From NCBI RefSeq assembly GCF_904830925.1, contig NZ_LR882967.1, forward strand, positions 3,554,106 through 3,618,105: DNA of 64,000 nucleotides, given 5' to 3'. Below are positions 1-64,000 of the stretch, one piece after another (within the stretch, counting starts at the first letter, position 1; every line of letters begins with the position of its first letter). The stretch is from Planktothrix pseudagardhii (GTDB taxonomy: Bacteria; Cyanobacteriota; Cyanobacteriia; Cyanobacteriales; Microcoleaceae). The position numbers were made by a program, and so were the translations under genes. A model generated the notes under the pieces. The model was not told the DNA's origin, did no database searches, and saw only the letters and a list, made by a program, of their open reading frames with translations.

Positions 1-1
1 A

Positions 2-1480
2 CTAATCTAATTCCTGTTCTAATACATTAGCGATCGCTCGTTTTGTATTTTCGCTAAATTCTCGCACATTTACCCGATTTAATAAAATAATTGCCAGCAT
101 CATTCCGATGGCTTGAACTGTAAAAACCGTTCCATAAGCTAAAACAGGAACCTGAAAGATCGCCCGTCCTAAATCTAAAACCGCACCCCCTAAAACCGTT
201 GCTAATCCTCGCGCCATTGCTTGAGCTAAACCCCAAGCTCCAATAAAAGTTCCGGCTGTTTCAGCTAAGGTTAAATCTAACATTAAATTAATCGCTCCCG
301 CCGTTAGAATTCCTGAACATAAACCAAAGCCTAATAATGACCCTTTTAAAAAGACAGGGTTAGCGGTAAACCCTGCTATAATGAAGAATATTAAACAAAT
401 TGAAACTCCGACACAACCAATTTTAACTGTATTTTTTTTACCGAGACGAGGAACCATTAAAAATCCCGTTGAAGCAATGCCAATTAAGGTTCCTGTTCCA
501 AAAAACGCATTTAATTTTGTGGTTTCAGACACACACATTCCAAAGACTTCACCCCCATAGGGTTCTAAAATTGCATCCTGCATAAATAAGCTAATGGTCA
601 TCACCAACAAAAAGGTAAAAAATAATCCGGTTTGGGGACTAGCGGTTAAAATTTTAAGGGCACGATTTAAAGTAATTTGATCTTCGCGTTCCACAACAGT
701 AGAGCGCAATTGGTAACGAGAGAACCGACGTTCAATACCGATGGTTGCAATCACGGATAATCCGATCACCATTAACGGTACAATGATAAATAACGGAGTA
801 ACAGAGGCTTGTAATTCAGGTAAATTTGTGGTTGTTGCTATGGGGTTCTCGGTCAAAATCGCAGCCCCACACAGTTCAGGACGATGAAGAATTTTAGAAC
901 TGATAATGGCTCCAATGACAATTCCCACCATTAACATTGACCAAACAATACTAATTAATTTAGAGCGATTATCTTCATCGGAAACATCAAATAAAAGGGC
1001 AGTAAAGGGAGTGGAACTCGCACTTAATGCTAAACCATATCCGGCAAAAATAAACGCTAATAAACCAGCCCATAAATAAGCGATTCCATTAAATCCATTG
1101 GCTTGAATACTAGCCCCTAATTGCCAAACCACTTGTATCGCTAAAAATGAAGCACTGGTAAATAAAATTAACCCAATCCATACATAGCTACTGCGATGAT
1201 ATCCCCATAACGGTTTGGTATCGGACATCTGACCAAACCACACCCTAGCAGGAGCAACAAATTGGTGCATTGCGATCGCCCCTGCTGCAATTAACGCCGG
1301 AACTTTTAACTCATCAATCATAATTCGGTTAATCACACCCAGGGTTAGTAAAGACATAATTCCTAACCCCATTTGATACAAACCTAACCGAAACATGGTA
1401 AATAGAGGAATGGGGGGCAAGGGTTTACCCTCTAGGGGATTAGAGGTTGAGGATTGCTCTGAGGAATCACCGATTTTCAT
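2..1480 (-). CDS. PucC/BCD-family MFS-type membrane transporter (bacteriochlorophyll-delivery-like)
   Basis: 492-aa ORF rich in hydrophobic segments, about 12 predicted TM helices. The N-terminal block PLPPIPLFTMFRLGLYQMGLGIMSLLTLGVINRIM resembles the PucC/BCD MFS family as I recall it. The ORF is complete, with its stop at 2-4. Confidence 0.5.
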   Translation of the reverse strand: MKIGDSSEQSSTSNPLEGKPLPPIPLFTMFRLGLYQMGLGIMSLLTLGVINRIMIDELKVPALIAAGAIAMHQFVAPARVWFGQMSDTKPLWGYHRSSYVWIGLILFTSASFLAIQVVWQLGASIQANGFNGIAYLWAGLLAFIFAGYGLALSASSTPFTALLFDVSDEDNRSKLISIVWSMLMVGIVIGAIISSKILHRPELCGAAILTENPIATTTNLPELQASVTPLFIIVPLMVIGLSVIATIGIERRFSRYQLRSTVVEREDQITLNRALKILTASPQTGLFFTFLLVMTISLFMQDAILEPYGGEVFGMCVSETTKLNAFFGTGTLIGIASTGFLMVPRLGKKNTVKIGCVGVSICLIFFIIAGFTANPVFLKGSLLGFGLCSGILTAGAINLMLDLTLAETAGTFIGAWGLAQAMARGLATVLGGAVLDLGRAIFQVPVLAYGTVFTVQAIGMMLAIILLNRVNVREFSENTKRAIANVLEQELD

Positions 1481-1625
1481 GGGTCGTGAGTTAAGACAGC
1501 AAGAAGGAAAAACAACTCATTTTTAACAATTTTATTAAAATTTAGGCTGAGTTGCATTTTCTGATTATAATAGAAGAGCTACTGAATTTCAAGTTAAACC
1601 AAATTCAAACTATTTGTGATAAAAA

Positions 1626-2231
1626 ATGACTAAAGTTTTATCAAATTTTATCCAAATTAAAGAAGCAAAAATTCATTTCTTAGAAGTAGGAAACTCTCAA
1701 AATCCATCGGTTTTATTCCTTCATGGAGCCAGCTTTAAAGCGAAGACTTGGCAAGAGATTGGAACCCTAGAATTGATGGGTCAAAACCAATATCATGCTA
1801 TTGCTGTGGATCTCCCTGGATATGGCAAATCTCAATCCTTTAGCGGAAATCGAGTTGAGCTTTTATTAGAGCTCATTGATCATCTGAACTTATCAGGGTG
1901 CGTGTTAGTCTCTCCTTCGATGAGTGGGAATTATAGCTTACCCTTTATCGCTCAACATTCAGACCGCTTAGGAGGATTTGTCGCTGTTGCTCCCGTGGGT
2001 ATCCCTCAGATGGTAGAACATTTGCAAAGAATTTCACTGCCAACCTTAGCCATCTGGGGAAGTAATGATAGAATTGTTCCATTGGATCACGCAAAGTTAC
2101 TTCAACAATTCATGCCCAATGTACAAATTGTAATTTTAGAACAAGCCGGTCATGCTTGTTACATGAAAGCAACTCCTAAGTTTCATGAACATCTCATGGA
2201 ATTTGTGAACCGTATAAACTCTCATTCATAA
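1626..2231 (+). CDS. alpha/beta-fold hydrolase
   Basis: 201 aa. Contains the FLHGASFKAKTW oxyanion-region motif, a nucleophile-elbow-like SPSMSG, and a C-terminal GHACY carrying the triad His. Confidence 0.65.
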   Translation: MTKVLSNFIQIKEAKIHFLEVGNSQNPSVLFLHGASFKAKTWQEIGTLELMGQNQYHAIAVDLPGYGKSQSFSGNRVELLLELIDHLNLSGCVLVSPSMSGNYSLPFIAQHSDRLGGFVAVAPVGIPQMVEHLQRISLPTLAIWGSNDRIVPLDHAKLLQQFMPNVQIVILEQAGHACYMKATPKFHEHLMEFVNRINSHS

Positions 2232-2355
2232 CATTTTATTTATCCGTTTTTTTAGAGTTTATTATTTTCCTATTTTTTGCAATCGGATAAAATTATATCC
2301 TCAAGGTTAAATTCAACATTTTTTTCTTAATTACTCCTAGGATGATGATTAAAAG

Positions 2356-2913
2356 ATGACTCACAAAACAGAAAAAGCACTTTTTCTTTTAGGCGGACTC
2401 AGCGATGATGATCTAAGCTGGATTATCAATAAAGCAAAAATAGAAAAACTGCCCCCAGGCGAACGGTTAATTTATGAAGGACGCCCCATTAATGCCCTTT
2501 ATTTTGTATTGAGTGGATTGTTAACGGTGGTGATAGGATCGAAAGAAGATCGAGAATTAGCCCAAATTACGACAGGGGAAGTCGTTGGAGAAATTTCTTT
2601 TATCGATAGTCGCCCACCTTTAGCAACGGTTAAAGCCTTAGAAACCACTCAAGTTTTAGCTATTTCTCGTTTTGATCTCAATAGCAAACTTCACCATGAT
2701 TCTAAATTTGCTGCCCGATTTTATCATGGTTTATCCCTATGTTTAGCCAGTCGGATGCGAGGCACAATTCGACGTTTAGGTTATGATGATCTGACAGAAT
2801 ATGAAATAGATGTACTAGAACCTGAAGAATTTAGTGAACAGACCAAAGAATTTTTAGTTTTAGCTCAAGCTAAATTTAATTGGTTAGTTCAAAATCTTCG
2901 AGCTAGAGAATAA
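2356..2913 (+). CDS. cyclic-nucleotide-binding (CAP-effector) domain protein
   Basis: 185 aa. The cNMP-binding signature GEVVGEISFIDSRPPLATVKALE lies in a beta-roll context (LIYEGRPINALYFVLSGLL). Confidence 0.65.
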   Translation: MTHKTEKALFLLGGLSDDDLSWIINKAKIEKLPPGERLIYEGRPINALYFVLSGLLTVVIGSKEDRELAQITTGEVVGEISFIDSRPPLATVKALETTQVLAISRFDLNSKLHHDSKFAARFYHGLSLCLASRMRGTIRRLGYDDLTEYEIDVLEPEEFSEQTKEFLVLAQAKFNWLVQNLRARE

Positions 2914-2939
2914 AACATCAACTATTTTGAGAGTAGCAA

Positions 2940-3395
2940 CTAGGGGTCATCCTGGGTTGAACTAATCCACTTCCAAAAGGGATGAGTTGGCCCCTGTTTC
3001 AGAATTTTAAAGACTTGCTGTTCTAAACGGTGTTGATAGGCGGGAGAAACCCCGAATAAAATGTTGCGACTATGCCAGACTAACGTTGCTGTTGTCAGAC
3101 CTATACACAACCCCAACCCCAAAGCGGCAAAACGATTATAAGCTAAACCATAACGAACCGCCGACCAAGTAAAATGGTTTTGCCAAAGGGCAATTTCTCC
3201 GCGCAACGCCCACATACTTAAAGGCGCTACGGTAATCCACAAAATTCCAATGACTAACCATCGGGTGTAAACGGTGAGTCGATGCAATTTTTGCACTTGA
3301 GCATTAAACGTTGAATCATCTGGCGAAGGGTTTAATCCCATTTCGGCCTCCTGCTTTTTAACCCCTATCTGCTGTTGCATGAGGACTGTCCTCAT
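2940..3395 (-). CDS. hypothetical membrane protein
   Basis: 151-aa ORF with 3-4 hydrophobic helices and no recognisable motif. Confidence 0.35.
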   Translation of the reverse strand: MRTVLMQQQIGVKKQEAEMGLNPSPDDSTFNAQVQKLHRLTVYTRWLVIGILWITVAPLSMWALRGEIALWQNHFTWSAVRYGLAYNRFAALGLGLCIGLTTATLVWHSRNILFGVSPAYQHRLEQQVFKILKQGPTHPFWKWISSTQDDP

Positions 3396-4011
3396 GGGTC
3401 AATTTTAGAACAGCTTTCACTTATAGCAGAAGAAATTTTTAACGAACTCATAATTGACCTAACTTTTTTTGAATCCAATCAATTCGAGAATTAAATTCTA
3501 GGGTTTCTATGAGCTTGCGGTTCTCATCAGTCATGGTATTTAAGCGTTGATGAATGTCAATTAATATTTGTTCTATTTTTTCAAGGCGCTGCCGTCTTTG
3601 TTGAGATTGGCGATATAAAGGGGAAATTATCGGGCGTTCTTGCAGCATAATTAAAATAATTGACTTGAATTTAAGTTAGCTGAGATCAACAGGTTTGACA
3701 ACTCAACATGGACAGTTTAAAAGCTGGCTCTTTTGAAAAAACCACAACTTGAAACTTTTTGTTAAAGATTGACTCCTGAAACTTAATCGATAAAACCCTG
3801 GTTTCCCTAATAAGATAACAAAGGACAGAAAATTTAACTGTCCTAGGCGGAAAGATTGGAAAGGATATCACTAGATTGAAAAATATTTGGTAATTTATCC
3901 TCTATCTCAAGATAGAATTTTTGCTCAAAACAGATAAAAATAGGGGATTAGGGGTTAACAAGAGGTTAAAAACTTGTTTTAATCTCAAGGATTGCAGTTT
4001 AAAGGTTTAGT

Positions 4012-5772
4012 TTATGAATCAAATTGTTGAGCATAAAATAAAGCATAACGTTCACCTTTTTCTAATAGCTCTTGATGGGTTCCTGATTCCACAATTTGAC
4101 CTTGTTCTAAGACTAAAATTCGAGTAGCACGTCTAACCGTTGCCAAACGATGAGCAATAATAAAAACGGTTCGATTCTGCATTAATCGTTCTAAAGCTTC
4201 TTGAACTAAGGCTTCTGATTCTGAATCTAAGGCTGATGTGGCTTCATCTAAAATTAAGATTCTGGGATTTAATAAAACAGCCCTAGCAATGGCAATTCGT
4301 TGTCGTTGTCCCCCGGATAAATTTACTCCTCGTTCTCCAACAATCGTTTGATAGCCATTCGGAAACTGCATAATAAACGAATCAGCATTGGCAATTTTTG
4401 CAGCTTCTTCGATATCTTTTAATTCATAATAAGCTTGACCAAAGGCAATATTTTGAGCAATGGTTCCTGAAAATAAGGTAATATCTTGGGGAACAATCCC
4501 AATTTGTCGCCGGAGACTTTTTAAGGTGACATCTTGAATATCAATATCATCAATTTTAATAGTTCCTGACTGGCGATCATAAAATCGGGGTAATAAACTC
4601 ACTAATGTTGTTTTTCCAGCCCCCGACGGCCCCACTAAAGCCACCATTTCCCCCGGTTTAACACATAAATTGAGATTCTGTAAAACCGGTTTATTGTGAT
4701 CTTGACTTTGAGAAAAATCCGTTTTAGGATAAGTAAAATTAACGTTATAATATTCGACTTTCCCGGTCACATGGGGTAAAATAAAAGCATTAGGTTTTTC
4801 AAGAACCGTTGGCTGCACGGCTAACAGTTCAAAAATGCGATCGCAAGAAGCTTGACCTTGTTTAAAATCACTATAATTACTCGTAGTTAAAGAGATGGGA
4901 TCTATTAATAACGCCACCGCCGCAATATAACTAATAAACCCACTTCCCGTTAAATTCCCTTGGGAGATTTGCCATCCTCCTAAAAAGAATAATAAAATTA
5001 CACTCATGGCTTCTAAAAAGCCAACCACCACAAATTGTAACGCCTTAACTTGTTCGGCTAAATATTTGGCTTTGCGATTTTGTTCGGCTTCTAAACTAAA
5101 GCGATTAATTTCATATTCTTCCGCCGCAAACGCTTGGACTAACCGAATTCCTCCAAACACTTCTGTTAATAACGCTGCTAAATTAGAAACTCGGTTTTGG
5201 CTATGGCGAGTAAAGGTTAATAATTTTTCGCCAAACCAACCAATTAATACTGCCATAAACGGGGCAATAATTAACGTAGCGAGGGTTAATTGCCAGTTGA
5301 GATAAATCATATATCCCAAAACTACAATTAACTGCAAAATACAGGGAACAAATTGATGGAAAAATTTATTAATTACTTCGCCAATGCGGTCAATATCTTC
5401 CGTGAGGCGATAGGCGAGATCCCCGGTTTTAGCGGTTTCAAAATAGCCAATATTCAGCCGTTGTAAATGACGATAAACTTGTTTTCTTAATTCCAAAGAA
5501 ATCGTTAAGGCAGCTTTTGCCATCAAGGTATCTTGACCATATTGTACCGTTCCCCGCACTAGAAAAACCACCGCCGCCACTCCGGCTAATTGAGCAATGG
5601 CGGAGACATTTCCAGCCCCAATATACCCCGCCATTTGCCCCGCTAACCACGCTAATAACGGCCAGAATACGGTAAAGGCAAGGGTACAAACTAATGCTTT
5701 AGCAATGGTTTGTCCTTGGGTGCGAATATAAGGAATTAATTCCCGGTAGCTAGAAGGTTGTTTTTGTTTCAA
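4012..5772 (-). CDS. ABC transporter, fused permease/ATP-binding (MsbA-like exporter)
   Basis: 586 aa. N-terminal 6-TM domain followed by Walker A GPSGAGKTT, the ABC signature LSGGQRQRIAIARA and Walker B ILILDEATSALD. Confidence 0.9.
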   Translation of the reverse strand: MKQKQPSSYRELIPYIRTQGQTIAKALVCTLAFTVFWPLLAWLAGQMAGYIGAGNVSAIAQLAGVAAVVFLVRGTVQYGQDTLMAKAALTISLELRKQVYRHLQRLNIGYFETAKTGDLAYRLTEDIDRIGEVINKFFHQFVPCILQLIVVLGYMIYLNWQLTLATLIIAPFMAVLIGWFGEKLLTFTRHSQNRVSNLAALLTEVFGGIRLVQAFAAEEYEINRFSLEAEQNRKAKYLAEQVKALQFVVVGFLEAMSVILLFFLGGWQISQGNLTGSGFISYIAAVALLIDPISLTTSNYSDFKQGQASCDRIFELLAVQPTVLEKPNAFILPHVTGKVEYYNVNFTYPKTDFSQSQDHNKPVLQNLNLCVKPGEMVALVGPSGAGKTTLVSLLPRFYDRQSGTIKIDDIDIQDVTLKSLRRQIGIVPQDITLFSGTIAQNIAFGQAYYELKDIEEAAKIANADSFIMQFPNGYQTIVGERGVNLSGGQRQRIAIARAVLLNPRILILDEATSALDSESEALVQEALERLMQNRTVFIIAHRLATVRRATRILVLEQGQIVESGTHQELLEKGERYALFYAQQFDS

Positions 5773-5888
5773 GTTGCGATCGCCAAAACACCTTTTTTAA
5801 CCTATCATATTTTAGAGCAGGGAACAGGGAACAGGGAGGAAAAGACTTCACTTGAATTATCCTTGTTCGTGTCTTCGTGTCTTTGAGG

Positions 5889-8279
5889 TTATAAGTATTG
5901 ATAATAAATTGCCCAAATTGCCATCGCTCTTAAATAATGACTGGCGCGAAATGTGCCAACGGCTGTAATGGCTTCGGGTGTACGAAATTGTAAACCATTT
6001 TCATAGATTTGTTTAACGACAACTTCCGTTAATTCTAACGCTTCCGCTTTCATTCCCATTTGTAAGAAAAACGCGGCTAACCCAAAATTAATTCCTGTCC
6101 AAACTTCTAAGGGATGGGTATCTTGAGGATTAACCGCTTCTCCCGTCGGTCTAACACCATTAGCTGCGCCGAATTGTCCATTATGAAACTTTTTAAAACA
6201 GGAATCATAAACGTTTTTTAAAGCCGAAATTGTACAATCAGCAGGAACAATATCCGGTAATTCTAATAATCTAGCATAGAATTGACCACATAATTGATCT
6301 GCCATGACCACATCAGAGCCACTACCACTATCCAAACGATAATATTGACCATTCCAAAGGTTTTTTTGATACAAAGGTTTAGCCGTTTCTAACCAAGCTT
6401 GATAGGTCGGAAGAACGCTTTTAGGAGACGGGGTAACGGCTTCCTTTTCTAACGCTTTCCCCATAGCAATCATCGCTTCTAATGCTGCTAACCATAACCC
6501 CCCGCAATAGGCACTAATTCCCTGTAATCTCCAATCATCAAAAGTTTGATCAGGTGCGCCACTATTTTCGGGAATTGAATCTTGATCTAAATCAAAGGTT
6601 TTCAGATAATTTAGGGTTTCAACCATCGCTGACCAACAATCTTTTAAAAACTCATAATCTGTTCCCCCCGTTAATCGAAAATCTCGATAAACTTGCAACA
6701 CAAAATCACAAGGTAAATCCTTCCAAAGGTTACAATCTTGATAACTGGTGTAATTGGTTTTTTCCCAAGGATGTTCATTGGGCGCGCCTAAATCATGGGG
6801 AGTTGCACCGACGGCTTTACGAATTGCAGAGGCTTGATTATAACCAATAATTCGCGGGGTATTATCGCCTTGATAAATCGCACGGGAATAGGCAATTAAT
6901 ATGGATTTTTCTAACTCTGGCCATAACATTAAAAGAGAAAATGATCCATATAAACGCACATCTAAACTTTCATACCAGCGATAATCTAAACATTCTAAAA
7001 CTGCAAATTGACCGATAGGATCACGTTCATCTGCCGCAGTCCAAAGTGCACCTCCATCCGTGAGTAAATATAGCTCATTAAAGAGTGCCATTTTAAACCA
7101 ATTGGGTAAATCTTGACGTTGTAAAATTGGGTTTTGCCACAGTTCAATCTGTTCTCGCCAAGTATCAGAATGCTTCATCGCTGTGCGAATCATTGACCAA
7201 GCATTGTGACCATTCCGACCAAAAAAATCAGTATAACGACGATAATAATTAATTCCTGATGCAAATTCAGTAATAGGTAAATCCCAGGCTAAATAAAATG
7301 GAATTTTGCGAGTTTTTCCCGGTCGAATTGTAAATTTAACTGCTAAAGCAACTGCAAGTCGTTCATCTTCTTTGGCCGGATGTTCACTTTCTTGATCTAA
7401 TAATGTGCCATCTTCAGCAAAATATTGCCAAATATCTTCCCCATTTCCTATAGGGTTCCAACGGGTTTGATAATACACTTCAACCGCAGGATTTATAATG
7501 GTGGCAATTGCCATTTGTCCTTCCCCTTCCCGCACCTCTTCATGGGTACTTAGACGAGTCATTAAACAGCCAATACGATGAAAATCTTCAACTAATCGAT
7601 TAACACTTCCGGCACTATTTCCCCATCGGGGTTGATATTCATAAACCGGACTGCCATCATCTCTGACTTTGACTTCAGGACTCGCTAAACTATTGGTAAA
7701 CCATCCAATCGTATTTTCCCAGGTTAATAATATACTTAAGGTAATCGGTTCATCCGTTGGGTTGTGAGCTATCCATTCAAAAATTGCAATAGGATAACTA
7801 CTTTCTTGATAATTTTTTGCCCAAACTGGAGAAAATTGTTCACAAGTTAATTGTGCTGAAAATACATTTTCATAAACAAACCAACTGCGAGGATATAACG
7901 CATGATAGGTTCCTGTTTGTTCAGGATAATTTTTAGGATTAGGATACCAATTCCACGCCGCTAAACTCCCATCTTCTGGCGGTTCTGTTGATAAAGCGTA
8001 AGCTTTTTTTTGACCGTTGATTTCTTCAAAAATACTAAATTGACAAGCGGGAAGATTTCTAAAAATATGTTCTCCCCCGTCCAAATGCCAAAGGTTAAAA
8101 TCTCCCCGTGAAGACCGTCCAATGCAACCTGCACCCAACCCCCCTAACGGCATTCCGTGCCAAGGGCCATCATCTAAATTACTGGCGTAGCGAACGGTAT
8201 AAGGTTTTTCCCACCCTAAACCAATGGGACGACTCCAAGTAGACTCAGGAATATTGTTAATAGGGCTAGAATGGGTCAT
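5889..8279 (-). CDS. GH116-family glycosidase (GBA2-type non-lysosomal glucosylceramidase / bile-acid beta-glucosidase-like)
   Basis: 796 aa. The N-terminal block WHGMPLGGLGAGCIGRSSRGDFNLWHL and overall length match GBA2/GH116 proteins as recalled. Confidence 0.6.
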   Translation of the reverse strand: MTHSSPINNIPESTWSRPIGLGWEKPYTVRYASNLDDGPWHGMPLGGLGAGCIGRSSRGDFNLWHLDGGEHIFRNLPACQFSIFEEINGQKKAYALSTEPPEDGSLAAWNWYPNPKNYPEQTGTYHALYPRSWFVYENVFSAQLTCEQFSPVWAKNYQESSYPIAIFEWIAHNPTDEPITLSILLTWENTIGWFTNSLASPEVKVRDDGSPVYEYQPRWGNSAGSVNRLVEDFHRIGCLMTRLSTHEEVREGEGQMAIATIINPAVEVYYQTRWNPIGNGEDIWQYFAEDGTLLDQESEHPAKEDERLAVALAVKFTIRPGKTRKIPFYLAWDLPITEFASGINYYRRYTDFFGRNGHNAWSMIRTAMKHSDTWREQIELWQNPILQRQDLPNWFKMALFNELYLLTDGGALWTAADERDPIGQFAVLECLDYRWYESLDVRLYGSFSLLMLWPELEKSILIAYSRAIYQGDNTPRIIGYNQASAIRKAVGATPHDLGAPNEHPWEKTNYTSYQDCNLWKDLPCDFVLQVYRDFRLTGGTDYEFLKDCWSAMVETLNYLKTFDLDQDSIPENSGAPDQTFDDWRLQGISAYCGGLWLAALEAMIAMGKALEKEAVTPSPKSVLPTYQAWLETAKPLYQKNLWNGQYYRLDSGSGSDVVMADQLCGQFYARLLELPDIVPADCTISALKNVYDSCFKKFHNGQFGAANGVRPTGEAVNPQDTHPLEVWTGINFGLAAFFLQMGMKAEALELTEVVVKQIYENGLQFRTPEAITAVGTFRASHYLRAMAIWAIYYQYL

Positions 8280-8382
8280 GCGGTTAAGGGATTATGCTAT
8301 TTTAACAAAACTCAATTCCCCGTTTGGGATGTTTTGAATTTTCTCATAATTGAGTTAAATAAGCAAGGGTAATTTTATTCCC

Positions 8383-8778
8383 TCAGTTTTTTTTATGATA
8401 AAAAATCCATAATTCTGCTAAATAATAAAATAGAATAATCCCAATTAAACTTGAGCTTAAATCGAGTAAACTAAAGGTACGACTGGGAAAAAGAGTTTGC
8501 ATCATTTCTTCTGCGATAGTGACTAGGGCAAAAACAAATGGCCCTAGGGGAAAAAATAGGGGATAAATGATAATCTTTTTTCCTCCCCAGGCTAAATGAG
8601 TTAAAAAAGAGGCAATTCCATATAAAATAAAGTGTCCATAGACATCATAATAGGGAATTTGTTCTAATAAACTATAGGGTAAATTTCCTAGATCTGCTGT
8701 AATTACAATTAATAATAACAACAAAAAATAGAGAAAACAAGCAATTTGCCAAGGTTTTTGAGATCGTTTCATTTTCAA
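8383..8778 (-). CDS. small membrane protein, possibly VanZ-like
   Basis: 131 aa with 4 hydrophobic helices. An Asp/His-containing loop (YYDVYGHFILYG) is reminiscent of the VanZ family. Weak call. Confidence 0.3.
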   Translation of the reverse strand: MKMKRSQKPWQIACFLYFLLLLLIVITADLGNLPYSLLEQIPYYDVYGHFILYGIASFLTHLAWGGKKIIIYPLFFPLGPFVFALVTIAEEMMQTLFPSRTFSLLDLSSSLIGIILFYYLAELWIFYHKKN

Positions 8779-8916
8779 CTGATTGATTCAGGGATTACTC
8801 TAAATCTACCACCGCATCCTTGAGGATTTCGGATGATTAACAGTAGAAAGGCTTGATGACTTAAAAATGTAATTTGTGTTATAAATAAACAAATGTCTTC
8901 TATTGATAGCTAAGTT

Positions 8917-10017
8917 ATGCCACCTCGCTTCATCAACGATCGCTATGCTCTATCCCCCAACCCACGATCAGGTGGAATGGCAGATGTCTACCGCGCAAGA
9001 GACTACAACCAAGAAGAACGGCTAGTTGTGGTAAAAGAATTCAAAAATGGACAAATTGAAGCAGATTTTCTAGCCGAATCCTTCAGACGTGAAACCCTAG
9101 CTCTCCAAGAGTTAAAACACCCTAGAATTGTGGAACTCCTTGATTCTGGAAAGGATGAAACTACGGGGAATTATTTTCTGGTTCTGGAGTGGATGGAGAA
9201 AGATTTAACAACACTTTTAAAAGAATCTCCCCCGGAAGATTGGGATTCATTTTGGAAAGCAATAGCCTTACCCACATTGGAAGCTTTAGCATTTTCCCAT
9301 AATCGCGGAATAATACACCGGGATATTAAACCTAGCAATATTTTAGTAGGAAGTGACGGTAAACTTAAACTTGCTGACTTTGGCATATCTAAGCTTAAAA
9401 GATATTTGGAACCCAATATTACACTCAAAGACTTTGTATCGCGTACATTCACGCCGCCAGAATTTGATGATGGTTCCTATACTTACACCCGCGATGTTTT
9501 CAGTTTTGGTGTATTGGTTTTGAAGTGTTTAACTAATATTGAACTAACAGAACATAATAATATTCCCAGCGCTCTAAAAGCGTTTAATGCACCCTCTGAA
9601 ATCGTAGAAGTAATCGAGCGTGCTGTTTCCTTAGACCCCGCAGAGCGTCAGCATAATGCAGATGTATTGTTAGCTGAAATTAATGCTATTCAAAGAAAGA
9701 CAAAAACAGGAGAAATTAAAAAACGTCCTTGCTTTATTGAGCTTACACCAAGGTGCTTAGAACGACTTAGGAATGAATTGAAGATTTCTTCAGAAGTTGA
9801 GATCAAGAATCTTATCCTTGAAGATATCAATAATGAATCTGGTTGTGGCATTCGTCCCTTTAAATTTAAGGACGACACCAACGATGCTGCGTCCCGTGAA
9901 GATCACTACGAAATTTATGGTATTTCCTATCGATATCATATAAAGATAGATCAAAACCAACGACAGCACCTATCCCTCTTCTGTCACTCTCCGAAATCAA
10001 CAAGTAATAAAAAGTAG
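8917..10017 (+). CDS. Ser/Thr protein kinase domain protein; the reading frame runs into the IS inverted repeat at 9970 (3'-disrupted, putative mkoA 5' part)
   Basis: Hanks-type kinase motifs: Gly-loop/Lys (GGMADVYRA..VVVKEF), catalytic loop IIHRDIKPSNIL, DFGISK, and the APE-like TPPEF. The last 16 codons (LSLFCHSPKSTSNKK*) are encoded by the IS terminal repeat. Confidence 0.8.
   Translation: MPPRFINDRYALSPNPRSGGMADVYRARDYNQEERLVVVKEFKNGQIEADFLAESFRRETLALQELKHPRIVELLDSGKDETTGNYFLVLEWMEKDLTTLLKESPPEDWDSFWKAIALPTLEALAFSHNRGIIHRDIKPSNILVGSDGKLKLADFGISKLKRYLEPNITLKDFVSRTFTPPEFDDGSYTYTRDVFSFGVLVLKCLTNIELTEHNNIPSALKAFNAPSEIVEVIERAVSLDPAERQHNADVLLAEINAIQRKTKTGEIKKRPCFIELTPRCLERLRNELKISSEVEIKNLILEDINNESGCGIRPFKFKDDTNDAASREDHYEIYGISYRYHIKIDQNQRQHLSLFCHSPKSTSNKK
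9970..9994. repeat. left terminal inverted repeat of the IS701-like element
   Basis: Matches the reverse complement of 13067-13091 at 24 of 25 positions. Confidence 0.7.
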
Positions 10018-10019
10018 AG

Positions 10020-11255
10020 TTATCCATTGGGAAAATAAGATTGAAATTGATTAATATTCTCAATTAATTTATGAAAACCCACTAATAAATGGCGGTCGGG
10101 AAAAATATCTAGCCACGGGACAATCAACCACAATATAATAGTAGGCTGAATTATTAAACGCAGATTATTTAAAACATTTTTCCATCCCTCTTTGTGATTC
10201 CATTGTTGATGAGTTGAGCAATCGGTGGTGTTTTTTTTGCTCTCAGATTCTCGGGGACTGCCTTGACTTAAAGACCGGAAAACTTCGGAGTTGAAACTAA
10301 TCATTAAATACACACAGAAAATGATTTCCCACCATTTTTCTATATCGGGAAAATCCGTCAACCGATAATCAGTCCAACCCAGTTCTTGTTTACATTGTCG
10401 AAATCCATATTCCACCCATGTTCTTAACCCGTATAAATTACCTAATGTCTTTTTCATCTGGCTTCTCTTCTCTGTTAAATTTGTCATGACAAACGAAGTT
10501 GATGTTTCTGGCATCGTTTCTGGATCTGTGGTAATTTCCCAATAGGTTCTTGTACTTCTTTTCCCAAATATGATTTCTCTAATATATCTGGTTTCTGATT
10601 CTTGATTGCTAAAAATCCTCTCAAATTTACACCATTTGTTGGCTCTAACTTTCTGCTCGCTTGACATCCAGACTCCATGATTACTTCTTATTGCTAGTAC
10701 CCAAGGAATTTGAAATTGATCTAATGTACTGATAAACGAACTACTTTCACCATAAAGGCTATCTGCTAATACCAATTCAATCTGAAATCCCCAATCAACC
10801 AATTCTGTTAGAATTTCTGATGCGATTTCAATCTTAGTTTTGTAGACATCTCCTTCTTTTAATGTTCCTTTGGGTTTAAATACTCTAAACACTAAAGGAA
10901 AGGTTATATTTTTATAAACACCGTAAGCATTAACTGATACTATTCCCCGATCTGTTTTGCCCACACTTCCCAAGTATTGTCTAGCTATATAGTCGGTTTT
11001 TTTTCCCTTTCTCCTATCTCCTGTCTCATCAATTATTACTATAATCTTCTCTCCTTTCAATGCTTTTAGAGTTCGGGCTAATCTTCTTTCCTTTAATTCC
11101 CTTGCTGACCAAGGCGAATTGGCTAAGAAATGATGCAGTGATTGTGGCGACCTAATTCCTACTATTTTAGCAATTTCCGGTAAAGATTTTCTCGGAATTG
11201 GTGAGATAATTCCTAGATGTAAGTAGGGCTTGCTGAAAAAGTAACAGAAAAGCAA
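10020..11255 (-). CDS. IS701/IS4-type DDE transposase, C-terminal about 400 aa (N-terminus severed by the nested IS)
   Basis: The block LGIISPIPRKSLPEIAKIVGIRSPQSLHHFLANSPWS is typical of IS701-family transposases. A DDE-type core follows (IIVIIDETGDRRKG ... VLADSLYG). Confidence 0.7.
   Translation of the reverse strand: MLFCYFFSKPYLHLGIISPIPRKSLPEIAKIVGIRSPQSLHHFLANSPWSARELKERRLARTLKALKGEKIIVIIDETGDRRKGKKTDYIARQYLGSVGKTDRGIVSVNAYGVYKNITFPLVFRVFKPKGTLKEGDVYKTKIEIASEILTELVDWGFQIELVLADSLYGESSSFISTLDQFQIPWVLAIRSNHGVWMSSEQKVRANKWCKFERIFSNQESETRYIREIIFGKRSTRTYWEITTDPETMPETSTSFVMTNLTEKRSQMKKTLGNLYGLRTWVEYGFRQCKQELGWTDYRLTDFPDIEKWWEIIFCVYLMISFNSEVFRSLSQGSPRESESKKNTTDCSTHQQWNHKEGWKNVLNNLRLIIQPTIILWLIVPWLDIFPDRHLLVGFHKLIENINQFQSYFPNG
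11234..11250. repeat. terminal inverted repeat of the inner IS
   Basis: TAGGGCTTGCTGAAAAA; its reverse complement occurs at 12865-12881. Confidence 0.7.
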
Positions 11256-11267
11256 AAGAATGATTAA

Positions 11268-12770
11268 CTAGCAAATGGAGTCAGAAGGATAAATAAGTTT
11301 TTTTTGAGATAAGGAGTTAACAGATAAATTCTGGTAATCAATAACTCGAAAAAAGTAATTGAACAAAAAAATTGACCTAAAAATCCGTCTAAGAATCACA
11401 GAGAGATTCATGACTAAAAAAGTAATAGCAATTGCTGTTTCGGAAGTATGAGCTAGTTTATTCATAATCCGATTCAGGCTAAATCTTCTTTTCCCTTGGC
11501 CAAATTTCCCCTCAATGGAATTCCGAATTTTTTCATCCTCTAACGCCTGTTTCTTAGTAGCTTTACTAAGATTTGCTGACGGTCTCCCTAATGGGAGGCC
11601 ACTGATTCTAATTCCTCTGTCTTTACACCAAGCTCGGTTGTCTCTAGTCCGGTAAATTTTATCTACATGGACTGATTCAGGATAATGCCCCGTGTATTCT
11701 TTAAAAGCCTCTATTTGTGTTTTTAAATCACAGGATTCGTTAAAATTATCCCAACTAATCCGGTCAAGAAATACATATTCATCCAGACAACTCGCAGACA
11801 ATTTAGCACCAAATTCTACTGACGTTCCGGCTTTACCTCGCACAATCGGACGAATATGAGGTTGGCTCAAACTGACGATTCTATCGGAAATGCTCTGTTT
11901 GTTATTCTCATACATCCATTGCTGTTGACGGTAAACTTCTGATATTACTAATAAACTCTTATATTGCTTGTTATTTAAGCAATCTAGCGTTGCTCCATTG
12001 TCGATGAGTTGGTCTATATGTCCTAAGTTTCGTTTAATATATTGCAGTTGTTTTTTAACTGCTTTTCGTCTTTTTTGTCGGGAAGGTCGGCGTTGTTTGG
12101 CTACTTCTAGGTAGTCTTTTCTGGCTGTTTTTCGATAAGTTCTTGGTTTCTTTTCTGATTTATCCTGACGACTTTTATGCAAACTATCAATGATTTTTTC
12201 TGTCTGTTCTCTGGCTTTATTTAAAATTTTTAAGTCTGTTGGATATGTGATATCCGCAGGTGCACAAGTCGCATCAGCTATTAATTTTCCTCGGTTTTTC
12301 CTCTCACTTCCCTCTTCAGCTTCTGATTGATTTTCTGAGGCTGGCTCGGAACTCGCCTCTCGCATTCTTTTGACCATTAACCGATTAACTTTATTCACTA
12401 AATTTACATTGATTCTCGTCCGAAAGTGCACTAACATTGAGGCATCAAATGGAGCTTCGTTCCTGTATTCTGACAACCCGATAAAATACTGCAAGTAGGG
12501 ATTTTCTTTGATTTGTTCTACTGTTTCTCGGTCGCTTATCCCTAATTTTTCTTTAATGATTAAGGCTCCTAATGCCATTCTAAATGTTTTGGCGGGTGCT
12601 CCCATCACAGATGAGAATAATTCTGCATATTCCACTTCAAATTCTTCCCACGGTATCCATTGAGCCATGATTACCCAGCGATTCTCTTCTGAGAGTTTTC
12701 CCTCAAATGGCAGTTTGAACTCTTCGGGTGGTGTTTTCTGTTGTTCGTCTTTACGGTACATTTTCCCCAA
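11268..12770 (-). CDS. DDE transposase, IS5/IS1182-like (InsH-N/DUF772-type N-terminal domain)
   Basis: 500 aa. The N-terminal block FKLPFEGKLSEENRWVIMAQWIPWEEFEVEYAELF...TFRMALGALIIKEKLGISDRE is typical of IS5/IS1182 transposase N-termini. A basic KRR-rich linker and a C-terminal DDE region follow. Confidence 0.75.
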   Translation of the reverse strand: MGKMYRKDEQQKTPPEEFKLPFEGKLSEENRWVIMAQWIPWEEFEVEYAELFSSVMGAPAKTFRMALGALIIKEKLGISDRETVEQIKENPYLQYFIGLSEYRNEAPFDASMLVHFRTRINVNLVNKVNRLMVKRMREASSEPASENQSEAEEGSERKNRGKLIADATCAPADITYPTDLKILNKAREQTEKIIDSLHKSRQDKSEKKPRTYRKTARKDYLEVAKQRRPSRQKRRKAVKKQLQYIKRNLGHIDQLIDNGATLDCLNNKQYKSLLVISEVYRQQQWMYENNKQSISDRIVSLSQPHIRPIVRGKAGTSVEFGAKLSASCLDEYVFLDRISWDNFNESCDLKTQIEAFKEYTGHYPESVHVDKIYRTRDNRAWCKDRGIRISGLPLGRPSANLSKATKKQALEDEKIRNSIEGKFGQGKRRFSLNRIMNKLAHTSETAIAITFLVMNLSVILRRIFRSIFLFNYFFRVIDYQNLSVNSLSQKKLIYPSDSIC

Positions 12771-12864
12771 CTCCTGCCAGGTTTTTGCGCTATTTTACAC
12801 CCATCCCTTGCACCTGATTCATTTTTTCTTGTCTTCTCCTCCCGCCTGTTCTGGCTTTTCGCCT

Positions 12865-12881
12865 TTTTTCAGCAAGCCCTA
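12865..12881. repeat. terminal inverted repeat of the inner IS
   Basis: TTTTTCAGCAAGCCCTA, the reverse complement of 11234-11250. Confidence 0.7.
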
Positions 12882-12884
12882 AGT

Positions 12885-13014
12885 ATTTAAAACATTCGTA
12901 ACTTCTCACTTCTGGGAATAGGTCTTTATAACCTTGACAATATTCATCAATCACTGAAACTGTTGGTTGTGCATCTCGGGCTAAATGTTTGAGCATCTGT
13001 AATTCTACATCCAT
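12885..13014 (-). pseudogene. N-terminal 43 codons of the IS701-like transposase, separated from the rest by the nested IS
   Basis: MDVELQMLKHLARDAQPTVSVIDEYCQGYKDLFPEVRSYECFKY continues, after removal of 11234-12881 (and 2 bp), into LHLGIISPIPRKS at 11230. Confidence 0.6.
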
Positions 13015-13066
13015 TACCCTATCCCCCTTCTAGCTACCCATCTGGTTTATTTTCTAATTTTACTCC

Positions 13067-13091
13067 TCGGAGACTGACAGAAGAGGGATAG
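13067..13091. repeat. right terminal inverted repeat of the IS701-like element
   Basis: Reverse complement of 9970-9994 with one mismatch. Confidence 0.7.
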
Positions 13092-13096
13092 TTATT

Positions 13097-15487
13097 TTGA
13101 ATGCTTGGTCTACTTCTTACTGGCAATTAGAACAACGTCGAGAACGTTCTTGGATTCTTCCCTACGAGTTCAGATTTGGAAAGCCACGTAATTTATATGA
13201 AGCAGAAGATGTAATTCGGGATTTAGAGGATGCAGTTATAGAGCATGAAGATAACTTAAAAGAACAGGAAGATGAGAAAGAAAAGCAACGAATATTTCAA
13301 GTTTGGTGGGATATTCTTAGAGCGAAGGGTGATTGGGAAAAAAATAGAGAGAAACCGATTAAATACGAAGGCTGTACTCGTGATGGAAACCGCGTTACCT
13401 TTGAATTATCAGAACTTCCAGAAGATGATTTAGCTGGACAACCACGCCATGTGACAAACCCCAAAGGAATTAGCATCTTGGGGGGAGATATTGAGCAAGT
13501 TATCGGTGACAAATTGACTCTTTATATTAAATATGGAGAATCAGAAAGACTCCCACAATCTGGAGAATTACGTTTTGATACTCGTGCTGCTGAAGTTGCC
13601 CTAAATCGACAAAAAAATGCCCTGGATGCGATTAGATTTGATAGGGGAGTCCGTTCAGATATTCGCCAATTACTTGTCAATCCCCAAGAAGTTCGTATTC
13701 CTGATTTAGAAGTTGATTTACAATTTATTCAATCTCTGAATGAATCACAGGAACAAGTTGTCAAAGCGGCACTTTCTACAGAAGATTTTCTAATTGTTCA
13801 AGGGCCACCAGGAACAGGAAAGACAACATTTATTACAGAAGTTGTTCTGCAAATTCTTAATCAAAAACCTGAGACTAGAATTTTGCTGAGTTCACAAACT
13901 CATGTTGCACTAGATAACGCCTTAGAACGAATTAAAGCTAAAGATCCTCACTTAAAATTGTTGCGAATTGGCAACCATGAAAGGGTATCAGAAAATGTTC
14001 ATTCTCTGTTACTGGAAGAACAAATGGAACAATGGAGAGAGTCGGCGATCGCTAAAGGACAGGAATTTATTGATAATTGGTCAGCACAACGAGGTATTTC
14101 TGGGCATAACAGTGAAATAGCCACACTATTTCAAGAAATGAGAAATCTGGGAATAAAAATTGAAACTTTCAGGGAAGAAGTTAATGCCTGGAAACAGGAT
14201 TTAGATGAAATTCTAGCAATAAATTACGACATAGAAAATCCAGATTCATTGTTAGAAACTCATATTCCCAAAGATAAGCTAGAGGAATGTCAAAGTATTG
14301 AAGTGGAAATTAACATTCTACGTCAGCAGTTAAAAGAAGCACGACAGCAACAGAAAGAAAAAGCCAAGCGCTTAAAAGAATTAACTAGAAGTAGTATCAA
14401 TCAACTTTTGAGATTATCGGTTGAGGAGATACAAGAACAGATTAATCAACTCATTGATCAAAATAATTCAGATTCAAAAATGCTACAAAACTTGCTAAAA
14501 ATTCAAACAGAATGGTTTGAGCAGTTTGGTCGAAATGACAAATTCAATATACCTTTAATTAAGCGATCGCAAGTAATAGCTGGGACTTGTATCGGAATTC
14601 CTAGAGAGATTCAAGACATAGAATTTGACCTGTGTATTGTTGATGAAGCTTCAAAAGCTACGGCGACAGAAGTATTAGTTCCAATGGCGCGATCGCATCG
14701 CTGGATATTGGTTGGCGACCCTAAACAACTGCCACCCTTTAAAGATGAAGTTAGCAGAAATTCTGACTTTTTAGACGAATACGAACTGACTCAGGATGAT
14801 ATTCGAGAAACCCTATTTGATCGACTACTTAGGACACTCCCAGATGGGTGTCACAAGATGTTAACAATTCAACATCGGATGGTTGCACCAATTGGTGATC
14901 TGGTCAGTGAATGCTTTTATGAGGGTCAGCTAAAAAGTGCCAGGACTGATATCGATAAAGACCTGGCTAAAATATTACTAAAACCCGTTACTTGGTTAAC
15001 CACAACAAAACTTAAAAATTATCGTGAACAGTCTGTCAATTCTAGCTTTAACAATACCTGTGAAGTAAAAGTCATTGTTGAGTTTCTCAAGCAGCTAAAT
15101 CAAATAGCAGTACAAGCTGAAAAAAAATACAGCGTCGCTGTTTTAACCGGGTATGCAGCACAGCTAAAATTACTTAATCGTAGCCTTAATTCAGAATTAA
15201 AAAATTGGCAAGCATTAACAGTTGAGTGTAATACAGTAGATGCCTTCCAAGGACGCGAAGCTGATATTGCCGTGTATTCTGTAACTCGTTCTAACAGACA
15301 AGGTAAAGTGGGTTTTCTGCGTGATGCAGAACGATTAAATGTGGCTTTATCCAGAGGTAAAGTGGGTTTAGTAATTGTGGGAGATCATTACTTCTGTCGA
15401 ACTTCACAGGAGAATCCATTACACCGAGTTTTGGATTATATTGAACGTCACACTGAAAATTGCGCTTTAACCGAGCCTGGGTTATAA
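13097..15487 (+). CDS. Upf1/DNA2-like SF1 helicase (COG1112-type), 5'-truncated by the IS (putative mkoA 3' part)
   Basis: Walker A LIVQGPPGTGKTTF, Walker B/DEAS-type box LCIVDEASKA, and motifs VGDPKQLPP, TIQHRMVAPIG and AFQGREADIAVYS...LNVALSRGK, as in AAA_11/AAA_12 helicases. The first in-frame ATG is more than 300 codons in. The frame is open back to a TAA inside the IS repeat. Confidence 0.8.
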   Translation: MNAWSTSYWQLEQRRERSWILPYEFRFGKPRNLYEAEDVIRDLEDAVIEHEDNLKEQEDEKEKQRIFQVWWDILRAKGDWEKNREKPIKYEGCTRDGNRVTFELSELPEDDLAGQPRHVTNPKGISILGGDIEQVIGDKLTLYIKYGESERLPQSGELRFDTRAAEVALNRQKNALDAIRFDRGVRSDIRQLLVNPQEVRIPDLEVDLQFIQSLNESQEQVVKAALSTEDFLIVQGPPGTGKTTFITEVVLQILNQKPETRILLSSQTHVALDNALERIKAKDPHLKLLRIGNHERVSENVHSLLLEEQMEQWRESAIAKGQEFIDNWSAQRGISGHNSEIATLFQEMRNLGIKIETFREEVNAWKQDLDEILAINYDIENPDSLLETHIPKDKLEECQSIEVEINILRQQLKEARQQQKEKAKRLKELTRSSINQLLRLSVEEIQEQINQLIDQNNSDSKMLQNLLKIQTEWFEQFGRNDKFNIPLIKRSQVIAGTCIGIPREIQDIEFDLCIVDEASKATATEVLVPMARSHRWILVGDPKQLPPFKDEVSRNSDFLDEYELTQDDIRETLFDRLLRTLPDGCHKMLTIQHRMVAPIGDLVSECFYEGQLKSARTDIDKDLAKILLKPVTWLTTTKLKNYREQSVNSSFNNTCEVKVIVEFLKQLNQIAVQAEKKYSVAVLTGYAAQLKLLNRSLNSELKNWQALTVECNTVDAFQGREADIAVYSVTRSNRQGKVGFLRDAERLNVALSRGKVGLVIVGDHYFCRTSQENPLHRVLDYIERHTENCALTEPGL

Positions 15488-15569
15488 TTCCTATATAGCC
15501 TTTATCGGGTAAATAATCTGTATATTACTCATTTGAAAACTGGTAGATTACGAAATAAGTAGGTGTTCA

Positions 15570-15779
15570 ATGAATAGCCACAAAGTAACATTAGAAATTT
15601 CGGAAACCCTTTTTGAGCAACTCTCTTTACTAGCTGACCTAAAAGAAGAATCAATAGAATATTTAGCAATTGAAATTATTGCTGCTAAATTACCTGGTTT
15701 AATTCAAAGAGAGAGTCAATTGAAGCAATTATTAGAAGCAATCAAACCTGATAGCATTCATAGTGAAATTGGGTTATAA
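15570..15779 (+). CDS. putative antitoxin (MazE/ribbon-helix-helix-like) of a MazF pair
   Basis: 69-aa acidic ORF ending 6 bp upstream of the MazF-like gene. Assigned on position and size only. Confidence 0.45.
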   Translation: MNSHKVTLEISETLFEQLSLLADLKEESIEYLAIEIIAAKLPGLIQRESQLKQLLEAIKPDSIHSEIGL

Positions 15780-15785
15780 TAATAT

Positions 15786-16148
15786 ATGAATTCTGATAAT
15801 CCTCAGTTGTATATTCCTCGTCAAGGTGATATCATTTGGATTGACTTTATTCCGCAAATCGGCAGAGAACAGGCAGGTCGTCGTCCAGCTATTGTTATCT
15901 CAAAAACAACATATAATCGCCGAGTTGGACTAGCTTTAGTCTGTCCAATTACTAGCCGAGTAAAAGGTTATCCTTTTGAAGTAGCAATTCCAGAAGGATT
16001 AGCAGTATCAGGAGTTGTTTTAGCCGATCAAATTAAATCCTTTGATTGGCAAGCAAGGCAAGCAGAGTTTGCTTGTAAAATGCCTCCAGAAGTCCTAATT
16101 GAAGTAGTTGCTAAATTAATGAACCTATTACCCGAAATAGAGATTTAG
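15786..16148 (+). CDS. mazF: MazF/PemK-family endoribonuclease toxin
   Basis: 120 aa. GDIIWIDFIPQIGREQAGRRPAIVIS ... LALVCPITSRVKGYPFEV ... VVLADQIKSFDWQARQA matches the PemK/MazF signature. Confidence 0.8.
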   Translation: MNSDNPQLYIPRQGDIIWIDFIPQIGREQAGRRPAIVISKTTYNRRVGLALVCPITSRVKGYPFEVAIPEGLAVSGVVLADQIKSFDWQARQAEFACKMPPEVLIEVVAKLMNLLPEIEI

Positions 16149-16158
16149 TTAAATAAAT

Positions 16159-17700
16159 ATGAAGTTAGAAAATCTCGATTTTTCTCCAGAAGAACTGCGT
16201 CGCTACAATAATCGTACAGGCTTCGATTTAGTGAGTTGTAAACAAGTCGGTTTACCTGTTTATAAAATTACTGTTCAAGCTCTAACTCAACTGCATAAAC
16301 CAATTCCACCAATAGAAGAATATGTCTTGAAATCGATTAATGCTGGTTTATCCTCTGAAACGGATATTGCTGGATTTCTTGGCATTGAATTGCCTATTGT
16401 CAGGGATGCAATGATCAATTTAAGGATGAGTGAGGATATAGACCTCATAGCTCCTGATGGCTCTCAGATACAGGTTTGGAAGTTGACGAAAAAAGGTGAA
16501 GGAACACTCCGCGAGGCTAAAATTATTGTTCCAGAAGAGCGAACATTTGATATCAATTTTGATGGACTTTTACGGTATCCTCGTTGGTACGGAAAGTTAG
16601 AGTCACGTTTACTTAAGCAAAAAGATTTGCGTGATCAAGACATTATAGAAATTGACCCCTTTCCGAAAAAGTCACCAGAAATTTCCGATCTTAAACTCAA
16701 AGATGTAGACAAAATTATTCGCCAGATTGATGGAGCCAGCAAAGCCAGAGTTAAGCAAGAGCGAGACCTTTTAGCCTTGAAAGCTATTGAGCGCAGGTCG
16801 ATATTTTTTCAACCGGCTTTGATGCTAATTTATAAGGCGAAAGATAGTGATAATATTCAGGTATCTTTTGCGATTGATGATGTTATTTCTAATGATCATG
16901 AAGAAATTTTTGATCGTACTAATGGAATCAAAAAACTTCAGATATTAGAAAACCTAAAAGAGAGCGCACCCCGAAAGTTAGCTGAAGCAGTTTTAGGATA
17001 TGAATTTGTTGCTCAAGCTCCTTTACAAGAAATTGAAGCGATTAAGGAAAAAGTTTTTGCTGCTCAAGCTCAAATAGAAGAAAAAATACAAACAACTCAA
17101 AATACTCTTGAACAAACTGAAGATGATCAGGAAAAACTCATTCTTGATCAAAAGCTTCAAGAAGCACAACAGCAAATAAAAGAACTTCAAGCTCAACTTG
17201 ATTCTATTCTAGCTTCAGTTCCGATGCGATGGCTAGAAATGTACGAACACCGTCCTATCCTCGAACAAGCACTTAAAGAGAGTCAAAAACGTTTAATGAT
17301 TATCTCTCCTTGGATTCGAGCAAGTTCTGTGGATAAAAAGTTTATTCAACAGTTTGAAAATCTTCTCAAACGGGGAGTACAAGTTTTGATTGGGTACGGT
17401 TTAGGAGAAAACGATGATAAAAATTCAAAATCTGATATTCAAGCTGAGAAAAATCTTGAAAAATTAGCAAATCAGTACCAAGGTAATTTTATCCTTAAAC
17501 GTCTTGGAGATACCCACGCAAAAATCCTCATATCTGATGGAAAATTTGCTGTTACAACAAGTTTTAATTGGCTTTCTTTTAAGGGCGATCGCGATCGCAC
17601 CTTTCGAGATGAACGGGGAACACTTGTATCTGACCCCCAAAAAATTGATGAACTTTTTGATAGCTATAGATCTCGAATAATTAATACAAAATCTACTTGA
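16159..17700 (+). CDS. PLD-superfamily (single HKD) nuclease-domain protein with a long N-terminal region and central coiled coil (putative mkoB)
   Basis: The C-terminal domain LMIISPWIRASSVDKKFIQQFENLLKRGVQVLIGYG ... GDTHAKILISDGKFAVTTSFNWLS carries one HxK(x4)D motif, as in Nuc/Zucchini-type PLD nucleases. The N-terminal roughly 330 aa show no motif I recognise. Confidence 0.7.
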   Translation: MKLENLDFSPEELRRYNNRTGFDLVSCKQVGLPVYKITVQALTQLHKPIPPIEEYVLKSINAGLSSETDIAGFLGIELPIVRDAMINLRMSEDIDLIAPDGSQIQVWKLTKKGEGTLREAKIIVPEERTFDINFDGLLRYPRWYGKLESRLLKQKDLRDQDIIEIDPFPKKSPEISDLKLKDVDKIIRQIDGASKARVKQERDLLALKAIERRSIFFQPALMLIYKAKDSDNIQVSFAIDDVISNDHEEIFDRTNGIKKLQILENLKESAPRKLAEAVLGYEFVAQAPLQEIEAIKEKVFAAQAQIEEKIQTTQNTLEQTEDDQEKLILDQKLQEAQQQIKELQAQLDSILASVPMRWLEMYEHRPILEQALKESQKRLMIISPWIRASSVDKKFIQQFENLLKRGVQVLIGYGLGENDDKNSKSDIQAEKNLEKLANQYQGNFILKRLGDTHAKILISDGKFAVTTSFNWLSFKGDRDRTFRDERGTLVSDPQKIDELFDSYRSRIINTKST

Positions 17701-17724
17701 TCTAGGCTGCTTTATAGAAAATCA

Positions 17725-20610
17725 TTATTTCGCTTCCATCCAATTTTGTCCCGCGTGAATATCTACAACCAAAGGCACACTTAAAGGAAGCACTTGTTCC
17801 ATAATAGTCTTAATTTTGGGTTGAATTTCTTCCCATTCCGTCTCAGGAATTTCAAACACTAATTCATCATGAACTTGTAATACTAATCGAGACTGATATT
17901 GAGTTAATAATTGATGCACTTGTACCATTGCCATTTTAATAATATCAGCACTAGAACCTTGAATAGGAGCGTTAGCAGCGGCTCTTAATAGTTGGGCATC
18001 ATTTTGACCCATTTTTTTTCCTAATTGGCTTAAATCAATGGAATTAATATCAACTCCTTTTAAATTGTTTAAGCTGCTTCCTTGAAAATCAAAATACCGT
18101 CTTCTTGCTAATATAGTTTCGACATACCCTTGAGCAATTGCTTGTCTTTTAACCGTTTCTAAATAAGCAAAAACCTGGGAATAGCGTTGGTTAAATCGTT
18201 CAATAAATTGCTTACCTTCTGCACTACTCACCTTTGCTTCCCGTGCAAATCGTTGGGCTCCCATTCCATAGATTACACCAAAATTAATGGTTTTCCCTAA
18301 CCGTCGTTCATCGGATGTTACGGTGTCTTTTTCAAATAATAATTTAGCGGTCACGGTATGAACATCTTGATTATTTTGATAAGCGTCTAATAAAATAGGT
18401 TCTTGACTTAAATGAGCTAAAATTCTGAGTTCAATTTGGGAATAGTCGGCTGATACTAATAACCAGTTGGGTTCCGTTGTAAAGGCTTTTCTAATTTTTC
18501 GAGAAAATTCAGTTTTAATCGGAATATTCTGTAAATTAGGATTAGAAGAAGATAACCGTCCTGTTGCGGTAACGGTTTGGTTAAAACTGGTATGAATGCG
18601 TTGTTTAGCATCAACCATTGTGGGTAACGCATCCACATAAGTTGACTTCAGTTTCGCTAAAGTTCGATATTCTAATATAACATCAATAATAGGATGATCT
18701 CCTTGTAATTTTTCTAAAACATTGACATCCGTTGAATAGCCTGTTTTTGTTTGGCGCGTTTTTTTGGTATTTAATTCTAATTTTTCAAATAACAGTTGGC
18801 TAAGTTGTTTAGGAGAACCTAAATTAAATTTTTCTCCAGCTAGTTCATAAGCTTGATTTTCAATAATTTCTAACTGTTTATCGAGTTGCTCTGCCAAAGT
18901 TTGCAAATATTCAATATCGAGATTTACTCCCCAATATTCCATATCGGCTAAAACAAATTCTAAAGGTTGTTCAACATCGGTTAGAAGTTTCATCAGATGA
19001 GGCTTATCTATCAATTTGGCTTTGATGCTTTCTACTAATTGAAAAGTGACATAAACCTGCATTCCGCAATATTCAGCGACTTGATTAATATTAATATCTG
19101 CAATAGTTTTCCCTTTAGGAACTAATTCATCATAACTAGGAGCGATTAATTCAGATCCTAAATGTCTGAGACTTAAATCAATTAAATTATGATTAGCTTC
19201 CGGGTTTAAAATATAATCGGCTAACATTGGATCAAAGACAACACCTTGTAAATTAATGCCCTGAGATCTAAAAATTGACCGATCATATTTAGCATTTTGA
19301 AACGTTTTAGGATAGCGATCACTTTCTAAAATCGGACGTAAAAGATCTAACGTTTGGACTTTATCTAAATTTGTTCCTTGAGTATGATTTAACGGAATAT
19401 AAGCCACATCGGTTGCTTCTGTTCCCCAACAACATCCTATTCCAACTAATTCCGCTTTTAGGAATTCTAAAGAGGTGGTTTCCGTATCCCAAGCAACGGG
19501 ATAGTTAACATCAGTATGCTGTTTTAAAATATCAACTAACTCTTCTAAAGCGTCTGAAGTTTGAATTAAACGCACTTTAATGTTAGACACAGGACTATTT
19601 AACCGTTTTTGCTCTTGGTAAGCTGTGGTTTCTTCCGGTGTCCAAAAATCGATATCGTCCCCAACAGTAACCGGATTTTCTGTAACTTCTGTTTGAATTA
19701 TTCCTTTAAATTGCTGTTGAATTTGATTGATTTTTCCTAAAAATGTTTGAAAGGCTAATTTCTCTAAAATAGGTTGAATTTTAGCGACATCAAACCCTTG
19801 TAATTTAAAATTTTCTAAACCAACCTCTAAAGGTACATCCTGAATAATTCGCGCTAAGGTTTGAGAATGATCCGCATCGGCTTTTCCTTCCTCTAATTTT
19901 TGGCGAGTTGCGCCTTTAATATCCTCAAGATGAGCATAGATATTTTCTAAGGAACCATATTCTCCTAATAATTTAACAGCCGTAGTTTTCCCAATGCCTT
20001 TCACCCCTGGAATATTATCGGATTTATCGCCACATAATGCCTTATAATCAATCACCTGATGAGGATAAATCTGTAATTTATCATAAACTTGTTGAGCTAA
20101 AAACTCTGTAGGAACACTACCTTTGCCCGGTTCTAAATGTAAAATACTAATCTGTTTTTCAAGATCAATTAATTGAAATAAATCCTGATCTCCCGATAAA
20201 ACTTTAACTCGATATCCTTCCCGGCTTCCCCGGTTGGCTAAGGTTCCTAAAACATCATCCGCTTCATAACCCGGAGCCGTAACAATGCTTAAATCAAACG
20301 CTTGTAATAACGCTTGTAAATTCTGCACATCTTCAATAAAATCTTGAGGCGTTTCAGAGCGATCCGCTTTGTAATTTTCATCCGCTTCATGACGAAACGT
20401 AGGAACTCCTAAATCAAAAGCGATCGCTAAATAATCCGGCTTTTGACTTGCCATAACGTCTAATAATGACTTCAAAAACCCAAAACAAACACTGGTCGGA
20501 ATACCCGTTGACGTGCGTAACCCTCCTTGGCGACTTTTCCCAAAGGCAAAATAGGAACGAAATGCCAACGAATGACCATCAACCAAAAGTAATAGGGGAT
20601 GTTCCAACAC
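17725..20610 (-). CDS. polA: DNA polymerase I
   Basis: 961 aa with a 5'-3' exonuclease N-terminus (LLLVDGHSLAFRSYFAF), a 3'-5' exonuclease region, and Pol A motifs (DYSQIELRILAH, RRLGKTINFGVIYG, QVHDELVFE). Confidence 0.95.
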   Translation of the reverse strand: MLEHPLLLLVDGHSLAFRSYFAFGKSRQGGLRTSTGIPTSVCFGFLKSLLDVMASQKPDYLAIAFDLGVPTFRHEADENYKADRSETPQDFIEDVQNLQALLQAFDLSIVTAPGYEADDVLGTLANRGSREGYRVKVLSGDQDLFQLIDLEKQISILHLEPGKGSVPTEFLAQQVYDKLQIYPHQVIDYKALCGDKSDNIPGVKGIGKTTAVKLLGEYGSLENIYAHLEDIKGATRQKLEEGKADADHSQTLARIIQDVPLEVGLENFKLQGFDVAKIQPILEKLAFQTFLGKINQIQQQFKGIIQTEVTENPVTVGDDIDFWTPEETTAYQEQKRLNSPVSNIKVRLIQTSDALEELVDILKQHTDVNYPVAWDTETTSLEFLKAELVGIGCCWGTEATDVAYIPLNHTQGTNLDKVQTLDLLRPILESDRYPKTFQNAKYDRSIFRSQGINLQGVVFDPMLADYILNPEANHNLIDLSLRHLGSELIAPSYDELVPKGKTIADININQVAEYCGMQVYVTFQLVESIKAKLIDKPHLMKLLTDVEQPLEFVLADMEYWGVNLDIEYLQTLAEQLDKQLEIIENQAYELAGEKFNLGSPKQLSQLLFEKLELNTKKTRQTKTGYSTDVNVLEKLQGDHPIIDVILEYRTLAKLKSTYVDALPTMVDAKQRIHTSFNQTVTATGRLSSSNPNLQNIPIKTEFSRKIRKAFTTEPNWLLVSADYSQIELRILAHLSQEPILLDAYQNNQDVHTVTAKLLFEKDTVTSDERRLGKTINFGVIYGMGAQRFAREAKVSSAEGKQFIERFNQRYSQVFAYLETVKRQAIAQGYVETILARRRYFDFQGSSLNNLKGVDINSIDLSQLGKKMGQNDAQLLRAAANAPIQGSSADIIKMAMVQVHQLLTQYQSRLVLQVHDELVFEIPETEWEEIQPKIKTIMEQVLPLSVPLVVDIHAGQNWMEAK

Positions 20611-20670
20611 CGTTTTTAATCCAAGCGCAATACAATCTTTATTCTAACGATCTGCCTTCTGCCTCTGTAG

Positions 20671-21753
20671 GTGAAAATAAAAGAAGATCAACAGATTTCA
20701 AACGTGGAGATCGAAAAATACTACAAAATTTTAAACCTAGAACCGGGGGCGTCCTTAGAGGAGGTCAGACAAGCCTATCGCCATCAGGCGTTGATTTGGC
20801 ATCCCGATCGCTATCCCCAGAATTCTATCTTACAAGCGGAAGCGGAAGCCAAATTTAAAGAAATTAGCCACGCCTACGAAACCTTAAAAACAGATTTAAG
20901 TAGCCCCTACCCTACCCTCCCAACTCCCCCTGTGGTTACTGAGCCTGTCGAAGTACCCCCAACTCCCCCTGTGGTCACTGAGCCTGTCGAAGTGCCCCCA
21001 ACTTCCCCACCTCTACCAATGGGTTGGTTAACCGGGGTCTTTCTCAGCTATGCCATCATTGCCTGGATTTTAACCACATTGAAGATTCCTTCCTGGGTTT
21101 GGGTCTTTCTCAGCGTGGGTTGGCTCATGGTTACGATCGCGGCGAGTGAAGATTCTGAGTCCGGTCAACCTTGGTTAATGGCCTTAATCTTTGCCGGAGC
21201 GATCGCCGGATGGGTGTTAGGAAACGAAGCTGGGGGGATGATTACCGCCCTAGTCTGGGGAGGCGTGGGCTTGGGATTAGGGGCGATGGCAGGCTCAGAA
21301 AGCCCTGCTAAAGGGGTAATTGGGCTCTTGACAATCATGGGAATTGCGGCAATTGCTGGGTTAATCGCCGGAACGAAAAAGGGAGACTGGTTAAGTTCTT
21401 TGGTGGGTGGGGGTTTTGGCTCCATAATGGGATTAATGTTAGGAATTATTTTAGATGCGATTTTTCGGTCTAGGGCGAAACTGGGAACCGGAAGTTTATT
21501 GGGATTAGTCTTAGGAGGATGGATCGGAGCTTGGATCGGCGCCGGGAAACAAGCGATGATGCGGGTGATCCAACGAATGCAGCCAGAGGTGATTATTGCG
21601 GCTTGGGGTGCGATCGCTGTGGTTGCAGGGACGGTGGCGCAAATGGTTGCCGGAGAAAAATTACTTGCGTCCTACAATGGATTTTACACCTTTTTAATTT
21701 TAGCGATTACCTCCGGTCTGGGCTTGAGTTTTGGCTGGTGGTTAGCCCACTAA
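20671..21753 (+). CDS. DnaJ (J-domain) membrane protein with Pro-rich tandem repeat and Gly-rich TM region
   Basis: N-terminal J domain (YYKILNLEPGASLEEVRQAYRHQALIWHPDRY). A duplicated 13-aa PTPPVVTEPVEVP unit follows, then about 6 Gly-zipper TM helices. Confidence 0.7.
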   Translation: MKIKEDQQISNVEIEKYYKILNLEPGASLEEVRQAYRHQALIWHPDRYPQNSILQAEAEAKFKEISHAYETLKTDLSSPYPTLPTPPVVTEPVEVPPTPPVVTEPVEVPPTSPPLPMGWLTGVFLSYAIIAWILTTLKIPSWVWVFLSVGWLMVTIAASEDSESGQPWLMALIFAGAIAGWVLGNEAGGMITALVWGGVGLGLGAMAGSESPAKGVIGLLTIMGIAAIAGLIAGTKKGDWLSSLVGGGFGSIMGLMLGIILDAIFRSRAKLGTGSLLGLVLGGWIGAWIGAGKQAMMRVIQRMQPEVIIAAWGAIAVVAGTVAQMVAGEKLLASYNGFYTFLILAITSGLGLSFGWWLAH

Positions 21754-21877
21754 CTCAAGTGAATCTTAGTACGGAATTGGGAGGATATCTTCCGAAAGAA
21801 AGAGAAAAGTCCCCTCCTTGAAGAAGGATGATCGGGAATTTAAAATTGTCTGTTAACTGTATCACTCAGGGAAAACA

Positions 21878-23236
21878 ATGGAACTTGATTTATCTCGCTT
21901 TTTTAAAGCTTCTAATCCGGCTGAAACCCTCGATGTTGAACGTCCAGAAGATCAAAAATATTATATTGATTTTTCTCCAGCACGAGGCGGTAAGTGCATG
22001 GAACAAATTGCACGAACAATTACGCGGTTATCCCCTGATCGCCCCACCTGCCAACTGTTTACCGGGCCAGTAGGTTCAGGGAAATCAACGGAATTATTGA
22101 GGTTGAAAGCTCAACTCCAAAAAGAAGGATTCCATGTCGTTTATTTTGAATCGAGTAAAGATTTAGATATGGGGGATGTGGATATTACCGATATTTTATT
22201 AGCGATCGCTCGTCAAGTGAGTGAAAGTATTGAAAGCTTGAAAATTAAATTACAACCGAAAGGATTTAAAAGTTTATTAAGTGGAGTCATTAATGTTTTA
22301 AATACAGAAATTGACTTAAAAGCAGATATTAACGTCCCCGGTCTGGGAACATTGGCTGCTAACACAGAAGGAGAATTTTCCCTCTCTACAGGGATTGGAA
22401 ATATTACGGCTAAGACGAAAGATAGTCGAGATTTACGGTCTTTATTACGTCAATATTTAGAACCCCGAACCAATAATATTTTAGAGGCTATCAATAAAGA
22501 ATTATTGGAACCTTCCATCCAACAATTAAAACAGATGGGAAAACAAGGTTTAGTGGTGATTATTGATAATTTAGATCGGATTAGTTATAGCCCCAATAGT
22601 ACGGGAAGATTTCAACCCGAATATTTATTTATTGATCGCGGTGAACAACTCAATAAACTCAATTGTCATGTAGTTTATACCATTCCTTTAGGTTTGATTT
22701 TTTCTAATGATTTAGGACAACTGATGAATCGTTTTGGGAATGACCCAAAAACCTTACCGATGGTGACGGTAAAATTTGAAGATGGCGCACCTTGTCAAGA
22801 GGGAATTGAATTGTTAAGACAAATGGTAATGGCAAGAGCATTTCCAGGTCTGGCTGCGAAAGATTATCCAGCTTTAATTGATACAATTTTTGATAGTCCT
22901 GAAACCTTAGATCGTCTTTGTACCATTAGTGGCGGTCATGTTCGGAGTTTATTAATTTTGTTATATAGCTGTTTACAAAAAGAAGATCCCCCTTTAACAA
23001 GAGAATCCTTAGAAGAGGTAATTCTACAACGTCGTCATCAATTAACCTTAGCCATTGAAGCTGAAGAATGGCAAATGTTACGCCAAGTAGCAGCGACTAA
23101 AAAGTTGAGTGGTCAAATTGAATATCAAACCCTAATCAGAAGTTTATGGGTTTTTGAATATAATCATGCTCAACATTTTTGGTATGATATTAACCCGATA
23201 TTGACGGAAGCTAAGGAGTTTGGATTAGGCATTTAG
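21878..23236 (+). CDS. P-loop NTPase (AAA-like ATPase), function unknown
   Basis: 452 aa with Walker A LFTGPVGSGKSTEL and Walker B LVVIIDNLDRI. It has no partner genes. Confidence 0.55.
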   Translation: MELDLSRFFKASNPAETLDVERPEDQKYYIDFSPARGGKCMEQIARTITRLSPDRPTCQLFTGPVGSGKSTELLRLKAQLQKEGFHVVYFESSKDLDMGDVDITDILLAIARQVSESIESLKIKLQPKGFKSLLSGVINVLNTEIDLKADINVPGLGTLAANTEGEFSLSTGIGNITAKTKDSRDLRSLLRQYLEPRTNNILEAINKELLEPSIQQLKQMGKQGLVVIIDNLDRISYSPNSTGRFQPEYLFIDRGEQLNKLNCHVVYTIPLGLIFSNDLGQLMNRFGNDPKTLPMVTVKFEDGAPCQEGIELLRQMVMARAFPGLAAKDYPALIDTIFDSPETLDRLCTISGGHVRSLLILLYSCLQKEDPPLTRESLEEVILQRRHQLTLAIEAEEWQMLRQVAATKKLSGQIEYQTLIRSLWVFEYNHAQHFWYDINPILTEAKEFGLGI

Positions 23237-23268
23237 AGACATTAAACTTAAACAGATTTAACAGATTT

Positions 23269-23296
23269 TAGCTGGGTAAAGCCCAGCTTTTTTTTG
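23269..23296 (+). terminator. rho-independent terminator
   Basis: AGCTGGG-taaa-GCCCAGCT hairpin followed by T8, 33 bp after the ATPase stop. Confidence 0.6.
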
Positions 23297-23375
23297 ATGA
23301 GGTTAAAATTGAATTTCCTATTATAGTGTTATATGAAATCTTTAAATGTTAGCTACAAACAATTTCTAGGGTGGC

Positions 23376-23495
23376 TATTCCCTATTCCCTATTCCCTATT
23401 CCCTATTCCCTATTCCCTATTCCCTATTCCCTATTCCCTATTCCCTATTCCCTATTCGTAATTCGTAATTCGTAATTCCCTGTTCCCTATTCCCT
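23376..23495. repeat. heptamer short tandem repeat array (CCCTATT)x~12, (CGTAATT)x3
   Basis: Perfect 7-bp periodicity read directly from the sequence. It lies immediately 3' of hemJ. Confidence 0.9.
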
Positions 23496-24052
23496 TACTG
23501 ACTGATAGCTTGCTGAGTGTTTTTTTGCCGATGTATAGCATAGAGTTGAAAGAAAATAATCATCCCCAAAATAAAACTGCCAGTGACAGCAACTGCGGTG
23601 TTAAGGGGTAAACTATTTTTGAATACAGCTAACAACACAATCACTAATAAAAGTACCGTTGGAACTTCATTTAAACTGCGGAATTGTTGACTGGTGAACA
23701 TAATTTTATGAGTGGCTAATTGCCGCATGATCCGACCACAATAAAAATGATAAGCGATTAAAACGGCTACTAATCCTAACTTCAGATGCAACCACATATC
23801 TTTTAAAAGGCTGGGCTCTGTGATTAAAAGAGCGATCGCCATTACCACTGTCACCACCATTCCAGGGGTTGTAATAATCCCATAAAGGCGTTTTTCCATC
23901 AATTCATATTGTTCTTTTAAAATGCTGCGGGCGGGCTCCGGTTTTTCTTCCGCTTCAGCATGATAAACAAATAATCTCACCAGGTAAAATAAACCCGCAA
24001 ACCAGACAACCATTCCGATGATATGAAAGGATTTAAACCAAAAATAAGTCAT
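23495..24052 (-). CDS. hemJ: protoporphyrinogen IX oxidase HemJ
   Basis: 185 aa. The N-terminus MTYFWFKSFHIIGMVVWFAGLFYLVRLFVYHAEA matches the cyanobacterial HemJ (slr1790-like) N-terminus as recalled. 4-5 TM helices. Confidence 0.75.
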   Translation of the reverse strand: MTYFWFKSFHIIGMVVWFAGLFYLVRLFVYHAEAEEKPEPARSILKEQYELMEKRLYGIITTPGMVVTVVMAIALLITEPSLLKDMWLHLKLGLVAVLIAYHFYCGRIMRQLATHKIMFTSQQFRSLNEVPTVLLLVIVLLAVFKNSLPLNTAVAVTGSFILGMIIFFQLYAIHRQKNTQQAISQ

Positions 24053-24121
24053 AGATCCAATGACAACCTAAAAATAAAGGTGGGCATAACCCACCTTACC
24101 GGATTCTGGACAATCTGGCAA

Positions 24122-25507
24122 TTAAATCGCCCTGGATAATCTTTGTTGCTGTTGGGCGGGAGTATGGGTATCAAATAAAAAGGCAATATTTCTGACCAAG
24201 AGTCTGCCTAAGTTTGTCACCACAATTGAATCATAATTGGATTGAACTAACCCATCCGCAATTAAGGGGCGCATCTCGATTAATTCTTCGGCAAAGTAGG
24301 TATCAAAATCGAGGTGATATTTAGATTCGATTTGAGATTTATCTAAGTAGAAATTAGACATAATTTGCATAATTACATCTCGTCTCAGAACGTCATCTCG
24401 GCTTAATTTAAACCCTTTGCTAACGGGTAAAATTCCTTGATCAATGGCTTGATAATACTCTTTTAATCGCTTATGGTTTTGAGCATAGGTATCTTCTAAC
24501 ATACTAATGGAAGTTAACCCAAATCCATAGAGTTCGGCTTCTGGTTGAGTTGTATAGCCTTGGAAATTCCGTTTTAAGGCTGAATTTTGTTGAGCGATCG
24601 CTAATTCATCATTGGGTTTAGCAAAGTGATCCATGCCAATAAAAACATAGCCTTTATCGGTTAATTCTTGGATAGACATTTGCCAAATTTCTAACTTTTC
24701 ATGGGGTTGGGGTAAGGCCGCTTGGGGAATATTTTTCTGTACAGGTTTCATCCAGGGAACATAAGCAAAGTTAAAAATTGCAATGCGATCTGGATCGAGA
24801 GCAAGGGTTTTTTGAATCGTTTCTTTGAAGGTATGTACTGTTTGATAAGGTAAACCATAAATTAAGTCTACATTCACACTTTCAAACCCGGCTTCTTTAA
24901 TCCAGTCCATAACATTAAAGAGCAGAGCTTCGGGTTGAACTCGATTGACGGCTTCTTGAACTTCAGGATTAAAATCTTGAATCCCAAAACTAATCCGATT
25001 AAACCCCATTTCTTTCAAGAAAAAGATATAATTTCTATCCACATATCGAGGATTAATTTCAATTGAGATTTCGGCTTTATCTGCAAAAGTGAACTGTTTA
25101 TTAATGGTTGCCCATAAGGAATCAACCTGTTCTAAGGATAAGTAATTGGGTGTACCTCCGCCCCAGTGTAGTTGTGTGACCGGGCGACGAGTATCAATAA
25201 ACTGGGAGGTAAAATCAATTTCTCTGGATAAATAATCGATATAGCTTCTAGCTGCATCTTTATTATTAGAAACAATCACATTACAGCCGCAGAAATAACA
25301 GGCACTTTGGCAGAAGGGAATATGAAAATAGAGCGATAAGGGCGATTGACGTTGATTGGATTCAGTAATGGCAAATTCCCAATCTAAGGAAGTAAATCCA
25401 TCTTTTAATTCCGTTGCTGGGGGATAGCTGGTATAACGAGGAACCGCATTATCATATTTTTGAATTAAATCAAAATCAAACGCCACATTCGCTACCGAAA
25501 AAACCAT
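24122..25507 (-). CDS. hemN: oxygen-independent coproporphyrinogen III oxidase (radical SAM)
   Basis: 461 aa with the radical-SAM HemN architecture (GGGTPNYL, CxxxCxxC region). Confidence 0.85.
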   Translation of the reverse strand: MVFSVANVAFDFDLIQKYDNAVPRYTSYPPATELKDGFTSLDWEFAITESNQRQSPLSLYFHIPFCQSACYFCGCNVIVSNNKDAARSYIDYLSREIDFTSQFIDTRRPVTQLHWGGGTPNYLSLEQVDSLWATINKQFTFADKAEISIEINPRYVDRNYIFFLKEMGFNRISFGIQDFNPEVQEAVNRVQPEALLFNVMDWIKEAGFESVNVDLIYGLPYQTVHTFKETIQKTLALDPDRIAIFNFAYVPWMKPVQKNIPQAALPQPHEKLEIWQMSIQELTDKGYVFIGMDHFAKPNDELAIAQQNSALKRNFQGYTTQPEAELYGFGLTSISMLEDTYAQNHKRLKEYYQAIDQGILPVSKGFKLSRDDVLRRDVIMQIMSNFYLDKSQIESKYHLDFDTYFAEELIEMRPLIADGLVQSNYDSIVVTNLGRLLVRNIAFLFDTHTPAQQQQRLSRAI

Positions 25508-25557
25508 TGATAGAATCTCCTAAATCAGTTGTAATTGCAGATAATAGAAAAATTGAA

Positions 25558-26205
25558 TTAAACGGTGACTGGAGTTTGGGTTTCTCCTAAATCTTTCAAC
25601 ATGGCAATATTGAGGGTAAAGGCATTATTGGCTTCTGCAACAATTTCATCTTGCAGGTCTTCACTCAGGATTAATTCATTTAATTTTTGACGATATTGAT
25701 TTTTAAATTCATTCACATCAGGAATTTCATCAAATTCATAGAAACAAATACCTTGATGTTCTTCTAAATGAAAGATGGATTGGGCAATTTTCTTTAAGCT
25801 TTGCCCCCCAGATAAATCACCCATGTAGCGAGTATAAGCATGAGCAATTAATAAAACGGGTTCGGTGGCAGAAAGTTCACGCAGTCGGGAAACATAAGCT
25901 TGTGCGGCTGGAGAAGGGGTGATATTATCCGGCCAATGTTCTCCATAATAAAAGGTTAAGTCTTTTTCTAAATTGGCTTTGCGATTCAGTTCTGGACAAT
26001 AAATTTTGCTAATAATCGGATGGGTTTGATGGCATTGCAATTCCGATTCTAATTGACTATAAACAAAGTATAAATTACTTAACAGTTGGCAAAAAGAATC
26101 TCGACTGACACCCCCTGATAAAAAGTTTTTCATAAATCCGGTATGTTCCGCATTGCTATGAGATTGTTGGGTTCCGAGTTTGAGTTTTTCAGCTAAGTTT
26201 GTCAT
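25558..26205 (-). CDS. heme oxygenase
   Basis: 215 aa. Heme oxygenase fold motifs LAEKLKLGTQQSHSNAEHTGFMKNF and the conserved YTRYMGDLSGGQ. Confidence 0.85.
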   Translation of the reverse strand: MTNLAEKLKLGTQQSHSNAEHTGFMKNFLSGGVSRDSFCQLLSNLYFVYSQLESELQCHQTHPIISKIYCPELNRKANLEKDLTFYYGEHWPDNITPSPAAQAYVSRLRELSATEPVLLIAHAYTRYMGDLSGGQSLKKIAQSIFHLEEHQGICFYEFDEIPDVNEFKNQYRQKLNELILSEDLQDEIVAEANNAFTLNIAMLKDLGETQTPVTV

Positions 26206-26300
26206 GGTTTTATCAATGAATTTAAGATGAAACTTCTCTGAAGACTTAACCCATTCCCAACAGAGGAAAACAAGGTTTTGTCTTCACCACTCGAATGAGC

Positions 26301-26348
26301 ATATCACTATATCACTGATTGGTTATATATTCTTTACAATTCTTTACA
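26301..26348. promoter_or_regulatory. tandem direct repeats in the divergent ho/acsF promoter region (candidate regulator binding sites)
   Basis: ATATCACT ATATCACT at 26301-26316 and TCTTTACA at-TCTTTACA at 26331-26348, inside the 228-bp divergent intergenic region. Confidence 0.3.
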
Positions 26349-26433
26349 GGCAAAAAAAATGACAACGGGTACTAGACAAAACCGGAGTCATATAGTTTAA
26401 TAACTAATCAGTAATATTTAAGGACTCGCAGCG

Positions 26434-27510
26434 ATGGTGAATACTGTCCAAAACCCCGGAACTCAAGAACTGCGCCCCGGTATTAAAAATCCGGTTCAAG
26501 AGACATTGCTGACGCCTCGCTTCTACACCACAGACTTTGACGCGATGGCGAACCTAGACTTATCGGCCTATGAGGAGGAATTTTCAGCAGTTTTAGAGGA
26601 GTTACGGTCGGACTATAACCGTCATCATTTTGTTCGGGATGAAGAATTTGAACAAAGTTGGGAACAAATTGATGAGAGAACACGCTTGGCGTTTGTGGAC
26701 TTTTTAGAACGGTCTTGTACTTCGGAATTTTCTGGATTTTTATTATTTAAAGAGTTATCTCGTCAACTCAAAACTCGAAATCCCTTGTTATCTGAAGCCT
26801 TTACTTTATTGGCTAGAGATGAAGCGCGTCATGCGGGATTTATTAATAAAGCCATGTCGGATTTTAATTTATCTTTGGATTTAGGGTATTTAACCAAACA
26901 CCGGACTTATACCTTCTTTAAACCGGAGTGGATTATTTACGCGGTTTATTTATCGGAAAAAATTGGATATTGGCGTTATATTACAGTGTTCCGCCATTTA
27001 GAAGCCCATCCCGAACATCAATATTATCCCTTATTCCGTTATTTTGAAAGTTGGTGTCAGGATGAAAACCGACATGGAGATTTCTTTAAGGTTTTATTGC
27101 GTTCTCAACCGCAAATGTGGCAAAGTTGGCAAGGAAGATTATGGGCTAGATTTTTCCTGTTAACGGTCTTTGCTACCCATACCTTAACGGTTGATGAACG
27201 GGCAGACTTTTATGATACCTTGGGATTAGATGCAAAGGAATATAATCGTCATGTTGTTCGCAAAACCAATGAAACTTCGTTAAGAGCATTTCCAGAGGTT
27301 TTAGATACAGAACATCCCGACTTTTTCCGCCGCCTCGAAAAATGTTCCGAGAACAATGCCAACAACCAAAAAATTGATGCCAGCAACAAACCGAAATGGG
27401 TTAAATTCTTATTAAAATTACCCTCTAACTGTTCAACGTTATGGAATTTATTCAGAATTTATATTACCAAACCCATTGATGCTGAAGCATTACGGGGAGA
27501 AGTGCATTAA
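26434..27510 (+). CDS. acsF: Mg-protoporphyrin IX monomethyl ester oxidative cyclase
   Basis: 358 aa with the di-iron ExxH motifs (DEARHAGF, DENRHGDF) and strong overall AcsF/CHL27 similarity. Confidence 0.9.
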   Translation: MVNTVQNPGTQELRPGIKNPVQETLLTPRFYTTDFDAMANLDLSAYEEEFSAVLEELRSDYNRHHFVRDEEFEQSWEQIDERTRLAFVDFLERSCTSEFSGFLLFKELSRQLKTRNPLLSEAFTLLARDEARHAGFINKAMSDFNLSLDLGYLTKHRTYTFFKPEWIIYAVYLSEKIGYWRYITVFRHLEAHPEHQYYPLFRYFESWCQDENRHGDFFKVLLRSQPQMWQSWQGRLWARFFLLTVFATHTLTVDERADFYDTLGLDAKEYNRHVVRKTNETSLRAFPEVLDTEHPDFFRRLEKCSENNANNQKIDASNKPKWVKFLLKLPSNCSTLWNLFRIYITKPIDAEALRGEVH

Positions 27511-27669
27511 GTTGCGATTCTCAAAACCTGGGATTTAGAGCAGGTTTGGGGTGTAGAAGATTAAGGATAATCCTATGGAACTACACTCCTAAACTAAATA
27601 TTAATTCCGAGAGAAACTGGGTTTTTTCATCAATTTTATCTTGTTCAAAGCCCCGTTTCTACAGAATCC

Positions 27670-28431
27670 TTAATCATGAATACTACCATCTGGCATAATC
27701 ACCCCATTGAGATTAGCATCCGTTAAAATGGTGCGAGTTAAATCAGCACCTCGCAAATCAGCATTGCATAGATTAGCCCCACTTAAATCCGCATAACTTA
27801 AATCAGCCCCTTTTAAATTGACTTCGCTGAGGTTGGTATGATAACTTTGTTCAGAGCTTAAAAGCCCTAAACCCGAAACCCCAAAAATAGAGTGACAGAG
27901 CTTGGCTTTTTCCAAGTTAGCTTGATGTAAAATCGCCCCACTAAAATTGGCATAACTTAAATCGGCTTCCGCTAAAATCGCATAACTTAAATCCGTTTGT
28001 TGATTATGATTGGGGCGAAAATTAGCTTCAAAAAGAATTGCTTGGAAAAGATTGACATTTCTTAAATCACATCCCGATAAACACGCTTTCATGAGTTGGG
28101 CTTGTTTTAAGGATGCCTTAAAAAGTTTCGCCCCAGTTAAATCGGCTTCTCGTAACTGAGCTTGATATAAATTGGCTTCAGTTAAATCAGCCCCCCAGAG
28201 AATAGTTTCACTTAAGTTAGCCTGGACAAGATTGGCTTTAGACAGGTTAGCTTTTCCTAATCTCGCTTCTCGTAAATCCGAATAACTTAAGTTAGCTCTG
28301 GTGAGGTTTAAGTTCACTAAATTGGCTTCTTGTAAATCAACAGAAGATAAGTCAATCTCAGGAAAATTACGTTCCGCCGCTGCATATCTTCGGAGAAATT
28401 CATCGACATTCATAATAATATCAAGTACCAT
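27670..28431 (-). CDS. pentapeptide-repeat protein
   Basis: 253 aa of A(D/N)LxxA(N/D)L pentapeptide repeats throughout. Confidence 0.85.
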   Translation of the reverse strand: MVLDIIMNVDEFLRRYAAAERNFPEIDLSSVDLQEANLVNLNLTRANLSYSDLREARLGKANLSKANLVQANLSETILWGADLTEANLYQAQLREADLTGAKLFKASLKQAQLMKACLSGCDLRNVNLFQAILFEANFRPNHNQQTDLSYAILAEADLSYANFSGAILHQANLEKAKLCHSIFGVSGLGLLSSEQSYHTNLSEVNLKGADLSYADLSGANLCNADLRGADLTRTILTDANLNGVIMPDGSIHD

Positions 28432-28448
28432 GAGGGATAAAAGAACAA

Positions 28449-28844
28449 CTAAACAGCAGTTTTCAAAGCCCGTAGTTGTTCTAACTGTTGATTTTGCTGA
28501 TGCATTTGAGCCACTAAAGATTCACAGACTAAATCGCACACTTCAAATAAAAAGGGATTGGTAATTTCATAATAAACGCTCACGCCTTGTTGAGTCCGGG
28601 TAACAATTCCAGCTTGAGCTAAAACTTTTAAATGTTTAGAAACATTCGCCTGTCCTAATCCCGTTGCTTCAATAATTTGGGTCACATTTTTAGCCCCGGA
28701 TTTTAAACAACAAACAATTTGTAAACGACTGACTTCCGATAACACTTTAAAAAAGTCTGCCATCAACGCTAAGGCGGCGGGAGATAATTGTAAATAGTCG
28801 CAGCTTGAAGTCGGTTGCATGGATTTTAAAGTGGAATTTGTCAT
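28449..28844 (-). CDS. ArsR/SmtB-family transcriptional regulator
   Basis: 131 aa with the HTH block LKVLSEVSRLQIVCCLKSGAKNVTQIIEATGLGQANVSKHLKVL. Confidence 0.8.
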   Translation of the reverse strand: MTNSTLKSMQPTSSCDYLQLSPAALALMADFFKVLSEVSRLQIVCCLKSGAKNVTQIIEATGLGQANVSKHLKVLAQAGIVTRTQQGVSVYYEITNPFLFEVCDLVCESLVAQMHQQNQQLEQLRALKTAV

Positions 28845-28977
28845 TGTGGGAACTCAATGGCGGTATTAATATTATTTGTTTACTATATTACCACATTATC
28901 CAATAAATGGAAAACAAAAATCTCCTTTCAATCTCAGGGATGAGATAGAGATTTTAAGTACATATTCCTACGCAATT

Positions 28978-30402
28978 TTAATCCAGAGTTTCGTTGCGTT
29001 TTCTTTCGCTGAGTTGGAGTAAAATATCGGCGTGAACTTCTTTTGTAATCGGATATAAAAAAGTAAAAATCATCCCAATAATTAAGATAATTGTCGGTAA
29101 CGGGCCAATAGCAAAGCGAATGGCTAACAGAGCAGAGTCTGGTTGAATGGGGGGAATTTGACCCGGAATACTGGAAATAAATCCGGCAAAATCTAAGGCT
29201 TGTCCGACTAAAAATAACCCAATGGCTAATCCAATTTTTTGCAATAACACCATAAACGAATAAAAAACCCCTTCTCGTCTTTGTCCGGTATTTAATTCAT
29301 CTAAATCAATCACATCAGGAATCATTGACCAAGGAACTAAATAGGCTGTTGCCACACCACATCCGGCTAAAATTGCTAGAATATACATTAACGTAGTTTG
29401 TCCCGGTTGCAGGAAAAATAAACCTGCTTGAGTAACAATCCATAATCCCATCCCCATAAAATAAACGGCTTTTTTTCCATAGCGTTGACTCACTAAATTC
29501 CAAACAAATAACATTACTAAAGCCGTTCCTTGAACAGCAATGGCAACCTGGGGAAAAGTGGTTTCAGGAAGTTTCATCCAATTGACGACAAAATAAGGCA
29601 AAATAGAAGCCGTCAATTGAACGCCTAACCAGGAACAGAGATAAATCCCAATCACTAATAAAAAAGGTCGATTACTGAGAGCAACTTTAATTTGTTCAGC
29701 AATAGGAAGACTTTCGGAATTATCCTCAATCGTTTCTCCAACTTGTCGAGAGAAAACTTGTTTACGGGTTCCTAAAAAACACCAAAAAAGTGGGAGAACA
29801 GATAAAAAACCACAAACCGCTCCTAAAATTAAATAGCGTTGATAAGGGGCATTGGGAAAAAAGCCAAAAATAATTTGTGCTAAAATTAAAGAAAAAATAC
29901 TACCCCCAATCGAAAACGCGAAGCGAAAACTATTTAAACTGGTTCGTTCGTTATAGTCCTTGGTTAATTCAGGGGTTAAAGCGGTATAAGGTAAATTAAC
30001 AGCAGTATAAGCCGTATTAAATAAAATCCCAATAATCACATAATACCAAAACAAAACCGAGTTATTATTACTAGGAACGATCCACTGTAAAAAAAATAAA
30101 ATTCCAAAGGGAATTGCACCAAAAACCATCCAAGGATAACGTCTTCCCCAAGGATGAACCGTGCGATCGCTTAAAACCCCTACAATGGGATCATTAATAG
30201 CATCCCAAATTTTTCCTACCATTAACACACTTCCAGCTAATCCCGCAGGTAAACCCGCAACATTAGTCAGAAAAACCAAAACAAAAAATACAGAAATATT
30301 TGCCGTAATTGCAGGGCCTAAATCTCCCGCACCAAAGGCTAATTTTGTAGATAAACTGAGCTTTTCTGGAGGAGAAACCGTTGCAGAAGGCGTTGAGTTC
30401 AT
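28978..30402 (-). CDS. MFS transporter, GPH (glycoside-pentoside-hexuronide:cation symporter)-like
   Basis: 474 aa, 12 TM helices, and a GPH-like DRT motif (VGVLSDRTVHPWGRRYPW). Confidence 0.7.
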   Translation of the reverse strand: MNSTPSATVSPPEKLSLSTKLAFGAGDLGPAITANISVFFVLVFLTNVAGLPAGLAGSVLMVGKIWDAINDPIVGVLSDRTVHPWGRRYPWMVFGAIPFGILFFLQWIVPSNNNSVLFWYYVIIGILFNTAYTAVNLPYTALTPELTKDYNERTSLNSFRFAFSIGGSIFSLILAQIIFGFFPNAPYQRYLILGAVCGFLSVLPLFWCFLGTRKQVFSRQVGETIEDNSESLPIAEQIKVALSNRPFLLVIGIYLCSWLGVQLTASILPYFVVNWMKLPETTFPQVAIAVQGTALVMLFVWNLVSQRYGKKAVYFMGMGLWIVTQAGLFFLQPGQTTLMYILAILAGCGVATAYLVPWSMIPDVIDLDELNTGQRREGVFYSFMVLLQKIGLAIGLFLVGQALDFAGFISSIPGQIPPIQPDSALLAIRFAIGPLPTIILIIGMIFTFLYPITKEVHADILLQLSERKRNETLD

Positions 30403-30519
30403 AAGAATTAATATCAGAGAACATTACCACCCTAAAATCAAGAACGGATGGCTGACAACAGGATAGCCTAAAACGATATGCTAATTAAATAGTAATAATG
30501 ATTTGGGAGTGATCCAATT

Positions 30520-31122
30520 ATGGCTCCTTTAGGCGATCGCTTTAATCGCATGATAGGAAAAACCCGGTTTGTGGTCAGTCGTTTGTTTCTGCATTTAGGC
30601 GGTGATGAGGTGGCGCCACTATTAGGGGTACTCAACCAAGCCGCCAGAAACGTCATTGACGCAGACGGAGACTTGGAGGTGACCGGAGAAGCATTAGTGC
30701 AAGTTTGCCAAAGTCTCCTTCAATATGATACCTATTGGCAGTCAGGATCGAATGAAGGGGATGTAGTTTGGAACGAAGGAGAAGCCGCAGATTACTTTAA
30801 CGAACTGTTCACCGACTCTGGCCAACGGTATTTGAGCGAACCTGACTTATCTCAACCGATGTATGAAAATCAACCTCTGTCCTTACCCATCACCCACAAT
30901 TTAGTGGTAATGATTACAATAGTTAGTGAAGGAGAAGTTCCCGATTTAGAAACAGATTTAGCGAGTATGGAGGCGATGAATCGAGGGTTAAAAGCATTAA
31001 TTAATCTTCACTATCAAGGCAGACTCAGAGGAATTCAAATTCATTTTTCTCCGGCTCGTTTAGGAGATGAGTTAACCAATGATCAATTATTGCAGAATTT
31101 CCCGGAACTGATTCCGCTTTAA
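30520..31122 (+). CDS. hypothetical acidic protein
   Basis: 200-aa ORF. Resemblance to a DUF1517 C-terminal region was considered but is not secure. Confidence 0.35.
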   Translation: MAPLGDRFNRMIGKTRFVVSRLFLHLGGDEVAPLLGVLNQAARNVIDADGDLEVTGEALVQVCQSLLQYDTYWQSGSNEGDVVWNEGEAADYFNELFTDSGQRYLSEPDLSQPMYENQPLSLPITHNLVVMITIVSEGEVPDLETDLASMEAMNRGLKALINLHYQGRLRGIQIHFSPARLGDELTNDQLLQNFPELIPL

Positions 31123-31199
31123 GGAATAGCATCGGTTTTCTTTCTTTCAACAAATTTATCTAACTCGACCGATTTTTGGTTTAATGTTGGAGCAAGTCA

Positions 31200-32075
31200 A
31201 TGTTCACAAAAGTTAATTGGTTTATGTGGAAAAAGCTTTTAATTCTGTTCATTTCACTCACCTTTTGTTGGACAACAGTTGCCTGTGGGTCTTCAACAAC
31301 TTCATCTAGGGTTCAACAATCAACTCCGGTTGTATCGGCTCCAACCAATCAAGTTAAAGAGGGTAAATATCCCGTTCAACAAGCTCAATATAATGATGTG
31401 GATGGAACCTATACCCTGATGTTATTGAATACTCCTGCGGGTAAATCTGCCACCTATCAAACCTCCAATTTACAGATGGCACAGTTAACGGATGAACAAA
31501 TCAAAGCCGGAGAAAAAAGCAACTTAGATATTAATAACGGTCAACCCGTTTTTTATTTAACGCCCGATTTTCGGATTGAATACGTTCATAACGTCACTGA
31601 AACCCAGCCTGACCCCGCCACAGGTCAACCCCAAACCATTGTTGTCCGCCAAGAATCGAGTTTCTGGACACCTTTTGCCGCCTCTTTTGCTGGAAGTGCC
31701 ATCGCCAATACATTATTTGCCCCCCGTTATTATGTCCCTCCGGTGTATGTATCGGGAGGCCCTTTAATCGGATATGGAGGGTATGGTTCTAGCTATAACC
31801 AAGCGGTGAACGACTATCGGACTCGTTATAATAGTCCCCCAGCGGCGGTGAAAAATCGTACAACCTTACGCACCACCGGAAATATCCGCAACTCCAGTCC
31901 GAATTCCTCCGTAAATCGTCGGACTTCCCCCAATTCCAGCCGTTCAACGGGTTCGGGTGTTGGCGCAACAGATTTACGTCAGTCCCCCAATAAAGGCTCA
32001 ACCCAACAACGCAAACCTAGTTTTGGCAGTGGTTCCCGCAGTCGTTCTTCCTCTGGGGCTAGAAGACGTCGTTAA
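31200..32075 (+). CDS. putative lipoprotein with Ser/Arg-rich low-complexity C-terminal tail
   Basis: Signal peptide with TVAC lipobox-like cysteine. The C-terminal 90 aa are an S/R/N/P-rich tail ending RSSSGARRRR. Confidence 0.5.
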   Translation: MFTKVNWFMWKKLLILFISLTFCWTTVACGSSTTSSRVQQSTPVVSAPTNQVKEGKYPVQQAQYNDVDGTYTLMLLNTPAGKSATYQTSNLQMAQLTDEQIKAGEKSNLDINNGQPVFYLTPDFRIEYVHNVTETQPDPATGQPQTIVVRQESSFWTPFAASFAGSAIANTLFAPRYYVPPVYVSGGPLIGYGGYGSSYNQAVNDYRTRYNSPPAAVKNRTTLRTTGNIRNSSPNSSVNRRTSPNSSRSTGSGVGATDLRQSPNKGSTQQRKPSFGSGSRSRSSSGARRRR

Positions 32076-32084
32076 AATCGTTGT

Positions 32085-32112
32085 GAGGCGTTCACGCCTC
32101 CTTCTTTTTTTC
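32085..32112 (+). terminator. rho-independent terminator
   Basis: GAGGCG-ttca-CGCCTC hairpin followed by CTTCTTTTTTT. Confidence 0.6.
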
Positions 32113-32126
32113 TCAAAGCAACCCTC

Positions 32127-33101
32127 ATGATCAAAGCTTTTGTAACCGGTGGGACGGGATTTATTGGAGCGAATTTAGTTCGACTATTATTAAACAATAA
32201 CTATGCGGTTCGAGCGTTAGTTCGTCCTAATAGTAATTTAGAAAACTTAAAGAATTTAGATGTTGAAATTGTTGAAGGAAATTTAACAAATTCTAATTTA
32301 TCTCAATCTTTAAAAGGCTGTCAAGTTTTATTCCATTGTGCTGCCCATTATTCTTTATGGCAGAAGGATAAATCCTTATTAGAACGCTATAATATTTTCG
32401 GAACTCGTAATATTTTAGCCGCCGCCAGACAAGTGGGAATTGAACGCACGATTTATACCAGTTCCGTTGCTGCTATTGGGGTAAAACCCGGCGTTGTGGT
32501 GGATGAAACCTATCAAAGTCCCGTTGAGAATTTAGTCGGATATTATAAAAAATCTAAATATTGGGCAGAACAAGAAGCCCATCATGCGGTAAAATTAGGT
32601 CAAGATATTGTGATTGTTAATCCCAGTACCCCTATTGGGCCTTGGGATATTAAACCTACACCCACAGGGGAGTTAATATTACGCTTCCTGAACCGAAAAA
32701 TGCCCGCCTATGTGAATACCGGATTAAATTTTATTGATGTCCGAGATGTCGCCCAAGGTCATTTTCTCGCTTTAGAAAAAGGAAAAACGGGAGAACGTTA
32801 TATTTTAGGTCATCAAAATTTAACCTTAAAAGAATTTTTAGACTTATTATCAGAAATTACAGGTTTACCCGCCCCTCAAAAAACTATCCCGATTTGGCTT
32901 CCCTTAAGCGTTGCCTGGGTCGATGAAATGATTTTATCACGGCTAGGGAAAACCCCTTCTATCCCCTTAGATGGCGTGAGAATGTCCCGACAATCGATGT
33001 ATTATAATGCCTCAAAAGCGGTTCAAGAATTGGGTTTACCTCAATCTTCGATTAAAACTGCCTTGAAAGATGCCGTTAATTGGTTTATGTTATCACAATA
33101 A
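32127..33101 (+). CDS. hpnA: hopanoid-associated NAD-dependent sugar epimerase
   Basis: 324 aa with a Rossmann GxxGxxG (VTGGTGFIGANLV). Pattern matches HpnA as recalled, and it sits directly upstream of hpnH. Confidence 0.7.
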   Translation: MIKAFVTGGTGFIGANLVRLLLNNNYAVRALVRPNSNLENLKNLDVEIVEGNLTNSNLSQSLKGCQVLFHCAAHYSLWQKDKSLLERYNIFGTRNILAAARQVGIERTIYTSSVAAIGVKPGVVVDETYQSPVENLVGYYKKSKYWAEQEAHHAVKLGQDIVIVNPSTPIGPWDIKPTPTGELILRFLNRKMPAYVNTGLNFIDVRDVAQGHFLALEKGKTGERYILGHQNLTLKEFLDLLSEITGLPAPQKTIPIWLPLSVAWVDEMILSRLGKTPSIPLDGVRMSRQSMYYNASKAVQELGLPQSSIKTALKDAVNWFMLSQ

Positions 33102-33122
33102 GTTTCAGGTGAGAGGAGAAAA

Positions 33123-34133
33123 ATGGCTATTCAAATTGAACAAGCGATCGCCGTTGGTAAATATTTATTCATGCAACGGTTAATGGGGCGGAAAAAATTT
33201 CCCCTGGTGTTAATGTTAGAACCGTTATTTCGGTGTAATTTAGCTTGTTCTGGGTGCGGAAAGATTCAACATCCGAAAGAAATTCTCAAGCAAAATTTAA
33301 CGCCGGAAGATTGTTTTAAAGCCGTTGAAGAATGTGGTGCTCCTGTGGTCTCTATCCCTGGGGGTGAACCTTTATTACATCCGCAAATTGATGAAATTGT
33401 AGCTGGGTTAGTCGCCCGCAAAAAATTTATTTATTTGTGTACCAATGGAATTTTATTGGAAAAAAGTTTAGATAAATTTAAACCCTCTCCCTATTTAACC
33501 TTTAGTGTGCATTTAGATGGATTAAAAGAACATCATGATCAATGTGTAGACCGAGAAGGCGTGTTTGATATTGCAGTTCAAGCGATTAAAACCGCAAAAT
33601 CAAAAGGATTTAGAGTCACAACCAATACAACGGTATTTGAAGGAACTAACCCCCAGGAAATGCAGAAATTCTTTGATTTTCTGGAAACTTTGGGTGTGGA
33701 TGGAATGATGATTTCTCCCGGTTATAGTTATGAATGGGCACCGGATCAAGACCATTTCCTCAAACGAGAACAAACCAAAGCCTTATTTCGTGAAATTTTA
33801 TCTCCCTATAAATTAGGGAAAAAGAAATGGAATTTTAATCATAATCCCTTATTCCTCGATTTTCTGATCGGAGAAGAAGATTATGATTGTACCCCTTGGG
33901 GAAGCCCAAGTTACAGTGTTTTAGGATGGCAAAAACCCTGTTATTTATTAAATGAAGGGTATTATTCCAGTTATCAAGAATTATTGGAAAAAACCGACTG
34001 GACAAAATACGGAAAATCGAGTGGAAATCCCAAATGTGCAGATTGTATGGTTCACTGTGGTTATGAACCAACCGCAGCAATAGAAGCGATGAAACTGGAA
34101 AATATGGGGCGTTCTATTGGGGCTTTATTTTAA
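33123..34133 (+). CDS. hpnH: adenosyl-hopene transferase (hopanoid radical SAM protein)
   Basis: 336 aa. The N-terminus [38 protein letters not shown] matches the HpnH signature including the CxxxCxxC variant. Confidence 0.85.
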
Positions 34134-34169
34134 TAAATTTAGCCACAATTTTATCAGTAGCCTGTTTTT

Positions 34170-34745
34170 TTAGGCAATTGATAATGGTAAAAGGGGGGAT
34201 TGAAACGCAAACAGTTGGATTGCCAGGGGGGGTTTGATGCTTTCAGTATGGACTTTTAAGCCCAAATCTCCCTCTAAAGACGAATTTGTATTAAAATTGT
34301 TTGAGACGGTAATATTAGCTTCTGTAAGTTCCGATAGTATCGTAATCAAAACATTAGAAGACTTGGCAATATTAGATCCATACAATAAAATCTCAGACCG
34401 GGGAGTTAGACCTTGTTTCCATTCTCGAATAATTGAGGCATCATTATAGATGTTATCTTGGGTGAGGGTTGTTTTCCCTAATCCCATTTCTCCCGCTTTA
34501 CCGTGAGAAAAAATATGGACTGCGCGATATTGCTTTGTTTTCAGGATATCAGCGATTTGTTGCAATTCTGTGCCATTTGCCTCAAGAATAATCGCTTCAA
34601 CCCCCGGCATTAAACCATTGAGGAGGATAGGTAAATTGGGAACATCGGCAGCAAAAAAAGCAATCTCTGAGGATGTTGTTTCAGCAGATCCGACCGGGAA
34701 AAAGGCTAAACGGGAGTTAAGGTTAGAGTCTGGTAATCTGAACAT
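34170..34745 (-). CDS. stand-alone DUF4347-like domain ORF (probable remnant of a large secreted-protein gene)
   Basis: 191 aa. The pattern AVHIFSHGKAGEMGLGKTTL ... ILLYGSNIA ... NITVSNNFN..LEGDLGL matches the DUF4347 N-terminal module of giant cyanobacterial cadherin/RTX proteins as recalled. Confidence 0.5.
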   Translation of the reverse strand: MFRLPDSNLNSRLAFFPVGSAETTSSEIAFFAADVPNLPILLNGLMPGVEAIILEANGTELQQIADILKTKQYRAVHIFSHGKAGEMGLGKTTLTQDNIYNDASIIREWKQGLTPRSEILLYGSNIAKSSNVLITILSELTEANITVSNNFNTNSSLEGDLGLKVHTESIKPPLAIQLFAFQSPLLPLSIA

Positions 34746-35021
34746 AGCAGCAACATTAGGGTGTCAATTAATGCAAATCCTTAGTGTTTAGATTATTTCA
34801 TCTAATTGCCTGATGCAAGCACTTTTACCTAATCTTTACACAAGGCTAATCTGGCTTCATATAACACCCTCTTTTTTGAAAAATCCTGCTTTTCAGGTAT
34901 CTGTAGACCCCCTTGGATTCAGGACTGATTATGGTAAATTAGTGATTAAAAGAGGAGATAAAAAATAGAAAATTAGAAATAGAAAATAAAAAACACCCTA
35001 AAAAATTATAGAATAAAACGA

Positions 35022-35876
35022 TTGAATTCTGATCAAGAACAAAAAATGATAACAGAATTAATTAAATTATTTCAATTTGAATTTATGCGAAATGCCTTAA
35101 TAGCCGGACTCTTAGTGAGTATCGCTTGTGGCATGATGGGAACATTTATTGTTGTCAATCGAATTGTATTTATCAGTGGCGGAATTGCTCACGCAGCATA
35201 CGGGGGTATTGGCATGGGTTATTTTTTTCAATTTAATCCTGTTTTTGGAGCGATCGCATTTTCTGTTTTTTCTGCATTAGGAATGGGGTTAGTCTATCGA
35301 AAAACTCAACAAAGAGCCGATACCATTATTGGGGTGATGTGGGCGATTGGAATGGCAATTGGCATTATTTTAATTGATTTAACGCCCGGTTATAAAGTTG
35401 ATTTGATGAGTTATTTATTTGGCAGTATTCTTACTGTTCCTCAATCCGATTTAATTCTAATGCTGGGATTAGATATTCTAATTGGAGTTATGGTCATCCT
35501 CTTTTATAAAGAGTTAGTTGCCATTTCCTTTGACCCTGTTTTTGCCGAAACTCGAAATGTACCCGTTGATCAACTGTATTTAATGTTAATTGTTGCCATT
35601 GCCTTAACCGTTGTCATGGTGATGAAAGTGGTCGGTTTAATTTTGGTGATTGCCCTGTTAACTATTCCGGCTGCGATTTCAGGACAATTTGTGAAGGATT
35701 TAAAACAAATGATGGTATTATCCAGTAGTTTAGGAATGATTTTCACCACCCTCGGTTTAGGAATTTCTTACTTTTTTAACTTAACATCGGGTGCAACCAT
35801 TATTTTAGTCGCAGGTTTCGCTTATTTACTGACTTTAAGCTTCAAAACTTTCATTAAACAAGTTGTTGAGGTTTGA
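35022..35876 (+). CDS. metal ABC transporter permease (ABC-3, ZnuB/MntB-like)
   Basis: 284 aa, 8-9 TM helices, ABC-3 family pattern. No ATPase or substrate-binding-protein gene is adjacent. Confidence 0.75.
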   Translation: MNSDQEQKMITELIKLFQFEFMRNALIAGLLVSIACGMMGTFIVVNRIVFISGGIAHAAYGGIGMGYFFQFNPVFGAIAFSVFSALGMGLVYRKTQQRADTIIGVMWAIGMAIGIILIDLTPGYKVDLMSYLFGSILTVPQSDLILMLGLDILIGVMVILFYKELVAISFDPVFAETRNVPVDQLYLMLIVAIALTVVMVMKVVGLILVIALLTIPAAISGQFVKDLKQMMVLSSSLGMIFTTLGLGISYFFNLTSGATIILVAGFAYLLTLSFKTFIKQVVEV

Positions 35877-35980
35877 CACTTTGCCAAAAAAAATTTTGGG
35901 GTTTGTTCAGTTTTCCTGATTTATGCTACAGTTCTTTGTTGAAGCTTTAACAGCTTTCTCAATTAACGTGTCAATTCTCC

Positions 35981-36916
35981 ATGAAAACCCAGATTGCACT
36001 CAGTCTAACCTCCCTAATATTAGGTTTTTCCTACCCGGTTACAGCCCAAACTCTAAACTCCTGTCCAACAAACTCCCCAACTTCTATTGTTCAATGTCGA
36101 AATTCCAACCCCACAGAAACCGTTGCTATTTTAGAAGATGGTCGGTCATATCAATATGAAGCCGGACAAGGGATTTATCGAGTTCGCTACAATTATACGG
36201 GGGAAAATTGGACTCATGCCGATGTTGCTCCGATTCGGATTAATACCAATAAACCCATTGCTATTTTACCGATGCAATATACCCGGAATGGACTACAATC
36301 TGGGGCAAGTGTGAATGGTGTTTCTGTCGGTCGAGTGTGGAATTCTATCACCGTTGAAGAAATGAAACGACGCTTAGAAGCGTTAGAGTTTTATGTATTA
36401 ACTCCGACCATTTCTATGTATGGAGAAACGATTGATGGATTTCAAGCTTTAGAACATTTTATTGCGGGAGTTCATAAGGGAAATTCTTCTGTACAAACGG
36501 TGGTTTTAAGTGCCGATGCTAATATTCCTAATGCAGCTAACCCTCATCCAGGAGCGCAAATGTTAGTAACGGGACTTCATCCCCGTGATTTGTGGTGGGA
36601 ATATCGCATTCAAAACCGTTTAGCACCCTTTTATCAACAACAACGTTTAGTCAATATTGGGCCAAGAGTGCGGGGAGGTCAAAATAACCGTGAGGGTCAT
36701 TCCTTAGCATGGCATCCCATGATTGAACGAGCCGCCGAATATAATCCTAAAATTGCCATTATTGAAGTCGCTCAAGCCGCAGAAATTATTCAACGAGCCG
36801 GGTCTATTGAAGCGGGACGACAATGGGCCGCACCTGTATTTGATGCCGTCGCCCTGGGAATGGCAGAACAAGTCTGCGCCACTGGGGGACAAGGGATAGT
36901 GGGGTGTGGGGAGTAG
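35981..36916 (+). CDS. secreted hypothetical protein
   Basis: 311 aa with a signal peptide (MKTQIALSLTSLILGFSYPVTAQT). Confidence 0.5.
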   Translation: MKTQIALSLTSLILGFSYPVTAQTLNSCPTNSPTSIVQCRNSNPTETVAILEDGRSYQYEAGQGIYRVRYNYTGENWTHADVAPIRINTNKPIAILPMQYTRNGLQSGASVNGVSVGRVWNSITVEEMKRRLEALEFYVLTPTISMYGETIDGFQALEHFIAGVHKGNSSVQTVVLSADANIPNAANPHPGAQMLVTGLHPRDLWWEYRIQNRLAPFYQQQRLVNIGPRVRGGQNNREGHSLAWHPMIERAAEYNPKIAIIEVAQAAEIIQRAGSIEAGRQWAAPVFDAVALGMAEQVCATGGQGIVGCGE

Positions 36917-36995
36917 GGGACAGGGGGACAGGGGGATGGGGGGACAAGGGGAGATGGGAAGATGGGAAGATGGGAAGATGGGGAGATGAGGGGAA
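36913..36995. repeat. G-rich short tandem repeats (GGGGACA / GATGGGAA units)
   Basis: Periodic 7-8-bp units immediately 3' of the preceding CDS. Confidence 0.85.
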
Positions 36996-37229
36996 GAATA
37001 GTGCTACATGAGCAGTCAACAGCTAACAGTCAACCGTTTTAATCAATCTAAAATTTTATAAAACTAACAGTAAAAAAGTCAATCATTAAATGTTGAGAAA
37101 ATCTAAAATTTTGATTTGACATCAGCCAGAAAAGTTATTTGTTTCTCAGGTAAAAAATTAAAGTGTGAACCTCAAAAATATAGATTAGAATGATTGACAC
37201 ACTGATTCTACTTTAATTCCATAAAACCT

Positions 37230-37640
37230 ATGAAACTCAAAATTCTAACAACGGTTGCTTTAGTTGCGACAGTAGGTTTCGCTACTCCAACAATACTTTT
37301 CCCTAGTCCCAGTTTTGCCCAAGTTTATACAGGATTTCGAGTTAAAACGGATCAAAAGTTTACCGTTCGACTCATCAATGAAGCGGGAAAACCAATTCAG
37401 TATGGTTTAAGCCAAAATTCCTCGAAAGTTTTAGCCAGTGGACAATCAACGGCTATGCCATTCTCACAGGTAAAAACGGGGGGAGTCAACATTTTAATTT
37501 ATACCCAGGATGGGACTCCTCTGGGCTTTAAAGGCAGTTATGATGCCGAAAAAAATGAACTCACCGTCAATATTTACTCTGGCGGTGCAGGCCATAAAAG
37601 TATTAGTATTGGCACTAATGGAATCGTTGAGGCGATTTAA
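37230..37640 (+). CDS. small secreted protein
   Basis: 136 aa with a signal peptide (MKLKILTTVALVATVGFA). Confidence 0.45.
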   Translation: MKLKILTTVALVATVGFATPTILFPSPSFAQVYTGFRVKTDQKFTVRLINEAGKPIQYGLSQNSSKVLASGQSTAMPFSQVKTGGVNILIYTQDGTPLGFKGSYDAEKNELTVNIYSGGAGHKSISIGTNGIVEAI

Positions 37641-37728
37641 GTTCTCTTGATTAGCTCACAGTAGAGACGTTATTGTGAACGCCTCTACTGAATTTTTAAG
37701 AAAAATCAACCGGGATTTCGCCTACATT

Positions 37729-38427
37729 CTAATTTTGGCAATACTCTTCATACACTCCATCTAAGAGCAAGTTAAACGCATCAACAGCAGTTTGTGCCGC
37801 GTCTAATGCTGCTTGTTGTTGTTCTGCGGTTTGACACAGTTGTAACAAGGCTTTGCGAGTCATTTGGCTGTGGATTTCATCTGCTTTTTCATGAACTTTA
37901 AAGAAGGATAAAGCCGATTCTTCATTAATCCCATAAAATTCCTCTAGTCCCGCAATTTTAGTAGTCGAAACTTGAGGGAATTGAGATTCGTAAGCGTACA
38001 AAGCAGCTAACCCTTTTTCGGGTTCTTCACTGCGAGATAATTCTTTAAGAATCTGAACAGATTCTTGGGTTTTACTTAAAGTTTTCCGGTTGAGAACTTC
38101 ACTGCGTTCAACTCCTAATCCTTCTGCAAACCGTAACCACAATTCCGGGTGATGGGCAGAACCCCGTTCTTCTTCAATTAAATTTTCTAACAACATTTTG
38201 CGAATGTTGATATCATCACAAGCTGCATGAGTTGCACTAACATAGGTGGGGAAGTTATGAACGTGCAGATAATATTCTTGGGCATACTCTTGTAGCATCG
38301 TTAATGTCAATTTCCCTTCATTCCACATTTGATAAAAGGGATGCTTGAGTAAGTGATGGGTTTCAATAATTTCGTTGAGTTTAGCCAGAAATGCTGTTTC
38401 TGTTAAAGGCTTATCCTGGGTTAACAT
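37729..38427 (-). CDS. TenA/PqqC/CADD-family (heme-oxygenase-like fold) protein
   Basis: 232 aa, all-helical, with the CADD/PqqC-like pattern HPFYQMWNEGKLT...EYYLHVHNFP...EEERG...HPELW. Confidence 0.55.
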   Translation of the reverse strand: MLTQDKPLTETAFLAKLNEIIETHHLLKHPFYQMWNEGKLTLTMLQEYAQEYYLHVHNFPTYVSATHAACDDINIRKMLLENLIEEERGSAHHPELWLRFAEGLGVERSEVLNRKTLSKTQESVQILKELSRSEEPEKGLAALYAYESQFPQVSTTKIAGLEEFYGINEESALSFFKVHEKADEIHSQMTRKALLQLCQTAEQQQAALDAAQTAVDAFNLLLDGVYEEYCQN

Positions 38428-38529
38428 TCGCGTTCATAAAAATAGAGGTTCATCAGGATTTTATCTTAAAATAAATATTTGTCAAGTCTAATCCCCGAAA
38501 AGAGACTGATTAGGTATTAATAATTAGAG

Positions 38530-38574
38530 AGGCAATAGGTAATAGGCAATAGGCAATAGGCAATAATAAATAGT
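38530..38574. repeat. heptamer STR (TAGGCAA/TAGGTAA)
   Basis: Read directly from the sequence. Confidence 0.85.
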
Positions 38575-38681
38575 AATTTTATGGGTGTTAATAAAAAATA
38601 GGTAATAACCAGTATTTACCTCTCCCATCCAATACTGTATTAACAATTTAACTACCATTAAACATTCCCCCATCTCCCCTT

Positions 38682-38795
38682 CCCCTCATCCCCTCATCCC
38701 CTCATCCCCTCATCCCCTCATCCCCTCATCCCCTCATCCCCTCATCCCCTCATCCCCTCATCCCCTCATCCCCTCATCCCCTCATCCCCTCATCC
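38682..38795. repeat. octamer tandem array (CCCCTCAT)x~14
   Basis: Perfect 8-bp period read directly from the sequence. It continues into CCCCTTGT and CCCTATT/CCCTGTT units up to 38830. Confidence 0.9.
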
Positions 38796-38830
38796 CCTTG
38801 TCCCCTTGTCCCCCTATTCCCTGTTCCCTC

Positions 38831-39856
38831 TTATTCTAAGTTTAAAAGCGATCGCAAAGCTTCTTTCATTTCCTCAATAGTTGTTGTTGCCGTACCAAAT
38901 TGACGCACGACTAAACTAGCGGCTAAATTTCCTAAAACCGAAGCTTCCCACAAGGACGAACCTGTACATAAACCTAACGTTAATGCAGCAACAACCGTAT
39001 CCCCTGCACCCGTCACATCAAAAACATCGGTGCGATTAAAGGCTGGAATCTGCAAAAGTTGCCCTTTTTCAAATAAACTCATGCCTTCTTCCCCCCGCGT
39101 AATTAACATCGCCTGGGCTTGAGTTAACGTTAATAAATCTTGTCCTGCTTGTTGTAACGTTTGTGAATTTATAATAGAATATCCGACGGCTTTTTCCGCT
39201 TCAGGAAGATTAGGAGTAAATAACGTTGCCCCGGCAAACCGATGTAAATCTTTTTGAGTATCTACAATAGTGAGAGGAGCTTTTAATGCCGCTTCAATGA
39301 TCGTTTGGGTTAAAACTCCATCCCCATAATCTGAACAAACCACCGCATCAACGGTATCAATATTTTCCCGAATATATTCTGCTAATTTTAACTGTAATTC
39401 TAAATCGGGTAACTCATCAGATTTACGATCTACCCTAACAATTTGTTGCGTAACGGATTGACGGGCATGACCGGAAATGCGAGTTTTTGTTACCGTTGGA
39501 CGGTCAGGATCAATTAAAATTCCCCTAATATCAATTCCTGCCTGCTCAAAAATTCGACACAAAGCGATGCCTTGATCATCTTTTCCCACAAACCCGGCAA
39601 CTTTTACCGATGCTCCTAATTTTGCCAAATTGTAAACAGCATTTGCCCCTCCCCCAGGAATTTGGCGAGTATTTTCATGACGCAAAATTAACACCGGAGC
39701 TTCCCGCGATAACCGTTCTACCTGACCTGTGAGAAATTCATCTAACGTTAAATCCCCCACCACCAGAACCTTCACCTGAGAAAATCGATCCATTCGTTCA
39801 CATAACGAATCCATCGAGGCATTTAACTCTGCTAAAAATGAAGCATCCAATATCAT
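38831..39856 (-). CDS. PfkB-family sugar kinase, RfaE/HldE domain-I-like (D-glycero-beta-D-manno-heptose-7-phosphate kinase)
   Basis: 341 aa. PfkB motifs GGGANAVYN near the N-terminus and DVTGAGDTVVAAL near the C-terminus. Confidence 0.65.
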   Translation of the reverse strand: MILDASFLAELNASMDSLCERMDRFSQVKVLVVGDLTLDEFLTGQVERLSREAPVLILRHENTRQIPGGGANAVYNLAKLGASVKVAGFVGKDDQGIALCRIFEQAGIDIRGILIDPDRPTVTKTRISGHARQSVTQQIVRVDRKSDELPDLELQLKLAEYIRENIDTVDAVVCSDYGDGVLTQTIIEAALKAPLTIVDTQKDLHRFAGATLFTPNLPEAEKAVGYSIINSQTLQQAGQDLLTLTQAQAMLITRGEEGMSLFEKGQLLQIPAFNRTDVFDVTGAGDTVVAALTLGLCTGSSLWEASVLGNLAASLVVRQFGTATTTIEEMKEALRSLLNLE

Positions 39857-39860
39857 GTTC

Positions 39861-39947
39861 GTTATCCGTTATCTGTTATCCGTTGTCCGTTGTCCGTTGT
39901 CTATTGTCTATTAACAAGCCAACAGTCAACAGTCAACAGTCAACAGC
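39861..39947. repeat. heptamer STR arrays (CCGTTAT/CCGTTGT/CTATTGT, then CAACAGT x4 = STRR3-type)
   Basis: These fill the whole intergenic space between the response-regulator stop and the rfaE-like start. Confidence 0.9.
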
Positions 39948-40526
39948 CTATTTCAGTTTCTTCTGAATAAAGGTTTTGATTTGTAACACTTGTTTTTTCA
40001 GAGCCTCTATTTCTGCCTTCATCTTCGCCATTTCCGCCTTCATCGCTGCCATGTCTGCTGCGTCTCCACTTGCAGCAGAAGCAGGTGTAGGAACAGAGTC
40101 AGGAACGGGAGAAGTCTCAGGCCCAGACTTAGGTAACGGTTGACGGGGTAAATTCGCTTTCTGAAACGCGGATTTAATGGCATCAAGCAGTTGTTTCTTT
40201 TCAAACGGCTTTTCAATAAACTCAAAATATTGAAACGGTTCTGAAATTTTTTCAGTTACTTCTTCCTTCCGCCCTGACATCAGCACAAGCGGAATTCGCC
40301 GTAAGGTTTCATCGGCTTGAATCTGCCTAAAAACATCCCAGCCACTTAACTTAGGCAGGAGGAAATCCAACATAATCAGATTAGGATGTTCTCTCTGAAC
40401 AAATTCGAGACCTTCTTTGCCATCTTTGGCTTCTAATACCTCAAAGTTACCAGGGGGTAACATTTCTCGAACTCGCACCCGAATGACTTTGCTATCGTCA
40501 ATTACCAGTATTTTCCGGCCTGCCAC
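39948..40526 (-). CDS. response regulator receiver-domain protein (CheY-like) with C-terminal coiled coil
   Basis: 192 aa. Receiver domain with the phospho-acceptor Asp in ILVIDDS..LIMLDFLLPKLSG and a conserved K in the EKPF context. Confidence 0.75.
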   Translation of the reverse strand: MAGRKILVIDDSKVIRVRVREMLPPGNFEVLEAKDGKEGLEFVQREHPNLIMLDFLLPKLSGWDVFRQIQADETLRRIPLVLMSGRKEEVTEKISEPFQYFEFIEKPFEKKQLLDAIKSAFQKANLPRQPLPKSGPETSPVPDSVPTPASAASGDAADMAAMKAEMAKMKAEIEALKKQVLQIKTFIQKKLK

Positions 40527-41158
40527 GACTGACTCCCATAATGATGCTTAAGGTTTTCTCCGCACTTCAAGACGGAGATTCTAAAATATTGCTGTTCAGG
40601 GTTTCTCTTTCCCAGACAAACCTTACAATCAACTAGGCTCTCACGAGCACTACTTAAACCGTTTCATTGTTCTACAGAACATCAGAACAAGCCTAACTTA
40701 GTTGATATTCCCAAGGCTATATCTCCAGAGACTTACTCGAATATTGAACCAGGGCGTTATCTTACACCCAAGTTACGTTTTGAGTTGCCTTAATTGGAAA
40801 AGCTTTAACTTTTCAGGTTTAGCTACTTCTTTAGTTTTTTGGCTTTTGTCCCTTGGGAATCGCTGCCCATTTTTTTCAACCCACCCTCAGCGTCTTTAAT
40901 GTACGCTTCTTTTTTATACTGTTAGCATAGAGTCTAACTCCAAAAATGTTAGGTAGGGTGCTGTTGTTGAGACTTTTCAATTTTATCATAAATCCTCAAA
41001 AAGCCGTCCTAGAAGCACCGGGCTTTCAAGCCCATTTCTGGGTAAAATAACCTGGCTTTGGTCTGGTTTGACCCCAGTAGTCTGAAGAGATTCGGCCTAA
41101 AGCCTGACTCTTGCCGGGAAACTTTTGAGTTAAATGTTTTATCCTCATCTGTAAAAGT

Positions 41159-42088
41159 ATGTCCCCATCTCCCCATTCCTCTGCTGAACAATCTTATCGT
41201 AATCGGTCTCAAAATTTTGTTGAACCGCTCCCTTATTGGTTACGCCGTCCCCTGGGTAAAGCGAGTGAACTCTCTGCGGTACAACGAATTATCAAACAGC
41301 GTCAAATTCACACCATTTGTGAAGAAGGTCGTTGTCCAAATCGAGGGGAATGTTATGCTCAGAAAACCGCAACATTTTTGTTAATGGGGCCAACTTGTAC
41401 CCGTTCCTGCGCTTTTTGTCAGGTGGATAAGGGTCATGCACCCATGTCCCTTGATCCAGAAGAACCCCAAAAGGTAGCGGAAGCGGTACAAATTTTAGGG
41501 TTACGGTATGTGGTTTTAACCTCTGTGGCGCGAGATGATTTAGCCGATGCGGGGTCAGGCTGGTTTGTCGCGACCATGGATGCCATCCGACATCTCACCC
41601 CAGAGACTCAGATTGAAGTTCTAACGGCTGACTTTTGGGGCGGGCAAGGTGGGGGGAATCCCCAAGCCCTTCAATATCAACGCATTGCCACTGTAGTTAA
41701 AGCTCAACCTGCCTGTTATAACCATAATGTCGAAACTGTCCAACGGTTACAAGCACCCGTCAGACGGGGCGCAAAATATGAGCGATCGCTTGATGTATTA
41801 AGAATTGTGAAACAGCTTGATCCTCGAATTCCTACAAAATCCGGTTTAATGTTAGGGCACGGGGAAACGGAAGCAGAAATTATTGAAACTTTAACAGATT
41901 TACGCGGGGCGGGATGCGATCGCATTACCCTCGGTCAATATATGCGTCCGTCTTTAGAGCATCTCCCCGTCCAAAAATATTGGACACCGGAAGAATTTGA
42001 GCATTTAGGAGCGATCGCAACGGAGATGGGTTTTGCTCAAGTTCGTTCTGGGCCGTTAGTTCGTAGTTCTTATCATGCAGGGGAGTAG
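41159..42088 (+). CDS. lipA: lipoyl synthase
   Basis: Radical-SAM LipA cysteine clusters ([12 protein letters not shown] and [13 protein letters not shown]). The true start may lie downstream of 41159. Confidence 0.9.
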
Positions 42089-42260
42089 GGGAAGGGGACG
42101 GGGAGATGAGGGGACGGGGGGACGGGGAGATGAGGGGACAAGGGGACAAGGGGACAAGGGGACAAGGGGACAAGGGGACGGGGGGATGAGGGGACAAGGG
42201 GACGGGGGGATGAGGGGACAAGGGGACGGGGGGATGAGGGGAAAGGGAGATGGGGGGATG
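42081..42260. repeat. nonamer G-rich tandem array (GGGGACAAG / GGGGACGGG / GGGGATGAG)
   Basis: About 18 units, starting within the last codons of lipA. Confidence 0.9.
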
Positions 42261-42467
42261 ATTAATGGTTCACCTCTGTCTCCAGACTCCTGTTATAACT
42301 TTTAATAGAAGCGGGGATCATGTAAAACGAAATAAGTTAGTGAATAGATCACAATCGGGACTGAGGTTTGAGTATTAATTCCTGCTTTTCGACGCCCGAT
42401 CTTTGATTCGTTGAAACCGTCTGCTTCTGTGATTTAATAAAATCAACGTATTTTAGGAACCAAACCT

Positions 42468-42584
42468 ATGACTAGCAAAACTCAAAAATCCGGTGGCCCT
42501 TATACCTTTCGTGTGTTTTGGGCACTGCTTCTGTTAGGGATTAACTTTTTAGTTGCCGCTTACTATTTCGGCATCATTGTATAG
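42468..42584 (+). CDS. candidate 38-aa single-TM peptide (absent from the ORF track)
   Basis: ATG preceded by AGGA 9 nt upstream. Sequence MTSKTQKSGGPYTFRVFWALLLLGINFLVAAYYFGIIV: basic N-terminus plus one TM helix. Confidence 0.3.
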   Translation: MTSKTQKSGGPYTFRVFWALLLLGINFLVAAYYFGIIV

Positions 42585-42743
42585 TTTTAACATCATCCAC
42601 TTTTAAAGATTGTGCTGCTCTTGATCAATCTTCTAAGATGAGGAGAATAAATTTTAACTTCTCAGATCATCGAGCAGCACTATGATTTCAGGATATTTGA
42701 CATTCCGCTACAGTCACATCTCCTCGACCCGTTTAACCGTTAA

Positions 42744-43118
42744 TTATTGGGTGTCTATTCGCGCTTTTAAATCCGCGATTTGTTTTTGAAGTTGTTGCAC
42801 ATCTTGTTTTGTTTCTATGACTAAGGTGGCTAACCGATCAAACATCGGATCACCCGAAAGGAAACGATTTTCCGGTTGAGGCGGAGGACTGGTTGCATCT
42901 GGTTCAACCTGAATTACTGTTGTTCCTGAGCTTTGATATCGCAAACTATTAATCTGTCCTGCCAGTTGAGACACTTGTGCTTCTAATCGACTCATGCGAT
43001 ATTCAAGCTGAGTGGCTGAACCTTGTGCTAAGGTCAAACTATTCCAACCCAGCGTAACCCCTAAAATGATTGTAATAGCCAGAATAAGATTCTGGAACCC
43101 AAAACGCTTTTTTACCAT
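42744..43118 (-). CDS. hypothetical protein with N-terminal TM/signal and coiled coil
   Basis: 124 aa. Hydrophobic N-terminus, then heptad-like QLEYRMSRLEAQVSQLAGQINSL. Confidence 0.4.
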   Translation of the reverse strand: MVKKRFGFQNLILAITIILGVTLGWNSLTLAQGSATQLEYRMSRLEAQVSQLAGQINSLRYQSSGTTVIQVEPDATSPPPQPENRFLSGDPMFDRLATLVIETKQDVQQLQKQIADLKARIDTQ

Positions 43119-43138
43119 ATTTTAACCCCTTATCCTTT

Positions 43139-43795
43139 TTGTTTAGGATTACTGAACTAATGACTCAAAAAAATATTGCTATTTTAATGTTTAATGACGT
43201 TGAAATTCTGGATTTTGCTGGCCCCTATGAGGTATTTTCTATTGCCTCAGAAATTAACGAAGATAAACCCTTTAATGTTTATCTAGTGGCAGAAACCTTA
43301 AATTCTCTTCAATCCCATAATGGCTTAAGTATTAATCCTGATTTCACCTTATTAGATAGTCCCGTCCCTGATGTAATTTTTATACCGGGTGGAATTGGCA
43401 CAAAGGCTGCGATGAATCAACTTCAAATTTTAGCTTGGATTCAATCTAAAGGACATTATGCTGATTTAATTGTATCGGTCTGTACGGGGGCTTTACTGTT
43501 AGCTAAAGTTGGTTTATTAGATGGGTTAGTTGCGACTACTCATCATCTAGCCTTAGAGCAATTAAGAGCGCTTGCTCCCCAGACTACTATTGTAGACAAT
43601 CAACGATATGTTGATAATGGCAAAATTATCACAGCGGCCGGAATTTCGGCGGGAATTGATGTGTCTCTTTATGTTATTGCTAAACTTTTAGGGGATGACA
43701 AAGCTTTAAAAACGGCTCAATACATGGAATATGATTGGAAACCCAAAGCTAAAATCACCCCAACGCCTAAAATATCAAATTCTTTGGGGCTCTAA
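43139..43795 (+). CDS. DJ-1/PfpI-family (class I glutamine amidotransferase-like) protein
   Basis: 218 aa with the nucleophile-elbow Cys in LIVSVCTGALLLAKVGLLDG. Confidence 0.8.
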   Translation: MFRITELMTQKNIAILMFNDVEILDFAGPYEVFSIASEINEDKPFNVYLVAETLNSLQSHNGLSINPDFTLLDSPVPDVIFIPGGIGTKAAMNQLQILAWIQSKGHYADLIVSVCTGALLLAKVGLLDGLVATTHHLALEQLRALAPQTTIVDNQRYVDNGKIITAAGISAGIDVSLYVIAKLLGDDKALKTAQYMEYDWKPKAKITPTPKISNSLGL

Positions 43796-43956
43796 TTCTG
43801 TTTGAGCTTGCATAAGTTGAATCACTTCAGAGATAGGTAAACTTGAGGGGTGAGATCACCTTGCCCCTCTGTCCTAAATCACTCGTTGGAGTTGTTGGTG
43901 GCTTGGGATTTATAAGCCGAATTCAACAAGACACCGACTTCCTCTGTTCCTAATCC

Positions 43957-45444
43957 ATGAGTAAAGCATCAAAGTATTGGACACTGGTTAAACTCGAAAG
44001 TTCTGGCCGACAAAAACGGTCGGAAATAGCAGCAGCCAAAGCCTTTTTTGAGAGGGCTTTTCCAGAATTCCTCGCAGAGGCGGATGTTCCCGATGTACCC
44101 ATTCAGAAGCAATTAGTACAATGGCTTCGTGATGGCAATTCTCAAGGGAATAATATCAATAGCCAAAATGCAGAATGTTGTCTTTTATGCTTTATTTCTT
44201 GGGAAATTGAACAGGTTTGTCTTCAGTTAGCTCAACAATTTGGAACCTATCATGGTTTTAGAAGCCAAGACTTATTCCCCTTTGTTTTGGATGAAGAAGG
44301 AATTAATCGTCAGCGCCATTTAGGACAAACAAAAACTTCTTATCAATCCTTTGCACGGGAAATTTTACAAACCTTTGATCCCCAGCAAAGTAGTTTAGCA
44401 ACTTGGACAAACCGACGAGTTAAATTTAATAGTGAAATCAATAAGTTTTTACTAGAGCATGGGGTGTATCTCGTGAGTGATTGGGCAATTTTAAATGATA
44501 CCCATCCTCAACAACTGGAAAAAATTTTAACCCAGTTTTATCAATTAACGTCCCTGGAAGTTGAACAACGATTACAGCTTTTAGCTTGCTACCATAGCGT
44601 TTACCGTAGCCAACGTTTACAACAACGTCAAGCCGGAGCTAGAAAACGCTGTCAACCGCCAACGGCTCAACAATATCAACAAATTGCTCAACGGTTAGAA
44701 ACCTTAATTCAACAGAGGATTTCTCCTAAAGCCGTCGCCCTGAAATTACAAAATCTAGCGACTCTATTACGCCAATATCGCACCTATATTCGAGGAGGAA
44801 AGTTACCCAACCAATCCTTAATTTTTGTTGATGATTCTGATTCCATCATTGAACAAATTCCTAGCCCTGAACCCCTAGAAAACGATGAGGAACAAATCAA
44901 AAAACAGGAGTTTTTAAACTGGTATGAAAAACAGTTTTTGATGTGTTTACATAGCAGTATTGCTCAAGTTTTAGAAACCTGGTTAACAACTTGCCAAAAG
45001 CGAGACGGAGAAAAAGCGGAACAATTTTTAACCGCCCTTTATCTGTTTCATTGTCAGGGTCAATCTATGAGCGAAATTGCAGCTACATTAGGATTAAAAG
45101 CTCAGTATCAAGTAACTCGTTTATTAAAGCTTAAAGCCTTTCGCGCTGATGTCAGACATCACTTATTATTTCAGTTACGCGATCGCATTTTAGAGTATGC
45201 CAAACCTGAGCATCTTTCCCAAGAGTTAGAACAGTGGGAAAAACAAATTGAATTAGCCTTAGATGGAGAATTGGAAACCTTGTTTAAACAAGCTGAATCT
45301 GATTCCTATATTGCTCAAAATCGTCCCCTAAATAGTCCCTTTTTTAAAGGCGTTTGCTACTATTTAGATTTAAGAGAAAAAAGTCCAGAATTGATTCATT
45401 CCATGATTTCTTTATTATCTAAAAATTCCCGACGGAGCTATTAA
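43957..45444 (+). CDS. hypothetical protein with a sigma-70 region-4-like HTH near the C-terminus
   Basis: 495 aa. The segment LYLFHCQGQSMSEIAATLGLKAQYQVTRLLKLKAF resembles an ECF sigma region-4 HTH. It ends 3 bp before the next ORF. Confidence 0.45.
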   Translation: MSKASKYWTLVKLESSGRQKRSEIAAAKAFFERAFPEFLAEADVPDVPIQKQLVQWLRDGNSQGNNINSQNAECCLLCFISWEIEQVCLQLAQQFGTYHGFRSQDLFPFVLDEEGINRQRHLGQTKTSYQSFAREILQTFDPQQSSLATWTNRRVKFNSEINKFLLEHGVYLVSDWAILNDTHPQQLEKILTQFYQLTSLEVEQRLQLLACYHSVYRSQRLQQRQAGARKRCQPPTAQQYQQIAQRLETLIQQRISPKAVALKLQNLATLLRQYRTYIRGGKLPNQSLIFVDDSDSIIEQIPSPEPLENDEEQIKKQEFLNWYEKQFLMCLHSSIAQVLETWLTTCQKRDGEKAEQFLTALYLFHCQGQSMSEIAATLGLKAQYQVTRLLKLKAFRADVRHHLLFQLRDRILEYAKPEHLSQELEQWEKQIELALDGELETLFKQAESDSYIAQNRPLNSPFFKGVCYYLDLREKSPELIHSMISLLSKNSRRSY

Positions 45445-45446
45445 TA

Positions 45447-46817
45447 ATGTTTACTTCTTTCTTAGATGAATCAGAGGTTTTGTTTGAGTTTGAACCGCTT
45501 AATCCTGAAGCTTTACCTTTATCTTCTGAACAAATTAATCAATCCTTAGATTATTGTCGTTCTATTCTCGATGATCGAAAACAATGGCAAACCTATCTCA
45601 ATTCTCTAGCTTTCTTTGGGTTTCAAAATTGGTTAGAACAGCGTTCATCAGAACTTGTCTTCAATTTAGATCATCCTTCTTTAGAAAAACCTGAATTAGC
45701 TTATTTTATTGAAGCCGTTTGTAACTTAGCCGTCAATCAATTTAAAATCTGCTTAGTCGCCTTGGGAAATTCTAGGACGGATACTATTATTTTACCTAGG
45801 GCTATATTTGAATTACCGGAATATAGGGCTCATTATTATATTTTAATTGAGGTTCAAGAAGAATTAGAAACAACTTCAATTTATGGGTTTATTTCCTATT
45901 CAGATTTTCAAGCCCATAAAACACAGATTGATTTAGAACCCAAAGCAGATTGGACATATTCTGTCCCCTTATCTTGGTTTAACACAGAACCCGATCAATT
46001 TTTATTATTTGTACGCTGTTTAGAAGTTTCTGCAATTCCTTTACCGGAAATTCAGAATCCTGCAATACTATTATCTCAAATTCGAGAAGAATTAATTAGC
46101 AAACTTTCTCAACTGCAATCCTCAGAACCTGGTAGTTTTCATGAATTGTGGCAAATTTTAACTTGGGAACAGGGAAAGATTATTTTCAGTTATCCTGAAT
46201 TACTGCGATGGATTTATGAAGTACAAAACCAAGCCATTTTATCGGCACAACCGATTTCTCAATTCCATAAAAATCCTATTGCTTATTTAACAGATTTATT
46301 CAATTTATTAACACAACCGACGCTAAATTTAGCGGGATGGTTTAACCAGGAATTAGACATAATATCAACAGCTTTATCCTGGGTTTTTATTCCAGATTTT
46401 TCTCCAGAAACCGCCTTGCGTGACGGAACTGAAATTTCCAGTTTAGTCAAACAACTCCAAGAAAATGGGGTCGAAATTTCTCCCCAAGCCAAAGGTGCTT
46501 ATCGAGATTTAGGTTTAGGAGGACGTTCTCTGCGGTTATATGCTTTAACTTGGCCGTTAGAATGGGAAATTGAACCCGAATGGACGCTATTATTAATATT
46601 AGGTTTAACTACAGGAACGGATTTACCAGTGGGTGTGAAATTACGAGTCAGTGACGCCACCGGAATTTTAGTTGAACAAGATTCAAATCGCGAAGATCAG
46701 TGTTCTTATTTATTTACTCGTGTGGTCGGAACCTGTCAAGAAAAATTTGTGGTGACGGTGAGTTTAAGGGAAGATATAACAGAAACATTACCGCCTTTTG
46801 AATTTAGTTTCAATTAA
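45447..46817 (+). CDS. hypothetical protein (cyanobacterial DUF1822-like size and composition; unverified)
   Basis: 456 aa with no motif recognised. Tightly coupled to both flanking genes by a 3-bp gap upstream and a 20-bp overlap downstream. Confidence 0.45.
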   Translation: MFTSFLDESEVLFEFEPLNPEALPLSSEQINQSLDYCRSILDDRKQWQTYLNSLAFFGFQNWLEQRSSELVFNLDHPSLEKPELAYFIEAVCNLAVNQFKICLVALGNSRTDTIILPRAIFELPEYRAHYYILIEVQEELETTSIYGFISYSDFQAHKTQIDLEPKADWTYSVPLSWFNTEPDQFLLFVRCLEVSAIPLPEIQNPAILLSQIREELISKLSQLQSSEPGSFHELWQILTWEQGKIIFSYPELLRWIYEVQNQAILSAQPISQFHKNPIAYLTDLFNLLTQPTLNLAGWFNQELDIISTALSWVFIPDFSPETALRDGTEISSLVKQLQENGVEISPQAKGAYRDLGLGGRSLRLYALTWPLEWEIEPEWTLLLILGLTTGTDLPVGVKLRVSDATGILVEQDSNREDQCSYLFTRVVGTCQEKFVVTVSLREDITETLPPFEFSFN

Positions 46818-49305
46818 GATTCAAAACCTAAATATGAATGCCATTGTTTCCCCTTTTTATCTCAAAGTTCAACGAGTTGAGCAGGTTTGCTTATTTCAAT
46901 TATCTTGGGGGGAAGGGCAAAATTTGGGAGTCACGCTTCCCTATCCTGAACGATTAACTCAACTGTATCAAGAGTGGCAATATATTTATTTGAGTTTTTA
47001 TCAGAAAGCACTGCGAGGTCGAGTGGAAGCGACCGGAAAACTTACCCAAAGCCAAACAGATTGGCACGCTAAATTAGTTCAAGCAGAAGCAAAATTATTA
47101 TATGAATTTCATCGCTGGTTAAGACATGAAGAATTATATGAAATTCGAGCAACTCTGGCTAAAGCGACATCAAAGCAGAATTTAGAAACTTTACCGCGTG
47201 GCGTTGGATTAGATATTGATGTGTTTCTCACCACTGACCCGATAGATGTGGCTCGACTTCCTTGGGAAGCGTGGGAAATTGGTACAGAATTTGCGGCGAC
47301 TGGAAAAATTAGAATTGTTCGTCAACCGATTAATATTCGTCAGGTTACAACGACTCCCGAACATCGACCAACCCGCAATAAAGTTAGGGTATTAGTAATT
47401 TTAGGAGATGAAACGGGGTTAAATTTTCAAGCTGATCAAGAAGCGGTGCGAGCGCTCGCTCCAATTGCAGAAATTCAGTTTGTCGGTTGGCAACCTCAAC
47501 AAACTGTAATGGAAGTTAAACTTGCAGTGGTTAAAGCCATTCAAGATCAAAAAGGTTGGGATATTTTACTATTTGCTGGTCATAGTAATGAAACGGAATT
47601 AACCGGAGGAGAATTAGGGATTGCGCCCTCAGTTTCGTTGTCCTTATCCGAACTGATTCAACCCTTAACTGTTGCAAAACAACGAGGCTTACAATTTGCC
47701 TTATTTAATTCTTGTAATGGTTTAAGTTTAGCGAATACCTTGATTGATTTAGGATTAAATCAAGTGGCGATTATGCGAGAACCTATCCATAATCAAGTGG
47801 CTCAAGAATTTTTATTACGGTTTATTCGGAGCTTAACGGAATATTATGATGTCCATGATGCCTTATTATCCGCTTGTCAATTCCTCAAATTAGAAAAACA
47901 TTTAACTTATCCCAGTGCCTATTTAATTCCTTCCTTATTCCGCCATCCCAAAGCTCCTCCGTTTAAATTACAAGCCTTCAGTTGGAAACAACGATTAAAA
48001 CGATGGTTCCCCACAAAAAAAGAACTCCTTGCCCTAACAACCTTATGCGTTATCGCTTGGCAAACGCCTATTCAAAATTTTTTATTAGAACGACGAATTT
48101 TGATTCAAGCAATTTATCGAAATTTAACTCATCAAATTCCAACTCAATCCTCTCCCCCAATTCTACTAATTTTAATTGATGAAAAATCTATTCTAAAAGC
48201 TAAAATTTCTAATCCAAGACCGATGGATCGAAGTTATTTAGCTGAGATTATTAATCATTTAATTAAACTCAATATGCAAGTAATTGGCATTGATTATTTA
48301 TTAGATCGTCATCAACCTCAAAACGATCCCATCTTATCCCAATCTTTACAAAATGCAGTTCAAAATCATCAAACTTGGTTAATATTTGGAACGAGTAAAA
48401 ATCCCACCGGAGGATGGTTTGAAACCTTACCCGAATTAGCGAGTCCTAATTGGAGCTTACAAGGCGATTTAAGAATATTAGGTTATCCTCCCCTCTATAC
48501 CACCTTACTGCCTCTTCCTGACTCTCGACAACAACCTTTACCCTTCGCTTATTTATTGGCTTTAGCGTATCAATTAAACTTTCAAGAACGAGAATCTACC
48601 CCTGCCCCTCAACTGGACTCATCCGTTGATTGGCTATCCCATTTAAAAGCCTATTTAATTGATAATACCGGAACAGATTATCAAAGGTTATTTTCATCAA
48701 AAGCACGTTTACAACCGATCACAAATTGGGCATATTTATTAAAGCAATGGTGGTTTCATCCCCTGATTGATTTTTCAATTCCCCCAAAACAAGTTTATCA
48801 AAGTCTTCCCGCTTGGCAATTATTTGAGTCTCCAGAGTCTACCTTGAAACTTTCTACTCCCTTTGTCGTTCTAATTGCACCAGGGGGATATGGTGAAGCC
48901 GGAATTGCAACAGAAGGTCAAGATAATTTTCCTTTACCTATGGCATTAAATTATTGGTATTCTCAGGAAACACCACGCAATTATCGCCAAGTCTTACCGG
49001 GAGGTGAAGTTCATGCTTACATGACTCATCACTTTATTCAGCAACGATTTGTGATTCCCATTCCTGACCTTTTGCTGATTTTAATTGCCGCTTTATTCGG
49101 AAAAGGAGCGACCTTATCCTTAGCAACAGTTCGTCCTCAAAAAATAAAGTATATCCTGGTGTTTGTGGGATTAACAGGAATATATGGATTAGTGAGTGTA
49201 CAGGTTTATATTACAGGCGAACTTTTGCTTCCTTGGGTGTTACCAGCCTTGATGTTTTGGATGTATATTTTTCTGACATTTGTGGAAAGGAAATTTTATG
49301 GCTAA
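46798..49305 (+). CDS. CHAT (caspase-like protease) domain - CHASE2 sensor domain membrane protein
   Basis: 835 aa. CHAT catalytic dyad contexts ILLFAGHSNE (His) and ALFNSCNGLSL (Cys). These are followed by a CHASE2-like region (ILLILIDEKS...VIGIDYLLDRHQP) and C-terminal TM helices. Confidence 0.7.
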   Translation: MNLVSIKIQNLNMNAIVSPFYLKVQRVEQVCLFQLSWGEGQNLGVTLPYPERLTQLYQEWQYIYLSFYQKALRGRVEATGKLTQSQTDWHAKLVQAEAKLLYEFHRWLRHEELYEIRATLAKATSKQNLETLPRGVGLDIDVFLTTDPIDVARLPWEAWEIGTEFAATGKIRIVRQPINIRQVTTTPEHRPTRNKVRVLVILGDETGLNFQADQEAVRALAPIAEIQFVGWQPQQTVMEVKLAVVKAIQDQKGWDILLFAGHSNETELTGGELGIAPSVSLSLSELIQPLTVAKQRGLQFALFNSCNGLSLANTLIDLGLNQVAIMREPIHNQVAQEFLLRFIRSLTEYYDVHDALLSACQFLKLEKHLTYPSAYLIPSLFRHPKAPPFKLQAFSWKQRLKRWFPTKKELLALTTLCVIAWQTPIQNFLLERRILIQAIYRNLTHQIPTQSSPPILLILIDEKSILKAKISNPRPMDRSYLAEIINHLIKLNMQVIGIDYLLDRHQPQNDPILSQSLQNAVQNHQTWLIFGTSKNPTGGWFETLPELASPNWSLQGDLRILGYPPLYTTLLPLPDSRQQPLPFAYLLALAYQLNFQERESTPAPQLDSSVDWLSHLKAYLIDNTGTDYQRLFSSKARLQPITNWAYLLKQWWFHPLIDFSIPPKQVYQSLPAWQLFESPESTLKLSTPFVVLIAPGGYGEAGIATEGQDNFPLPMALNYWYSQETPRNYRQVLPGGEVHAYMTHHFIQQRFVIPIPDLLLILIAALFGKGATLSLATVRPQKIKYILVFVGLTGIYGLVSVQVYITGELLLPWVLPALMFWMYIFLTFVERKFYG

Positions 49306-50035
49306 GTTCAACTTTGTGCGTTCTCTTTGGAGGTGCACAACCTTGGTAAGCATAATGGGATTTTCGGTTATCTCTCCCGCCTTGAGTGAACCCACGTTTC
49401 ATCCTTCAGAATTTAAAAAGATTTCCCCTGCTTGGGAAGAATTGTATCAGCTTGCTAATCAGGATTCTTCAACGACTAATCATGAACCGCCTGTCTATTC
49501 TCCTGGGGGTTCACGGGGAAATGAAATTTGTACAATTGTTCCTCTAACCCAACCTAATAATCATCAGGTTGATAGTGAAATTTGGAGTGACAAACCTACC
49601 TTTATTTGGCGAGGGGATATTAAATATGTAGAACTGCATTCTGATGACAATGAGACTTTAATTTGGAGTCAAAATATTTCGGATTCTAAGCAAAGTATTT
49701 CCTATACGGGAGAACCACTTCAACCCGGAGAAACCTATCAATTATCACTTTATGATATCTCTAATCCTGATATCAGTGATTTTCCCCGTGACTCTTTAAC
49801 TTTTAAAGTCATAGAAACCCATCAACACCAGAAAATTCAGCAGGATTTAGAACAATTAGAAACGCAACTGCATCAACAAAAAGCAACCGCAGAAGCAATT
49901 ACTTTAGCTCGGATTCAATATTTTGTGGAACATCAGTTATGGTCAGATGCTCTGATGGAATCTTCCTCACTTCAGATTCAAGACCCCAGTTTAGATGAGT
50001 TATTAAAAACTAAAGTGTCCCGTTCTTGTGGGTAA
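49280..50035 (+). CDS. secreted protein (DUF928-like; unverified); start possibly at 49298
   Basis: 251 aa with a signal peptide (VSIMGFSVISPALS). It overlaps the CHAT gene end by 26 bp. Confidence 0.45.
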   Translation: MWKGNFMAKFNFVRSLWRCTTLVSIMGFSVISPALSEPTFHPSEFKKISPAWEELYQLANQDSSTTNHEPPVYSPGGSRGNEICTIVPLTQPNNHQVDSEIWSDKPTFIWRGDIKYVELHSDDNETLIWSQNISDSKQSISYTGEPLQPGETYQLSLYDISNPDISDFPRDSLTFKVIETHQHQKIQQDLEQLETQLHQQKATAEAITLARIQYFVEHQLWSDALMESSSLQIQDPSLDELLKTKVSRSCG

Positions 50036-50251
50036 CTCAAAATTGGAATTTTAGATGGGTTTGATCTCTGCTTCAACCCCCGACTCATAGGAAGAAGGGG
50101 GTGAGATTCCATCCTTCAATGTTGACTACAAATACTTGCTAGGGTGGCTAATCACTTTTTCCTATCCCCTCTGTTCCCTTTTCCCTATTGATAATAAAGT
50201 GCTGAATTAATTTAAGATAGGAAGAAGACCTCAATTCCAATTTAGATTAAA

Positions 50252-51169
50252 ATGACAACAGAGACAGCAGCAACCTCAGTCTTGCCAACAGGTACATTAT
50301 GGCAACGGATTATTACTCAAACTGAATATGCTCTCAACTGTGGTGCTCTTCAATCAATTGCAACAGATTATGATTTTATTGAAGAGGGGGATATTCGCTT
50401 TTTAGTCAGAATTTTAGCTAACTTAGCGCGTAAGGAACAAGCGAAGAAACAGCAAAAAAAAATAGAGAAATCCGGGAAAGAGTTTAACCCTTTTCTTCCT
50501 TATGAAAAAGATTTATTTGTTGCTGATTTATCGAAAACTCATTTATGTTTACTGAATAAATTTAATGTAGTTGAGCATCATTTATTAATTGTAACCCGCG
50601 AATTTGAAGAACAAGAAACCTGGCTGACTCAAGCCGATTTTGCAGCTATGTGGATGGGTTTAGCAGAAATTGATGGATTAATGTTTTATAATGGGGGTAA
50701 ATTAGCGGGAGCAAGTCAACGGCATAAACATTTACAATTAGTTCCTTTCCCCTTAGTTCCCGATGGCTTAAATCTTCCCATTGAACCCGCGATCACTTCT
50801 GTACAATTTAAAAATTCTATTGGCATCATTCTCGAATTTCCATTTGTTCATGCGATCGCCTCTTTTAATCCTAATTGGATTCATACCCCATCAGAAGCCT
50901 CAATTTTTACCCTAGAATTGTATTTTGCATTATTATCAGCCGTGGGTTTATCAATTGATGATCATTCCTTTCAATCAGGAGCTTATAATTTATTAGCCAC
51001 CCGAAATTGGATGATGATTGTTCCTCGATCTCAAGAAGAGTTTGAGGGTATTTCAATTAATTCTTTAGGGTTTGCTGGAGGATTATTAGTCAGAAATTCC
51101 CAACAACTACAATGGCTGAAATCCTATCACCCCCTAACAGTTTTAAAACAAGTCGGAATTTCCCGTTAA
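50252..51169 (+). CDS. ATP adenylyltransferase / Ap4A phosphorylase II-like (HIT-related) protein
   Basis: 305 aa with an HxHxQ-type motif (QRHKHLQLVP) in the context typical of Apa2-like proteins. Confidence 0.6.
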   Translation: MTTETAATSVLPTGTLWQRIITQTEYALNCGALQSIATDYDFIEEGDIRFLVRILANLARKEQAKKQQKKIEKSGKEFNPFLPYEKDLFVADLSKTHLCLLNKFNVVEHHLLIVTREFEEQETWLTQADFAAMWMGLAEIDGLMFYNGGKLAGASQRHKHLQLVPFPLVPDGLNLPIEPAITSVQFKNSIGIILEFPFVHAIASFNPNWIHTPSEASIFTLELYFALLSAVGLSIDDHSFQSGAYNLLATRNWMMIVPRSQEEFEGISINSLGFAGGLLVRNSQQLQWLKSYHPLTVLKQVGISR

Positions 51170-51215
51170 TCCAAATTTTTATTCCCTATTCCCTATTCCC
51201 AGTTAAGCTGTTCCT

Positions 51216-52307
51216 TTAAACTAAATCAGGAAAAACTTCCCGAACAGCCGGATGGACTAAATGGTGATTTTCCACATTTAAACCTTTGGCTAAAACCGGG
51301 TTCAATTCTAATGCTTTGAGTCCCCGATCCGCTAACTGAAGAACATAAGGTAAGGTACTATTATTCAAGGCTTGGGTCGCTGTCCAAGGCACAGCACCGG
51401 GCATATTAGGAACGCCATAATGTACCACCTTTTCTTCAATATAAGTCGGATGGCTATGGGACGTAGGCCGTAAGGTTTCAATACACCCTCCTTGATCTAC
51501 TGCCACATCCACAATGACAGAACCGGGGCGCATTTGAGCAACTAACTCACGAGAAACTAATTTAGGGGCGCGTTTTCCTAAGATTAAAACCGCACCAATT
51601 AATAAATCTGCTTGGGGAACACTTTCTTCAATTTGGGATAAATGACTGTAGAGTAATTCCACACTCGATCCAAACACCGTTTCTAAATAAGCTAATCGCT
51701 CCACATTCACATCTAAAATTTGCACTTTAGCCCCCATCCCTAGGGCAATTCTAGCCGCTTCTGTGCCAACCACACCTCCCCCTAAAATCACAACAGTGGC
51801 AGCTTTTACCCCAGGAATTCCCCCTAATAAAACCCCCCGTCCTCCCTGTTGTCGTTCTAAAAAACGAGCCCCAAACTGAATCGATAACCGTCCCGCGATA
51901 ATACTCATTGGAGTTAGTAAAGGCAAGCGACCATCAGGAAGTTCTACGGTTTCATAGGCGATGGCATGGACACCCTTATGAATTAACTGTTCGGTTAGTT
52001 CCCGATCTGCGGCTAAATGTAAATAAGTAAATAAGAGTTGTTCTTTCTGGATTAACTCATATTCCGGGGGTAAGGGTTCTTTGACTTTCACCACCAGTTC
52101 CCGACACCAAGCATCAGCCGGAGATTCAACAATTATGGCTCCGGCTCGTGTATAATCCTCATCGGTAAACCCAGCGCCATTCCCTGCACCCGTTTCCACA
52201 AAAACTTGATGACCTCGTTCACAGCACACTCGCACACTACCGGGACTCAATCCCACCCGAAATTCCTGATCTTTAATTTCTTTCGGAATCCCAATTTGCA
52301 TAATCAA
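51216..52307 (-). CDS. ald: alanine dehydrogenase
   Basis: 363 aa. NAD-binding VVILGGGVVGTEAARIALGMGAKV and an AlaDH/PNT N-terminal domain. Confidence 0.9.
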   Translation of the reverse strand: MIMQIGIPKEIKDQEFRVGLSPGSVRVCCERGHQVFVETGAGNGAGFTDEDYTRAGAIIVESPADAWCRELVVKVKEPLPPEYELIQKEQLLFTYLHLAADRELTEQLIHKGVHAIAYETVELPDGRLPLLTPMSIIAGRLSIQFGARFLERQQGGRGVLLGGIPGVKAATVVILGGGVVGTEAARIALGMGAKVQILDVNVERLAYLETVFGSSVELLYSHLSQIEESVPQADLLIGAVLILGKRAPKLVSRELVAQMRPGSVIVDVAVDQGGCIETLRPTSHSHPTYIEEKVVHYGVPNMPGAVPWTATQALNNSTLPYVLQLADRGLKALELNPVLAKGLNVENHHLVHPAVREVFPDLV

Positions 52308-52728
52308 TTATTTCTCCTTCGTCTGACGTGCGCTATCTTTCAACCGTTGTATTCTAATTTAGAGGATCATAAAGTGAATGTTTCCCACCCTACATTAGAA
52401 ATTGCTTTTGATCTGTTATGCTCATGAACTCCGCTCTGGGGATCAAGGGTTTTGTAATATAACCGCTTGGCTATCGTTGAGGAACTGATCAATCAGTTGA
52501 TACAGAAAATTTTGCTGGGAGTTTCTAATCTGAGTATAAAATTCAGGGGGGGACTTACAACCCAATCTTTAAATATCCTTGATGATTTCTAAGTTGGGTA
52601 TTCCAAGATTAATATTCCGATAAAACCCCTCCCTCAGAGTGATTCCGGGTCATAGATTACCAATTAATGACTGTTTACCCCTAGACATCTGGAATCTTTT
52701 CGGTAGAATCAGAACAAAAAATTAACGA

Positions 52729-54102
52729 ATGTTAACGTACAACCCATTTTTGGAGGATAAGCCCATTACACTCGCTATACGCTCATCAAATCTCGCTACT
52801 GCGTCCAATCCTAACCAGTCCATTCTAAAAATTTGGGGGAATCAACCCCTACAAGGTCATGTTTCGATTAGCGGGGCTAAAAATTCCGCTTTAGTTTTAA
52901 TGGCCGGTGCATTGCTGTGTTCTGAAGATTGTCGGCTTCGTAACGTTCCCTCCTTGGTTGATGTCAACCGCATGAGTGAAATTCTCACGGCGCTGGGGGT
53001 TAAAATCGACCGTCAGGGTGATGTTCTCGATATTAAAGCGGGTCAATTATCAGAGTCACAAGCTCCCTATGAACTCGTCAGCCAACTCCGGGCTAGTTTC
53101 TTTGCCATTGGGCCAATACTCGCTCGTTTAGGGGTAGCCAGAGTTCCCTTACCAGGAGGTTGTGCCATTGGAGCTAGACCTGTAGATCTTCATGTTCGGG
53201 GACTGCAAGCTTTAGGGGCTGAAGTTCATATTGATCATGGCATTGTTCATGCTCATGTTAAGGGATATAACCCCCGACTCAAAGGTGCTCGTATTTATCT
53301 GGATTATCCCAGTGTGGGAGCAACGGAAACTTTGATGATGGCAGCAACCCTCGCCGAGGGAGAAACCATTCTCGAAAATGCCGCCCAAGAACCGGAAGTC
53401 ATCGATTTAGCCAACTTCTGTTGTGCGATGGGAGCAAAAATTCAGGGGGCTGGAACTAAAACCATTGTGATTTCTGGGGTTCCTAGTCTGCATTCAGCCG
53501 ATTATTCGATTATTCCTGATCGAATAGAAGCCGGAACTTTTTTAATAGCAGGAGCCATCACCCGCTCTGAAATTAGTTTATCTCCCATTATTCCAGAACA
53601 TTTGACTCCGGTACTGGCTAAACTCAAAGCCATTGGGGTCAAAATTAAGATGGAAGGGTCAAACCATTTACGCATTCTCCCGGTGGAGAATTTAACGGCA
53701 ATGGACATTGAAACCCTACCCTATCCGGGATTTCCTACGGATATGCAAGCCCCCTTTATGGCTCTGTTAACGCTGTGTGAAGGCAATAGCTTGATCAGCG
53801 AAACGGTGTTTGAAAATCGGTTTGGTCATGTTCCTGAACTGAGCCGCATGGGTGCAGATATTCGGGTTAAGGGAACGACTGCCTTAGTTCGAGGAGTTCC
53901 GTTTTTATCGGGCGCACCTGTAACAGCAACCGACTTACGCGCTTCTGCGGCTTTAGTCCTAGCGGCTTTAGCGGCGGAGGGAGAAACCACCATTCAGGAG
54001 TTAAAACATTTGGATCGGGGTTATGAACAATTGGAAGCTAAACTCCGACAATTAGGAGCCAAACTCCAGCGTATTGATCATGCGCTAATAGAAAAGGAAT
54101 AA
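52729..54102 (+). CDS. murA: UDP-N-acetylglucosamine 1-carboxyvinyltransferase
   Basis: 457 aa showing MurA/EPT-family hallmarks throughout (GAKNSAL, catalytic Cys context [13 protein letters not shown]). Confidence 0.9.
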
Positions 54103-54264
54103 GCAACTGATCTGTTAGCAGACAGTCGCTTAACCTCAAAAATGGAGTGTTTGTTGTGAGTTGTTTAGGGTGCGTTTTAGGGTTAATTACAACTCACAAC
54201 CCACCCAATTTTGATCAGGCAGACGTTAGATTTGTTATAGTTTGACTTTAATCTGTATGTAGCT

Positions 54265-55143
54265 ATGACGTTTTCAACGACCCCTTTAATAGGACTCCGA
54301 GCCGATCATTTCCGTCATCCGTTGGATTTACAAGCGACCAATGCTTTGAAACAATTGCCCGGTTTAGATTTATTAGTCCGGCAAATTTTAGGCGGTGTCG
54401 GGGAACAGTTTTTTTATTTAGAAAATATTGCGTCTAGTATTTTAGTTAGTGATCAACAATTACCTGATCTTCATCAATTATTATTAGCGGCTTGCAAAAC
54501 TTTAGATTTAGAACCGCCTCAACTTTATATTCGCCAACATCCGGTTCCCAATGCTTATACTTTTGCGATGCGGGGAAAACAACCGTTTATTGTCATTCAT
54601 ACGTCGTTAATTGAGTTATTAACCTCGGAAGAAATTCAAGCGGTAATTGCCCATGAGTTAGGACATTTAAAATGCGAACATGGGGTATATTTAACCTTAG
54701 CGAATTTAGTGGTCTTAGCGGCGAATCAATTGTCTCCTTGGGGAACAATTTTGGCTCAGGGGTTACAAGCGCAGTTAATGGAATGGTTGCGTTGTGCTGA
54801 GTTTACTTGCGATCGCGCAGCCCTATTAGCAACTCAAGATCCGAGAGTCGTAATGTCGGTGTTGATGAAACTGTCGGGGGGTTCTCCCAGTTTAGCTTCG
54901 CAACTGAATTTAGATGCCTTTGTTGCCCAAGCCCGGACGTATGATCAAATTAGTCGCACAGAATTGGGAGAACTCCTTCAGCAAGCTCAAACTGCCCAGT
55001 TAACCCATCCCCTTCCGGTCTTGCGAGCCAGAGAAATTGATCGTTGGTCGAGTAGTCCTAATTATCAGGACTTGCTAAAACGAAACTTTATGGTTTATAA
55101 TAGTGAAGCTAACCCAAACAAGGGCGGGTGGCGGAATTGGTAG
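54265..55143 (+). CDS. M48-family zinc metallopeptidase
   Basis: 292 aa with HExxH in IAHELGHLKCEHG. Confidence 0.75.
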   Translation: MTFSTTPLIGLRADHFRHPLDLQATNALKQLPGLDLLVRQILGGVGEQFFYLENIASSILVSDQQLPDLHQLLLAACKTLDLEPPQLYIRQHPVPNAYTFAMRGKQPFIVIHTSLIELLTSEEIQAVIAHELGHLKCEHGVYLTLANLVVLAANQLSPWGTILAQGLQAQLMEWLRCAEFTCDRAALLATQDPRVVMSVLMKLSGGSPSLASQLNLDAFVAQARTYDQISRTELGELLQQAQTAQLTHPLPVLRAREIDRWSSSPNYQDLLKRNFMVYNSEANPNKGGWRNW

Positions 55144-55205
55144 ACGCACCGCACTCAAAATGCGGCGGCTTCGGTCGTGAGAGTTCGAGTCTCTCTCCGC
55201 CCATT
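55124..55205 (+). tRNA. tRNA-Leu (anticodon CAA)
   Basis: Acceptor stem GGGCGGG/CCGCCCA and anticodon loop cuCAAaa. A long variable arm and T-arm GAGAGTTCGAGTCTCTC (GTTCGAGTC). CCA is not encoded. Confidence 0.85.
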
Positions 55206-55222
55206 AATCAGCTTTAAAAAGC

Positions 55223-55262
55223 TGGGCTGAAAATCCCAGGGCGCAAGCCCTTGATTTTTATT
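55223..55262 (+). terminator. tandem hairpins followed by a T-run, downstream of the tRNA
   Basis: CTGGG..CCCAG, then AGGGC-gcaa-GCCCT, then TGATTTTTA. Confidence 0.5.
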
Positions 55263-55380
55263 CATCGGGTTGTTCTGTTATCAAAATTTCTGGCTATATA
55301 GTGCTACGCATGGGAGTATTGAGTGAAACCTGAAACCCTTTCACTTCTTACTTTTCCCTCTTCAAGTAGCGCTATAACAT

Positions 55381-55614
55381 TTACCAAGTAGGATCACTAT
55401 AAATATTAATGGTGATTTCCGCTTTTCCAGAGGGAACGGAAGAAATGCAAGCACAGATAAAATTATCTTCGTCTAGTTCCACTTCACAAGCATGACAAGA
55501 CCCCATTAAACATCCAGTGGGAATTACAACTCCGGCGCGTTCGGCGACGGCTAATAAAGGTTCTCCAGGTTGGGCTTCAACGGTAACTTTATCGGGTAAG
55601 AAATGGATTTTCAT
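55381..55614 (-). CDS. 2Fe-2S ferredoxin-like protein
   Basis: 77 aa with Cys pattern CLMGSCHACEV...CACI. Confidence 0.65.
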   Translation of the reverse strand: MKIHFLPDKVTVEAQPGEPLLAVAERAGVVIPTGCLMGSCHACEVELDEDNFICACISSVPSGKAEITINIYSDPTW

Positions 55615-55638
55615 GTTGACTGTTGTTGAGGTTGACTT

Positions 55639-57102
55639 CTATAAAACCGATCTCAAATCTAAATAGGAATCTACTGTATCTGCTAATAAATCTAATAACA
55701 ATTCTCGCTGTTCTCGATAATTAGCAATTCCAGTGGGTAAAGCATTTAACCCTCTGGGTTTTCGTAGATGATTTAACCAGGTTCGTCGCCAAGGGCCATT
55801 ATCAAAAACCCCATGTAAATAATGACCCCAAATCGATTTTTGCTGATTAACAAATCCTAAATTCGGGTCATTAAATAAAGGAGAAATATCGTTAGAATCT
55901 AACAATTGAGTTCGTCCTTGATGAATTTCATATCCTTCAACAGGTAAACCTTCTTGGGGATAATGGGATGAAACCAACCGTTGACGGGAGGTTTTTTGAG
56001 TGGACATAACGGTTTTAGTCGGTAATAATCCTAAACCTTCATAATCCCCCTGTTGTCCTTCTAAACCATAGGGATCTGACACAATTTTTCCTAACATTTG
56101 ATAACCGCCACAAATTCCCATGACCTGACCCCCCGCCTCAACATAATTTTTAATTTGATTTGCCATTCCCGATTGTTTTAAGACTTGCAAGTCAGAGATA
56201 GTCGTTTTAGACCCTGGAAGAATGACGGCATCGGGATGTCCTAAAGTGTCAGAAGGCATCACATACTTAATTTTAACGCTGGTTTCGGCATCTAGGGGAT
56301 CAAAATCTGTAAAATTAGCAATGCGAGGAAATCGGATAACGGCAATGGTTAATTCGGCTTGGGCGGAACTCGGACGACGATCTAATAAACTTAAAGAATC
56401 TTCTGCGGGGAAGGGATGATCAATCCAAGGAATAACCGCAACAACCGGAATTCCCGTATACTCCTCTAACCATTTTATCCCCGATTCTAATAGCGATCGC
56501 TGTCCTCTAAATTTATTAATAATAATTCCTTTAATTAATGCCCGTTCATCGGAGTCTAACAATTGCAAAGTTCCCACAACATGAGCAAAAGCCCCCCCGC
56601 GATCAATATCAACCACTAATAACGTTTTGGCATTCAAATATTTTGCCACCCGCATATTGGTTAAATCTCGATGTTTGAGATTAATTTCGGCGGGACTGCC
56701 GGCACCTTCACAAACTAAAATATCAAATTCCTGGGTTAAATAGTCTAAACATTCAGTAATGGTTTGCCAACCTCGATCAAAATATTGTTCATAATAATCA
56801 CTCGCTTGTACAACTCCCACAGGTTTGCCTTTTAAAATTACCTGAGAGGTCATATTTCCTTGAGGTTTTAATAAAATAGGATTCATAGAAACAGAAGGAG
56901 TCACTCCCGCCGCCCAGGCTTGCACCGCTTGAGCATAACCCATTTCTGATCCGGCCGGAGAAACATAGGAATTCAGAGCCATATTTTGCCCTTTAAAGGG
57001 AGCAACCCGCACGCCGCGACGATGTAAAATTCGACAAATGGCCGTGACCATCATGGATTTTCCAGCATGGGAAGTGGTTCCCACAATCATGATTGCTTTC
57101 AT
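55639..57102 (-). CDS. cobQ: cobyric acid synthase
   Basis: 487 aa. N-terminal CobQ/CbiP ATPase domain (IMIVGTTSHAGKS) and a C-terminal GATase domain. Confidence 0.9.
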   Translation of the reverse strand: MKAIMIVGTTSHAGKSMMVTAICRILHRRGVRVAPFKGQNMALNSYVSPAGSEMGYAQAVQAWAAGVTPSVSMNPILLKPQGNMTSQVILKGKPVGVVQASDYYEQYFDRGWQTITECLDYLTQEFDILVCEGAGSPAEINLKHRDLTNMRVAKYLNAKTLLVVDIDRGGAFAHVVGTLQLLDSDERALIKGIIINKFRGQRSLLESGIKWLEEYTGIPVVAVIPWIDHPFPAEDSLSLLDRRPSSAQAELTIAVIRFPRIANFTDFDPLDAETSVKIKYVMPSDTLGHPDAVILPGSKTTISDLQVLKQSGMANQIKNYVEAGGQVMGICGGYQMLGKIVSDPYGLEGQQGDYEGLGLLPTKTVMSTQKTSRQRLVSSHYPQEGLPVEGYEIHQGRTQLLDSNDISPLFNDPNLGFVNQQKSIWGHYLHGVFDNGPWRRTWLNHLRKPRGLNALPTGIANYREQRELLLDLLADTVDSYLDLRSVL

Positions 57103-57214
57103 AAATGATCACTGAAGACAGAGACTAATATTTTAATCGCTCAAGGTTAAAAACCGTCAACCCATCTCTGACAACGGTATGGGATGATAGTGGAGACTTT
57201 TCAACGATTTTGTT

Positions 57215-57886
57215 ATGGCTAATCAACTGCGTATTTATGTCCCCCCCCATCCTCTAATTAAACATTGGTTAGGAGTTGCTCGTGATCAGGCGACTCCTCC
57301 GGCTTTATTTCGCACGGCGATGACGGAGTTAGGACGTTGGTTGACCTACGAAGCCGCCAGAGACTGGTTACCAACCCTGGAAACAACGGTACAAACCCCC
57401 TTAACCGAATGTAGTGCCACCTTTGTTAATCCTGAAGTTCCCCTGATTGTGATTCCTATTTTACGCGCTGGTTTAGCGTTAATGGAAGGAATTCAAAGCG
57501 TTGTGCCTTTATCTTCGGTTTATCATATTGGCATGGTACGCAACGAAGACACCTTAGAAGCCAGTTGCTATTTAAATAAATTACCCGCCCAATTTGATCC
57601 TCAAACGCGGGTGATTATTAGTGAACCGATGTTAGCAACGGGGGGAACAATCATGGCCGTGATGGAAGAACTCACCCAGCGTCATCTTGAACCCGCATTG
57701 ATTCGGGTTATTTCCATTGTCGCCGCCCCCCCAGCGTTACAAAAATTAAGTCAAGCTTATCCCAGTTTGCAAATCTATACCGCTATTATTGATCCTGAAG
57801 TCAATGAACAGGGCTTTATTGTACCCGGTTTGGGAGATGCAGGAGATCGAACGTTTGGCACATTCGACCGTCTCCCCACCGAATAG
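57215..57886 (+). CDS. upp: uracil phosphoribosyltransferase
   Basis: 223 aa. PRPP-binding motif VIISEPMLATGGT and the UPRTase C-terminal GLGDAGDR. Confidence 0.85.
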   Translation: MANQLRIYVPPHPLIKHWLGVARDQATPPALFRTAMTELGRWLTYEAARDWLPTLETTVQTPLTECSATFVNPEVPLIVIPILRAGLALMEGIQSVVPLSSVYHIGMVRNEDTLEASCYLNKLPAQFDPQTRVIISEPMLATGGTIMAVMEELTQRHLEPALIRVISIVAAPPALQKLSQAYPSLQIYTAIIDPEVNEQGFIVPGLGDAGDRTFGTFDRLPTE

Positions 57887-58001
57887 ATCGCGGTTGTTGT
57901 CGCAACAGTAAGCGTGTCTCCCTTTTTTCCTGACTGTTGCCTGTTCCCTGTTGCCTGTTCCCTACTATAAAATCAAGCTATTGTGACAAAGTGGTTAAAT
58001 T

Positions 58002-58298
58002 ATGGGTAATCGAGATGGTTTTGGTAGTGGCTTCTTCCTCGGTGCAACCCTAGGAGGGTTTGTGGGCGGGGTATTAGGGGTGGTACTCGCTTCTCGCATC
58101 ACCAATTCCGAAAGCGGTGAACCCTTGCCAGAAATACCGGGAAAGTCGGGGAAGTCTGCTAAATTGGCGGGAGAAAATATCGAAACCGCCCGTTTGAGTT
58201 TGGAGGATAAAATTGCTCAACTCAATCAAGCCATTGATGATGTTCGTCAACAGTTAGGCAATGTCAATGGCAATAGTAGCTCAGAAACTTATGATTAA
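58002..58298 (+). CDS. small hypothetical protein with N-terminal TM (YtxH-like?)
   Basis: 98 aa. Gly-rich hydrophobic N-terminus, then a coiled segment. Confidence 0.4.
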   Translation: MGNRDGFGSGFFLGATLGGFVGGVLGVVLASRITNSESGEPLPEIPGKSGKSAKLAGENIETARLSLEDKIAQLNQAIDDVRQQLGNVNGNSSSETYD

Positions 58299-58409
58299 TC
58301 GATGGGGCTATCCCGTTTGATTTTCACCCCTTTTCTTAAATGTGATACACTAAGGGTCATAACTTTATCTCAAATTTTGTCAAATTGAGTTAAACATCAA
58401 ATAAATTTT

Positions 58410-58700
58410 ATGGCACTTCCTTTCAGCTTACTCGCTAACACCCTGGCACAGTTCCTGAACATTTATATGTTAATCCTATTTATTAGGATTTTATTAAGCT
58501 GGTTTCCGACCATTAACTGGTTTGATCCCCCCTTCTCAATTTTAAGTCAGTTAACTGACCCCTATCTCAATCTTTTCCGTTCCTTTATTCCACCTTTAGG
58601 AGGAATTGATTTTTCAGCCATTATTGCTATTTTTGCTCTCCAATTTGGCTCTCAAATTATTATTGCTTTATTAGGCAGTATGCAGCAAATGGCATTTTAA
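58410..58700 (+). CDS. YggT/Ycf19-family membrane protein
   Basis: 96 aa. The LILFIRILLSWFP...DPYL pattern matches YggT. Confidence 0.7.
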   Translation: MALPFSLLANTLAQFLNIYMLILFIRILLSWFPTINWFDPPFSILSQLTDPYLNLFRSFIPPLGGIDFSAIIAIFALQFGSQIIIALLGSMQQMAF

Positions 58701-58720
58701 TTCCAACTCCAAACGTAGTA

Positions 58721-58745
58721 AGCCCTGAAGGGCTTTCTTTCTTTT
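58721..58745 (+). terminator. rho-independent terminator
   Basis: AGCCCT-gaa-GGGCT hairpin followed by TTCTTTCTTTT. Confidence 0.6.
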
Positions 58746-58812
58746 CCGCAGTTGAGTTAAGAGTCCTAAAGGACTTACTACGAATGTTACTTGAGAAACC
58801 GGGTTTTGAGTC

Positions 58813-60180
58813 TTACAAATTATTCTGAATTAATTCCCGATATAAGCTCTTGGGTTTCACGCCTTTGAGATCTTGAATTAAATCTTTATTTTTGAACATC
58901 TGCACCGTTGGAGTGCCAACCACCCCTGCACTTTGGGCAATTTCTGGATCTTCTTCAATGTCAATTTCGACATAGTGAATTTTACCCTCAAATTCACCAA
59001 CCACTTTATCTAAAATGGGTTTAAGGGCATGGCATGGCCCGCAGGTGGGTGAGGCATATTTTACCATAATTAAGCGATCGCTATCATGGTAAAGTTTCCG
59101 CAAGGCATAACCCCCCGTATGGCGGGTATTTTGGATATCGAAATTTTCAGAAGTGGTAATTTGAGGTTGGGTTGAAGTTGGAGTTTCCGCTTCCAGTTCA
59201 GAAGTTTCTGTTTGTTGAACTTCCTGCGCTAACCCATGAATGGATAACCACCGTTCTGCTAACATCGCTCCCATACACCCACTTCCGGCGGCTGTAATGG
59301 CTTGACGAAACTCATGATCTTGAACATCCCCAACGGCATAAACCCCTTCAACGCTGGTTTCAGGAGTGCCATGTTTCGTGACAATATATCCCACTTCATC
59401 TAGGTCTAATTGTCCTTGGAAAATTTGGGTATTGGGAGTATGACCAATGGCATAAAATAACCCCTGTACGGGTAAATCCTGTTGTTCTCCGGTTTGGTTA
59501 TTCTTAATTTTAATCCCACCTAATTTATCATTGCCATAAACATCCACCGCTTCGGTATTCCAATGTATCGTAATTTTAGGATGGGTGAGAACCCGTTGCT
59601 GCATGGCTTTACTCGCCCGCAGTTCATGGCGTCTAACCAATAAATGAACGTGGGTGGCGTATTTGGTTAAATAAACGGCTTCCTCGGCGGCGGTATCTCC
59701 TCCCCCGATAACCGCTAATTCGACTCCTTTGAAAATCGGACTCGCCCCATCACAAATCGCACAGGCGGAAATTCCTGCATTCCAAAATTGGTCTTCATGG
59801 GGAAGATGTAAGCGTTTCGCCGTCGCCCCCGTCGCAATCACAATGGCATGGGTTTTGAGTTCCCTCTCCTCTGATTTAACGGTAAAGGGACGTTGACTCA
59901 AATCAACGGAAATCACATCCTCGGTAAAGAGTTCCGCCCCCCACCGTTGGGCTTGGGCTTTCATCCTATCCATGAGTTCCGGCCCGGTAATGCCTTCGGG
60001 AAAACCGGGAAAGTTCTCAACTTCTGTGGTGGTCATTAACTGACCCCCCGGAACTCCCCCCAGTTGATAGCCTTCAAAGACAACGGGTTTCAAGTTCGCC
60101 CGTCCAGCATAAATTGCTGCTGTATAACCAGCAGGCCCAGAACCAATAATTACAAGATTTTCAACGGTTGGGTTTGTCAT
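58813..60180 (-). CDS. ntrC: NADPH-dependent thioredoxin reductase C (TrxR fused to a thioredoxin domain)
   Basis: 455 aa. FAD motif [10 protein letters not shown], redox CAICD, and a C-terminal thioredoxin CGPC. Confidence 0.9.
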
Positions 60181-60272
60181 TCTTCTTATTTCAAACTCAT
60201 AACGACTTCGTTTAAATCAATTATAGCAGTTTTTGTCCTAAGATGGCGAGGGAGCCACAGATTCCCATTGAA

Positions 60273-60635
60273 TTAACCAATTTCGTTCTCATATTGAGTG
60301 ATCACCTCTTCAATGATTTTATGACTAATATCTGAGTCGTCAGATTTGGAATAAATTGTAGCAAGAATGATGGCTTGATTTGTTTTCAGATAATAAATAA
60401 CTCGATAGCCCCCACTTTTTCCTTTTTGGATATTACTATTTTTAAGACGAACTTTAAAAACGGTATATTTAATACCTGCAATTCTATCACCAGGAATTTC
60501 ACCTGCTTGAAGTTGTTCGATTAAGGGTTGGAGATCGGTACGAATTGAACGATAGTGTTTAGCCAGTTCTCGAAGATCCCTTTTGAAGCGGGGAGTAAGC
60601 GCGATTTGGATAGGTGGTGGTTCACTCAGCATCAA
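60273..60635 (-). CDS. RelE/ParE-superfamily toxin
   Basis: 120 aa. KGKSGGYRVIYY...ILATIYSKSD matches the RelE/StbE-type addiction toxin pattern. Confidence 0.6.
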   Translation of the reverse strand: MMLSEPPPIQIALTPRFKRDLRELAKHYRSIRTDLQPLIEQLQAGEIPGDRIAGIKYTVFKVRLKNSNIQKGKSGGYRVIYYLKTNQAIILATIYSKSDDSDISHKIIEEVITQYENEIG

Positions 60636-60903
60636 TACCTTCCCACATTTCTGAGAGCGGAATAGTCTGTCCCGTTAATGCTTCGTATAAACCTTGACGA
60701 ATCCCTTCTATCAGAATTTCAGTCGGCGTTTCATTGGGATCAACTTCGTCATCTTCAGGAATTAAAACAATAACCCGAACACGCTGTGGTTTAGTGGTTC
60801 CTAATGATTGATCAAGTGTTAGTTGCCCACTTTCATTAATAGTCGCTGTCGTTTCAATTGCTTTCATAATCATTGATAGTTTACTCAAACATTTTTTAAT
60901 CAT
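60622..60903 (-). CDS. putative cognate antitoxin
   Basis: 93-aa ORF directly upstream of the toxin, overlapping it by 14 bp. Assigned by position only. Confidence 0.4.
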   Translation of the reverse strand: MIKKCLSKLSMIMKAIETTATINESGQLTLDQSLGTTKPQRVRVIVLIPEDDEVDPNETPTEILIEGIRQGLYEALTGQTIPLSEMWEGIDAE

Positions 60904-61258
60904 AAGCTTTTTTAAAGTATTACTCCAGGTTTGGTGTCAAGAACGAGTTTTAATAAGGAAAAGCTATAGGTTATGAGAGTTGATTTTAAATTTCAAAAGA
61001 ATTGGAGAAAAAAACCGGATTTTTGTCAAGAGGTTATTGCAAACAGGTTGCAATTAGTTGACGGAATTAGGGGGTTTGGGCTATAATCAAAAAATGAAAA
61101 TCTGGGGAATTGTAACTTAACCTCAAAACCCTATACTCAAACCCCGATAATCTCGTAAAAAGTGGTGAAACCCTGACAGAATTTAGCCGTAGGGATGCAC
61201 GAGTTTTTTAGACAACGGATGGGGGAACAATTGGGGATATTGACAAAAGAGTAATAAT

Positions 61259-62017
61259 GTGCATTGCTTTTCTAGCGTTCGGAACTTCTACAATACTTCT
61301 GAACTAACCTTAATCGGAATTACCGTTATGGAACGTATCCCAGAAGTAGAAGTCATGGATACTTGGGAAGAAGCCAGGGAATATGATGCCATGGATTTTA
61401 CCCAAGTTAATCAAGAATTTGCCGAATTAGCCATCGAATTAGGGCCAGAAACCGGATTAATTTTAGATGCAGGAACGGGGACAGCACGGATTCCAATTAT
61501 AATTGCAAAACAGCGATCGCGCAGCGGCGTGGCTAACGCATCACAATGGCAAATTACCGGAATTGATTTATCAGCCAATATGCTGTTTATTGGCAATCAA
61601 AATATTGAGGAAGCGGGGTTACAGGAACAAATCAAATTAGAACAAATCGATGCCAAACAGTTACCTTATCCCGATGATCAATTTGATATGGTCATTTCCA
61701 ATAGTATTGTTCACCATTTGTCAGAACCTCTGCTATTTTTTCAAGAACTTCAGCGTGTATTAAAACCCCAGGGGGGAATATTTCTGAGGGATTTAGCTCG
61801 TCCGAGTAGCGAAACCGAACTCAATACCTTAGTTGAACAATATGCTGGAGATTGTAACGACCATCAGAAAAAATTATTTCGAGACTCCTTACAAGCAGCT
61901 TATACCTTAGATGAAATCATTAATTTGAGCGAGTCTGCGGGTTTAGAAAATATGAGAATTTATCAATCTTCTGATCGCCATTGGACAGCCGAACGACCCT
62001 ATCGAGTTCTCAAATAA
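61259..62017 (+). CDS. class I SAM-dependent methyltransferase
   Basis: Motif I ILDAGTGTA, Motif post-I ITGIDLS, and Motif II FDMVISNSIVHH. The true start may be M at 61328. Confidence 0.75.
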   Translation: MHCFSSVRNFYNTSELTLIGITVMERIPEVEVMDTWEEAREYDAMDFTQVNQEFAELAIELGPETGLILDAGTGTARIPIIIAKQRSRSGVANASQWQITGIDLSANMLFIGNQNIEEAGLQEQIKLEQIDAKQLPYPDDQFDMVISNSIVHHLSEPLLFFQELQRVLKPQGGIFLRDLARPSSETELNTLVEQYAGDCNDHQKKLFRDSLQAAYTLDEIINLSESAGLENMRIYQSSDRHWTAERPYRVLK

Positions 62018-62049
62018 CAGTATAATCCAAGAAACTCGAATCAACGAAA

Positions 62050-63084
62050 ATGAAGTACAACAAATTAGGAGATAGTGACCTACAGGTCTCTGAAATCTGT
62101 CTGGGAACGATGACCTATGGGCAACAAAATACCCGTGAAGAAGCTGAAAAACTTTTAGATTATGCAGTTTCTCAGGGAGTTAATTTTATTGACACTTCCG
62201 AAACGTATCCTTTTCCCAATAAAGCCGAAAAACTGGGAATAACCGAGGAATATATTGGAGAATGGTTAATCCATCAGCGCCGTGACTCGTTAATCATTGC
62301 CACTAAAGTAGCGGGAGTAACACCGCTAACTTGGATTAGAAACGGTCAAAATCGGATTGACTCTGCGAATGTAACAGAAGCCGTAGAATCGAGCTTAAGA
62401 CGGTTACAAACGGACTATATTGACTTATATCAAATTCATTGGCCTGATCGCTATGTTCCTTTGTTTGGTGATGGGGATTATGATCCAAAACGGGAACGGG
62501 AAACTATACCGATCACCGAACAGTTAGAAGTATTTGCGGATTTAATTCAAGCGGGTAAAATTCGTTATTTAGGGGTCAGTAATGAAACGCCTTGGGGGGT
62601 TTGTGAATTTTGTCATATAGCTCGACAATTGAATTTACCGAAAATTGTTTCGATTCAAAACGGGTTTAGCTTGATGAATCGGATTTTTCACATTCATCTG
62701 GCGGAAGCTTGTCGGTTTAATCAGGTGGGATTATTAGCGTATAATCCCTTAGCGTTTGGTTTCTTAACGGGTAAATATCTTTCAGGAATTCCTAAAGATT
62801 CACGTTTGGACTTATTTGGAGGAATGTATTCCCGTTATGATCAGAATAATATAGCCGCAGCAGCACAAAGTTATGCTGATTTAGCCCAACAAAACGGAAT
62901 CACACCCGCACAACTTGCATTAGCTTATGTTCGGTCTCGCTGGTTTGTGACCAGTACAATTGTTGGAGCGACAAAAATAGAACAATTGCAAGAGAACTTG
63001 GCTAGTGTTACCGTTGAATTAGATGAAACTATTCTGACAGAAATTGATGCCATTCATCGGCGTTATCCGAACCCAGCGGCTTAG
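62050..63084 (+). CDS. aldo/keto reductase
   Basis: 344 aa with the AKR signature (GTMTYG, DLYQIHWPD, GVSNET). Confidence 0.85.
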   Translation: MKYNKLGDSDLQVSEICLGTMTYGQQNTREEAEKLLDYAVSQGVNFIDTSETYPFPNKAEKLGITEEYIGEWLIHQRRDSLIIATKVAGVTPLTWIRNGQNRIDSANVTEAVESSLRRLQTDYIDLYQIHWPDRYVPLFGDGDYDPKRERETIPITEQLEVFADLIQAGKIRYLGVSNETPWGVCEFCHIARQLNLPKIVSIQNGFSLMNRIFHIHLAEACRFNQVGLLAYNPLAFGFLTGKYLSGIPKDSRLDLFGGMYSRYDQNNIAAAAQSYADLAQQNGITPAQLALAYVRSRWFVTSTIVGATKIEQLQENLASVTVELDETILTEIDAIHRRYPNPAA

Positions 63085-63126
63085 AAAATTCCCAAGGTAA
63101 TTGCACTCGGTCAAACTCAGGTTGGC

Positions 63127-63981
63127 TTAAGAGTGGAAATAATCGATTGAAACCTGATTGTCGGGTTTAATTAAGTCATAATACAGCGCTCCGGGTTCAA
63201 AGGATTGAAGGGTAGGTTGAGAAACGGGTTTAAATTCCAACACTTGATCACCCATCCTTAAAGGTTCACTTCTACGGAACAATTGATGGTTATGTTCTTG
63301 TAATAAAATAATATTACGGCTATCAATCAGACGGGGGGGTTCCCATTGGAGGAAATACTCAAAGGCTTTGTTAGTGGGACTAAAATCCAATTTACCGTTA
63401 TGAACTAATTGCTCTTGCCAGTTAGGATTTAACCGATATACTTTGGGATACAACGTATATTTTCGCCAATAGTACCATCTGGGTTGATCATCAGTTTTTG
63501 GCAATTCCTCCAGACGTTCCCAACTTTTAGGAAATTGATAAATTTGTCTCAAGGTCATCGGAACACCCCACTGAATAAAGGAGTGTAAATGTTTGCCTGT
63601 ATTCAGAGGAGCATCCACTAAAATAATAGTATCTGGGGTAATATCAGGACAAAGGTGAATCACGTCTGTCCAAAATGCTCGTTGATATTCCCAACTAATT
63701 CGATTTTCCTGCTGTACCGTTAAACCGAATCCGACTAATAAAGAGAAAAATACAGCTAAACTTGCATTAGCTAGAGTTTTGGTAAAATTATGGTTCTGGG
63801 CTCGATTAAGGATGAGATAACACAATAAACCCACCAGAATAGAAATACCGATGGATGCTGTCATGTGAACTCGCGAACCTCGTCCATTAATTTCAGTCGC
63901 CGCACGAGTAAAAAATAAAGGATAGGATAACATTAACAGCGTTAATCCCAAAATTGTTAAGTTTTTAACAGGTGAAACCAA
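63127..63981 (-). CDS. hypothetical membrane protein (the N-terminus may lie beyond the window end)
   Basis: 284-aa ORF with two N-terminal TM helices. The window ends 19 bp upstream of the annotated start. Confidence 0.35.
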   Translation of the reverse strand: MVSPVKNLTILGLTLLMLSYPLFFTRAATEINGRGSRVHMTASIGISILVGLLCYLILNRAQNHNFTKTLANASLAVFFSLLVGFGLTVQQENRISWEYQRAFWTDVIHLCPDITPDTIILVDAPLNTGKHLHSFIQWGVPMTLRQIYQFPKSWERLEELPKTDDQPRWYYWRKYTLYPKVYRLNPNWQEQLVHNGKLDFSPTNKAFEYFLQWEPPRLIDSRNIILLQEHNHQLFRRSEPLRMGDQVLEFKPVSQPTLQSFEPGALYYDLIKPDNQVSIDYFHS

Positions 63982-64000
63982 AATAGAATTATCATTAGAC

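Follow-up and report, generated by a model that had tools for sequence, protein, structure and literature searches.

Mokosh systems shield E. coli from phages, for which they require the ATP site of their helicase as well as the active site of their PLD nuclease (10.1101/2022.05.11.491447). Type I systems combine a helicase gene that includes an STK domain with a second gene for the PLD nuclease, whereas type II bears no kinase domain (Millman et al. 2022, 10.1101/2022.05.11.491447). A homology of Mokosh to animal piRNA factors was proposed (10.1101/2022.12.12.520048), while the mechanism of these systems—RNA sensing and the substrate of the PLD nuclease—is not established in the literature searched.

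The locus described here lies in a 64-kb window of Planktothrix pseudagardhii DNA, i.e., the whole stretch that was analyzed. With high confidence, we read it as a type I Mokosh operon of the order mkoA–mazE–mazF–mkoB, which is disrupted by insertion sequences (IS) and likely off, and in which mazEF is an inserted toxin–antitoxin (TA) cassette. It is, hence, a known type of anti-phage system in an inactivated form with a minor architectural variation and not a new kind of system; as a case of decay in defence genes, it is well documented.

Domain content and order match those of described type I systems (e.g., E. coli ETEC H10407): an STK fused to a COG1112/Upf1-like helicase, followed by a gene for a single-HKD PLD protein, with the type I profiles covering the full length of both (E 1e-270 for the intact MkoA orthologue, 2e-89 for MkoB). 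The differences are that mkoA is cut here at codon 352/353 by an IS701::IS5 insertion, that mazEF sits between the mko genes, and that this system belongs to a cyanobacterial clade and is known from sequence. A Upf1-like helicase gene and a PLD nuclease gene with the HxK(x4)D motif are co-directional neighbors; that kinase and helicase share one gene is true of the ancestral mkoA but no longer of the present one. The locus is, thus, a disrupted member of type I, in which kinase and helicase were fused ancestrally and are now physically separated. Type II (MkoC, E. coli YjhR-like) likewise combines a Upf1-like helicase and a PLD nuclease, but in one kinase-less polypeptide with the helicase N-terminal and the PLD domain C-terminal. 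In PADLOC searches, MkoC matches the helicase part at E 2.4e-36 and the PLD part at 2.6e-20. Membership in type II was rejected given the two separate genes, the kinase domain, and these much weaker MkoC matches.

Regarding the animal factors, MOV10L1 and Upf1 belong to the same helicase superfamily as MkoA—the PDB sequence relatives of the helicase part are IGHMBP2, Upf1/NAM7, DNA2, and SEN1—and Zucchini (PLD6) shows the single-HKD PLD fold of MkoB (Foldseek match of a low-confidence model to mouse 4ggk, E 1.5e-4). However, identities amount to 12–18%, accessory domains differ, and nothing seen at this locus points to small-RNA biogenesis.

Reconstruction of mkoA and mkoB

Five ORFs are found in order on the + strand, encoding a kinase, a helicase, an antitoxin-like protein, MazF, and a PLD protein. 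The first-pass annotation of the window had recognized them, with an IS behind the kinase, as a Mokosh type I-like locus of three domains and had described the type I architecture of Millman et al. correctly; the MkoA and MkoB profile matches support this reading. Searches with PADLOC and Pfam profiles gave the results that it had predicted. The kinase ORF (8917–10017, 366 aa) matches Pkinase (E 1.5e-35) and carries HRDIKPSN and DFG, as expected for the Hanks-type Ser/Thr kinase proposed earlier. The helicase ORF (13097–15487, 796 aa) matches AAA_11 (E 4.6e-46) and AAA_12 (E 4.9e-46) and bears the motifs already quoted for it—GPPGTGKT (Walker A), DEAS, and QGRE—so that its naming as an SF1 Upf1/DNA2-like helicase stands. 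These domain matches, like those of MazF and the PLD protein given below, are much too strong to be fortuitous.

Against the PADLOC MkoA profile (PDLC03920, 1112 positions), the kinase ORF aligns at positions 5–385 (E 4.8e-75) and the helicase ORF at 394–1107 (E 5e-192). Because these ranges are adjacent and do not overlap, and because the empty site restores one ORF, the two are evidently halves of a single mkoA gene, in agreement with the earlier suspicion that mkoA is interrupted. Excising the IS together with one TA in silico yields a single 1150-aa ORF, 1069 residues of which are identical to the protein of Planktothrix sp. FACHB-1365. The 5′ part of mkoA (8917..9972, +; junction placed by the empty site in locus L001) comprises codons 1–352, with the kinase domain (K40, HRD 134–136, DFG 154–156) followed by a linker. 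The kinase ORF is native in these codons alone; its final 14–15 residues (SLFCHSPKSTSNKK, after a Leu codon kept from mkoA) come from the IS end. The 3′ part (13091..15487, +) comprises codons 353–1150 and the stop, i.e., linker region and Upf1-like SF1 helicase, and the helicase ORF opens 6 nt past the IS end at a TTG (13097) that encodes an internal Leu in intact mkoA.

An uninterrupted orthologous locus, in which kinase and helicase form one ORF, is present in FACHB-1365 and in Planktothrix tepida PCC 9214, each with an mkoA of 1150 aa. The P. tepida protein gives a single MkoA match over profile positions 5–1107, and its locus is 98.2% identical to that of the window over 13 kb at the nucleotide level. 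More widely, intact orthologues are always a single fused gene (~120 proteins, 80 loci). An mkoB homologue comes after fused mkoA in nearly all of the 80 genome loci fetched—the exceptions being few and truncated, short, or rearranged—which reach from cyanobacteria to Acidobacteriota, Planctomycetota, and Pseudomonadota; in Microcoleus, the two genes share the canonical 4-nt ATGA overlap.

The disrupted gene retains 343 of 347 invariant MkoA columns together with all catalytic motifs, and pN/pS is 0.38 for the kinase part, 0.23 for the helicase part, and 0.04 for mkoB. Pseudogene drift is, hence, absent from the mko genes.

The 513-aa product of mkoB (16159..17700, +) matches PADLOC MkoB (PDLC03922, E 2.2e-89) and PLDc_2 (E 6.2e-09, 36.2 bits, cut-off 27). 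Its C-terminal HxK(x4)D motif (THAKILISD), noticed in the first reading of the locus, is borne out: T452-HAK-ILIS-D460 falls on invariant columns of the MkoB alignment, and the single HKD motif H453-x-K455-x4-D460 (nt 17515–17538) is invariant across 26 homologues. The predicted fold consists of a winged helix (~50–120), long helices (~290–350), and the C-terminal single-HKD PLD domain, the three segments in which alone the AlphaFold model is confident. Foldseek matches of this low-confidence model are TrmBL2, vaccinia F13, Zucchini/PLD6 4ggk, PLD2, and MarR winged helices. MkoB would be a winged-helix and single-HKD PLD nuclease, which is expected to build a single active site as a dimer, by analogy with Nuc and Zucchini.

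The mazEF cassette between mkoA and mkoB

The TA pair that had been noted between mkoA and mkoB sits exactly at their junction. The co-directional mko genes are separated by a cassette of 671 nt that fits between the final mkoA sense codon and the mkoB ATG without harm to either ORF; mkoB begins 10 nt past mazF. The toxin gene mazF (15786..16148, +, 120 aa) was correctly identified before, with matches to PemK_toxin (PF02452, E 7.5e-27) and to the NCBIfam endoribonuclease MazF (PRK09907, 126.1 bits, cut-off 120). The putative MazE-like antitoxin gene (15570..15779, +) lies 6 nt 5′ of mazF; its 69-aa product has no match among Pfam or NCBIfam families and looks like a ribbon–helix–helix protein by its sequence. 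It is co-conserved beside mazF in all homologous loci examined except L092, with identities of 56–61% in Hormoscilla and the metagenome scaffold L084 and of 45–49% in loci without Mokosh. The pair resembles the chromosomal type II TA system MazEF (E. coli MazF/ChpA) in that its MazF passes the NCBIfam equivalog threshold and is directly preceded by a small putative antitoxin gene, and differs in the lack of a Pfam match for the antitoxin and in its place within a defence operon.

Conservation of mazEF inside the locus holds for certain Planktothrix lineages, to which this arrangement is specific, and not for most Mokosh loci (absent from ~75 of 80). At the chromosomal site of the mko genes—between the gene of a 132-aa membrane protein and polA—three allelic states occur: mkoA–mkoB (L100), mkoA–mazEF–mkoB (L099, L001, and the window), and mazEF alone (L093–L098, L104, L105). 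In the favored reading, mazEF would be an autonomous type II TA cassette, acquired precisely between mkoA and mkoB by an ancestor of this lineage; judging from the survival pattern, its role is most likely that of an addiction module, stabilizing itself and, incidentally, the island.

Alternatively, mazEF might be a functional third part of a Mokosh sub-variant—with MazF as a back-up RNase, or with the kinase/helicase controlling MazE—instead of a selfish passenger. The precise fit of the cassette speaks for this, as does a neighbor-joining tree of 61 MazF homologues (without bootstrap), in which the window MazF clusters with P0121–P0124 and P0126. All members of its clade with known context adjoin a type I Mokosh: those of Planktothrix, of Hormoscilla (L027, L028, L059, L070), and of scaffold L084; homologues of at most 73% identity sit in unrelated contexts. 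In addition, the MkoA of Hormoscilla is only ~60% identical to that of Planktothrix, while the closer Microcoleus MkoA (83%) comes without mazEF, which argues that the mazEF–Mokosh link is not one of simple recent co-inheritance. On the contrary, ~75 of the 80 type I loci bear no mazEF within 8 kb, its position varies from within the operon in Planktothrix to 110–380 nt 3′ of mkoB elsewhere, and MazF is truncated in Hormoscilla L027 and L070. Lineage-2-type Planktothrix strains hold mkoA–mkoB without mazEF and lineage 1 holds mazEF without Mokosh; therefore, each part persists alone. The sample, moreover, consists of three lineages in a tree lacking bootstrap support, and defence islands at large often hold TA genes. 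Weighing these points, we regard a working third part as unlikely.

Nevertheless, that the closest MazF relatives, in Hormoscilla and one metagenome scaffold, also adjoin Mokosh, if 3′ of mkoB, hints in these two other lineages at more than a passive passenger. The broader proposal that one MazEF subclade was repeatedly recruited by, and works with, type I Mokosh of filamentous cyanobacteria seems a shade less probable still. If true, it would define a three-part "Mokosh–MazEF" variant, with MazEF either adding a second, RNA-targeting effector or serving as a trigger controlled by the MkoA kinase/helicase. As for placement, MazEF of this subclade is found in the operon in Planktothrix and just 3′ of mkoB in Hormoscilla and the third lineage.

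Nested insertion sequences and the activity of the split operon

The first-pass annotation was right in placing an IS between kinase and helicase, but there are actually two nested elements, an IS701 with an IS5 inside, and the transposase genes of both lie on the minus strand. Support for the IS701-family element (9973..13088, −; 3116 bp including its passenger) is given by inverted repeats of 22–25 nt (9970–9994 and 13067–13091; 96% complementary, unique in the window), by its NCBIfam match, and by the empty site, which reads CAGCAC-CTAG-TTATTT in L001. Its target is CTAG, with the TA duplicated at 9971–9972 and 13089–13090. The transposase gene (NF033540, 232.6 bits, cut-off 150) is split into an N-terminal fragment (12790–13014, −) and the remainder (10020–11255, −) by the IS5-family element (~11226..12879, −; boundaries ±2 nt). 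The latter bears perfect inverted repeats of 17 nt (11224–11240 and 12865–12881) and a transposase ORF (11268–12770, −; NF033578, 480 bits, cut-off 275). It is flanked on either side by TAAGTA; the duplication would measure 4–6 nt. In silico excision of 1660 nt regains an IS701 transposase ORF of 449 aa. Both elements, hence, show the hallmarks of their families—a DDE transposase and terminal inverted repeats, together with a target duplication for IS701, whose transposase is interrupted, and flanking direct repeats for IS5.

Because the TA duplication is present, no other lesion is seen, and in silico excision regains the full ORF, the insertion into mkoA is recent and clean. The first reading had left the choice between a decayed system and a divergent variant, and either description fits: the operon that includes mazEF, unbroken in P. 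tepida, is a variant at the level of the lineage, and the IS insertion is decay specific to the P. pseudagardhii strain. For Planktothrix lineage 3, IS701 and ISMae6-like IS5 are on record among the IS families, and of 13 Planktothrix genomes, that of this strain (No713) carries the heaviest IS load (PMC9366434).

The IS701-family element, itself killed by IS5, has landed in the kinase–helicase linker at codon 352/353, truncating the kinase part and leaving the helicase part without an evident start or promoter. From this, we infer that the Mokosh system is most likely switched off in this strain. It might instead still work as three polypeptides, with kinase, helicase, and PLD protein made separately: both halves are full-length open frames free of drift with all catalytic motifs kept, and helicase and PLD nuclease might suffice, as type II Mokosh comes without a kinase domain. 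By the same analogy—type II works without a kinase—the helicase fragment could keep some activity if expressed from the TTG at 13097. However, this start is an internal codon just behind the IS, the transposase genes of which face the opposite way, and no promoter-like site was found 5′ of the helicase half on the + strand, in a scan that was itself uninformative (20 sites versus 25 expected by chance). Also, the fusion of kinase and helicase in every intact orthologue argues that this fusion matters. A split but working system is, hence, quite improbable.

History of the chromosomal site

The mazEF-only allele keeps traces of its past: the final 13 nt of mkoA on one side and, on the other, the mazF–mkoB spacer with the ATGA of the mkoB start codon, fused to the final ~45 nt of mkoB. 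Because these relics of mkoA and mkoB flank mazEF, this allele derives by deletion from the operon of four genes; P. agardhii lineage 1 has lost mkoA and mkoB, with mazEF alone surviving. The reverse order, in which mazEF came first to the site and the Mokosh genes assembled around it later, could draw on the many P. agardhii genomes with mazEF alone at the same site and on the mazEF block itself, for which lineage 1 and the window show 93.6% similarity, above the 85–87% of the flanking genes. The relics contradict it, as do the mko genes outside Planktothrix, which are contiguous and often overlap by ATGA; we consider it very improbable. Nothing was found in support of the scenario named by the first-pass annotation as refuting, with the three genes adjoining each other but unrelated; it is itself refuted by two ORFs that fill the two parts of one MkoA profile, by the single ORF of the empty site, and by the fused gene with adjoining mkoB conserved across phyla.

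Inactivation by IS is known in this genus from the mcy microcystin genes (PMC2464740, PMC9366434). The process is the same—IS insertion, then loss of flanking genes—whereas the target at the mko locus is an anti-phage operon and that of the mcy cases a peptide-synthetase cluster.

The interrupted mkoA gene

The locus belongs, as a disrupted member, to a known defence family—type I Mokosh—and is ordinary in kind; both the observation and the Mokosh interpretation of the first-pass annotation hold. Five ORFs lie on the + strand between 8917 and 17700: a kinase ORF of 366 aa (8917–10017; Pfam Pkinase, 1.5e-35), a helicase ORF of 796 aa (13097–15487; Pfam AAA_11 and AAA_12, ~5e-46 each), a 69-aa ORF for a putative MazE-like antitoxin (15570–15779), MazF of 120 aa (15786–16148; Pfam PemK_toxin, 7.5e-27, and NCBIfam MazF above cut-off), and a PLD protein of 513 aa (16159–17700; Pfam PLDc_2, 6.2e-09, above the gathering score). 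The kinase, helicase, MazF, and PLD protein are thereby found as first described; the deposited annotations stay at a general level ("DEAD/DEAH box helicase", "phospholipase D-like domain-containing protein", "endoribonuclease MazF"). Between kinase and helicase, two transposase ORFs run on the − strand, one of the IS701 family (10020–11255; NCBIfam, 232.6 bits, cut-off 150) and one of the IS5 family (11268–12770; NCBIfam, 480 bits, cut-off 275). An Rfam scan of the whole 64-kb window gave no match at the Mokosh locus, its sole match being a tRNA gene at 55122–55203.

Together, the kinase and helicase ORFs make up a single mkoA gene that has been interrupted. The PADLOC MkoA profile PDLC03920 matches the kinase ORF at positions 5–385 of 1112 (E 4.8e-75) and the helicase ORF at positions 394–1107 (E 5e-192), and the PADLOC MkoB profile PDLC03922 matches the 513-aa PLD protein (E 2.2e-89). 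A query with both halves joined retrieves full-length single proteins of ~1150 aa, with identities of 93% in Planktothrix sp. FACHB-1365, 83% in Microcoleus, and ~55–65% in Nostoc, Hormoscilla, and Roseofilum. The nearest PDB sequences are StkP and PknB for the kinase half and IGHMBP2, Upf1/NAM7, DNA2, and SEN1 for the helicase half.

The FACHB-1365 locus, whose upstream neighbours—genes for a GH116 glycosidase and for a membrane protein of 132 aa—are those of the window, displays the empty site CAGCAC-CTAG-TTATTT, where the window reads CAGCAC-CTA[TCCCTC...GAGGGA]TAG-TTATTT. Hence, an IS701-family element occupies 9973–13088, having entered at CTAG and doubled the TA. Its outer ends lack a direct repeat of 4 or 5 bp; what the empty site reveals is a 2-bp duplication of TA within CTAG. 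The inserted DNA is flanked by a 25-nt inverted repeat (9970–9994 and 13067–13091, 96% complementary) that has no further copy within the window. Deletion of the IS with one TA copy in silico yields an uninterrupted 1150-aa ORF with the junction ...NQRQH-LVI-LNAWS..., which is identical to the FACHB-1365 protein at 1069 of 1150 residues. Across 16 intact orthologues, 347 columns are invariant; the restored ORF keeps 343 of them as well as the catalytic motifs K40, HRD, DFG, Walker A, DEAS, and QGRE. The proposed splitting of mkoA by an IS—with kinase and helicase on either side—is therefore borne out by the two profile halves, the empty site, and the restored ORF.

The insertion is itself nested. 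An IS5-family element of ~1654 bp (~11226–12879), with 17-nt perfect inverted repeats and TAAGTA at either side, sits inside the IS701-family transposase gene; by its size, it is ISMae6-like. Taking out 1660 nt in silico restores a 449-aa IS701 transposase ORF, and the outer element is hence no longer autonomous. Strain No713, the window strain, carries 282 IS elements (3.7% of the chromosome), the top IS load among 13 completed Planktothrix genomes, and both IS701 and ISMae6-like IS5 elements are recorded for its lineage (PMC9366434).

At the same site, P. tepida PCC 9214 bears an intact mkoA (1150 aa), the 69-aa ORF, MazF, and MkoB (513 aa), with polA next in line, so that the fused single gene is found in this strain as in FACHB-1365. 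With the IS removed, the window is 98.2% identical to it across 13 kb, and the P. tepida MkoA gives a single PADLOC match over profile positions 5–1107 (E 1e-270). Between the two, pN/pS is highest in the kinase part (0.38), lower in the helicase part (0.23) and in mazF (0.10), and lowest in mkoB (0.04); together with the conserved columns and motifs, these values argue that the insertion is the sole lesion and a recent one. In No713, the last 14–15 residues of the kinase part are IS-encoded, the earliest start of the helicase part is an internal TTG, and no promoter is detectable; hence, the Mokosh system of this strain is probably inactive. The promoter and terminator scan of 8700–17800 found sites in numbers not above those of shuffled sequence and is uninformative as to whether the helicase half or mazEF is expressed. 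We judge mazEF, and possibly mkoB, to be still expressible.

The divergence between window positions 5500–18100 and the P. tepida locus, both lineage-3, is patchy, with as few as 0 and as many as 33 mismatches in 500 nt. A divergent block begins just past the IS, with 2 mismatches in the junction-spanning 500 nt and then 22 in 13105–13604; within mkoA, pS is 0.013 for the kinase part and 0.093 for the helicase part. This pattern fits a recombination mosaic.

MkoB and the conserved Mokosh pair

The C-terminal PLD domain noticed at first stands on the Pfam and PADLOC matches and on its single HKD motif, of which H453, K455, and D460 are invariant in 26 homologues. Among PDB sequences, a profile search with MkoB gave no meaningful match. 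The AlphaFold model is poor overall (mean pLDDT 57.9), with confident parts at ~50–120 (winged-helix-like), ~290–350 (long helices), and most of the PLD core at ~365–460; Foldseek matches were hence used for the winged-helix and PLD segments only. For this low-confidence model, they comprise TrmBL2, vaccinia F13, FAM83, mouse Zucchini/PLD6, PLD2, and MarR winged helices, the best being archaeal TrmBL2. TrmBL2, too, has a winged helix at its N-terminus and a PLD-like domain at its C-terminus, and the two architectures may be parallel.

A fused kinase–helicase gene together with a PLD gene is the definition of type I Mokosh, as the first-pass annotation had stated, and Mokosh defends E. coli, a function abolished by mutations of the helicase ATP site and of the PLD active site (Millman et al. 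2022). Our scan of species-representative genomes gave 80 Mokosh loci spanning cyanobacteria, Acidobacteriota, Planctomycetota, Pseudomonadota, and others. In the great majority, the fused gene is followed by a mkoB homologue within 0–200 nt, the exceptions being contig-edge loci, a few wider gaps, and two rearranged loci; in Microcoleus, mkoA and mkoB overlap by 4 nt. The conserved fusion, the adjacent mkoB, and this overlap therefore rule out that kinase, helicase, and PLD protein are unrelated, independently conserved neighbours. The locus brings into the family a cyanobacterial clade that is cleanly documented, and the gene pair is conserved from Planktothrix to Acidobacteriota; compared with canonical type I, the window locus differs in its disrupted mkoA and a lineage-specific toxin–antitoxin insertion. 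Mokosh is still rated incompletely characterised in a 2026 review, and a literature search for a mechanism paper or for links of Mokosh to MazF or cyanobacteria gave the discovery paper, a eukaryotic-homology paper, and reviews only. Existing knowledge of the mechanism is left unchanged by this locus.

Allelic states in Planktothrix

In Planktothrix, the site flanked by the gene for the 132-aa membrane protein and by polA occurs in three states. In the first, mkoA (1149 aa) and mkoB (512 aa) share an ATGA overlap without mazEF (GCA_000464805.1, lineage-2-type). The second has the order mkoA–mazE–mazF–mkoB, as in P. tepida (intact), the window (IS in mkoA), and FACHB-1365. The third retains mazEF only: it is found in GCA_000710505.1—presumably P. 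agardhii NIVA-CYA 126/8—in five other assemblies (4.0–4.8 Mb), and in two metagenome contigs.

Comparison of the first two states maps the cassette to the precise junction of the two genes, right after the final sense codon of mkoA (TTA) and right before the mkoB ATG, which confirms the position noted for the toxin–antitoxin pair. Whether mazEF is conserved inside orthologous loci has a mixed answer: P. tepida and FACHB-1365 carry it there, but GCA_000464805.1 and all 80 genome loci (0 of 80) do not. In the mazEF-only loci (L093–L098, e.g., L094:9377–10446, L104, and L105), the last 13 nt of mkoA are kept upstream of mazE, and the mazF–mkoB spacer runs directly into the terminal ~45 nt of mkoB. 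Since these relics of both genes are kept, the third state is a double-deletion derivative of the second. The sole survivor of the operon is the toxin–antitoxin pair, as would be expected if it acted as an addiction module. In lineage-1-type P. agardhii of this state, the place of mkoA is taken by an unrelated stretch of ~300 nt that contains a palindrome of the GGGGTTTGGTCTCCAAACCC type.

Further possible lesions appear in single alleles. For FACHB-1365 (L001:14125–15074), mkoA is intact and the mkoB homology stops at residue ~251, ~200 nt before the contig end, which suggests, from the sequence, an independent disruption of mkoB, possibly by another repeat or IS. A short assembly of a lineage-2-type allele (L103:1–1490, SRR948298) shows a shift of the mkoA frame near residue 740, in the helicase part, which is a genuine frameshift or else a fault of the assembly.

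The site provides a natural series of how a defence operon gets lost in an IS-rich, bloom-forming genus—from canonical mkoAB and the intact mkoA–mazEF–mkoB over the IS-broken mkoA of the window and the truncated mkoB of FACHB-1365 to the toxin–antitoxin pair only—and illustrates toxin–antitoxin persistence. Its alleles could, moreover, serve directly to ask if Mokosh is functional in cyanobacteria and if mazEF plays a part.

mazEF as passenger or partner

The nearest MazF relatives outside Planktothrix are P0123, a MazF homologue with 77% identity, and those of Hormoscilla (75–78%). In Hormoscilla (loci L027, L028, L059, and L070) and on metagenome scaffold L084:2288–8363—two cyanobacterial lineages—these mazEF pairs (MazE 56–61% and MazF 70–78% identical) adjoin type I Mokosh on the same strand, 110–380 nt downstream of mkoB. 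The MkoA of Hormoscilla is only ~60% identical to that of Planktothrix, whereas closer MkoA relatives are without mazEF; hence, the association looks recurrent rather than simply inherited. Such recurrence would favour a functional coupling of mazEF to Mokosh beyond a passenger role. However, mazEF is absent from most Mokosh loci, its position differs among lineages, MazF is shortened to ~57 residues in Hormoscilla L027 and L070, and Mokosh and mazEF each persist alone within Planktothrix. We therefore regard coupling as improbable; the link merits a small follow-up, and the locus is neat as an evolutionary series.

A metagenome scan with the MazF-clade alignment found two close loci only, each with mazEF alone as in P. 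agardhii, and no new Mokosh-linked MazEF. In a neighbour-joining tree of 61 MazF homologues, the window protein forms one clade with P0123, the Hormoscilla proteins, and one context-less match; homologues at ≤73% identity adjoin unrelated genes.

Follow-up and report, generated by a model that had tools for sequence, protein, structure and literature searches.

An IS5-family element nested in an IS701-family element within the predicted Mokosh gene mkoA of Planktothrix pseudagardhii

Closest described elements and defence systems

The named elements closest to the outer of the two insertion sequences (IS) described here are ISNpu6 of Nostoc punctiforme and IS701 of Tolypothrix/Calothrix PCC 7601. 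Its nearest copies belong to Planktothrix: P0001 of strain PCC 11201, a protein with 72% identity to ISNpu6 and 55% identity to IS701, and, in lineage 3, 'IS group 15' (PMC9366434). Known relatives of the inner element are ISMae6, an IS5-family element of Microcystis aeruginosa that is 1686 bp long and present in 8 copies in the NIES-843 genome (PMC2779907), and 'IS group 18' of Planktothrix. Both IS types had been listed before, in work on Planktothrix lineage 3 (groups 15 and 18; PMC9366434). The host gene points to a third described system, type I Mokosh, which was defined by Millman et al. (2022; bioRxiv 10.1101/2022.05.11.491447).

We analysed a stretch of 64,000 nucleotides of the P. pseudagardhii genome (hereafter, the window), in which the two elements lie one inside the other (Table 1). 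The outer element resembles the IS701 family in its single 444-aa DDE transposase (NF033540, DDE_5), its length of 1456 bp, the motif CCCTnTTnTGTCACTCT and TA on both flanks. It differs in its target site: a 4-bp duplication can be read for IS701 (CCC...GGG with TTAA on either side) and, as CTAA, for two relatives from Nostoc, whereas the window copy has a net 2-bp duplication, TA, and T...A as terminal bases by empty-site comparison. It is also presumably non-autonomous, because its transposase gene is split.

The inner element is similar in length to ISMae6 (1654 versus 1686 bp), and its transposase matches the NF033578, DUF772 and DDE_Tnp_1_2 models. At the protein level, this transposase is about 70% identical to the product of a plasmid gene named 'IS5-like element ISMae6 family transposase' in RefSeq. 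The GGGnTTGCTGAAAAA ends and a 6-bp TAnnTA duplication are common to the clade, and the inner element has both. The best relatives found (83-87%) are in an uncultured bacterium MAG and, as deleted copies, in P. paucivesiculata. Since the element is only 70% identical to ISMae6 and its best relatives reach only 83-87%, it would receive an IS name of its own.

The host locus resembles type I Mokosh in sequence in that the rejoined gene encodes a kinase and a COG1112/Upf1-like helicase (MkoA), with a PLD-nuclease gene, mkoB, downstream. It differs from this system in that 3.1 kb of IS DNA interrupts mkoA and in that a MazE-like/PemK pair lies between mkoA and mkoB.

Table 1. Coordinates of the two elements, their target duplications and the interrupted host locus within the window.
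Feature	Position	Strand	Evidence or remark
mkoA 5' part, Ser/Thr kinase domain and linker, codons 1-352	8917..9972	(+)	Pfam Pkinase 1.5e-35
Left TA target duplication of outer IS, within host CTAG	9971..9972		empty sites
Outer IS701-family element with passenger, 3116 bp	9973..13088	(-)	matched ends
Outer transposase gene, 3' part, residues 44-444	10023..11225	(-)	tblastn 100% identity; Pfam DDE_5, DDE_Tnp_1
TAAGTA, first copy of inner 6-bp target duplication	11220..11225		single TACTTA in intact outer copies
Inner IS5-family (ISMae6-like) element, 1654 bp, intact	11226..12879	(-)	NF033578; conserved ends
Inner transposase gene, intact	11268-12770	(-)	500 aa from TTG, 497 aa from first ATG
TAAGTA, second copy of inner 6-bp target duplication	12880..12885		
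Outer transposase gene, 5' part, residues 1-43, start ATG at 13014	12886..13014	(-)	
Right TA target duplication of outer IS	13089..13090		empty sites
mkoA 3' part, Upf1-like SF1 helicase, AAA_11 and AAA_12	13091..15487	(+)	PADLOC MkoA 639 bits
mkoB, PLD-family nuclease partner, context outside IS	16159..17700	(+)	PADLOC MkoB PDLC03922 299.4 bits; Pfam PLDc_2

Two elements, one inside the other

The nested architecture of the original prediction holds. An IS5-family element lies inside an IS701-family element, which in turn lies inside mkoA; this nested insertion is real and ordinary, with nothing categorically new about it. For both elements we demonstrated the ends, the target duplications, the empty sites and the exact restoration of the interrupted reading frame upon excision by sequence comparison.

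As had been proposed, the outer element belongs to the IS701 family. The rejoined 444-aa transposase scored 246.8 bits with the IS701 model NF033540 (cut-off 150) and matched Pfam DDE_5 (5.2e-34). Its own DNA comprises 9973-11219/11225 and 12880/12886-13088, and amounts to 1456 bp without the passenger, within the about 1.4-1.55 kb of the family, with one ORF and IS701-related repeats. The terminal inverted repeats, TCCCTCTTCTGTCA(C/G)TCTCCGA, match at 21/22 positions, and IS701 of Tolypothrix PCC 7601 has the same end motif. In Planktothrix sp. PCC 11201 we found eight copies of this element type at about 94% (94.4%) nucleotide identity, and the window transposase shares 94% of its residues with P0001, an IS701-family transposase of that genome. 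Seven of the copies have both ends in the fetched DNA; each of these measures 1456 bp from one matched end to the other and has TA on both flanks. The first 80 loci searched contained no exact match to the outer-end motif; a looser search of the same loci returned only a 174-bp derivative, in L052. A truncated relative of 378 aa (P0042) was considered as a second nested case and rejected, as no inner IS ends were found inside the element.

The inner element is a member of the IS5 family and of its ISMae6-like clade. Its transposase, matched by Pfam DDE_Tnp_1_2 and DUF772, covers positions 3-418 of the 419 of the IS5 model NF033578, and scores 480 bits (cut-off 275). The earlier label, IS5/IS1182-like, was right in its first half but not in its second, as the IS1182 model NF033551 gave 61.6 bits (cut-off 270). 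The ISNCY model NF033593 (120 bits, cut-off 325) indicates homology without membership. The element ends GGG...CCC in perfect 15-nt inverted repeats, GGGCTTGCTGAAAAA, and this end motif is conserved across 80 related loci; nucleotide identity to the element of L001 is 83%. Neither the 500-aa nor the 497-aa version of the exact inner transposase had a record in the assembly collection.

The inner insertion disrupts the outer transposase ORF, as claimed, splitting it between residues 43 and 44. Removal of the inner element plus 2 bp does join ...RSYECFKY to LHLGIISPIPRKS in one open frame. Excision of 11226-12885 restores this frame, and the protein has 444 aa rather than the estimated 446 or so.

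Two successive insertions by DDE transposases very probably account for the structure at mkoA. In a first step, the 1456-bp IS701-family element, with TCCC...GGGA ends, would have entered mkoA between codons 352 and 353, at a CTAG whose central TA was duplicated. In a second step, the 1654-bp ISMae6-like IS5-family element, with GGG...CCC ends, would have entered the IS701 transposase gene at its codons 44-46, where the 6 bp of a TACTTA were duplicated. This order, outer first and inner second, is inferred. It is improbable that the composite instead moved as a unit, the IS5 element having entered an IS701 copy elsewhere and the 3.1-kb composite then having been mobilised in trans into mkoA. 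The outer ends are intact (21/22) with a clean TA duplication, as such a move would have it, and the 8-13 IS701-type copies in related Planktothrix genomes are a potential source of transposase (PMC9366434). But a unit move requires an additional step, and the final structure is the same under either order of events, so that the sequence fits both. Moreover, no second nested junction was found in the 64-kb window or the metagenome collection, with 0 matches to the junction CCTAGATGTAAGTAGGGCTTGCTG in the metagenome contigs scanned.

The outer element has presumably lost its own mobility, but a transposase from another copy could still move it. The inner element is probably still active, given that gene, repeats and duplication have all been preserved, and both insertions appear to be recent, since neither element nor mkoA has any other decay. 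No other copy of either IS, whole or fragmentary, was found in the 64-kb window. The remainder of the window contains housekeeping genes.

Target duplications and element boundaries

Six intact copies of the outer type (L081-L085 and L087) have a single TACTTA where the inner element is inserted in the window, and the window carries this site twice (Table 1). Among 50 complete relatives of the inner element, 36 are flanked by a direct repeat of 6 or 7 bp with the consensus TAnnTA (a perfect 6-bp repeat in 33 and a 7-bp repeat in 3). Four perfect 6-bp repeats deviate from the consensus (TAATTC in L006, GAATTA in L043 and L045, TACGCA in L064), and therefore all six positions are target DNA and none is IS DNA.

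At the outer insertion, three uninterrupted mkoA orthologues (L089, L113 and L114) provide the empty site, which is CTAG in the context CAC/TAC CTAG T, while the window reads CTA[TCCC...GGGA]TAG. Hence TA was duplicated by the outer IS, for which no target duplication had been reported. The repeat described at 9970-9994 and 13067-13091 is indeed present (24/25 positions match; 0 expected in shuffles), but only 22 of its 25 positions belong to the element, and its outermost C and G are host bases.

It is hardly credible that the anatomy first read from the window is nevertheless correct, with inner 17-nt repeats (TAGGGCTTGCTGAAAAA) and a 2-bp AG duplication, and with outer 25-nt repeats that start from CTATCCC and no duplication. 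These repeat strings do exist in the window. The inner 17-nt repeat is perfect and its right arm, 12865-12881, was placed correctly, but its left arm lies at 11224-11240 and not at 11234-11250. Furthermore, where the target is TAnnTA, the resulting string is the same whether 6 bp were duplicated or 2 bp were duplicated and the IS ends bear TA. But neither the non-TA repeats of L006, L043, L045 and L064 nor the 7-bp repeats make sense as IS ends. The true inner end is the 15-nt repeat, followed by the TA of the 6-bp duplication, and the AG duplication is a misparse of TAAGTA. As for the outer repeats, their C and G are already there in the three empty sites, and excision of 9970-13091 leads to a stop two codons downstream and loss of the 1150-aa frame. 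An assembly artefact, in which repeated IS copies were misjoined and the nesting is absent in the cell, is likewise highly improbable. IS copies are a classic source of misassembly, but a chimeric join is not expected to yield two exact target duplications, each around complete inverted repeats, or to let both the 444-aa transposase and the 1150-aa MkoA be restored to the base.

By sequence alone, the TA duplication is indistinguishable from the blunt entry of ATCCC...GGGAT between a T and an A. A strict 4-bp duplication with CCC...GGG ends is ruled out for the window copy by the empty sites. A 4-bp repeat (TTAA, CTAA or TTAT) fits the IS701 type copy and some relatives, and other relatives fit TA only. 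Because some IS701 relatives read better as CCC...GGG with a 4-bp duplication, the position of the outer boundary is, to one base, a convention. The base that adjoins CCC/GGG varies between copies of the relatives (T..A, A..T, A..C, T..T), so that some copies resemble 4-bp repeats and others 2-bp repeats. ISfinder gives a duplication of 4 bp for IS701 and of 5 bp for the ISAba11 group. A 5-bp target duplication has been described for ISDge5 (PMC8533066).

We regard two further ideas, taken jointly, as unlikely: that the IS701 clade has no fixed 4-bp duplication and, separately, that the knock-out of mkoA by an IS was selected for. Under the first, the transposase could cut one base outside the conserved end and carry a base of the donor flank into the new site. 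To our knowledge, such end chemistry is undescribed for IS701. Under the second, the knock-out might have been selected rather than accidental, for instance if the defence system was costly to the cell.

The interrupted Mokosh locus and its annotation

The composite had been suggested to interrupt a candidate defence gene, and profile searches agree. From its domains and homologues, the interrupted gene is predicted to be mkoA, which encodes the Ser/Thr kinase and Upf1-like helicase of a chromosomal type I Mokosh defence system. Rejoining 8917-9972 with 13091-15487 gives a 1150-aa open frame. The intact orthologue P0121 is also 1150 aa long, is 93% identical and has the identical ...QRQHLVILNAWSTSY junction peptide. 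P0121 matches the PADLOC MkoA model PDLC03920 over its full length (residues 4-1145, 905.6 bits), and both window fragments match the same model (251.6 bits for the 5' part). Compared to the orthologue of Planktothrix sp. FACHB-1365, the 5' part has 92% ungapped nucleotide identity. Both components of type I Mokosh were found, a kinase and a COG1112 helicase in one protein and the MkoB PLD nuclease alongside, with its HxK motif within '...THAKILISD...'. mkoB is located downstream of mkoA, separated from it by a 69-aa ORF and PemK, and the gene order GH116, 131-aa ORF, mkoA, 69-aa ORF, PemK is the same in FACHB-1365.

In the window, the 5' frame of mkoA continues into the IS and stops at 10017. 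We found no outward promoter in the IS end that faces the helicase half, where promoter-like matches were rarer than in shuffles. MkoA, and hence the predicted Mokosh defence, is probably inactivated in this strain, because the kinase, now a fragment of 366 aa, is separated from the helicase, whose fragment has no obvious promoter.

The disabling of defence genes by IS bears on how fast defence repertoires turn over in bloom-forming cyanobacteria, to which one case adds little. The nested insertion matters chiefly for annotation. For each of the two cyanobacterial IS types we gain exact ends, duplications and a target preference, which is CTAG/nTAn in the IS701-like element and TAnnTA in the ISMae6-like one. 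Palindromic targets such as CTAG and TAnnTA can pass target bases off as inverted repeat, a general trap when IS ends are taken from a single copy. Finally, the two neighbouring 'genes' for a 366-aa kinase and a 796-aa helicase are the halves of a single predicted mkoA, so that the Mokosh system probably no longer works in this strain.

Nested insertion in a Mokosh defence gene

The nested architecture of the original prediction holds. Two DDE-type insertions lie one inside the other in the window; both have complete ends and target duplications, and an empty site was verified for each. Joining 8917-9972 to 13091-15487 gave a 1150-aa frame. A database search returned, ahead of more than 100 single-chain homologues, a 1150-aa Planktothrix sp. 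FACHB-1365 protein that shares 93% identity and the exact junction (...IDQNQRQHLVILNAWSTSY...). With the PADLOC MkoA model PDLC03920, the intact orthologue gave a full-length match of 905.6 bits, and the two window fragments scored 251.6 and 639 bits. Since an MkoB match lies downstream and type I Mokosh is defined by two genes, one for a helicase that has gained a Ser/Thr kinase domain and one for a PLD nuclease (bioRxiv 10.1101/2022.05.11.491447), the interrupted gene, formerly a 'candidate defence gene', is mkoA.

The order mkoA, 69-aa ORF, PemK is kept in FACHB-1365. The upstream order (GH116, then a 131-aa ORF) also matches, with 92-94% identity in the flanks; the window is therefore Planktothrix-like chromosome. 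The rest encodes housekeeping genes, and neither IS was found a second time in the 64 kb. A 452-aa KAP/STAND-like P-loop NTPase (21878-23236; nSTAND_NTPase5, AAA_22 and KAP_NTPase domains, weak PADLOC PDC-S20 match) lies past polA, some 4 kb downstream from the Mokosh locus.

Features of the nested insertion and the Mokosh locus (window coordinates)
Feature	Coordinates	Strand	Remarks
Inner element	11226-12879	gene on minus	1654 bp
TAAGTA target duplication	11220-11225 and 12880-12885		flanks inner element
Inner transposase	11268-12770	minus	500 aa, IS5 model NF033578
MazE-like 69-aa ORF and PemK/MazF toxin gene	15570-16148		mkoA-mkoB interval; PF02452, 7.5e-27
mkoB	16159-17700		513-aa ORF; PADLOC MkoB 299.4 bits, PLD domain

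The IS701-like outer element

As predicted, removal of the inner element joined ...RSYECFKY to LHLGIISPIPRKS in a single minus-strand frame, here of 444 aa. Its assignment to IS701 was confirmed by model NF033540 (246.8 bits, cut-off 150) and Pfam DDE_5. The rejoined protein shares 94% identity with P0001, a Planktothrix sp. PCC 11201 protein annotated as an IS701-family transposase. P0001 is itself 72% identical to a plasmid-record gene named 'IS701-like element ISNpu6 family transposase' by RefSeq, and 55% identical to the IS701 copies on plasmid records of Tolypothrix sp. PCC 7601, where IS701 was defined. Group 15 of the Planktothrix IS catalogue is IS701 with a 1335-bp gene, present in 11-13 copies in lineage 3 (PMC9366434).

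The outer inverted repeat had been placed correctly at 9970-9994 and 13067-13091 (24/25 positions matching; no such pair in 100 shuffles). We fetched eight P0001-encoding copies from PCC 11201; all seven with both ends inside the fetched DNA span 1456 bp between matched ends and read TA-TCCC...GGGA-TA, one of them as TA-ACCC...GGGT-TA. Without its passenger the window copy is likewise 1456 bp long and 94.4% identical to these. Three uninterrupted orthologues have the empty site CAC/TAC-CTAG-TT/TG, versus CAC-CTA[TCCC...GGGA]TAG-TT in the window, so TA was duplicated within a CTAG target, where no duplication had been recognized. The tip C and G of the 25-nt repeat are host bases, and the true repeat is thus 22 nt with 21 matches. 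Excision of 9970-13091 as the element would lead to a stop codon two codons downstream. We regard the host gene as the decisive evidence for the outer ends and duplication.

Some other members of the clade read differently. With CCC...GGG ends, a 4-bp duplication is the natural reading for IS701 itself (TTAA-CCC...GGG-TTAA), a Nostoc sp. NIES-3756 copy (CTAA-CCC...GGG-CTAA) and one metagenomic copy (TTAT); many others are compatible only with nTA(T)-CCC...GGG-(A)TAn. TA at -3/-2 and +2/+3 is invariant across every complete two-ended copy. The base beside CCC/GGG varies (T..A, A..T, A..C, T..T; loci L082, L090, L092, L052, L093-L112), and therefore some copies show 4-bp repeats (TTAA, CTAA, TTAT) and others TA only. 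The end chemistry of the clade may not be uniform, which is the sole mildly unusual point of the nested insertion; at the window copy the net gain, as fixed by the empty sites, is IS plus TA.

A MITE-like 174-bp derivative with IS701-type ends (CCCTGTTTTGTCACTC...GACAAAAGAGGG) occurs in a Nostoc MAG (L052, 2414-2587), flanked by a CTAA direct repeat (CTAA-CCC...GGG-CTAA) with a natural 4-bp reading. Head-to-tail IS701-like copies, their abutted ends separated by 4-6 nt (GGG-ATAA-CCC and GGG-TTATAG-CCC; L104 322-327, L106 1448-1453, L098 30-37), resemble IS dimers or circle junctions, but could also be metagenome assembly effects.

The IS5-family inner element

The inner protein exceeded the IS5 cut-off (480 bits, cut-off 275); the alternative suggestion of IS1182 failed (61.6 bits, cut-off 270), and ISNCY stayed below threshold (120 bits, cut-off 325). 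Among named elements the inner protein is closest to ISMae6 of Microcystis (70%), a 1686-bp member of the IS5 family (PMC2779907). The Planktothrix catalogue lists an ISMae6-like IS5 type with a 1494-bp gene as group 18 (PMC9366434). In Planktothrix paucivesiculata PCC 9631, several derivatives of the inner IS type have internal deletions (L058 and L059, 3886-5117, each 1232 bp; also L057, L077), and transposase identity to the window is 87%.

The predicted inner repeat TAGGGCTTGCTGAAAAA is perfect and its right arm lies at 12865-12881 as proposed, but the left arm, placed at 11234-11250, was found at 11224-11240. Excision of 11224-12883 or of 11226-12885 leaves an identical string, and either restores the 444-aa frame. 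We fetched eighty related loci. The motif GGGnTTGCTGAAAAA stands at both ends in 80/80. Among 50 complete relatives a perfect 6-bp direct repeat flanks 33 (7 bp in 3), with the consensus T-A-n-n-T-A (commonest TAATTA, TAAGTA, TACTTA). At such a target, a 6-bp duplication with GGG...CCC ends is the same string as a 2-bp duplication with TAGGG...CCCTA ends, which is why the 2-bp AG duplication originally proposed seemed valid. Four perfect repeats depart from the pattern (TAATTC, GAATTA twice, TACGCA), as do the 7-bp cases. All six positions are therefore target DNA, and the window element is flanked by TAAGTA. Six intact outer-type copies of PCC 11201 hold a single TACTTA, the empty inner site, at the exact position.

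Of the 50 complete copies, 14 have flanks that do not match each other, although most of these keep a TAnnTA-like form, a pattern suggestive of recombination between IS copies. Two inner-type copies in Nostoc sp. C117 (L009, 3856-7319) stand back to back with one common TAATTA.

Order of events and consequences

Insertion of the IS701-like element into mkoA would have come first, followed by that of the IS5-like element into the IS701-like copy. Less probably, a pre-formed composite was mobilised in trans into mkoA; a single copy would look the same under either order. Misassembly is very unlikely, as it would have to produce both duplications exactly and restore both reading frames exactly. 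Neither element nor mkoA bears another lesion, so both insertions appear recent.

The inner element looks active, and the outer element, its transposase gene split into a 74-aa and a 411-aa ORF, is presumably now non-autonomous. Both transposase genes are read from the minus strand, and the 411-aa ORF (10020-11255) has a TTG start within the inner IS end. An outer transposase without residues 1-43 could therefore be made by read-through from the inner element. The interruption divides MkoA after residue 352 into a kinase fragment of 366 aa, whose last 14 residues are IS-encoded, and a helicase fragment. With the protein split and no promoter-like site found facing the helicase fragment, Mokosh is probably inactive. 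The nested insertion is genuine but ordinary: its two elements are new isoforms of cyanobacterial IS types that are already catalogued, and a known defence gene is predicted to be disabled.

Follow-up and report, generated by a model that had tools for sequence, protein, structure and literature searches.

Do the kinase and helicase reading frames that flank an insertion sequence (IS) in Planktothrix pseudagardhii derive from one gene or from two neighbors? The window analyzed here is the whole stretch of 64,000 nt (contig NZ_LR882967.1 of GCF_904830925.1, positions 3,554,106–3,618,105 of the forward strand). The original prediction favored a fused Ser/Thr kinase (STK)–helicase ancestor split by the IS, adding that this was not provable from the window. 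Once sequences from outside the window were compared, the fusion was borne out by single-chain homologues, empty sites and a gapless reconstruction. We are nearly certain, judging from these sequence comparisons, that the IS split a single type I Mokosh gene, mkoA, and that the two frames are its remains.

The kinase ORF (8917–10017) runs up to the IS without a stop, as predicted, and its stop is indeed IS-derived. Its tail had been described as 16 codons plus the stop, all encoded by the left repeat of the IS. We count 15 sense codons (LSLFCHSPKSTSNKK*) right of position 9970, and only the first 25 nt of this stretch are terminal repeat. The stretch opens with CTA (Leu352), a codon composed of a native C and the left TA copy and identical to the native one. 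The truncated kinase ORF has 366 aa, the last 14 of them IS-encoded; this tail was found in no intact homologue, and the ORF with its tail formed a one-member cluster among ~15 billion proteins. On the other side, the helicase frame is open from the TAA at 13055–13057 through the IS end, and the claim that it has no ATG for more than 300 codons is accurate, the first in-frame ATG being codon 310. The TTG noted as its first start codon does lie at 13097–13099, 6 nt past 13091, but it is no gene start: the junction reads LVILNAW in intact proteins, and the TTG, which is also the annotated start, falls on the native internal codon for Leu355.

Intact homologues were sought with an artificial kinase+helicase fusion built from both window ORFs. 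In a protein search, more than 100 cyanobacterial single-chain proteins of ~1141–1188 aa covered this query at 100%, and each had Pkinase, AAA_11 and AAA_12 domains. The alignment proposed originally as a check gave a single protein of ~1146–1150 aa across the junction (H-LVI-LNAW) in more than 100 cases; the arrangement expected of two genes (separate kinase stop, intergenic gap, helicase N-terminal segment) was not seen in the homologues. The best match, P0001 from Planktothrix sp. FACHB-1365, has the junction ...IDQNQRQH-LVI-LNAWSTSY. No division at the mkoA break point occurred among the best 120 homologues, and in all eight genus-level contexts inspected, kinase and helicase shared a single gene, with a PLD gene downstream.

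Two genomes, those of Planktothrix tepida PCC 9214 and Planktothrix sp. FACHB-1365, contain uninterrupted syntenic genes and share with the window the gene order GH116, 129-aa gene, mkoA, 69-aa gene, PemK, PLD, polA. In these genes the site reads ...CAGCAC CTAG TTATTTTGAAT; the empty site at the DNA level in the two syntenic genomes is CAGCAC-CTAG-TTATTTTG, and the sequence spanning the IS-free site is CAGCACCTAGTTATT. A single TA is present within CTAG at the empty sites of loci L001 and L122. Deleting window positions 9973–13090 (3118 nt) restores the exact empty-site sequence of the relatives together with a gapless 1150-aa ORF. The reconstructed MkoA aligned without gaps to the P. tepida protein (1109/1150 identical, 96.4%) and to the FACHB-1365 protein (1069/1150, 93%).

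This comparison corrects the IS boundaries, which had been placed at 9970 and 13091, 3 nt too far on each side. The overshoot arose because the target is palindromic, the extra C...G belonging to CTAG. Excision of 9970–13091 does leave the frames 1 nt apart, as stated, with the kinase frame then ending in ...QRQHLF*, and this offset exists because the boundaries were overshot. Continuity of the frames had been thought to need removal of a further 2 or 5 bp of target duplication; the 2-bp duplication size was correct, whereas the extra removal is unnecessary, the smaller interval 9973–13090 being sufficient.

The outer IS is 3116 bp as found and 1456 bp without a second, nested IS, and is 94–96% identical to intact 1456-bp copies (Planktothrix sp. 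PCC 11201, L026 and L031). Its 22-nt terminal inverted repeats (9973–9994 and 13067–13088) match at 21/22 positions. The apparent 25-nt repeats at 9970–9994 and 13067–13091 match at 24/25 and are the sole two copies in the window, with 0 expected by chance; no further copy of either IS was found in the 64-kb window. We surveyed 197 ends of the outer IS, taken at 120 loci in cyanobacteria. Position −1 was A in 196 and position −2 was T in 192 of the 197, position −3 being variable, and TA was present on both sides in 9/9 complete copies found. We rejected a 4-bp CTAG duplication: TA alone is constant at the 197 ends, position −3 varies, and the flanks of complete copies share no 4-bp match.

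With the nested IS removed, the outer IS has a single 444-aa transposase ORF, scoring 246.8 bits against NCBIfam NF033540 (IS701 family; cut-off 150). A transposase above this cut-off with Pfam DDE_5, the 1456-bp length, the single transposase ORF and the 22-nt terminal inverted repeats are traits shared with the IS701 family. ISfinder gives 4–5-bp duplications for that family, whereas the cyanobacterial group found here makes a 2-bp TA duplication; the window copy differs further in being disabled by a nested IS5-family element. The boundaries of the nested IS were set by alignment to intact outer-IS copies. It has perfect inverted repeats of 15 nt (17 nt including flanking TA) and a 500-aa transposase (11268–12770, minus strand) that scores 480 bits against NCBIfam NF033578 (IS5 family; cut-off 275). 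Intact copy L026 has TAAGTA once, seen as a 6-bp overlap of two BLAST segments. Because the IS5-family element lies inside its transposase gene, the outer IS is without a complete transposase.

Table 1. Features of the disrupted mkoA locus, in window coordinates.
Feature	Position	Strand	Evidence
mkoA 5' part, codons 1–352	8917..9972	+	Pfam Pkinase E 1.5e-35; PADLOC MkoA; junction comparison
Left target TA copy	9971..9972	.	Empty sites CTAG; IS-end survey
IS701-family IS	9973..13088	- (transposase)	Inverted repeats; intact copies; NF033540; Pfam DDE_5
IS-encoded kinase tail, 14 foreign codons (SLFCHSPKSTSNKK) + TAG stop	9973..10017	+	Translation
Outer transposase C-terminal piece, codons 46–444 + stop	10020..11219	-	Reconstruction; Pfam DDE_5, DDE_Tnp_1
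Left TAAGTA copy, 6-bp duplication	11220..11225	.	Single hexamer in intact L026
Nested IS5-family IS, 1654 bp	11226..12879	-	NF033578; Pfam DUF772, DDE_Tnp_1_2; inverted repeat
Right TAAGTA copy, 6-bp duplication	12880..12885	.	Alignment to intact copies
Outer transposase N-terminal piece, codons 1–45	12880..13014	-	Reconstruction
Right target TA copy	13089..13090	.	Empty sites CTAG; IS-end survey
mkoA 3' part, codons 353–1150 + stop	13091..15487	+	AAA_11 E 4.6e-46, AAA_12 E 4.9e-46; PADLOC MkoA
69-aa ORF, putative antitoxin (mazE-like)	15570..15779	+	Position upstream of mazF only
mazF (PemK-type endoribonuclease toxin)	15786..16148	+	Pfam PemK_toxin E 7.5e-27; NCBIfam NF007386 126 bits, cut-off 120
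mkoB, PLD-family nuclease, intact	16159..17700	+	PADLOC MkoB PDLC03922 E 2.2e-89; Pfam PLDc_2

In type I Mokosh, by definition, one gene joins STK and helicase and another encodes the PLD protein (Millman et al. 2022, bioRxiv 10.1101/2022.05.11.491447). The PADLOC MkoA model PDLC03920 matched intact P0001 end to end (residues 4–1145 to profile 5–1107 of 1112, E 1.5e-272). In the window, the same profile is shared out between the kinase ORF (positions 5–385, E 4.8e-75) and the helicase ORF (394–1107, E 5e-192), the two matches being adjacent without overlap. The break in mkoA divides a conserved middle domain: its first two thirds follow the Ser/Thr kinase domain (Pkinase match at residues 18–233, with HRDIKPSN and DFG) in the 5' part, and the remainder precedes a coiled helical region and an Upf1-like SF1 helicase (Walker A, GPPGTGKT; Walker B, DEAS) in the 3' part. 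With QGRE, the catalytic motifs are all kept in the two fragments. MkoB has its HxKxxxxD motif, HAKILISD, at residue 453. The mkoA and mkoB genes share a strand, and the 671 nt between them hold the mazE-like gene and mazF, a layout repeated in P. tepida and FACHB-1365. The 69-aa ORF had no family match in Pfam, PADLOC or NCBIfam, and is kept at the same place in those two genomes. The locus thus has the full-length MkoA profile, kinase and helicase in one gene, the ATP site, a separate PLD gene and adjacency, all marks of type I Mokosh; because 3118 nt of IS DNA break mkoA at codon 352/353, the locus is a disrupted member of the type.

In common with type I Mokosh, the Upf1-like, COG1112-type helicase gene carries an N-terminal Ser/Thr kinase, and the PLD-family nuclease gene is separate and downstream; what differs in the window is the break of mkoA by the IS. 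Spacing varies among cyanobacteria: the mazE-like/mazF pair separates mkoA from mkoB in Planktothrix, whereas in Microcoleus, Coleofasciculus, Roseofilum, Nostoc and a JGI metagenome contig mkoA and mkoB abut or overlap, and in Hormoscilla they are 250 nt apart. Type II Mokosh (e.g. E. coli YjhR) shares the helicase and PLD chemistry, and its PADLOC model MkoC gave partial matches to the helicase C-terminus and the PLD domain. Type II systems, however, lack the kinase and have helicase and PLD in one chain, whereas the window has separate genes and a kinase. The best solved-structure matches to the helicase core were the SF1B RNA-DNA helicases IGHMBP2 (E 2e-37), NAM7/Upf1 (E 1e-35 to 1e-29) and Sen1. 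Likeness to these is limited to the RecA core (~residues 800–1140), and they have no counterpart to the MkoA N-terminal kinase or middle domain. PDB sequence search returned kinases and Upf1-like helicase cores separately and no solved MkoA-type protein. In the literature searched we found no experimental defense test in the cyanobacterial MkoA clade.

The P. pseudagardhii chromosome carries an anti-phage operon of type I Mokosh whose genes follow the order mkoA, mazE-like gene, mazF, mkoB. Normally mkoA encodes a single chain of 1150 aa, in which the Ser/Thr kinase comes first, then the conserved middle domain and, at the C-terminus, the Upf1-like SF1 helicase. The 1456-bp IS701-family element entered the central TA of CTAG, at codons 352/353, duplicating TA and leaving the 366-aa kinase ORF and a presumably promoterless 3' piece whose TTG is a start in appearance only. 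Within the IS701 transposase gene sits the IS5-family element, with its 6-bp TAAGTA duplication.

Had kinase and helicase instead always been two neighboring genes, with the IS in or near their gap, one would explain the public annotation as two proteins. Excision of 9970–13091 even produces something resembling a coupled gene pair, the TGA that follows ...QRQHLF overlapping the TTG (TTGA). In the two relatives, however, the real empty site is CTAG and not this 4-nt-shorter junction; it keeps 4 more nt and reads through as H-L-V-I-L, and on that ground we rejected a translationally coupled pair. As the TA duplication puts the IS ends 3 nt inside the earlier boundaries and more than 100 homologues are single-chain, intergenic insertion is about as improbable as any reading we considered. 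Hardly more credible is that repeat mis-assembly misplaced the nested IS pair and that the organism's own mkoA is intact. Mis-joins are caused most often by IS elements, but both junctions here are base-exact with the TA duplication typical of the outer IS, and the nested IS has a clean 6-bp duplication of its own. The record is a 6.6-Mb contig, and matched target duplications on both sides are unusual for a mis-join.

Taking mkoA to be a single split gene, we consider it very likely that the insertion inactivates it and hence the Mokosh system, because the break is inside a conserved, confidently modeled beta-strand region. Across 38 sequences, the residues near the break include the invariant G335, Y338, Y340 and A357, and conservation of L352 and N356 is 90% or more. 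The AlphaFold2 model was mediocre overall (mean pLDDT 69, pTM 0.33), and only residues 270–381 were used; in that domain the break coincides with the start of strand 352–359, in a block with pLDDT mostly 82–90. It is unlikely, though more plausible than the two readings above, that the gene is split yet working, both proteins being made and cooperating with MkoB so that Mokosh stays at least partly active. Translation of the helicase would then begin at the TTG at 13097, with read-through transcripts or ones derived from the IS as template, and a GAGGG motif 9 nt upstream of that TTG makes translation of the fragment possible. The intact mkoB and mazEF, the intact catalytic motifs and the substitution pattern described below would also suit a working system. 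It would need to tolerate a break where there is no linker, in a protein that is undivided in the best 120 homologues and whose PADLOC model spans the break; the split form is unique to the window genome in the protein collection. A consensus scan, itself a weak test, found no promoter-like + strand site in 10139–13514, therefore none near the right IS end, and we set aside an outward promoter there as driver of the helicase fragment. By the same weak test, promoter-like matches in the region overall were fewer than in shuffled sequence.

Selection was estimated by a three-taxon Nei-Gojobori comparison of the window, P. tepida and FACHB-1365. The window branch had a dN/dS of 0.20, versus 0.27 and 0.17 for the intact-gene branches, and 19 lineage-specific amino-acid changes versus 21 for P. 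tepida. Relaxed selection on the window lineage was accordingly rejected by this estimate, and decay is therefore unusable as evidence of pseudogene age. The insertion appears evolutionarily recent, given that dN/dS has not risen and every catalytic motif is intact; the same data also fit fragments still under selection.

PemK adjoins mkoB in 3/8 genus-level contexts (Planktothrix, Nostoc and Hormoscilla), in three different arrangements. This is suggestive, yet within chance for cyanobacterial genomes rich in toxin-antitoxin pairs. Because PemK/MazF adjoins mkoB in these different arrangements, one might read Planktothrix type I Mokosh as a four-gene unit with the MazF endoribonuclease module functionally coupled to the RNA-helicase/PLD pair, a reading that we regard as quite doubtful. 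If it is true, the mkoA insertion would be recent and may have been selected because it shut off a costly or self-toxic system; it would not be neutral decay.

The locus is a case of ordinary IS pseudogenization of a known system, and the understanding of such systems is unchanged by it. It provides a base-exact case of IS-mediated defense-gene loss in a bloom-forming cyanobacterial genus, and a clean example both of the TA-duplicating IS701-family group and of an IS within an IS. For annotation, type I Mokosh should be recorded as disrupted in the P. pseudagardhii genome. Public records list two proteins here, a PknB-like kinase (WP_254174081.1) and a DEAD/DEAH or ZGRF1-like helicase (WP_254174082.1); the two would be better annotated as a single disrupted gene.

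ORF listing and a reading of window positions 9700-13500 define a kinase ORF and a helicase ORF on either side of DNA bounded by 25-nt inverted repeats (see table); the repeat occurs in the whole window at these two places only, where chance would give none. Translation bore out what had been noticed of the frames: that of the kinase has no stop ahead of the IS repeat, while that of the helicase is open back to a TAA at 13055-13057 and lacks an ATG for more than 300 codons (the first in-frame ATG is codon 310), its candidate start being a TTG beginning at 13097. The kinase ORF does take its stop from the IS, and to the right of 9970 it has 15 sense codons rather than the 16 first counted.

Whether kinase and helicase were once a single gene was addressed by comparison with intact homologues. 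A collection of 5.8 billion proteins was queried with a fusion of kinase residues 1-351 and the helicase ORF. Nearly all of the best 120 matches were single chains of 1141-1188 aa, with 100% query coverage, that combine the kinase domain with both helicase domains; their sources are Planktothrix, Microcoleus, Coleofasciculus, Nostoc, Roseofilum, Hormoscilla and further cyanobacteria. P0001 of Planktothrix sp. FACHB-1365 (1150 aa, 93% identity), the top match, runs through the junction as ...YHIKIDQNQRQH-LVI-LNAWSTSY, so the TTG of the window reads as an internal leucine codon, Leu355. Compared with P0001, the junction seems to lack no more than the codon for Leu352 and the first base of that for Val353.

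L001, the contig encoding P0001, and L122, a locus on the chromosome of P. tepida PCC 9214, show synteny to the window, with the shared order GH116 glycosidase, ~130-aa gene, 1150-aa gene, 69-aa gene, PemK toxin gene and PLD gene; polA follows in L122, and the L001 contig stops within the PLD gene. Their empty site is ...CAACGACAGCAC CTAG TTATTTTGAATGC..., and the occupied site in the window is ...CAGCAC CTA|TCCC...GGGA|TAG TTATTTTG. Deleting 9973-13090 (3118 nt) from the window restores CTAG and gives an ORF of 1150 aa; its alignment to either intact protein is gapless, with 1109/1150 residues identical to P. tepida and 1069/1150 to FACHB-1365. At the nucleotide level, 597 of 604 nt in the junction region are identical between window and P. 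tepida. The fused STK-helicase ancestor that the original prediction held to be likely is thus demonstrated by intact homologues and empty sites, and an intergenic insertion between two separate genes is refuted.

Features of the split gene, its insertions and neighboring loci
Feature	Sequence	Position	Strand	Remarks
Kinase ORF, 366 aa	window	8917-10017	+	protein kinase domain (Pfam Pkinase, E 1.5e-35)
25-nt inverted repeats	window	9970-9994 and 13067-13091		24/25 positions match
Outer IS proper	window	9973-13088		
ORF across IS/IS junction, 411 aa	window	10020-11255		spurious
Duplicated TAAGTA (6 bp)	window	11220-11225 and 12880-12885		flanks nested IS
Nested IS, 1654 bp	window	11226-12879		IS5 family; inside outer IS
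Helicase ORF, 796 aa	window	13097-15487	+	AAA_11 and AAA_12 domains (Upf1/Dna2-type SF1 helicases)
PemK/MazF module	window	15570-16148		beside Mokosh
mkoB, 513-aa PLD protein	window	16159-17700		PADLOC MkoB PDLC03922, E 2.2e-89
452-aa NTPase-like protein	window	21878-23236		
Four-ORF cluster	window	43957-50035	same strand	includes a 495-aa ORF (no Pfam hits) and a 251-aa ORF (no hits)
DUF1822 protein	window	45447-46817		in cluster
CHASE2-domain protein, 835 aa	window	46798-49305		in cluster
PemK/MazF module	L001	11536-12114		beside Mokosh
PemK/MazF module	L122	9536-10114		beside Mokosh
PemK/MazF module	L125	10962-11634		beside Mokosh
PemK/MazF module	L127	11467-11863		beside Mokosh
Group II intron-type reverse transcriptase	L132	1895-3232		RVT_1 and GIIM

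GTDB genomes were scanned for the 22-nt terminal sequence of the outer IS, giving at least 120 loci, nearly all of them from cyanobacteria. At their ends the base just outside TCCC... was A at 196/197 ends and the next T at 192/197; the third varied (A 91, T 66, C 22, G 18). Each of nine complete copies (1216-1456 bp) is bordered by TA at either end, and its flanks match over no more than this dinucleotide. Because TA is constant at the ends and the flank match stops there, the outer IS duplicates TA at its target. Of the apparent 25-nt repeat, 22 nt belong to the IS, and the rest are TA and the outer C or G contributed by the palindromic target CTAG. The 1-nt frame offset, which we confirmed, left by removal of the 9970-13091 interval originally assigned to the IS (the kinase frame then reads ...QRQHLF*) is thereby explained; the 22-nt ends and TA duplication give the narrower limits of the table. 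Of the 2- or 5-bp duplication whose additional removal had been proposed to join the frames, the 2-bp size holds, but the frame needs 4 nt fewer removed, not more. With the nested element removed, the outer transposase (444 aa) belongs to the IS701 family (NF033540, 246.8 bits; cut-off 150). Duplications of 4-5 bp are usually given for that family, whereas this group is flanked by 2-bp TA. The loci from the scan, at least 120, span many cyanobacterial genera and share the 22-nt terminus exactly; a few of the contigs carry Gracilibacteria or Terrimicrobiaceae labels, which may reflect mis-binning.

Aligned to intact copies of 1456 bp found in Planktothrix sp. PCC 11201 (94-96% identity), the window copy falls into two segments, 1-1253 and 2908-3116, with 6 bp of overlap. 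This reveals the nested element, which has perfect terminal inverted repeats and a 500-aa IS5-family transposase (NF033578, 480 bits; cut-off 275). It splits the IS701-family transposase at codon 45/46, and the first 10 codons of the spurious ORF are inner IS. The outer element can no longer make its own transposase; mobilization in trans could still occur, so the two insertions could have occurred in either order. Matched target duplications at two nested levels make it unlikely that an assembly artefact placed the IS pair in the gene.

By profile matches, we identify the split gene as mkoA of type I Mokosh, a known defence gene. The PADLOC MkoA model PDLC03920 matched P0001 at residues 4-1145 (profile positions 5-1107 of 1112, E 1.5e-272); the window kinase ORF covers positions 5-385 and the helicase ORF 394-1107. 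Type I Mokosh is defined by a COG1112/Upf1-like RNA helicase and Ser/Thr kinase domains in one gene with a separate PLD nuclease gene, an arrangement matched here, and mutations of the helicase ATP-binding site or PLD active site abolished defence (Millman et al., bioRxiv 10.1101/2022.05.11.491447). HRDIKPSN, DFG, GPPGTGKT and DEAS motifs are present in MkoA and HAKILISD in MkoB, and the helicase core has PDB sequence matches to IGHMBP2, NAM7/Upf1, Dna2 and Sen1.

The insertion does not lie in a linker between domains: across 38 aligned sequences, G335, Y338, Y340 and A357 never vary, while conservation of L352 and N356 is at least 90%. The AlphaFold2 model of P0001, globally mediocre (mean pLDDT 69, pTM 0.33) and used for residues 270-381 only, makes these a compact alpha/beta unit (10-residue pLDDT blocks mostly 82-90) with the insertion point at the start of strand 352-359. 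The 3' piece lacks a start of its own, and no promoter-like site was found on the + strand near the right IS end, a weak test. On these grounds mkoA has most likely lost its function in this strain, and the Mokosh system with it. That the split gene still works is possible though disfavoured. Three-taxon Nei-Gojobori dN/dS was 0.20 on the window branch (0.27 P. tepida, 0.17 FACHB-1365), lineage-specific amino-acid changes numbered 19 in the window (21 in P. tepida), and the fragments contain no frameshifts or stops. Together with the finding that the kinase ORF with its IS-encoded tail forms a single-member cluster in a 15-billion-protein collection, these results fit a recent, strain-specific insertion, though by themselves they would also be compatible with continued use of the fragments. 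The insertion is a commonplace case of a known defence gene disrupted by an IS, well resolved and unsurprising. The public record treats the halves as separate proteins, with exact matches WP_254174081.1 (serine/threonine protein kinase; UniRef "PknB") and WP_254174082.1 (DEAD/DEAH box helicase; UniRef "Protein ZGRF1"), both from Planktothrix pseudagardhii on a 6.6-Mb contig.

The fused gene was followed by the PLD gene in 8/8 genus-level contexts examined. The two overlap or abut in Microcoleus (two loci), Coleofasciculus, Roseofilum, Nostoc and a JGI metagenome contig, are 250 nt apart in Hormoscilla, and are separated by the 69-aa gene and mazF in three Planktothrix genomes (window mazF, NCBIfam MazF 126 bits; cut-off 120). 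PemK/MazF modules directly adjoin this cyanobacterial type I Mokosh in three arrangements: between mkoA and mkoB in Planktothrix, convergent and overlapping the mkoB 3' end in Nostoc, and ~330 nt downstream of mkoB in Hormoscilla. They were absent from the five other contexts examined. The proximity could be chance in toxin-antitoxin-rich genomes, or could reflect a functional link between RNase toxin and RNA-helicase defence. In the metagenomic contig L132 another mobile element, a reverse transcriptase, lies just upstream of an intact mkoA. The 452-aa protein, encoded 4 kb downstream of the window Mokosh locus with polA and a DnaJ-like gene in between, has weak KAP/STAND-type P-loop NTPase matches (nSTAND_NTPase5, KAP_NTPase) and might be another defence-type NTPase. 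Overlapping ORF ends in the more distant four-ORF cluster suggest an operon.
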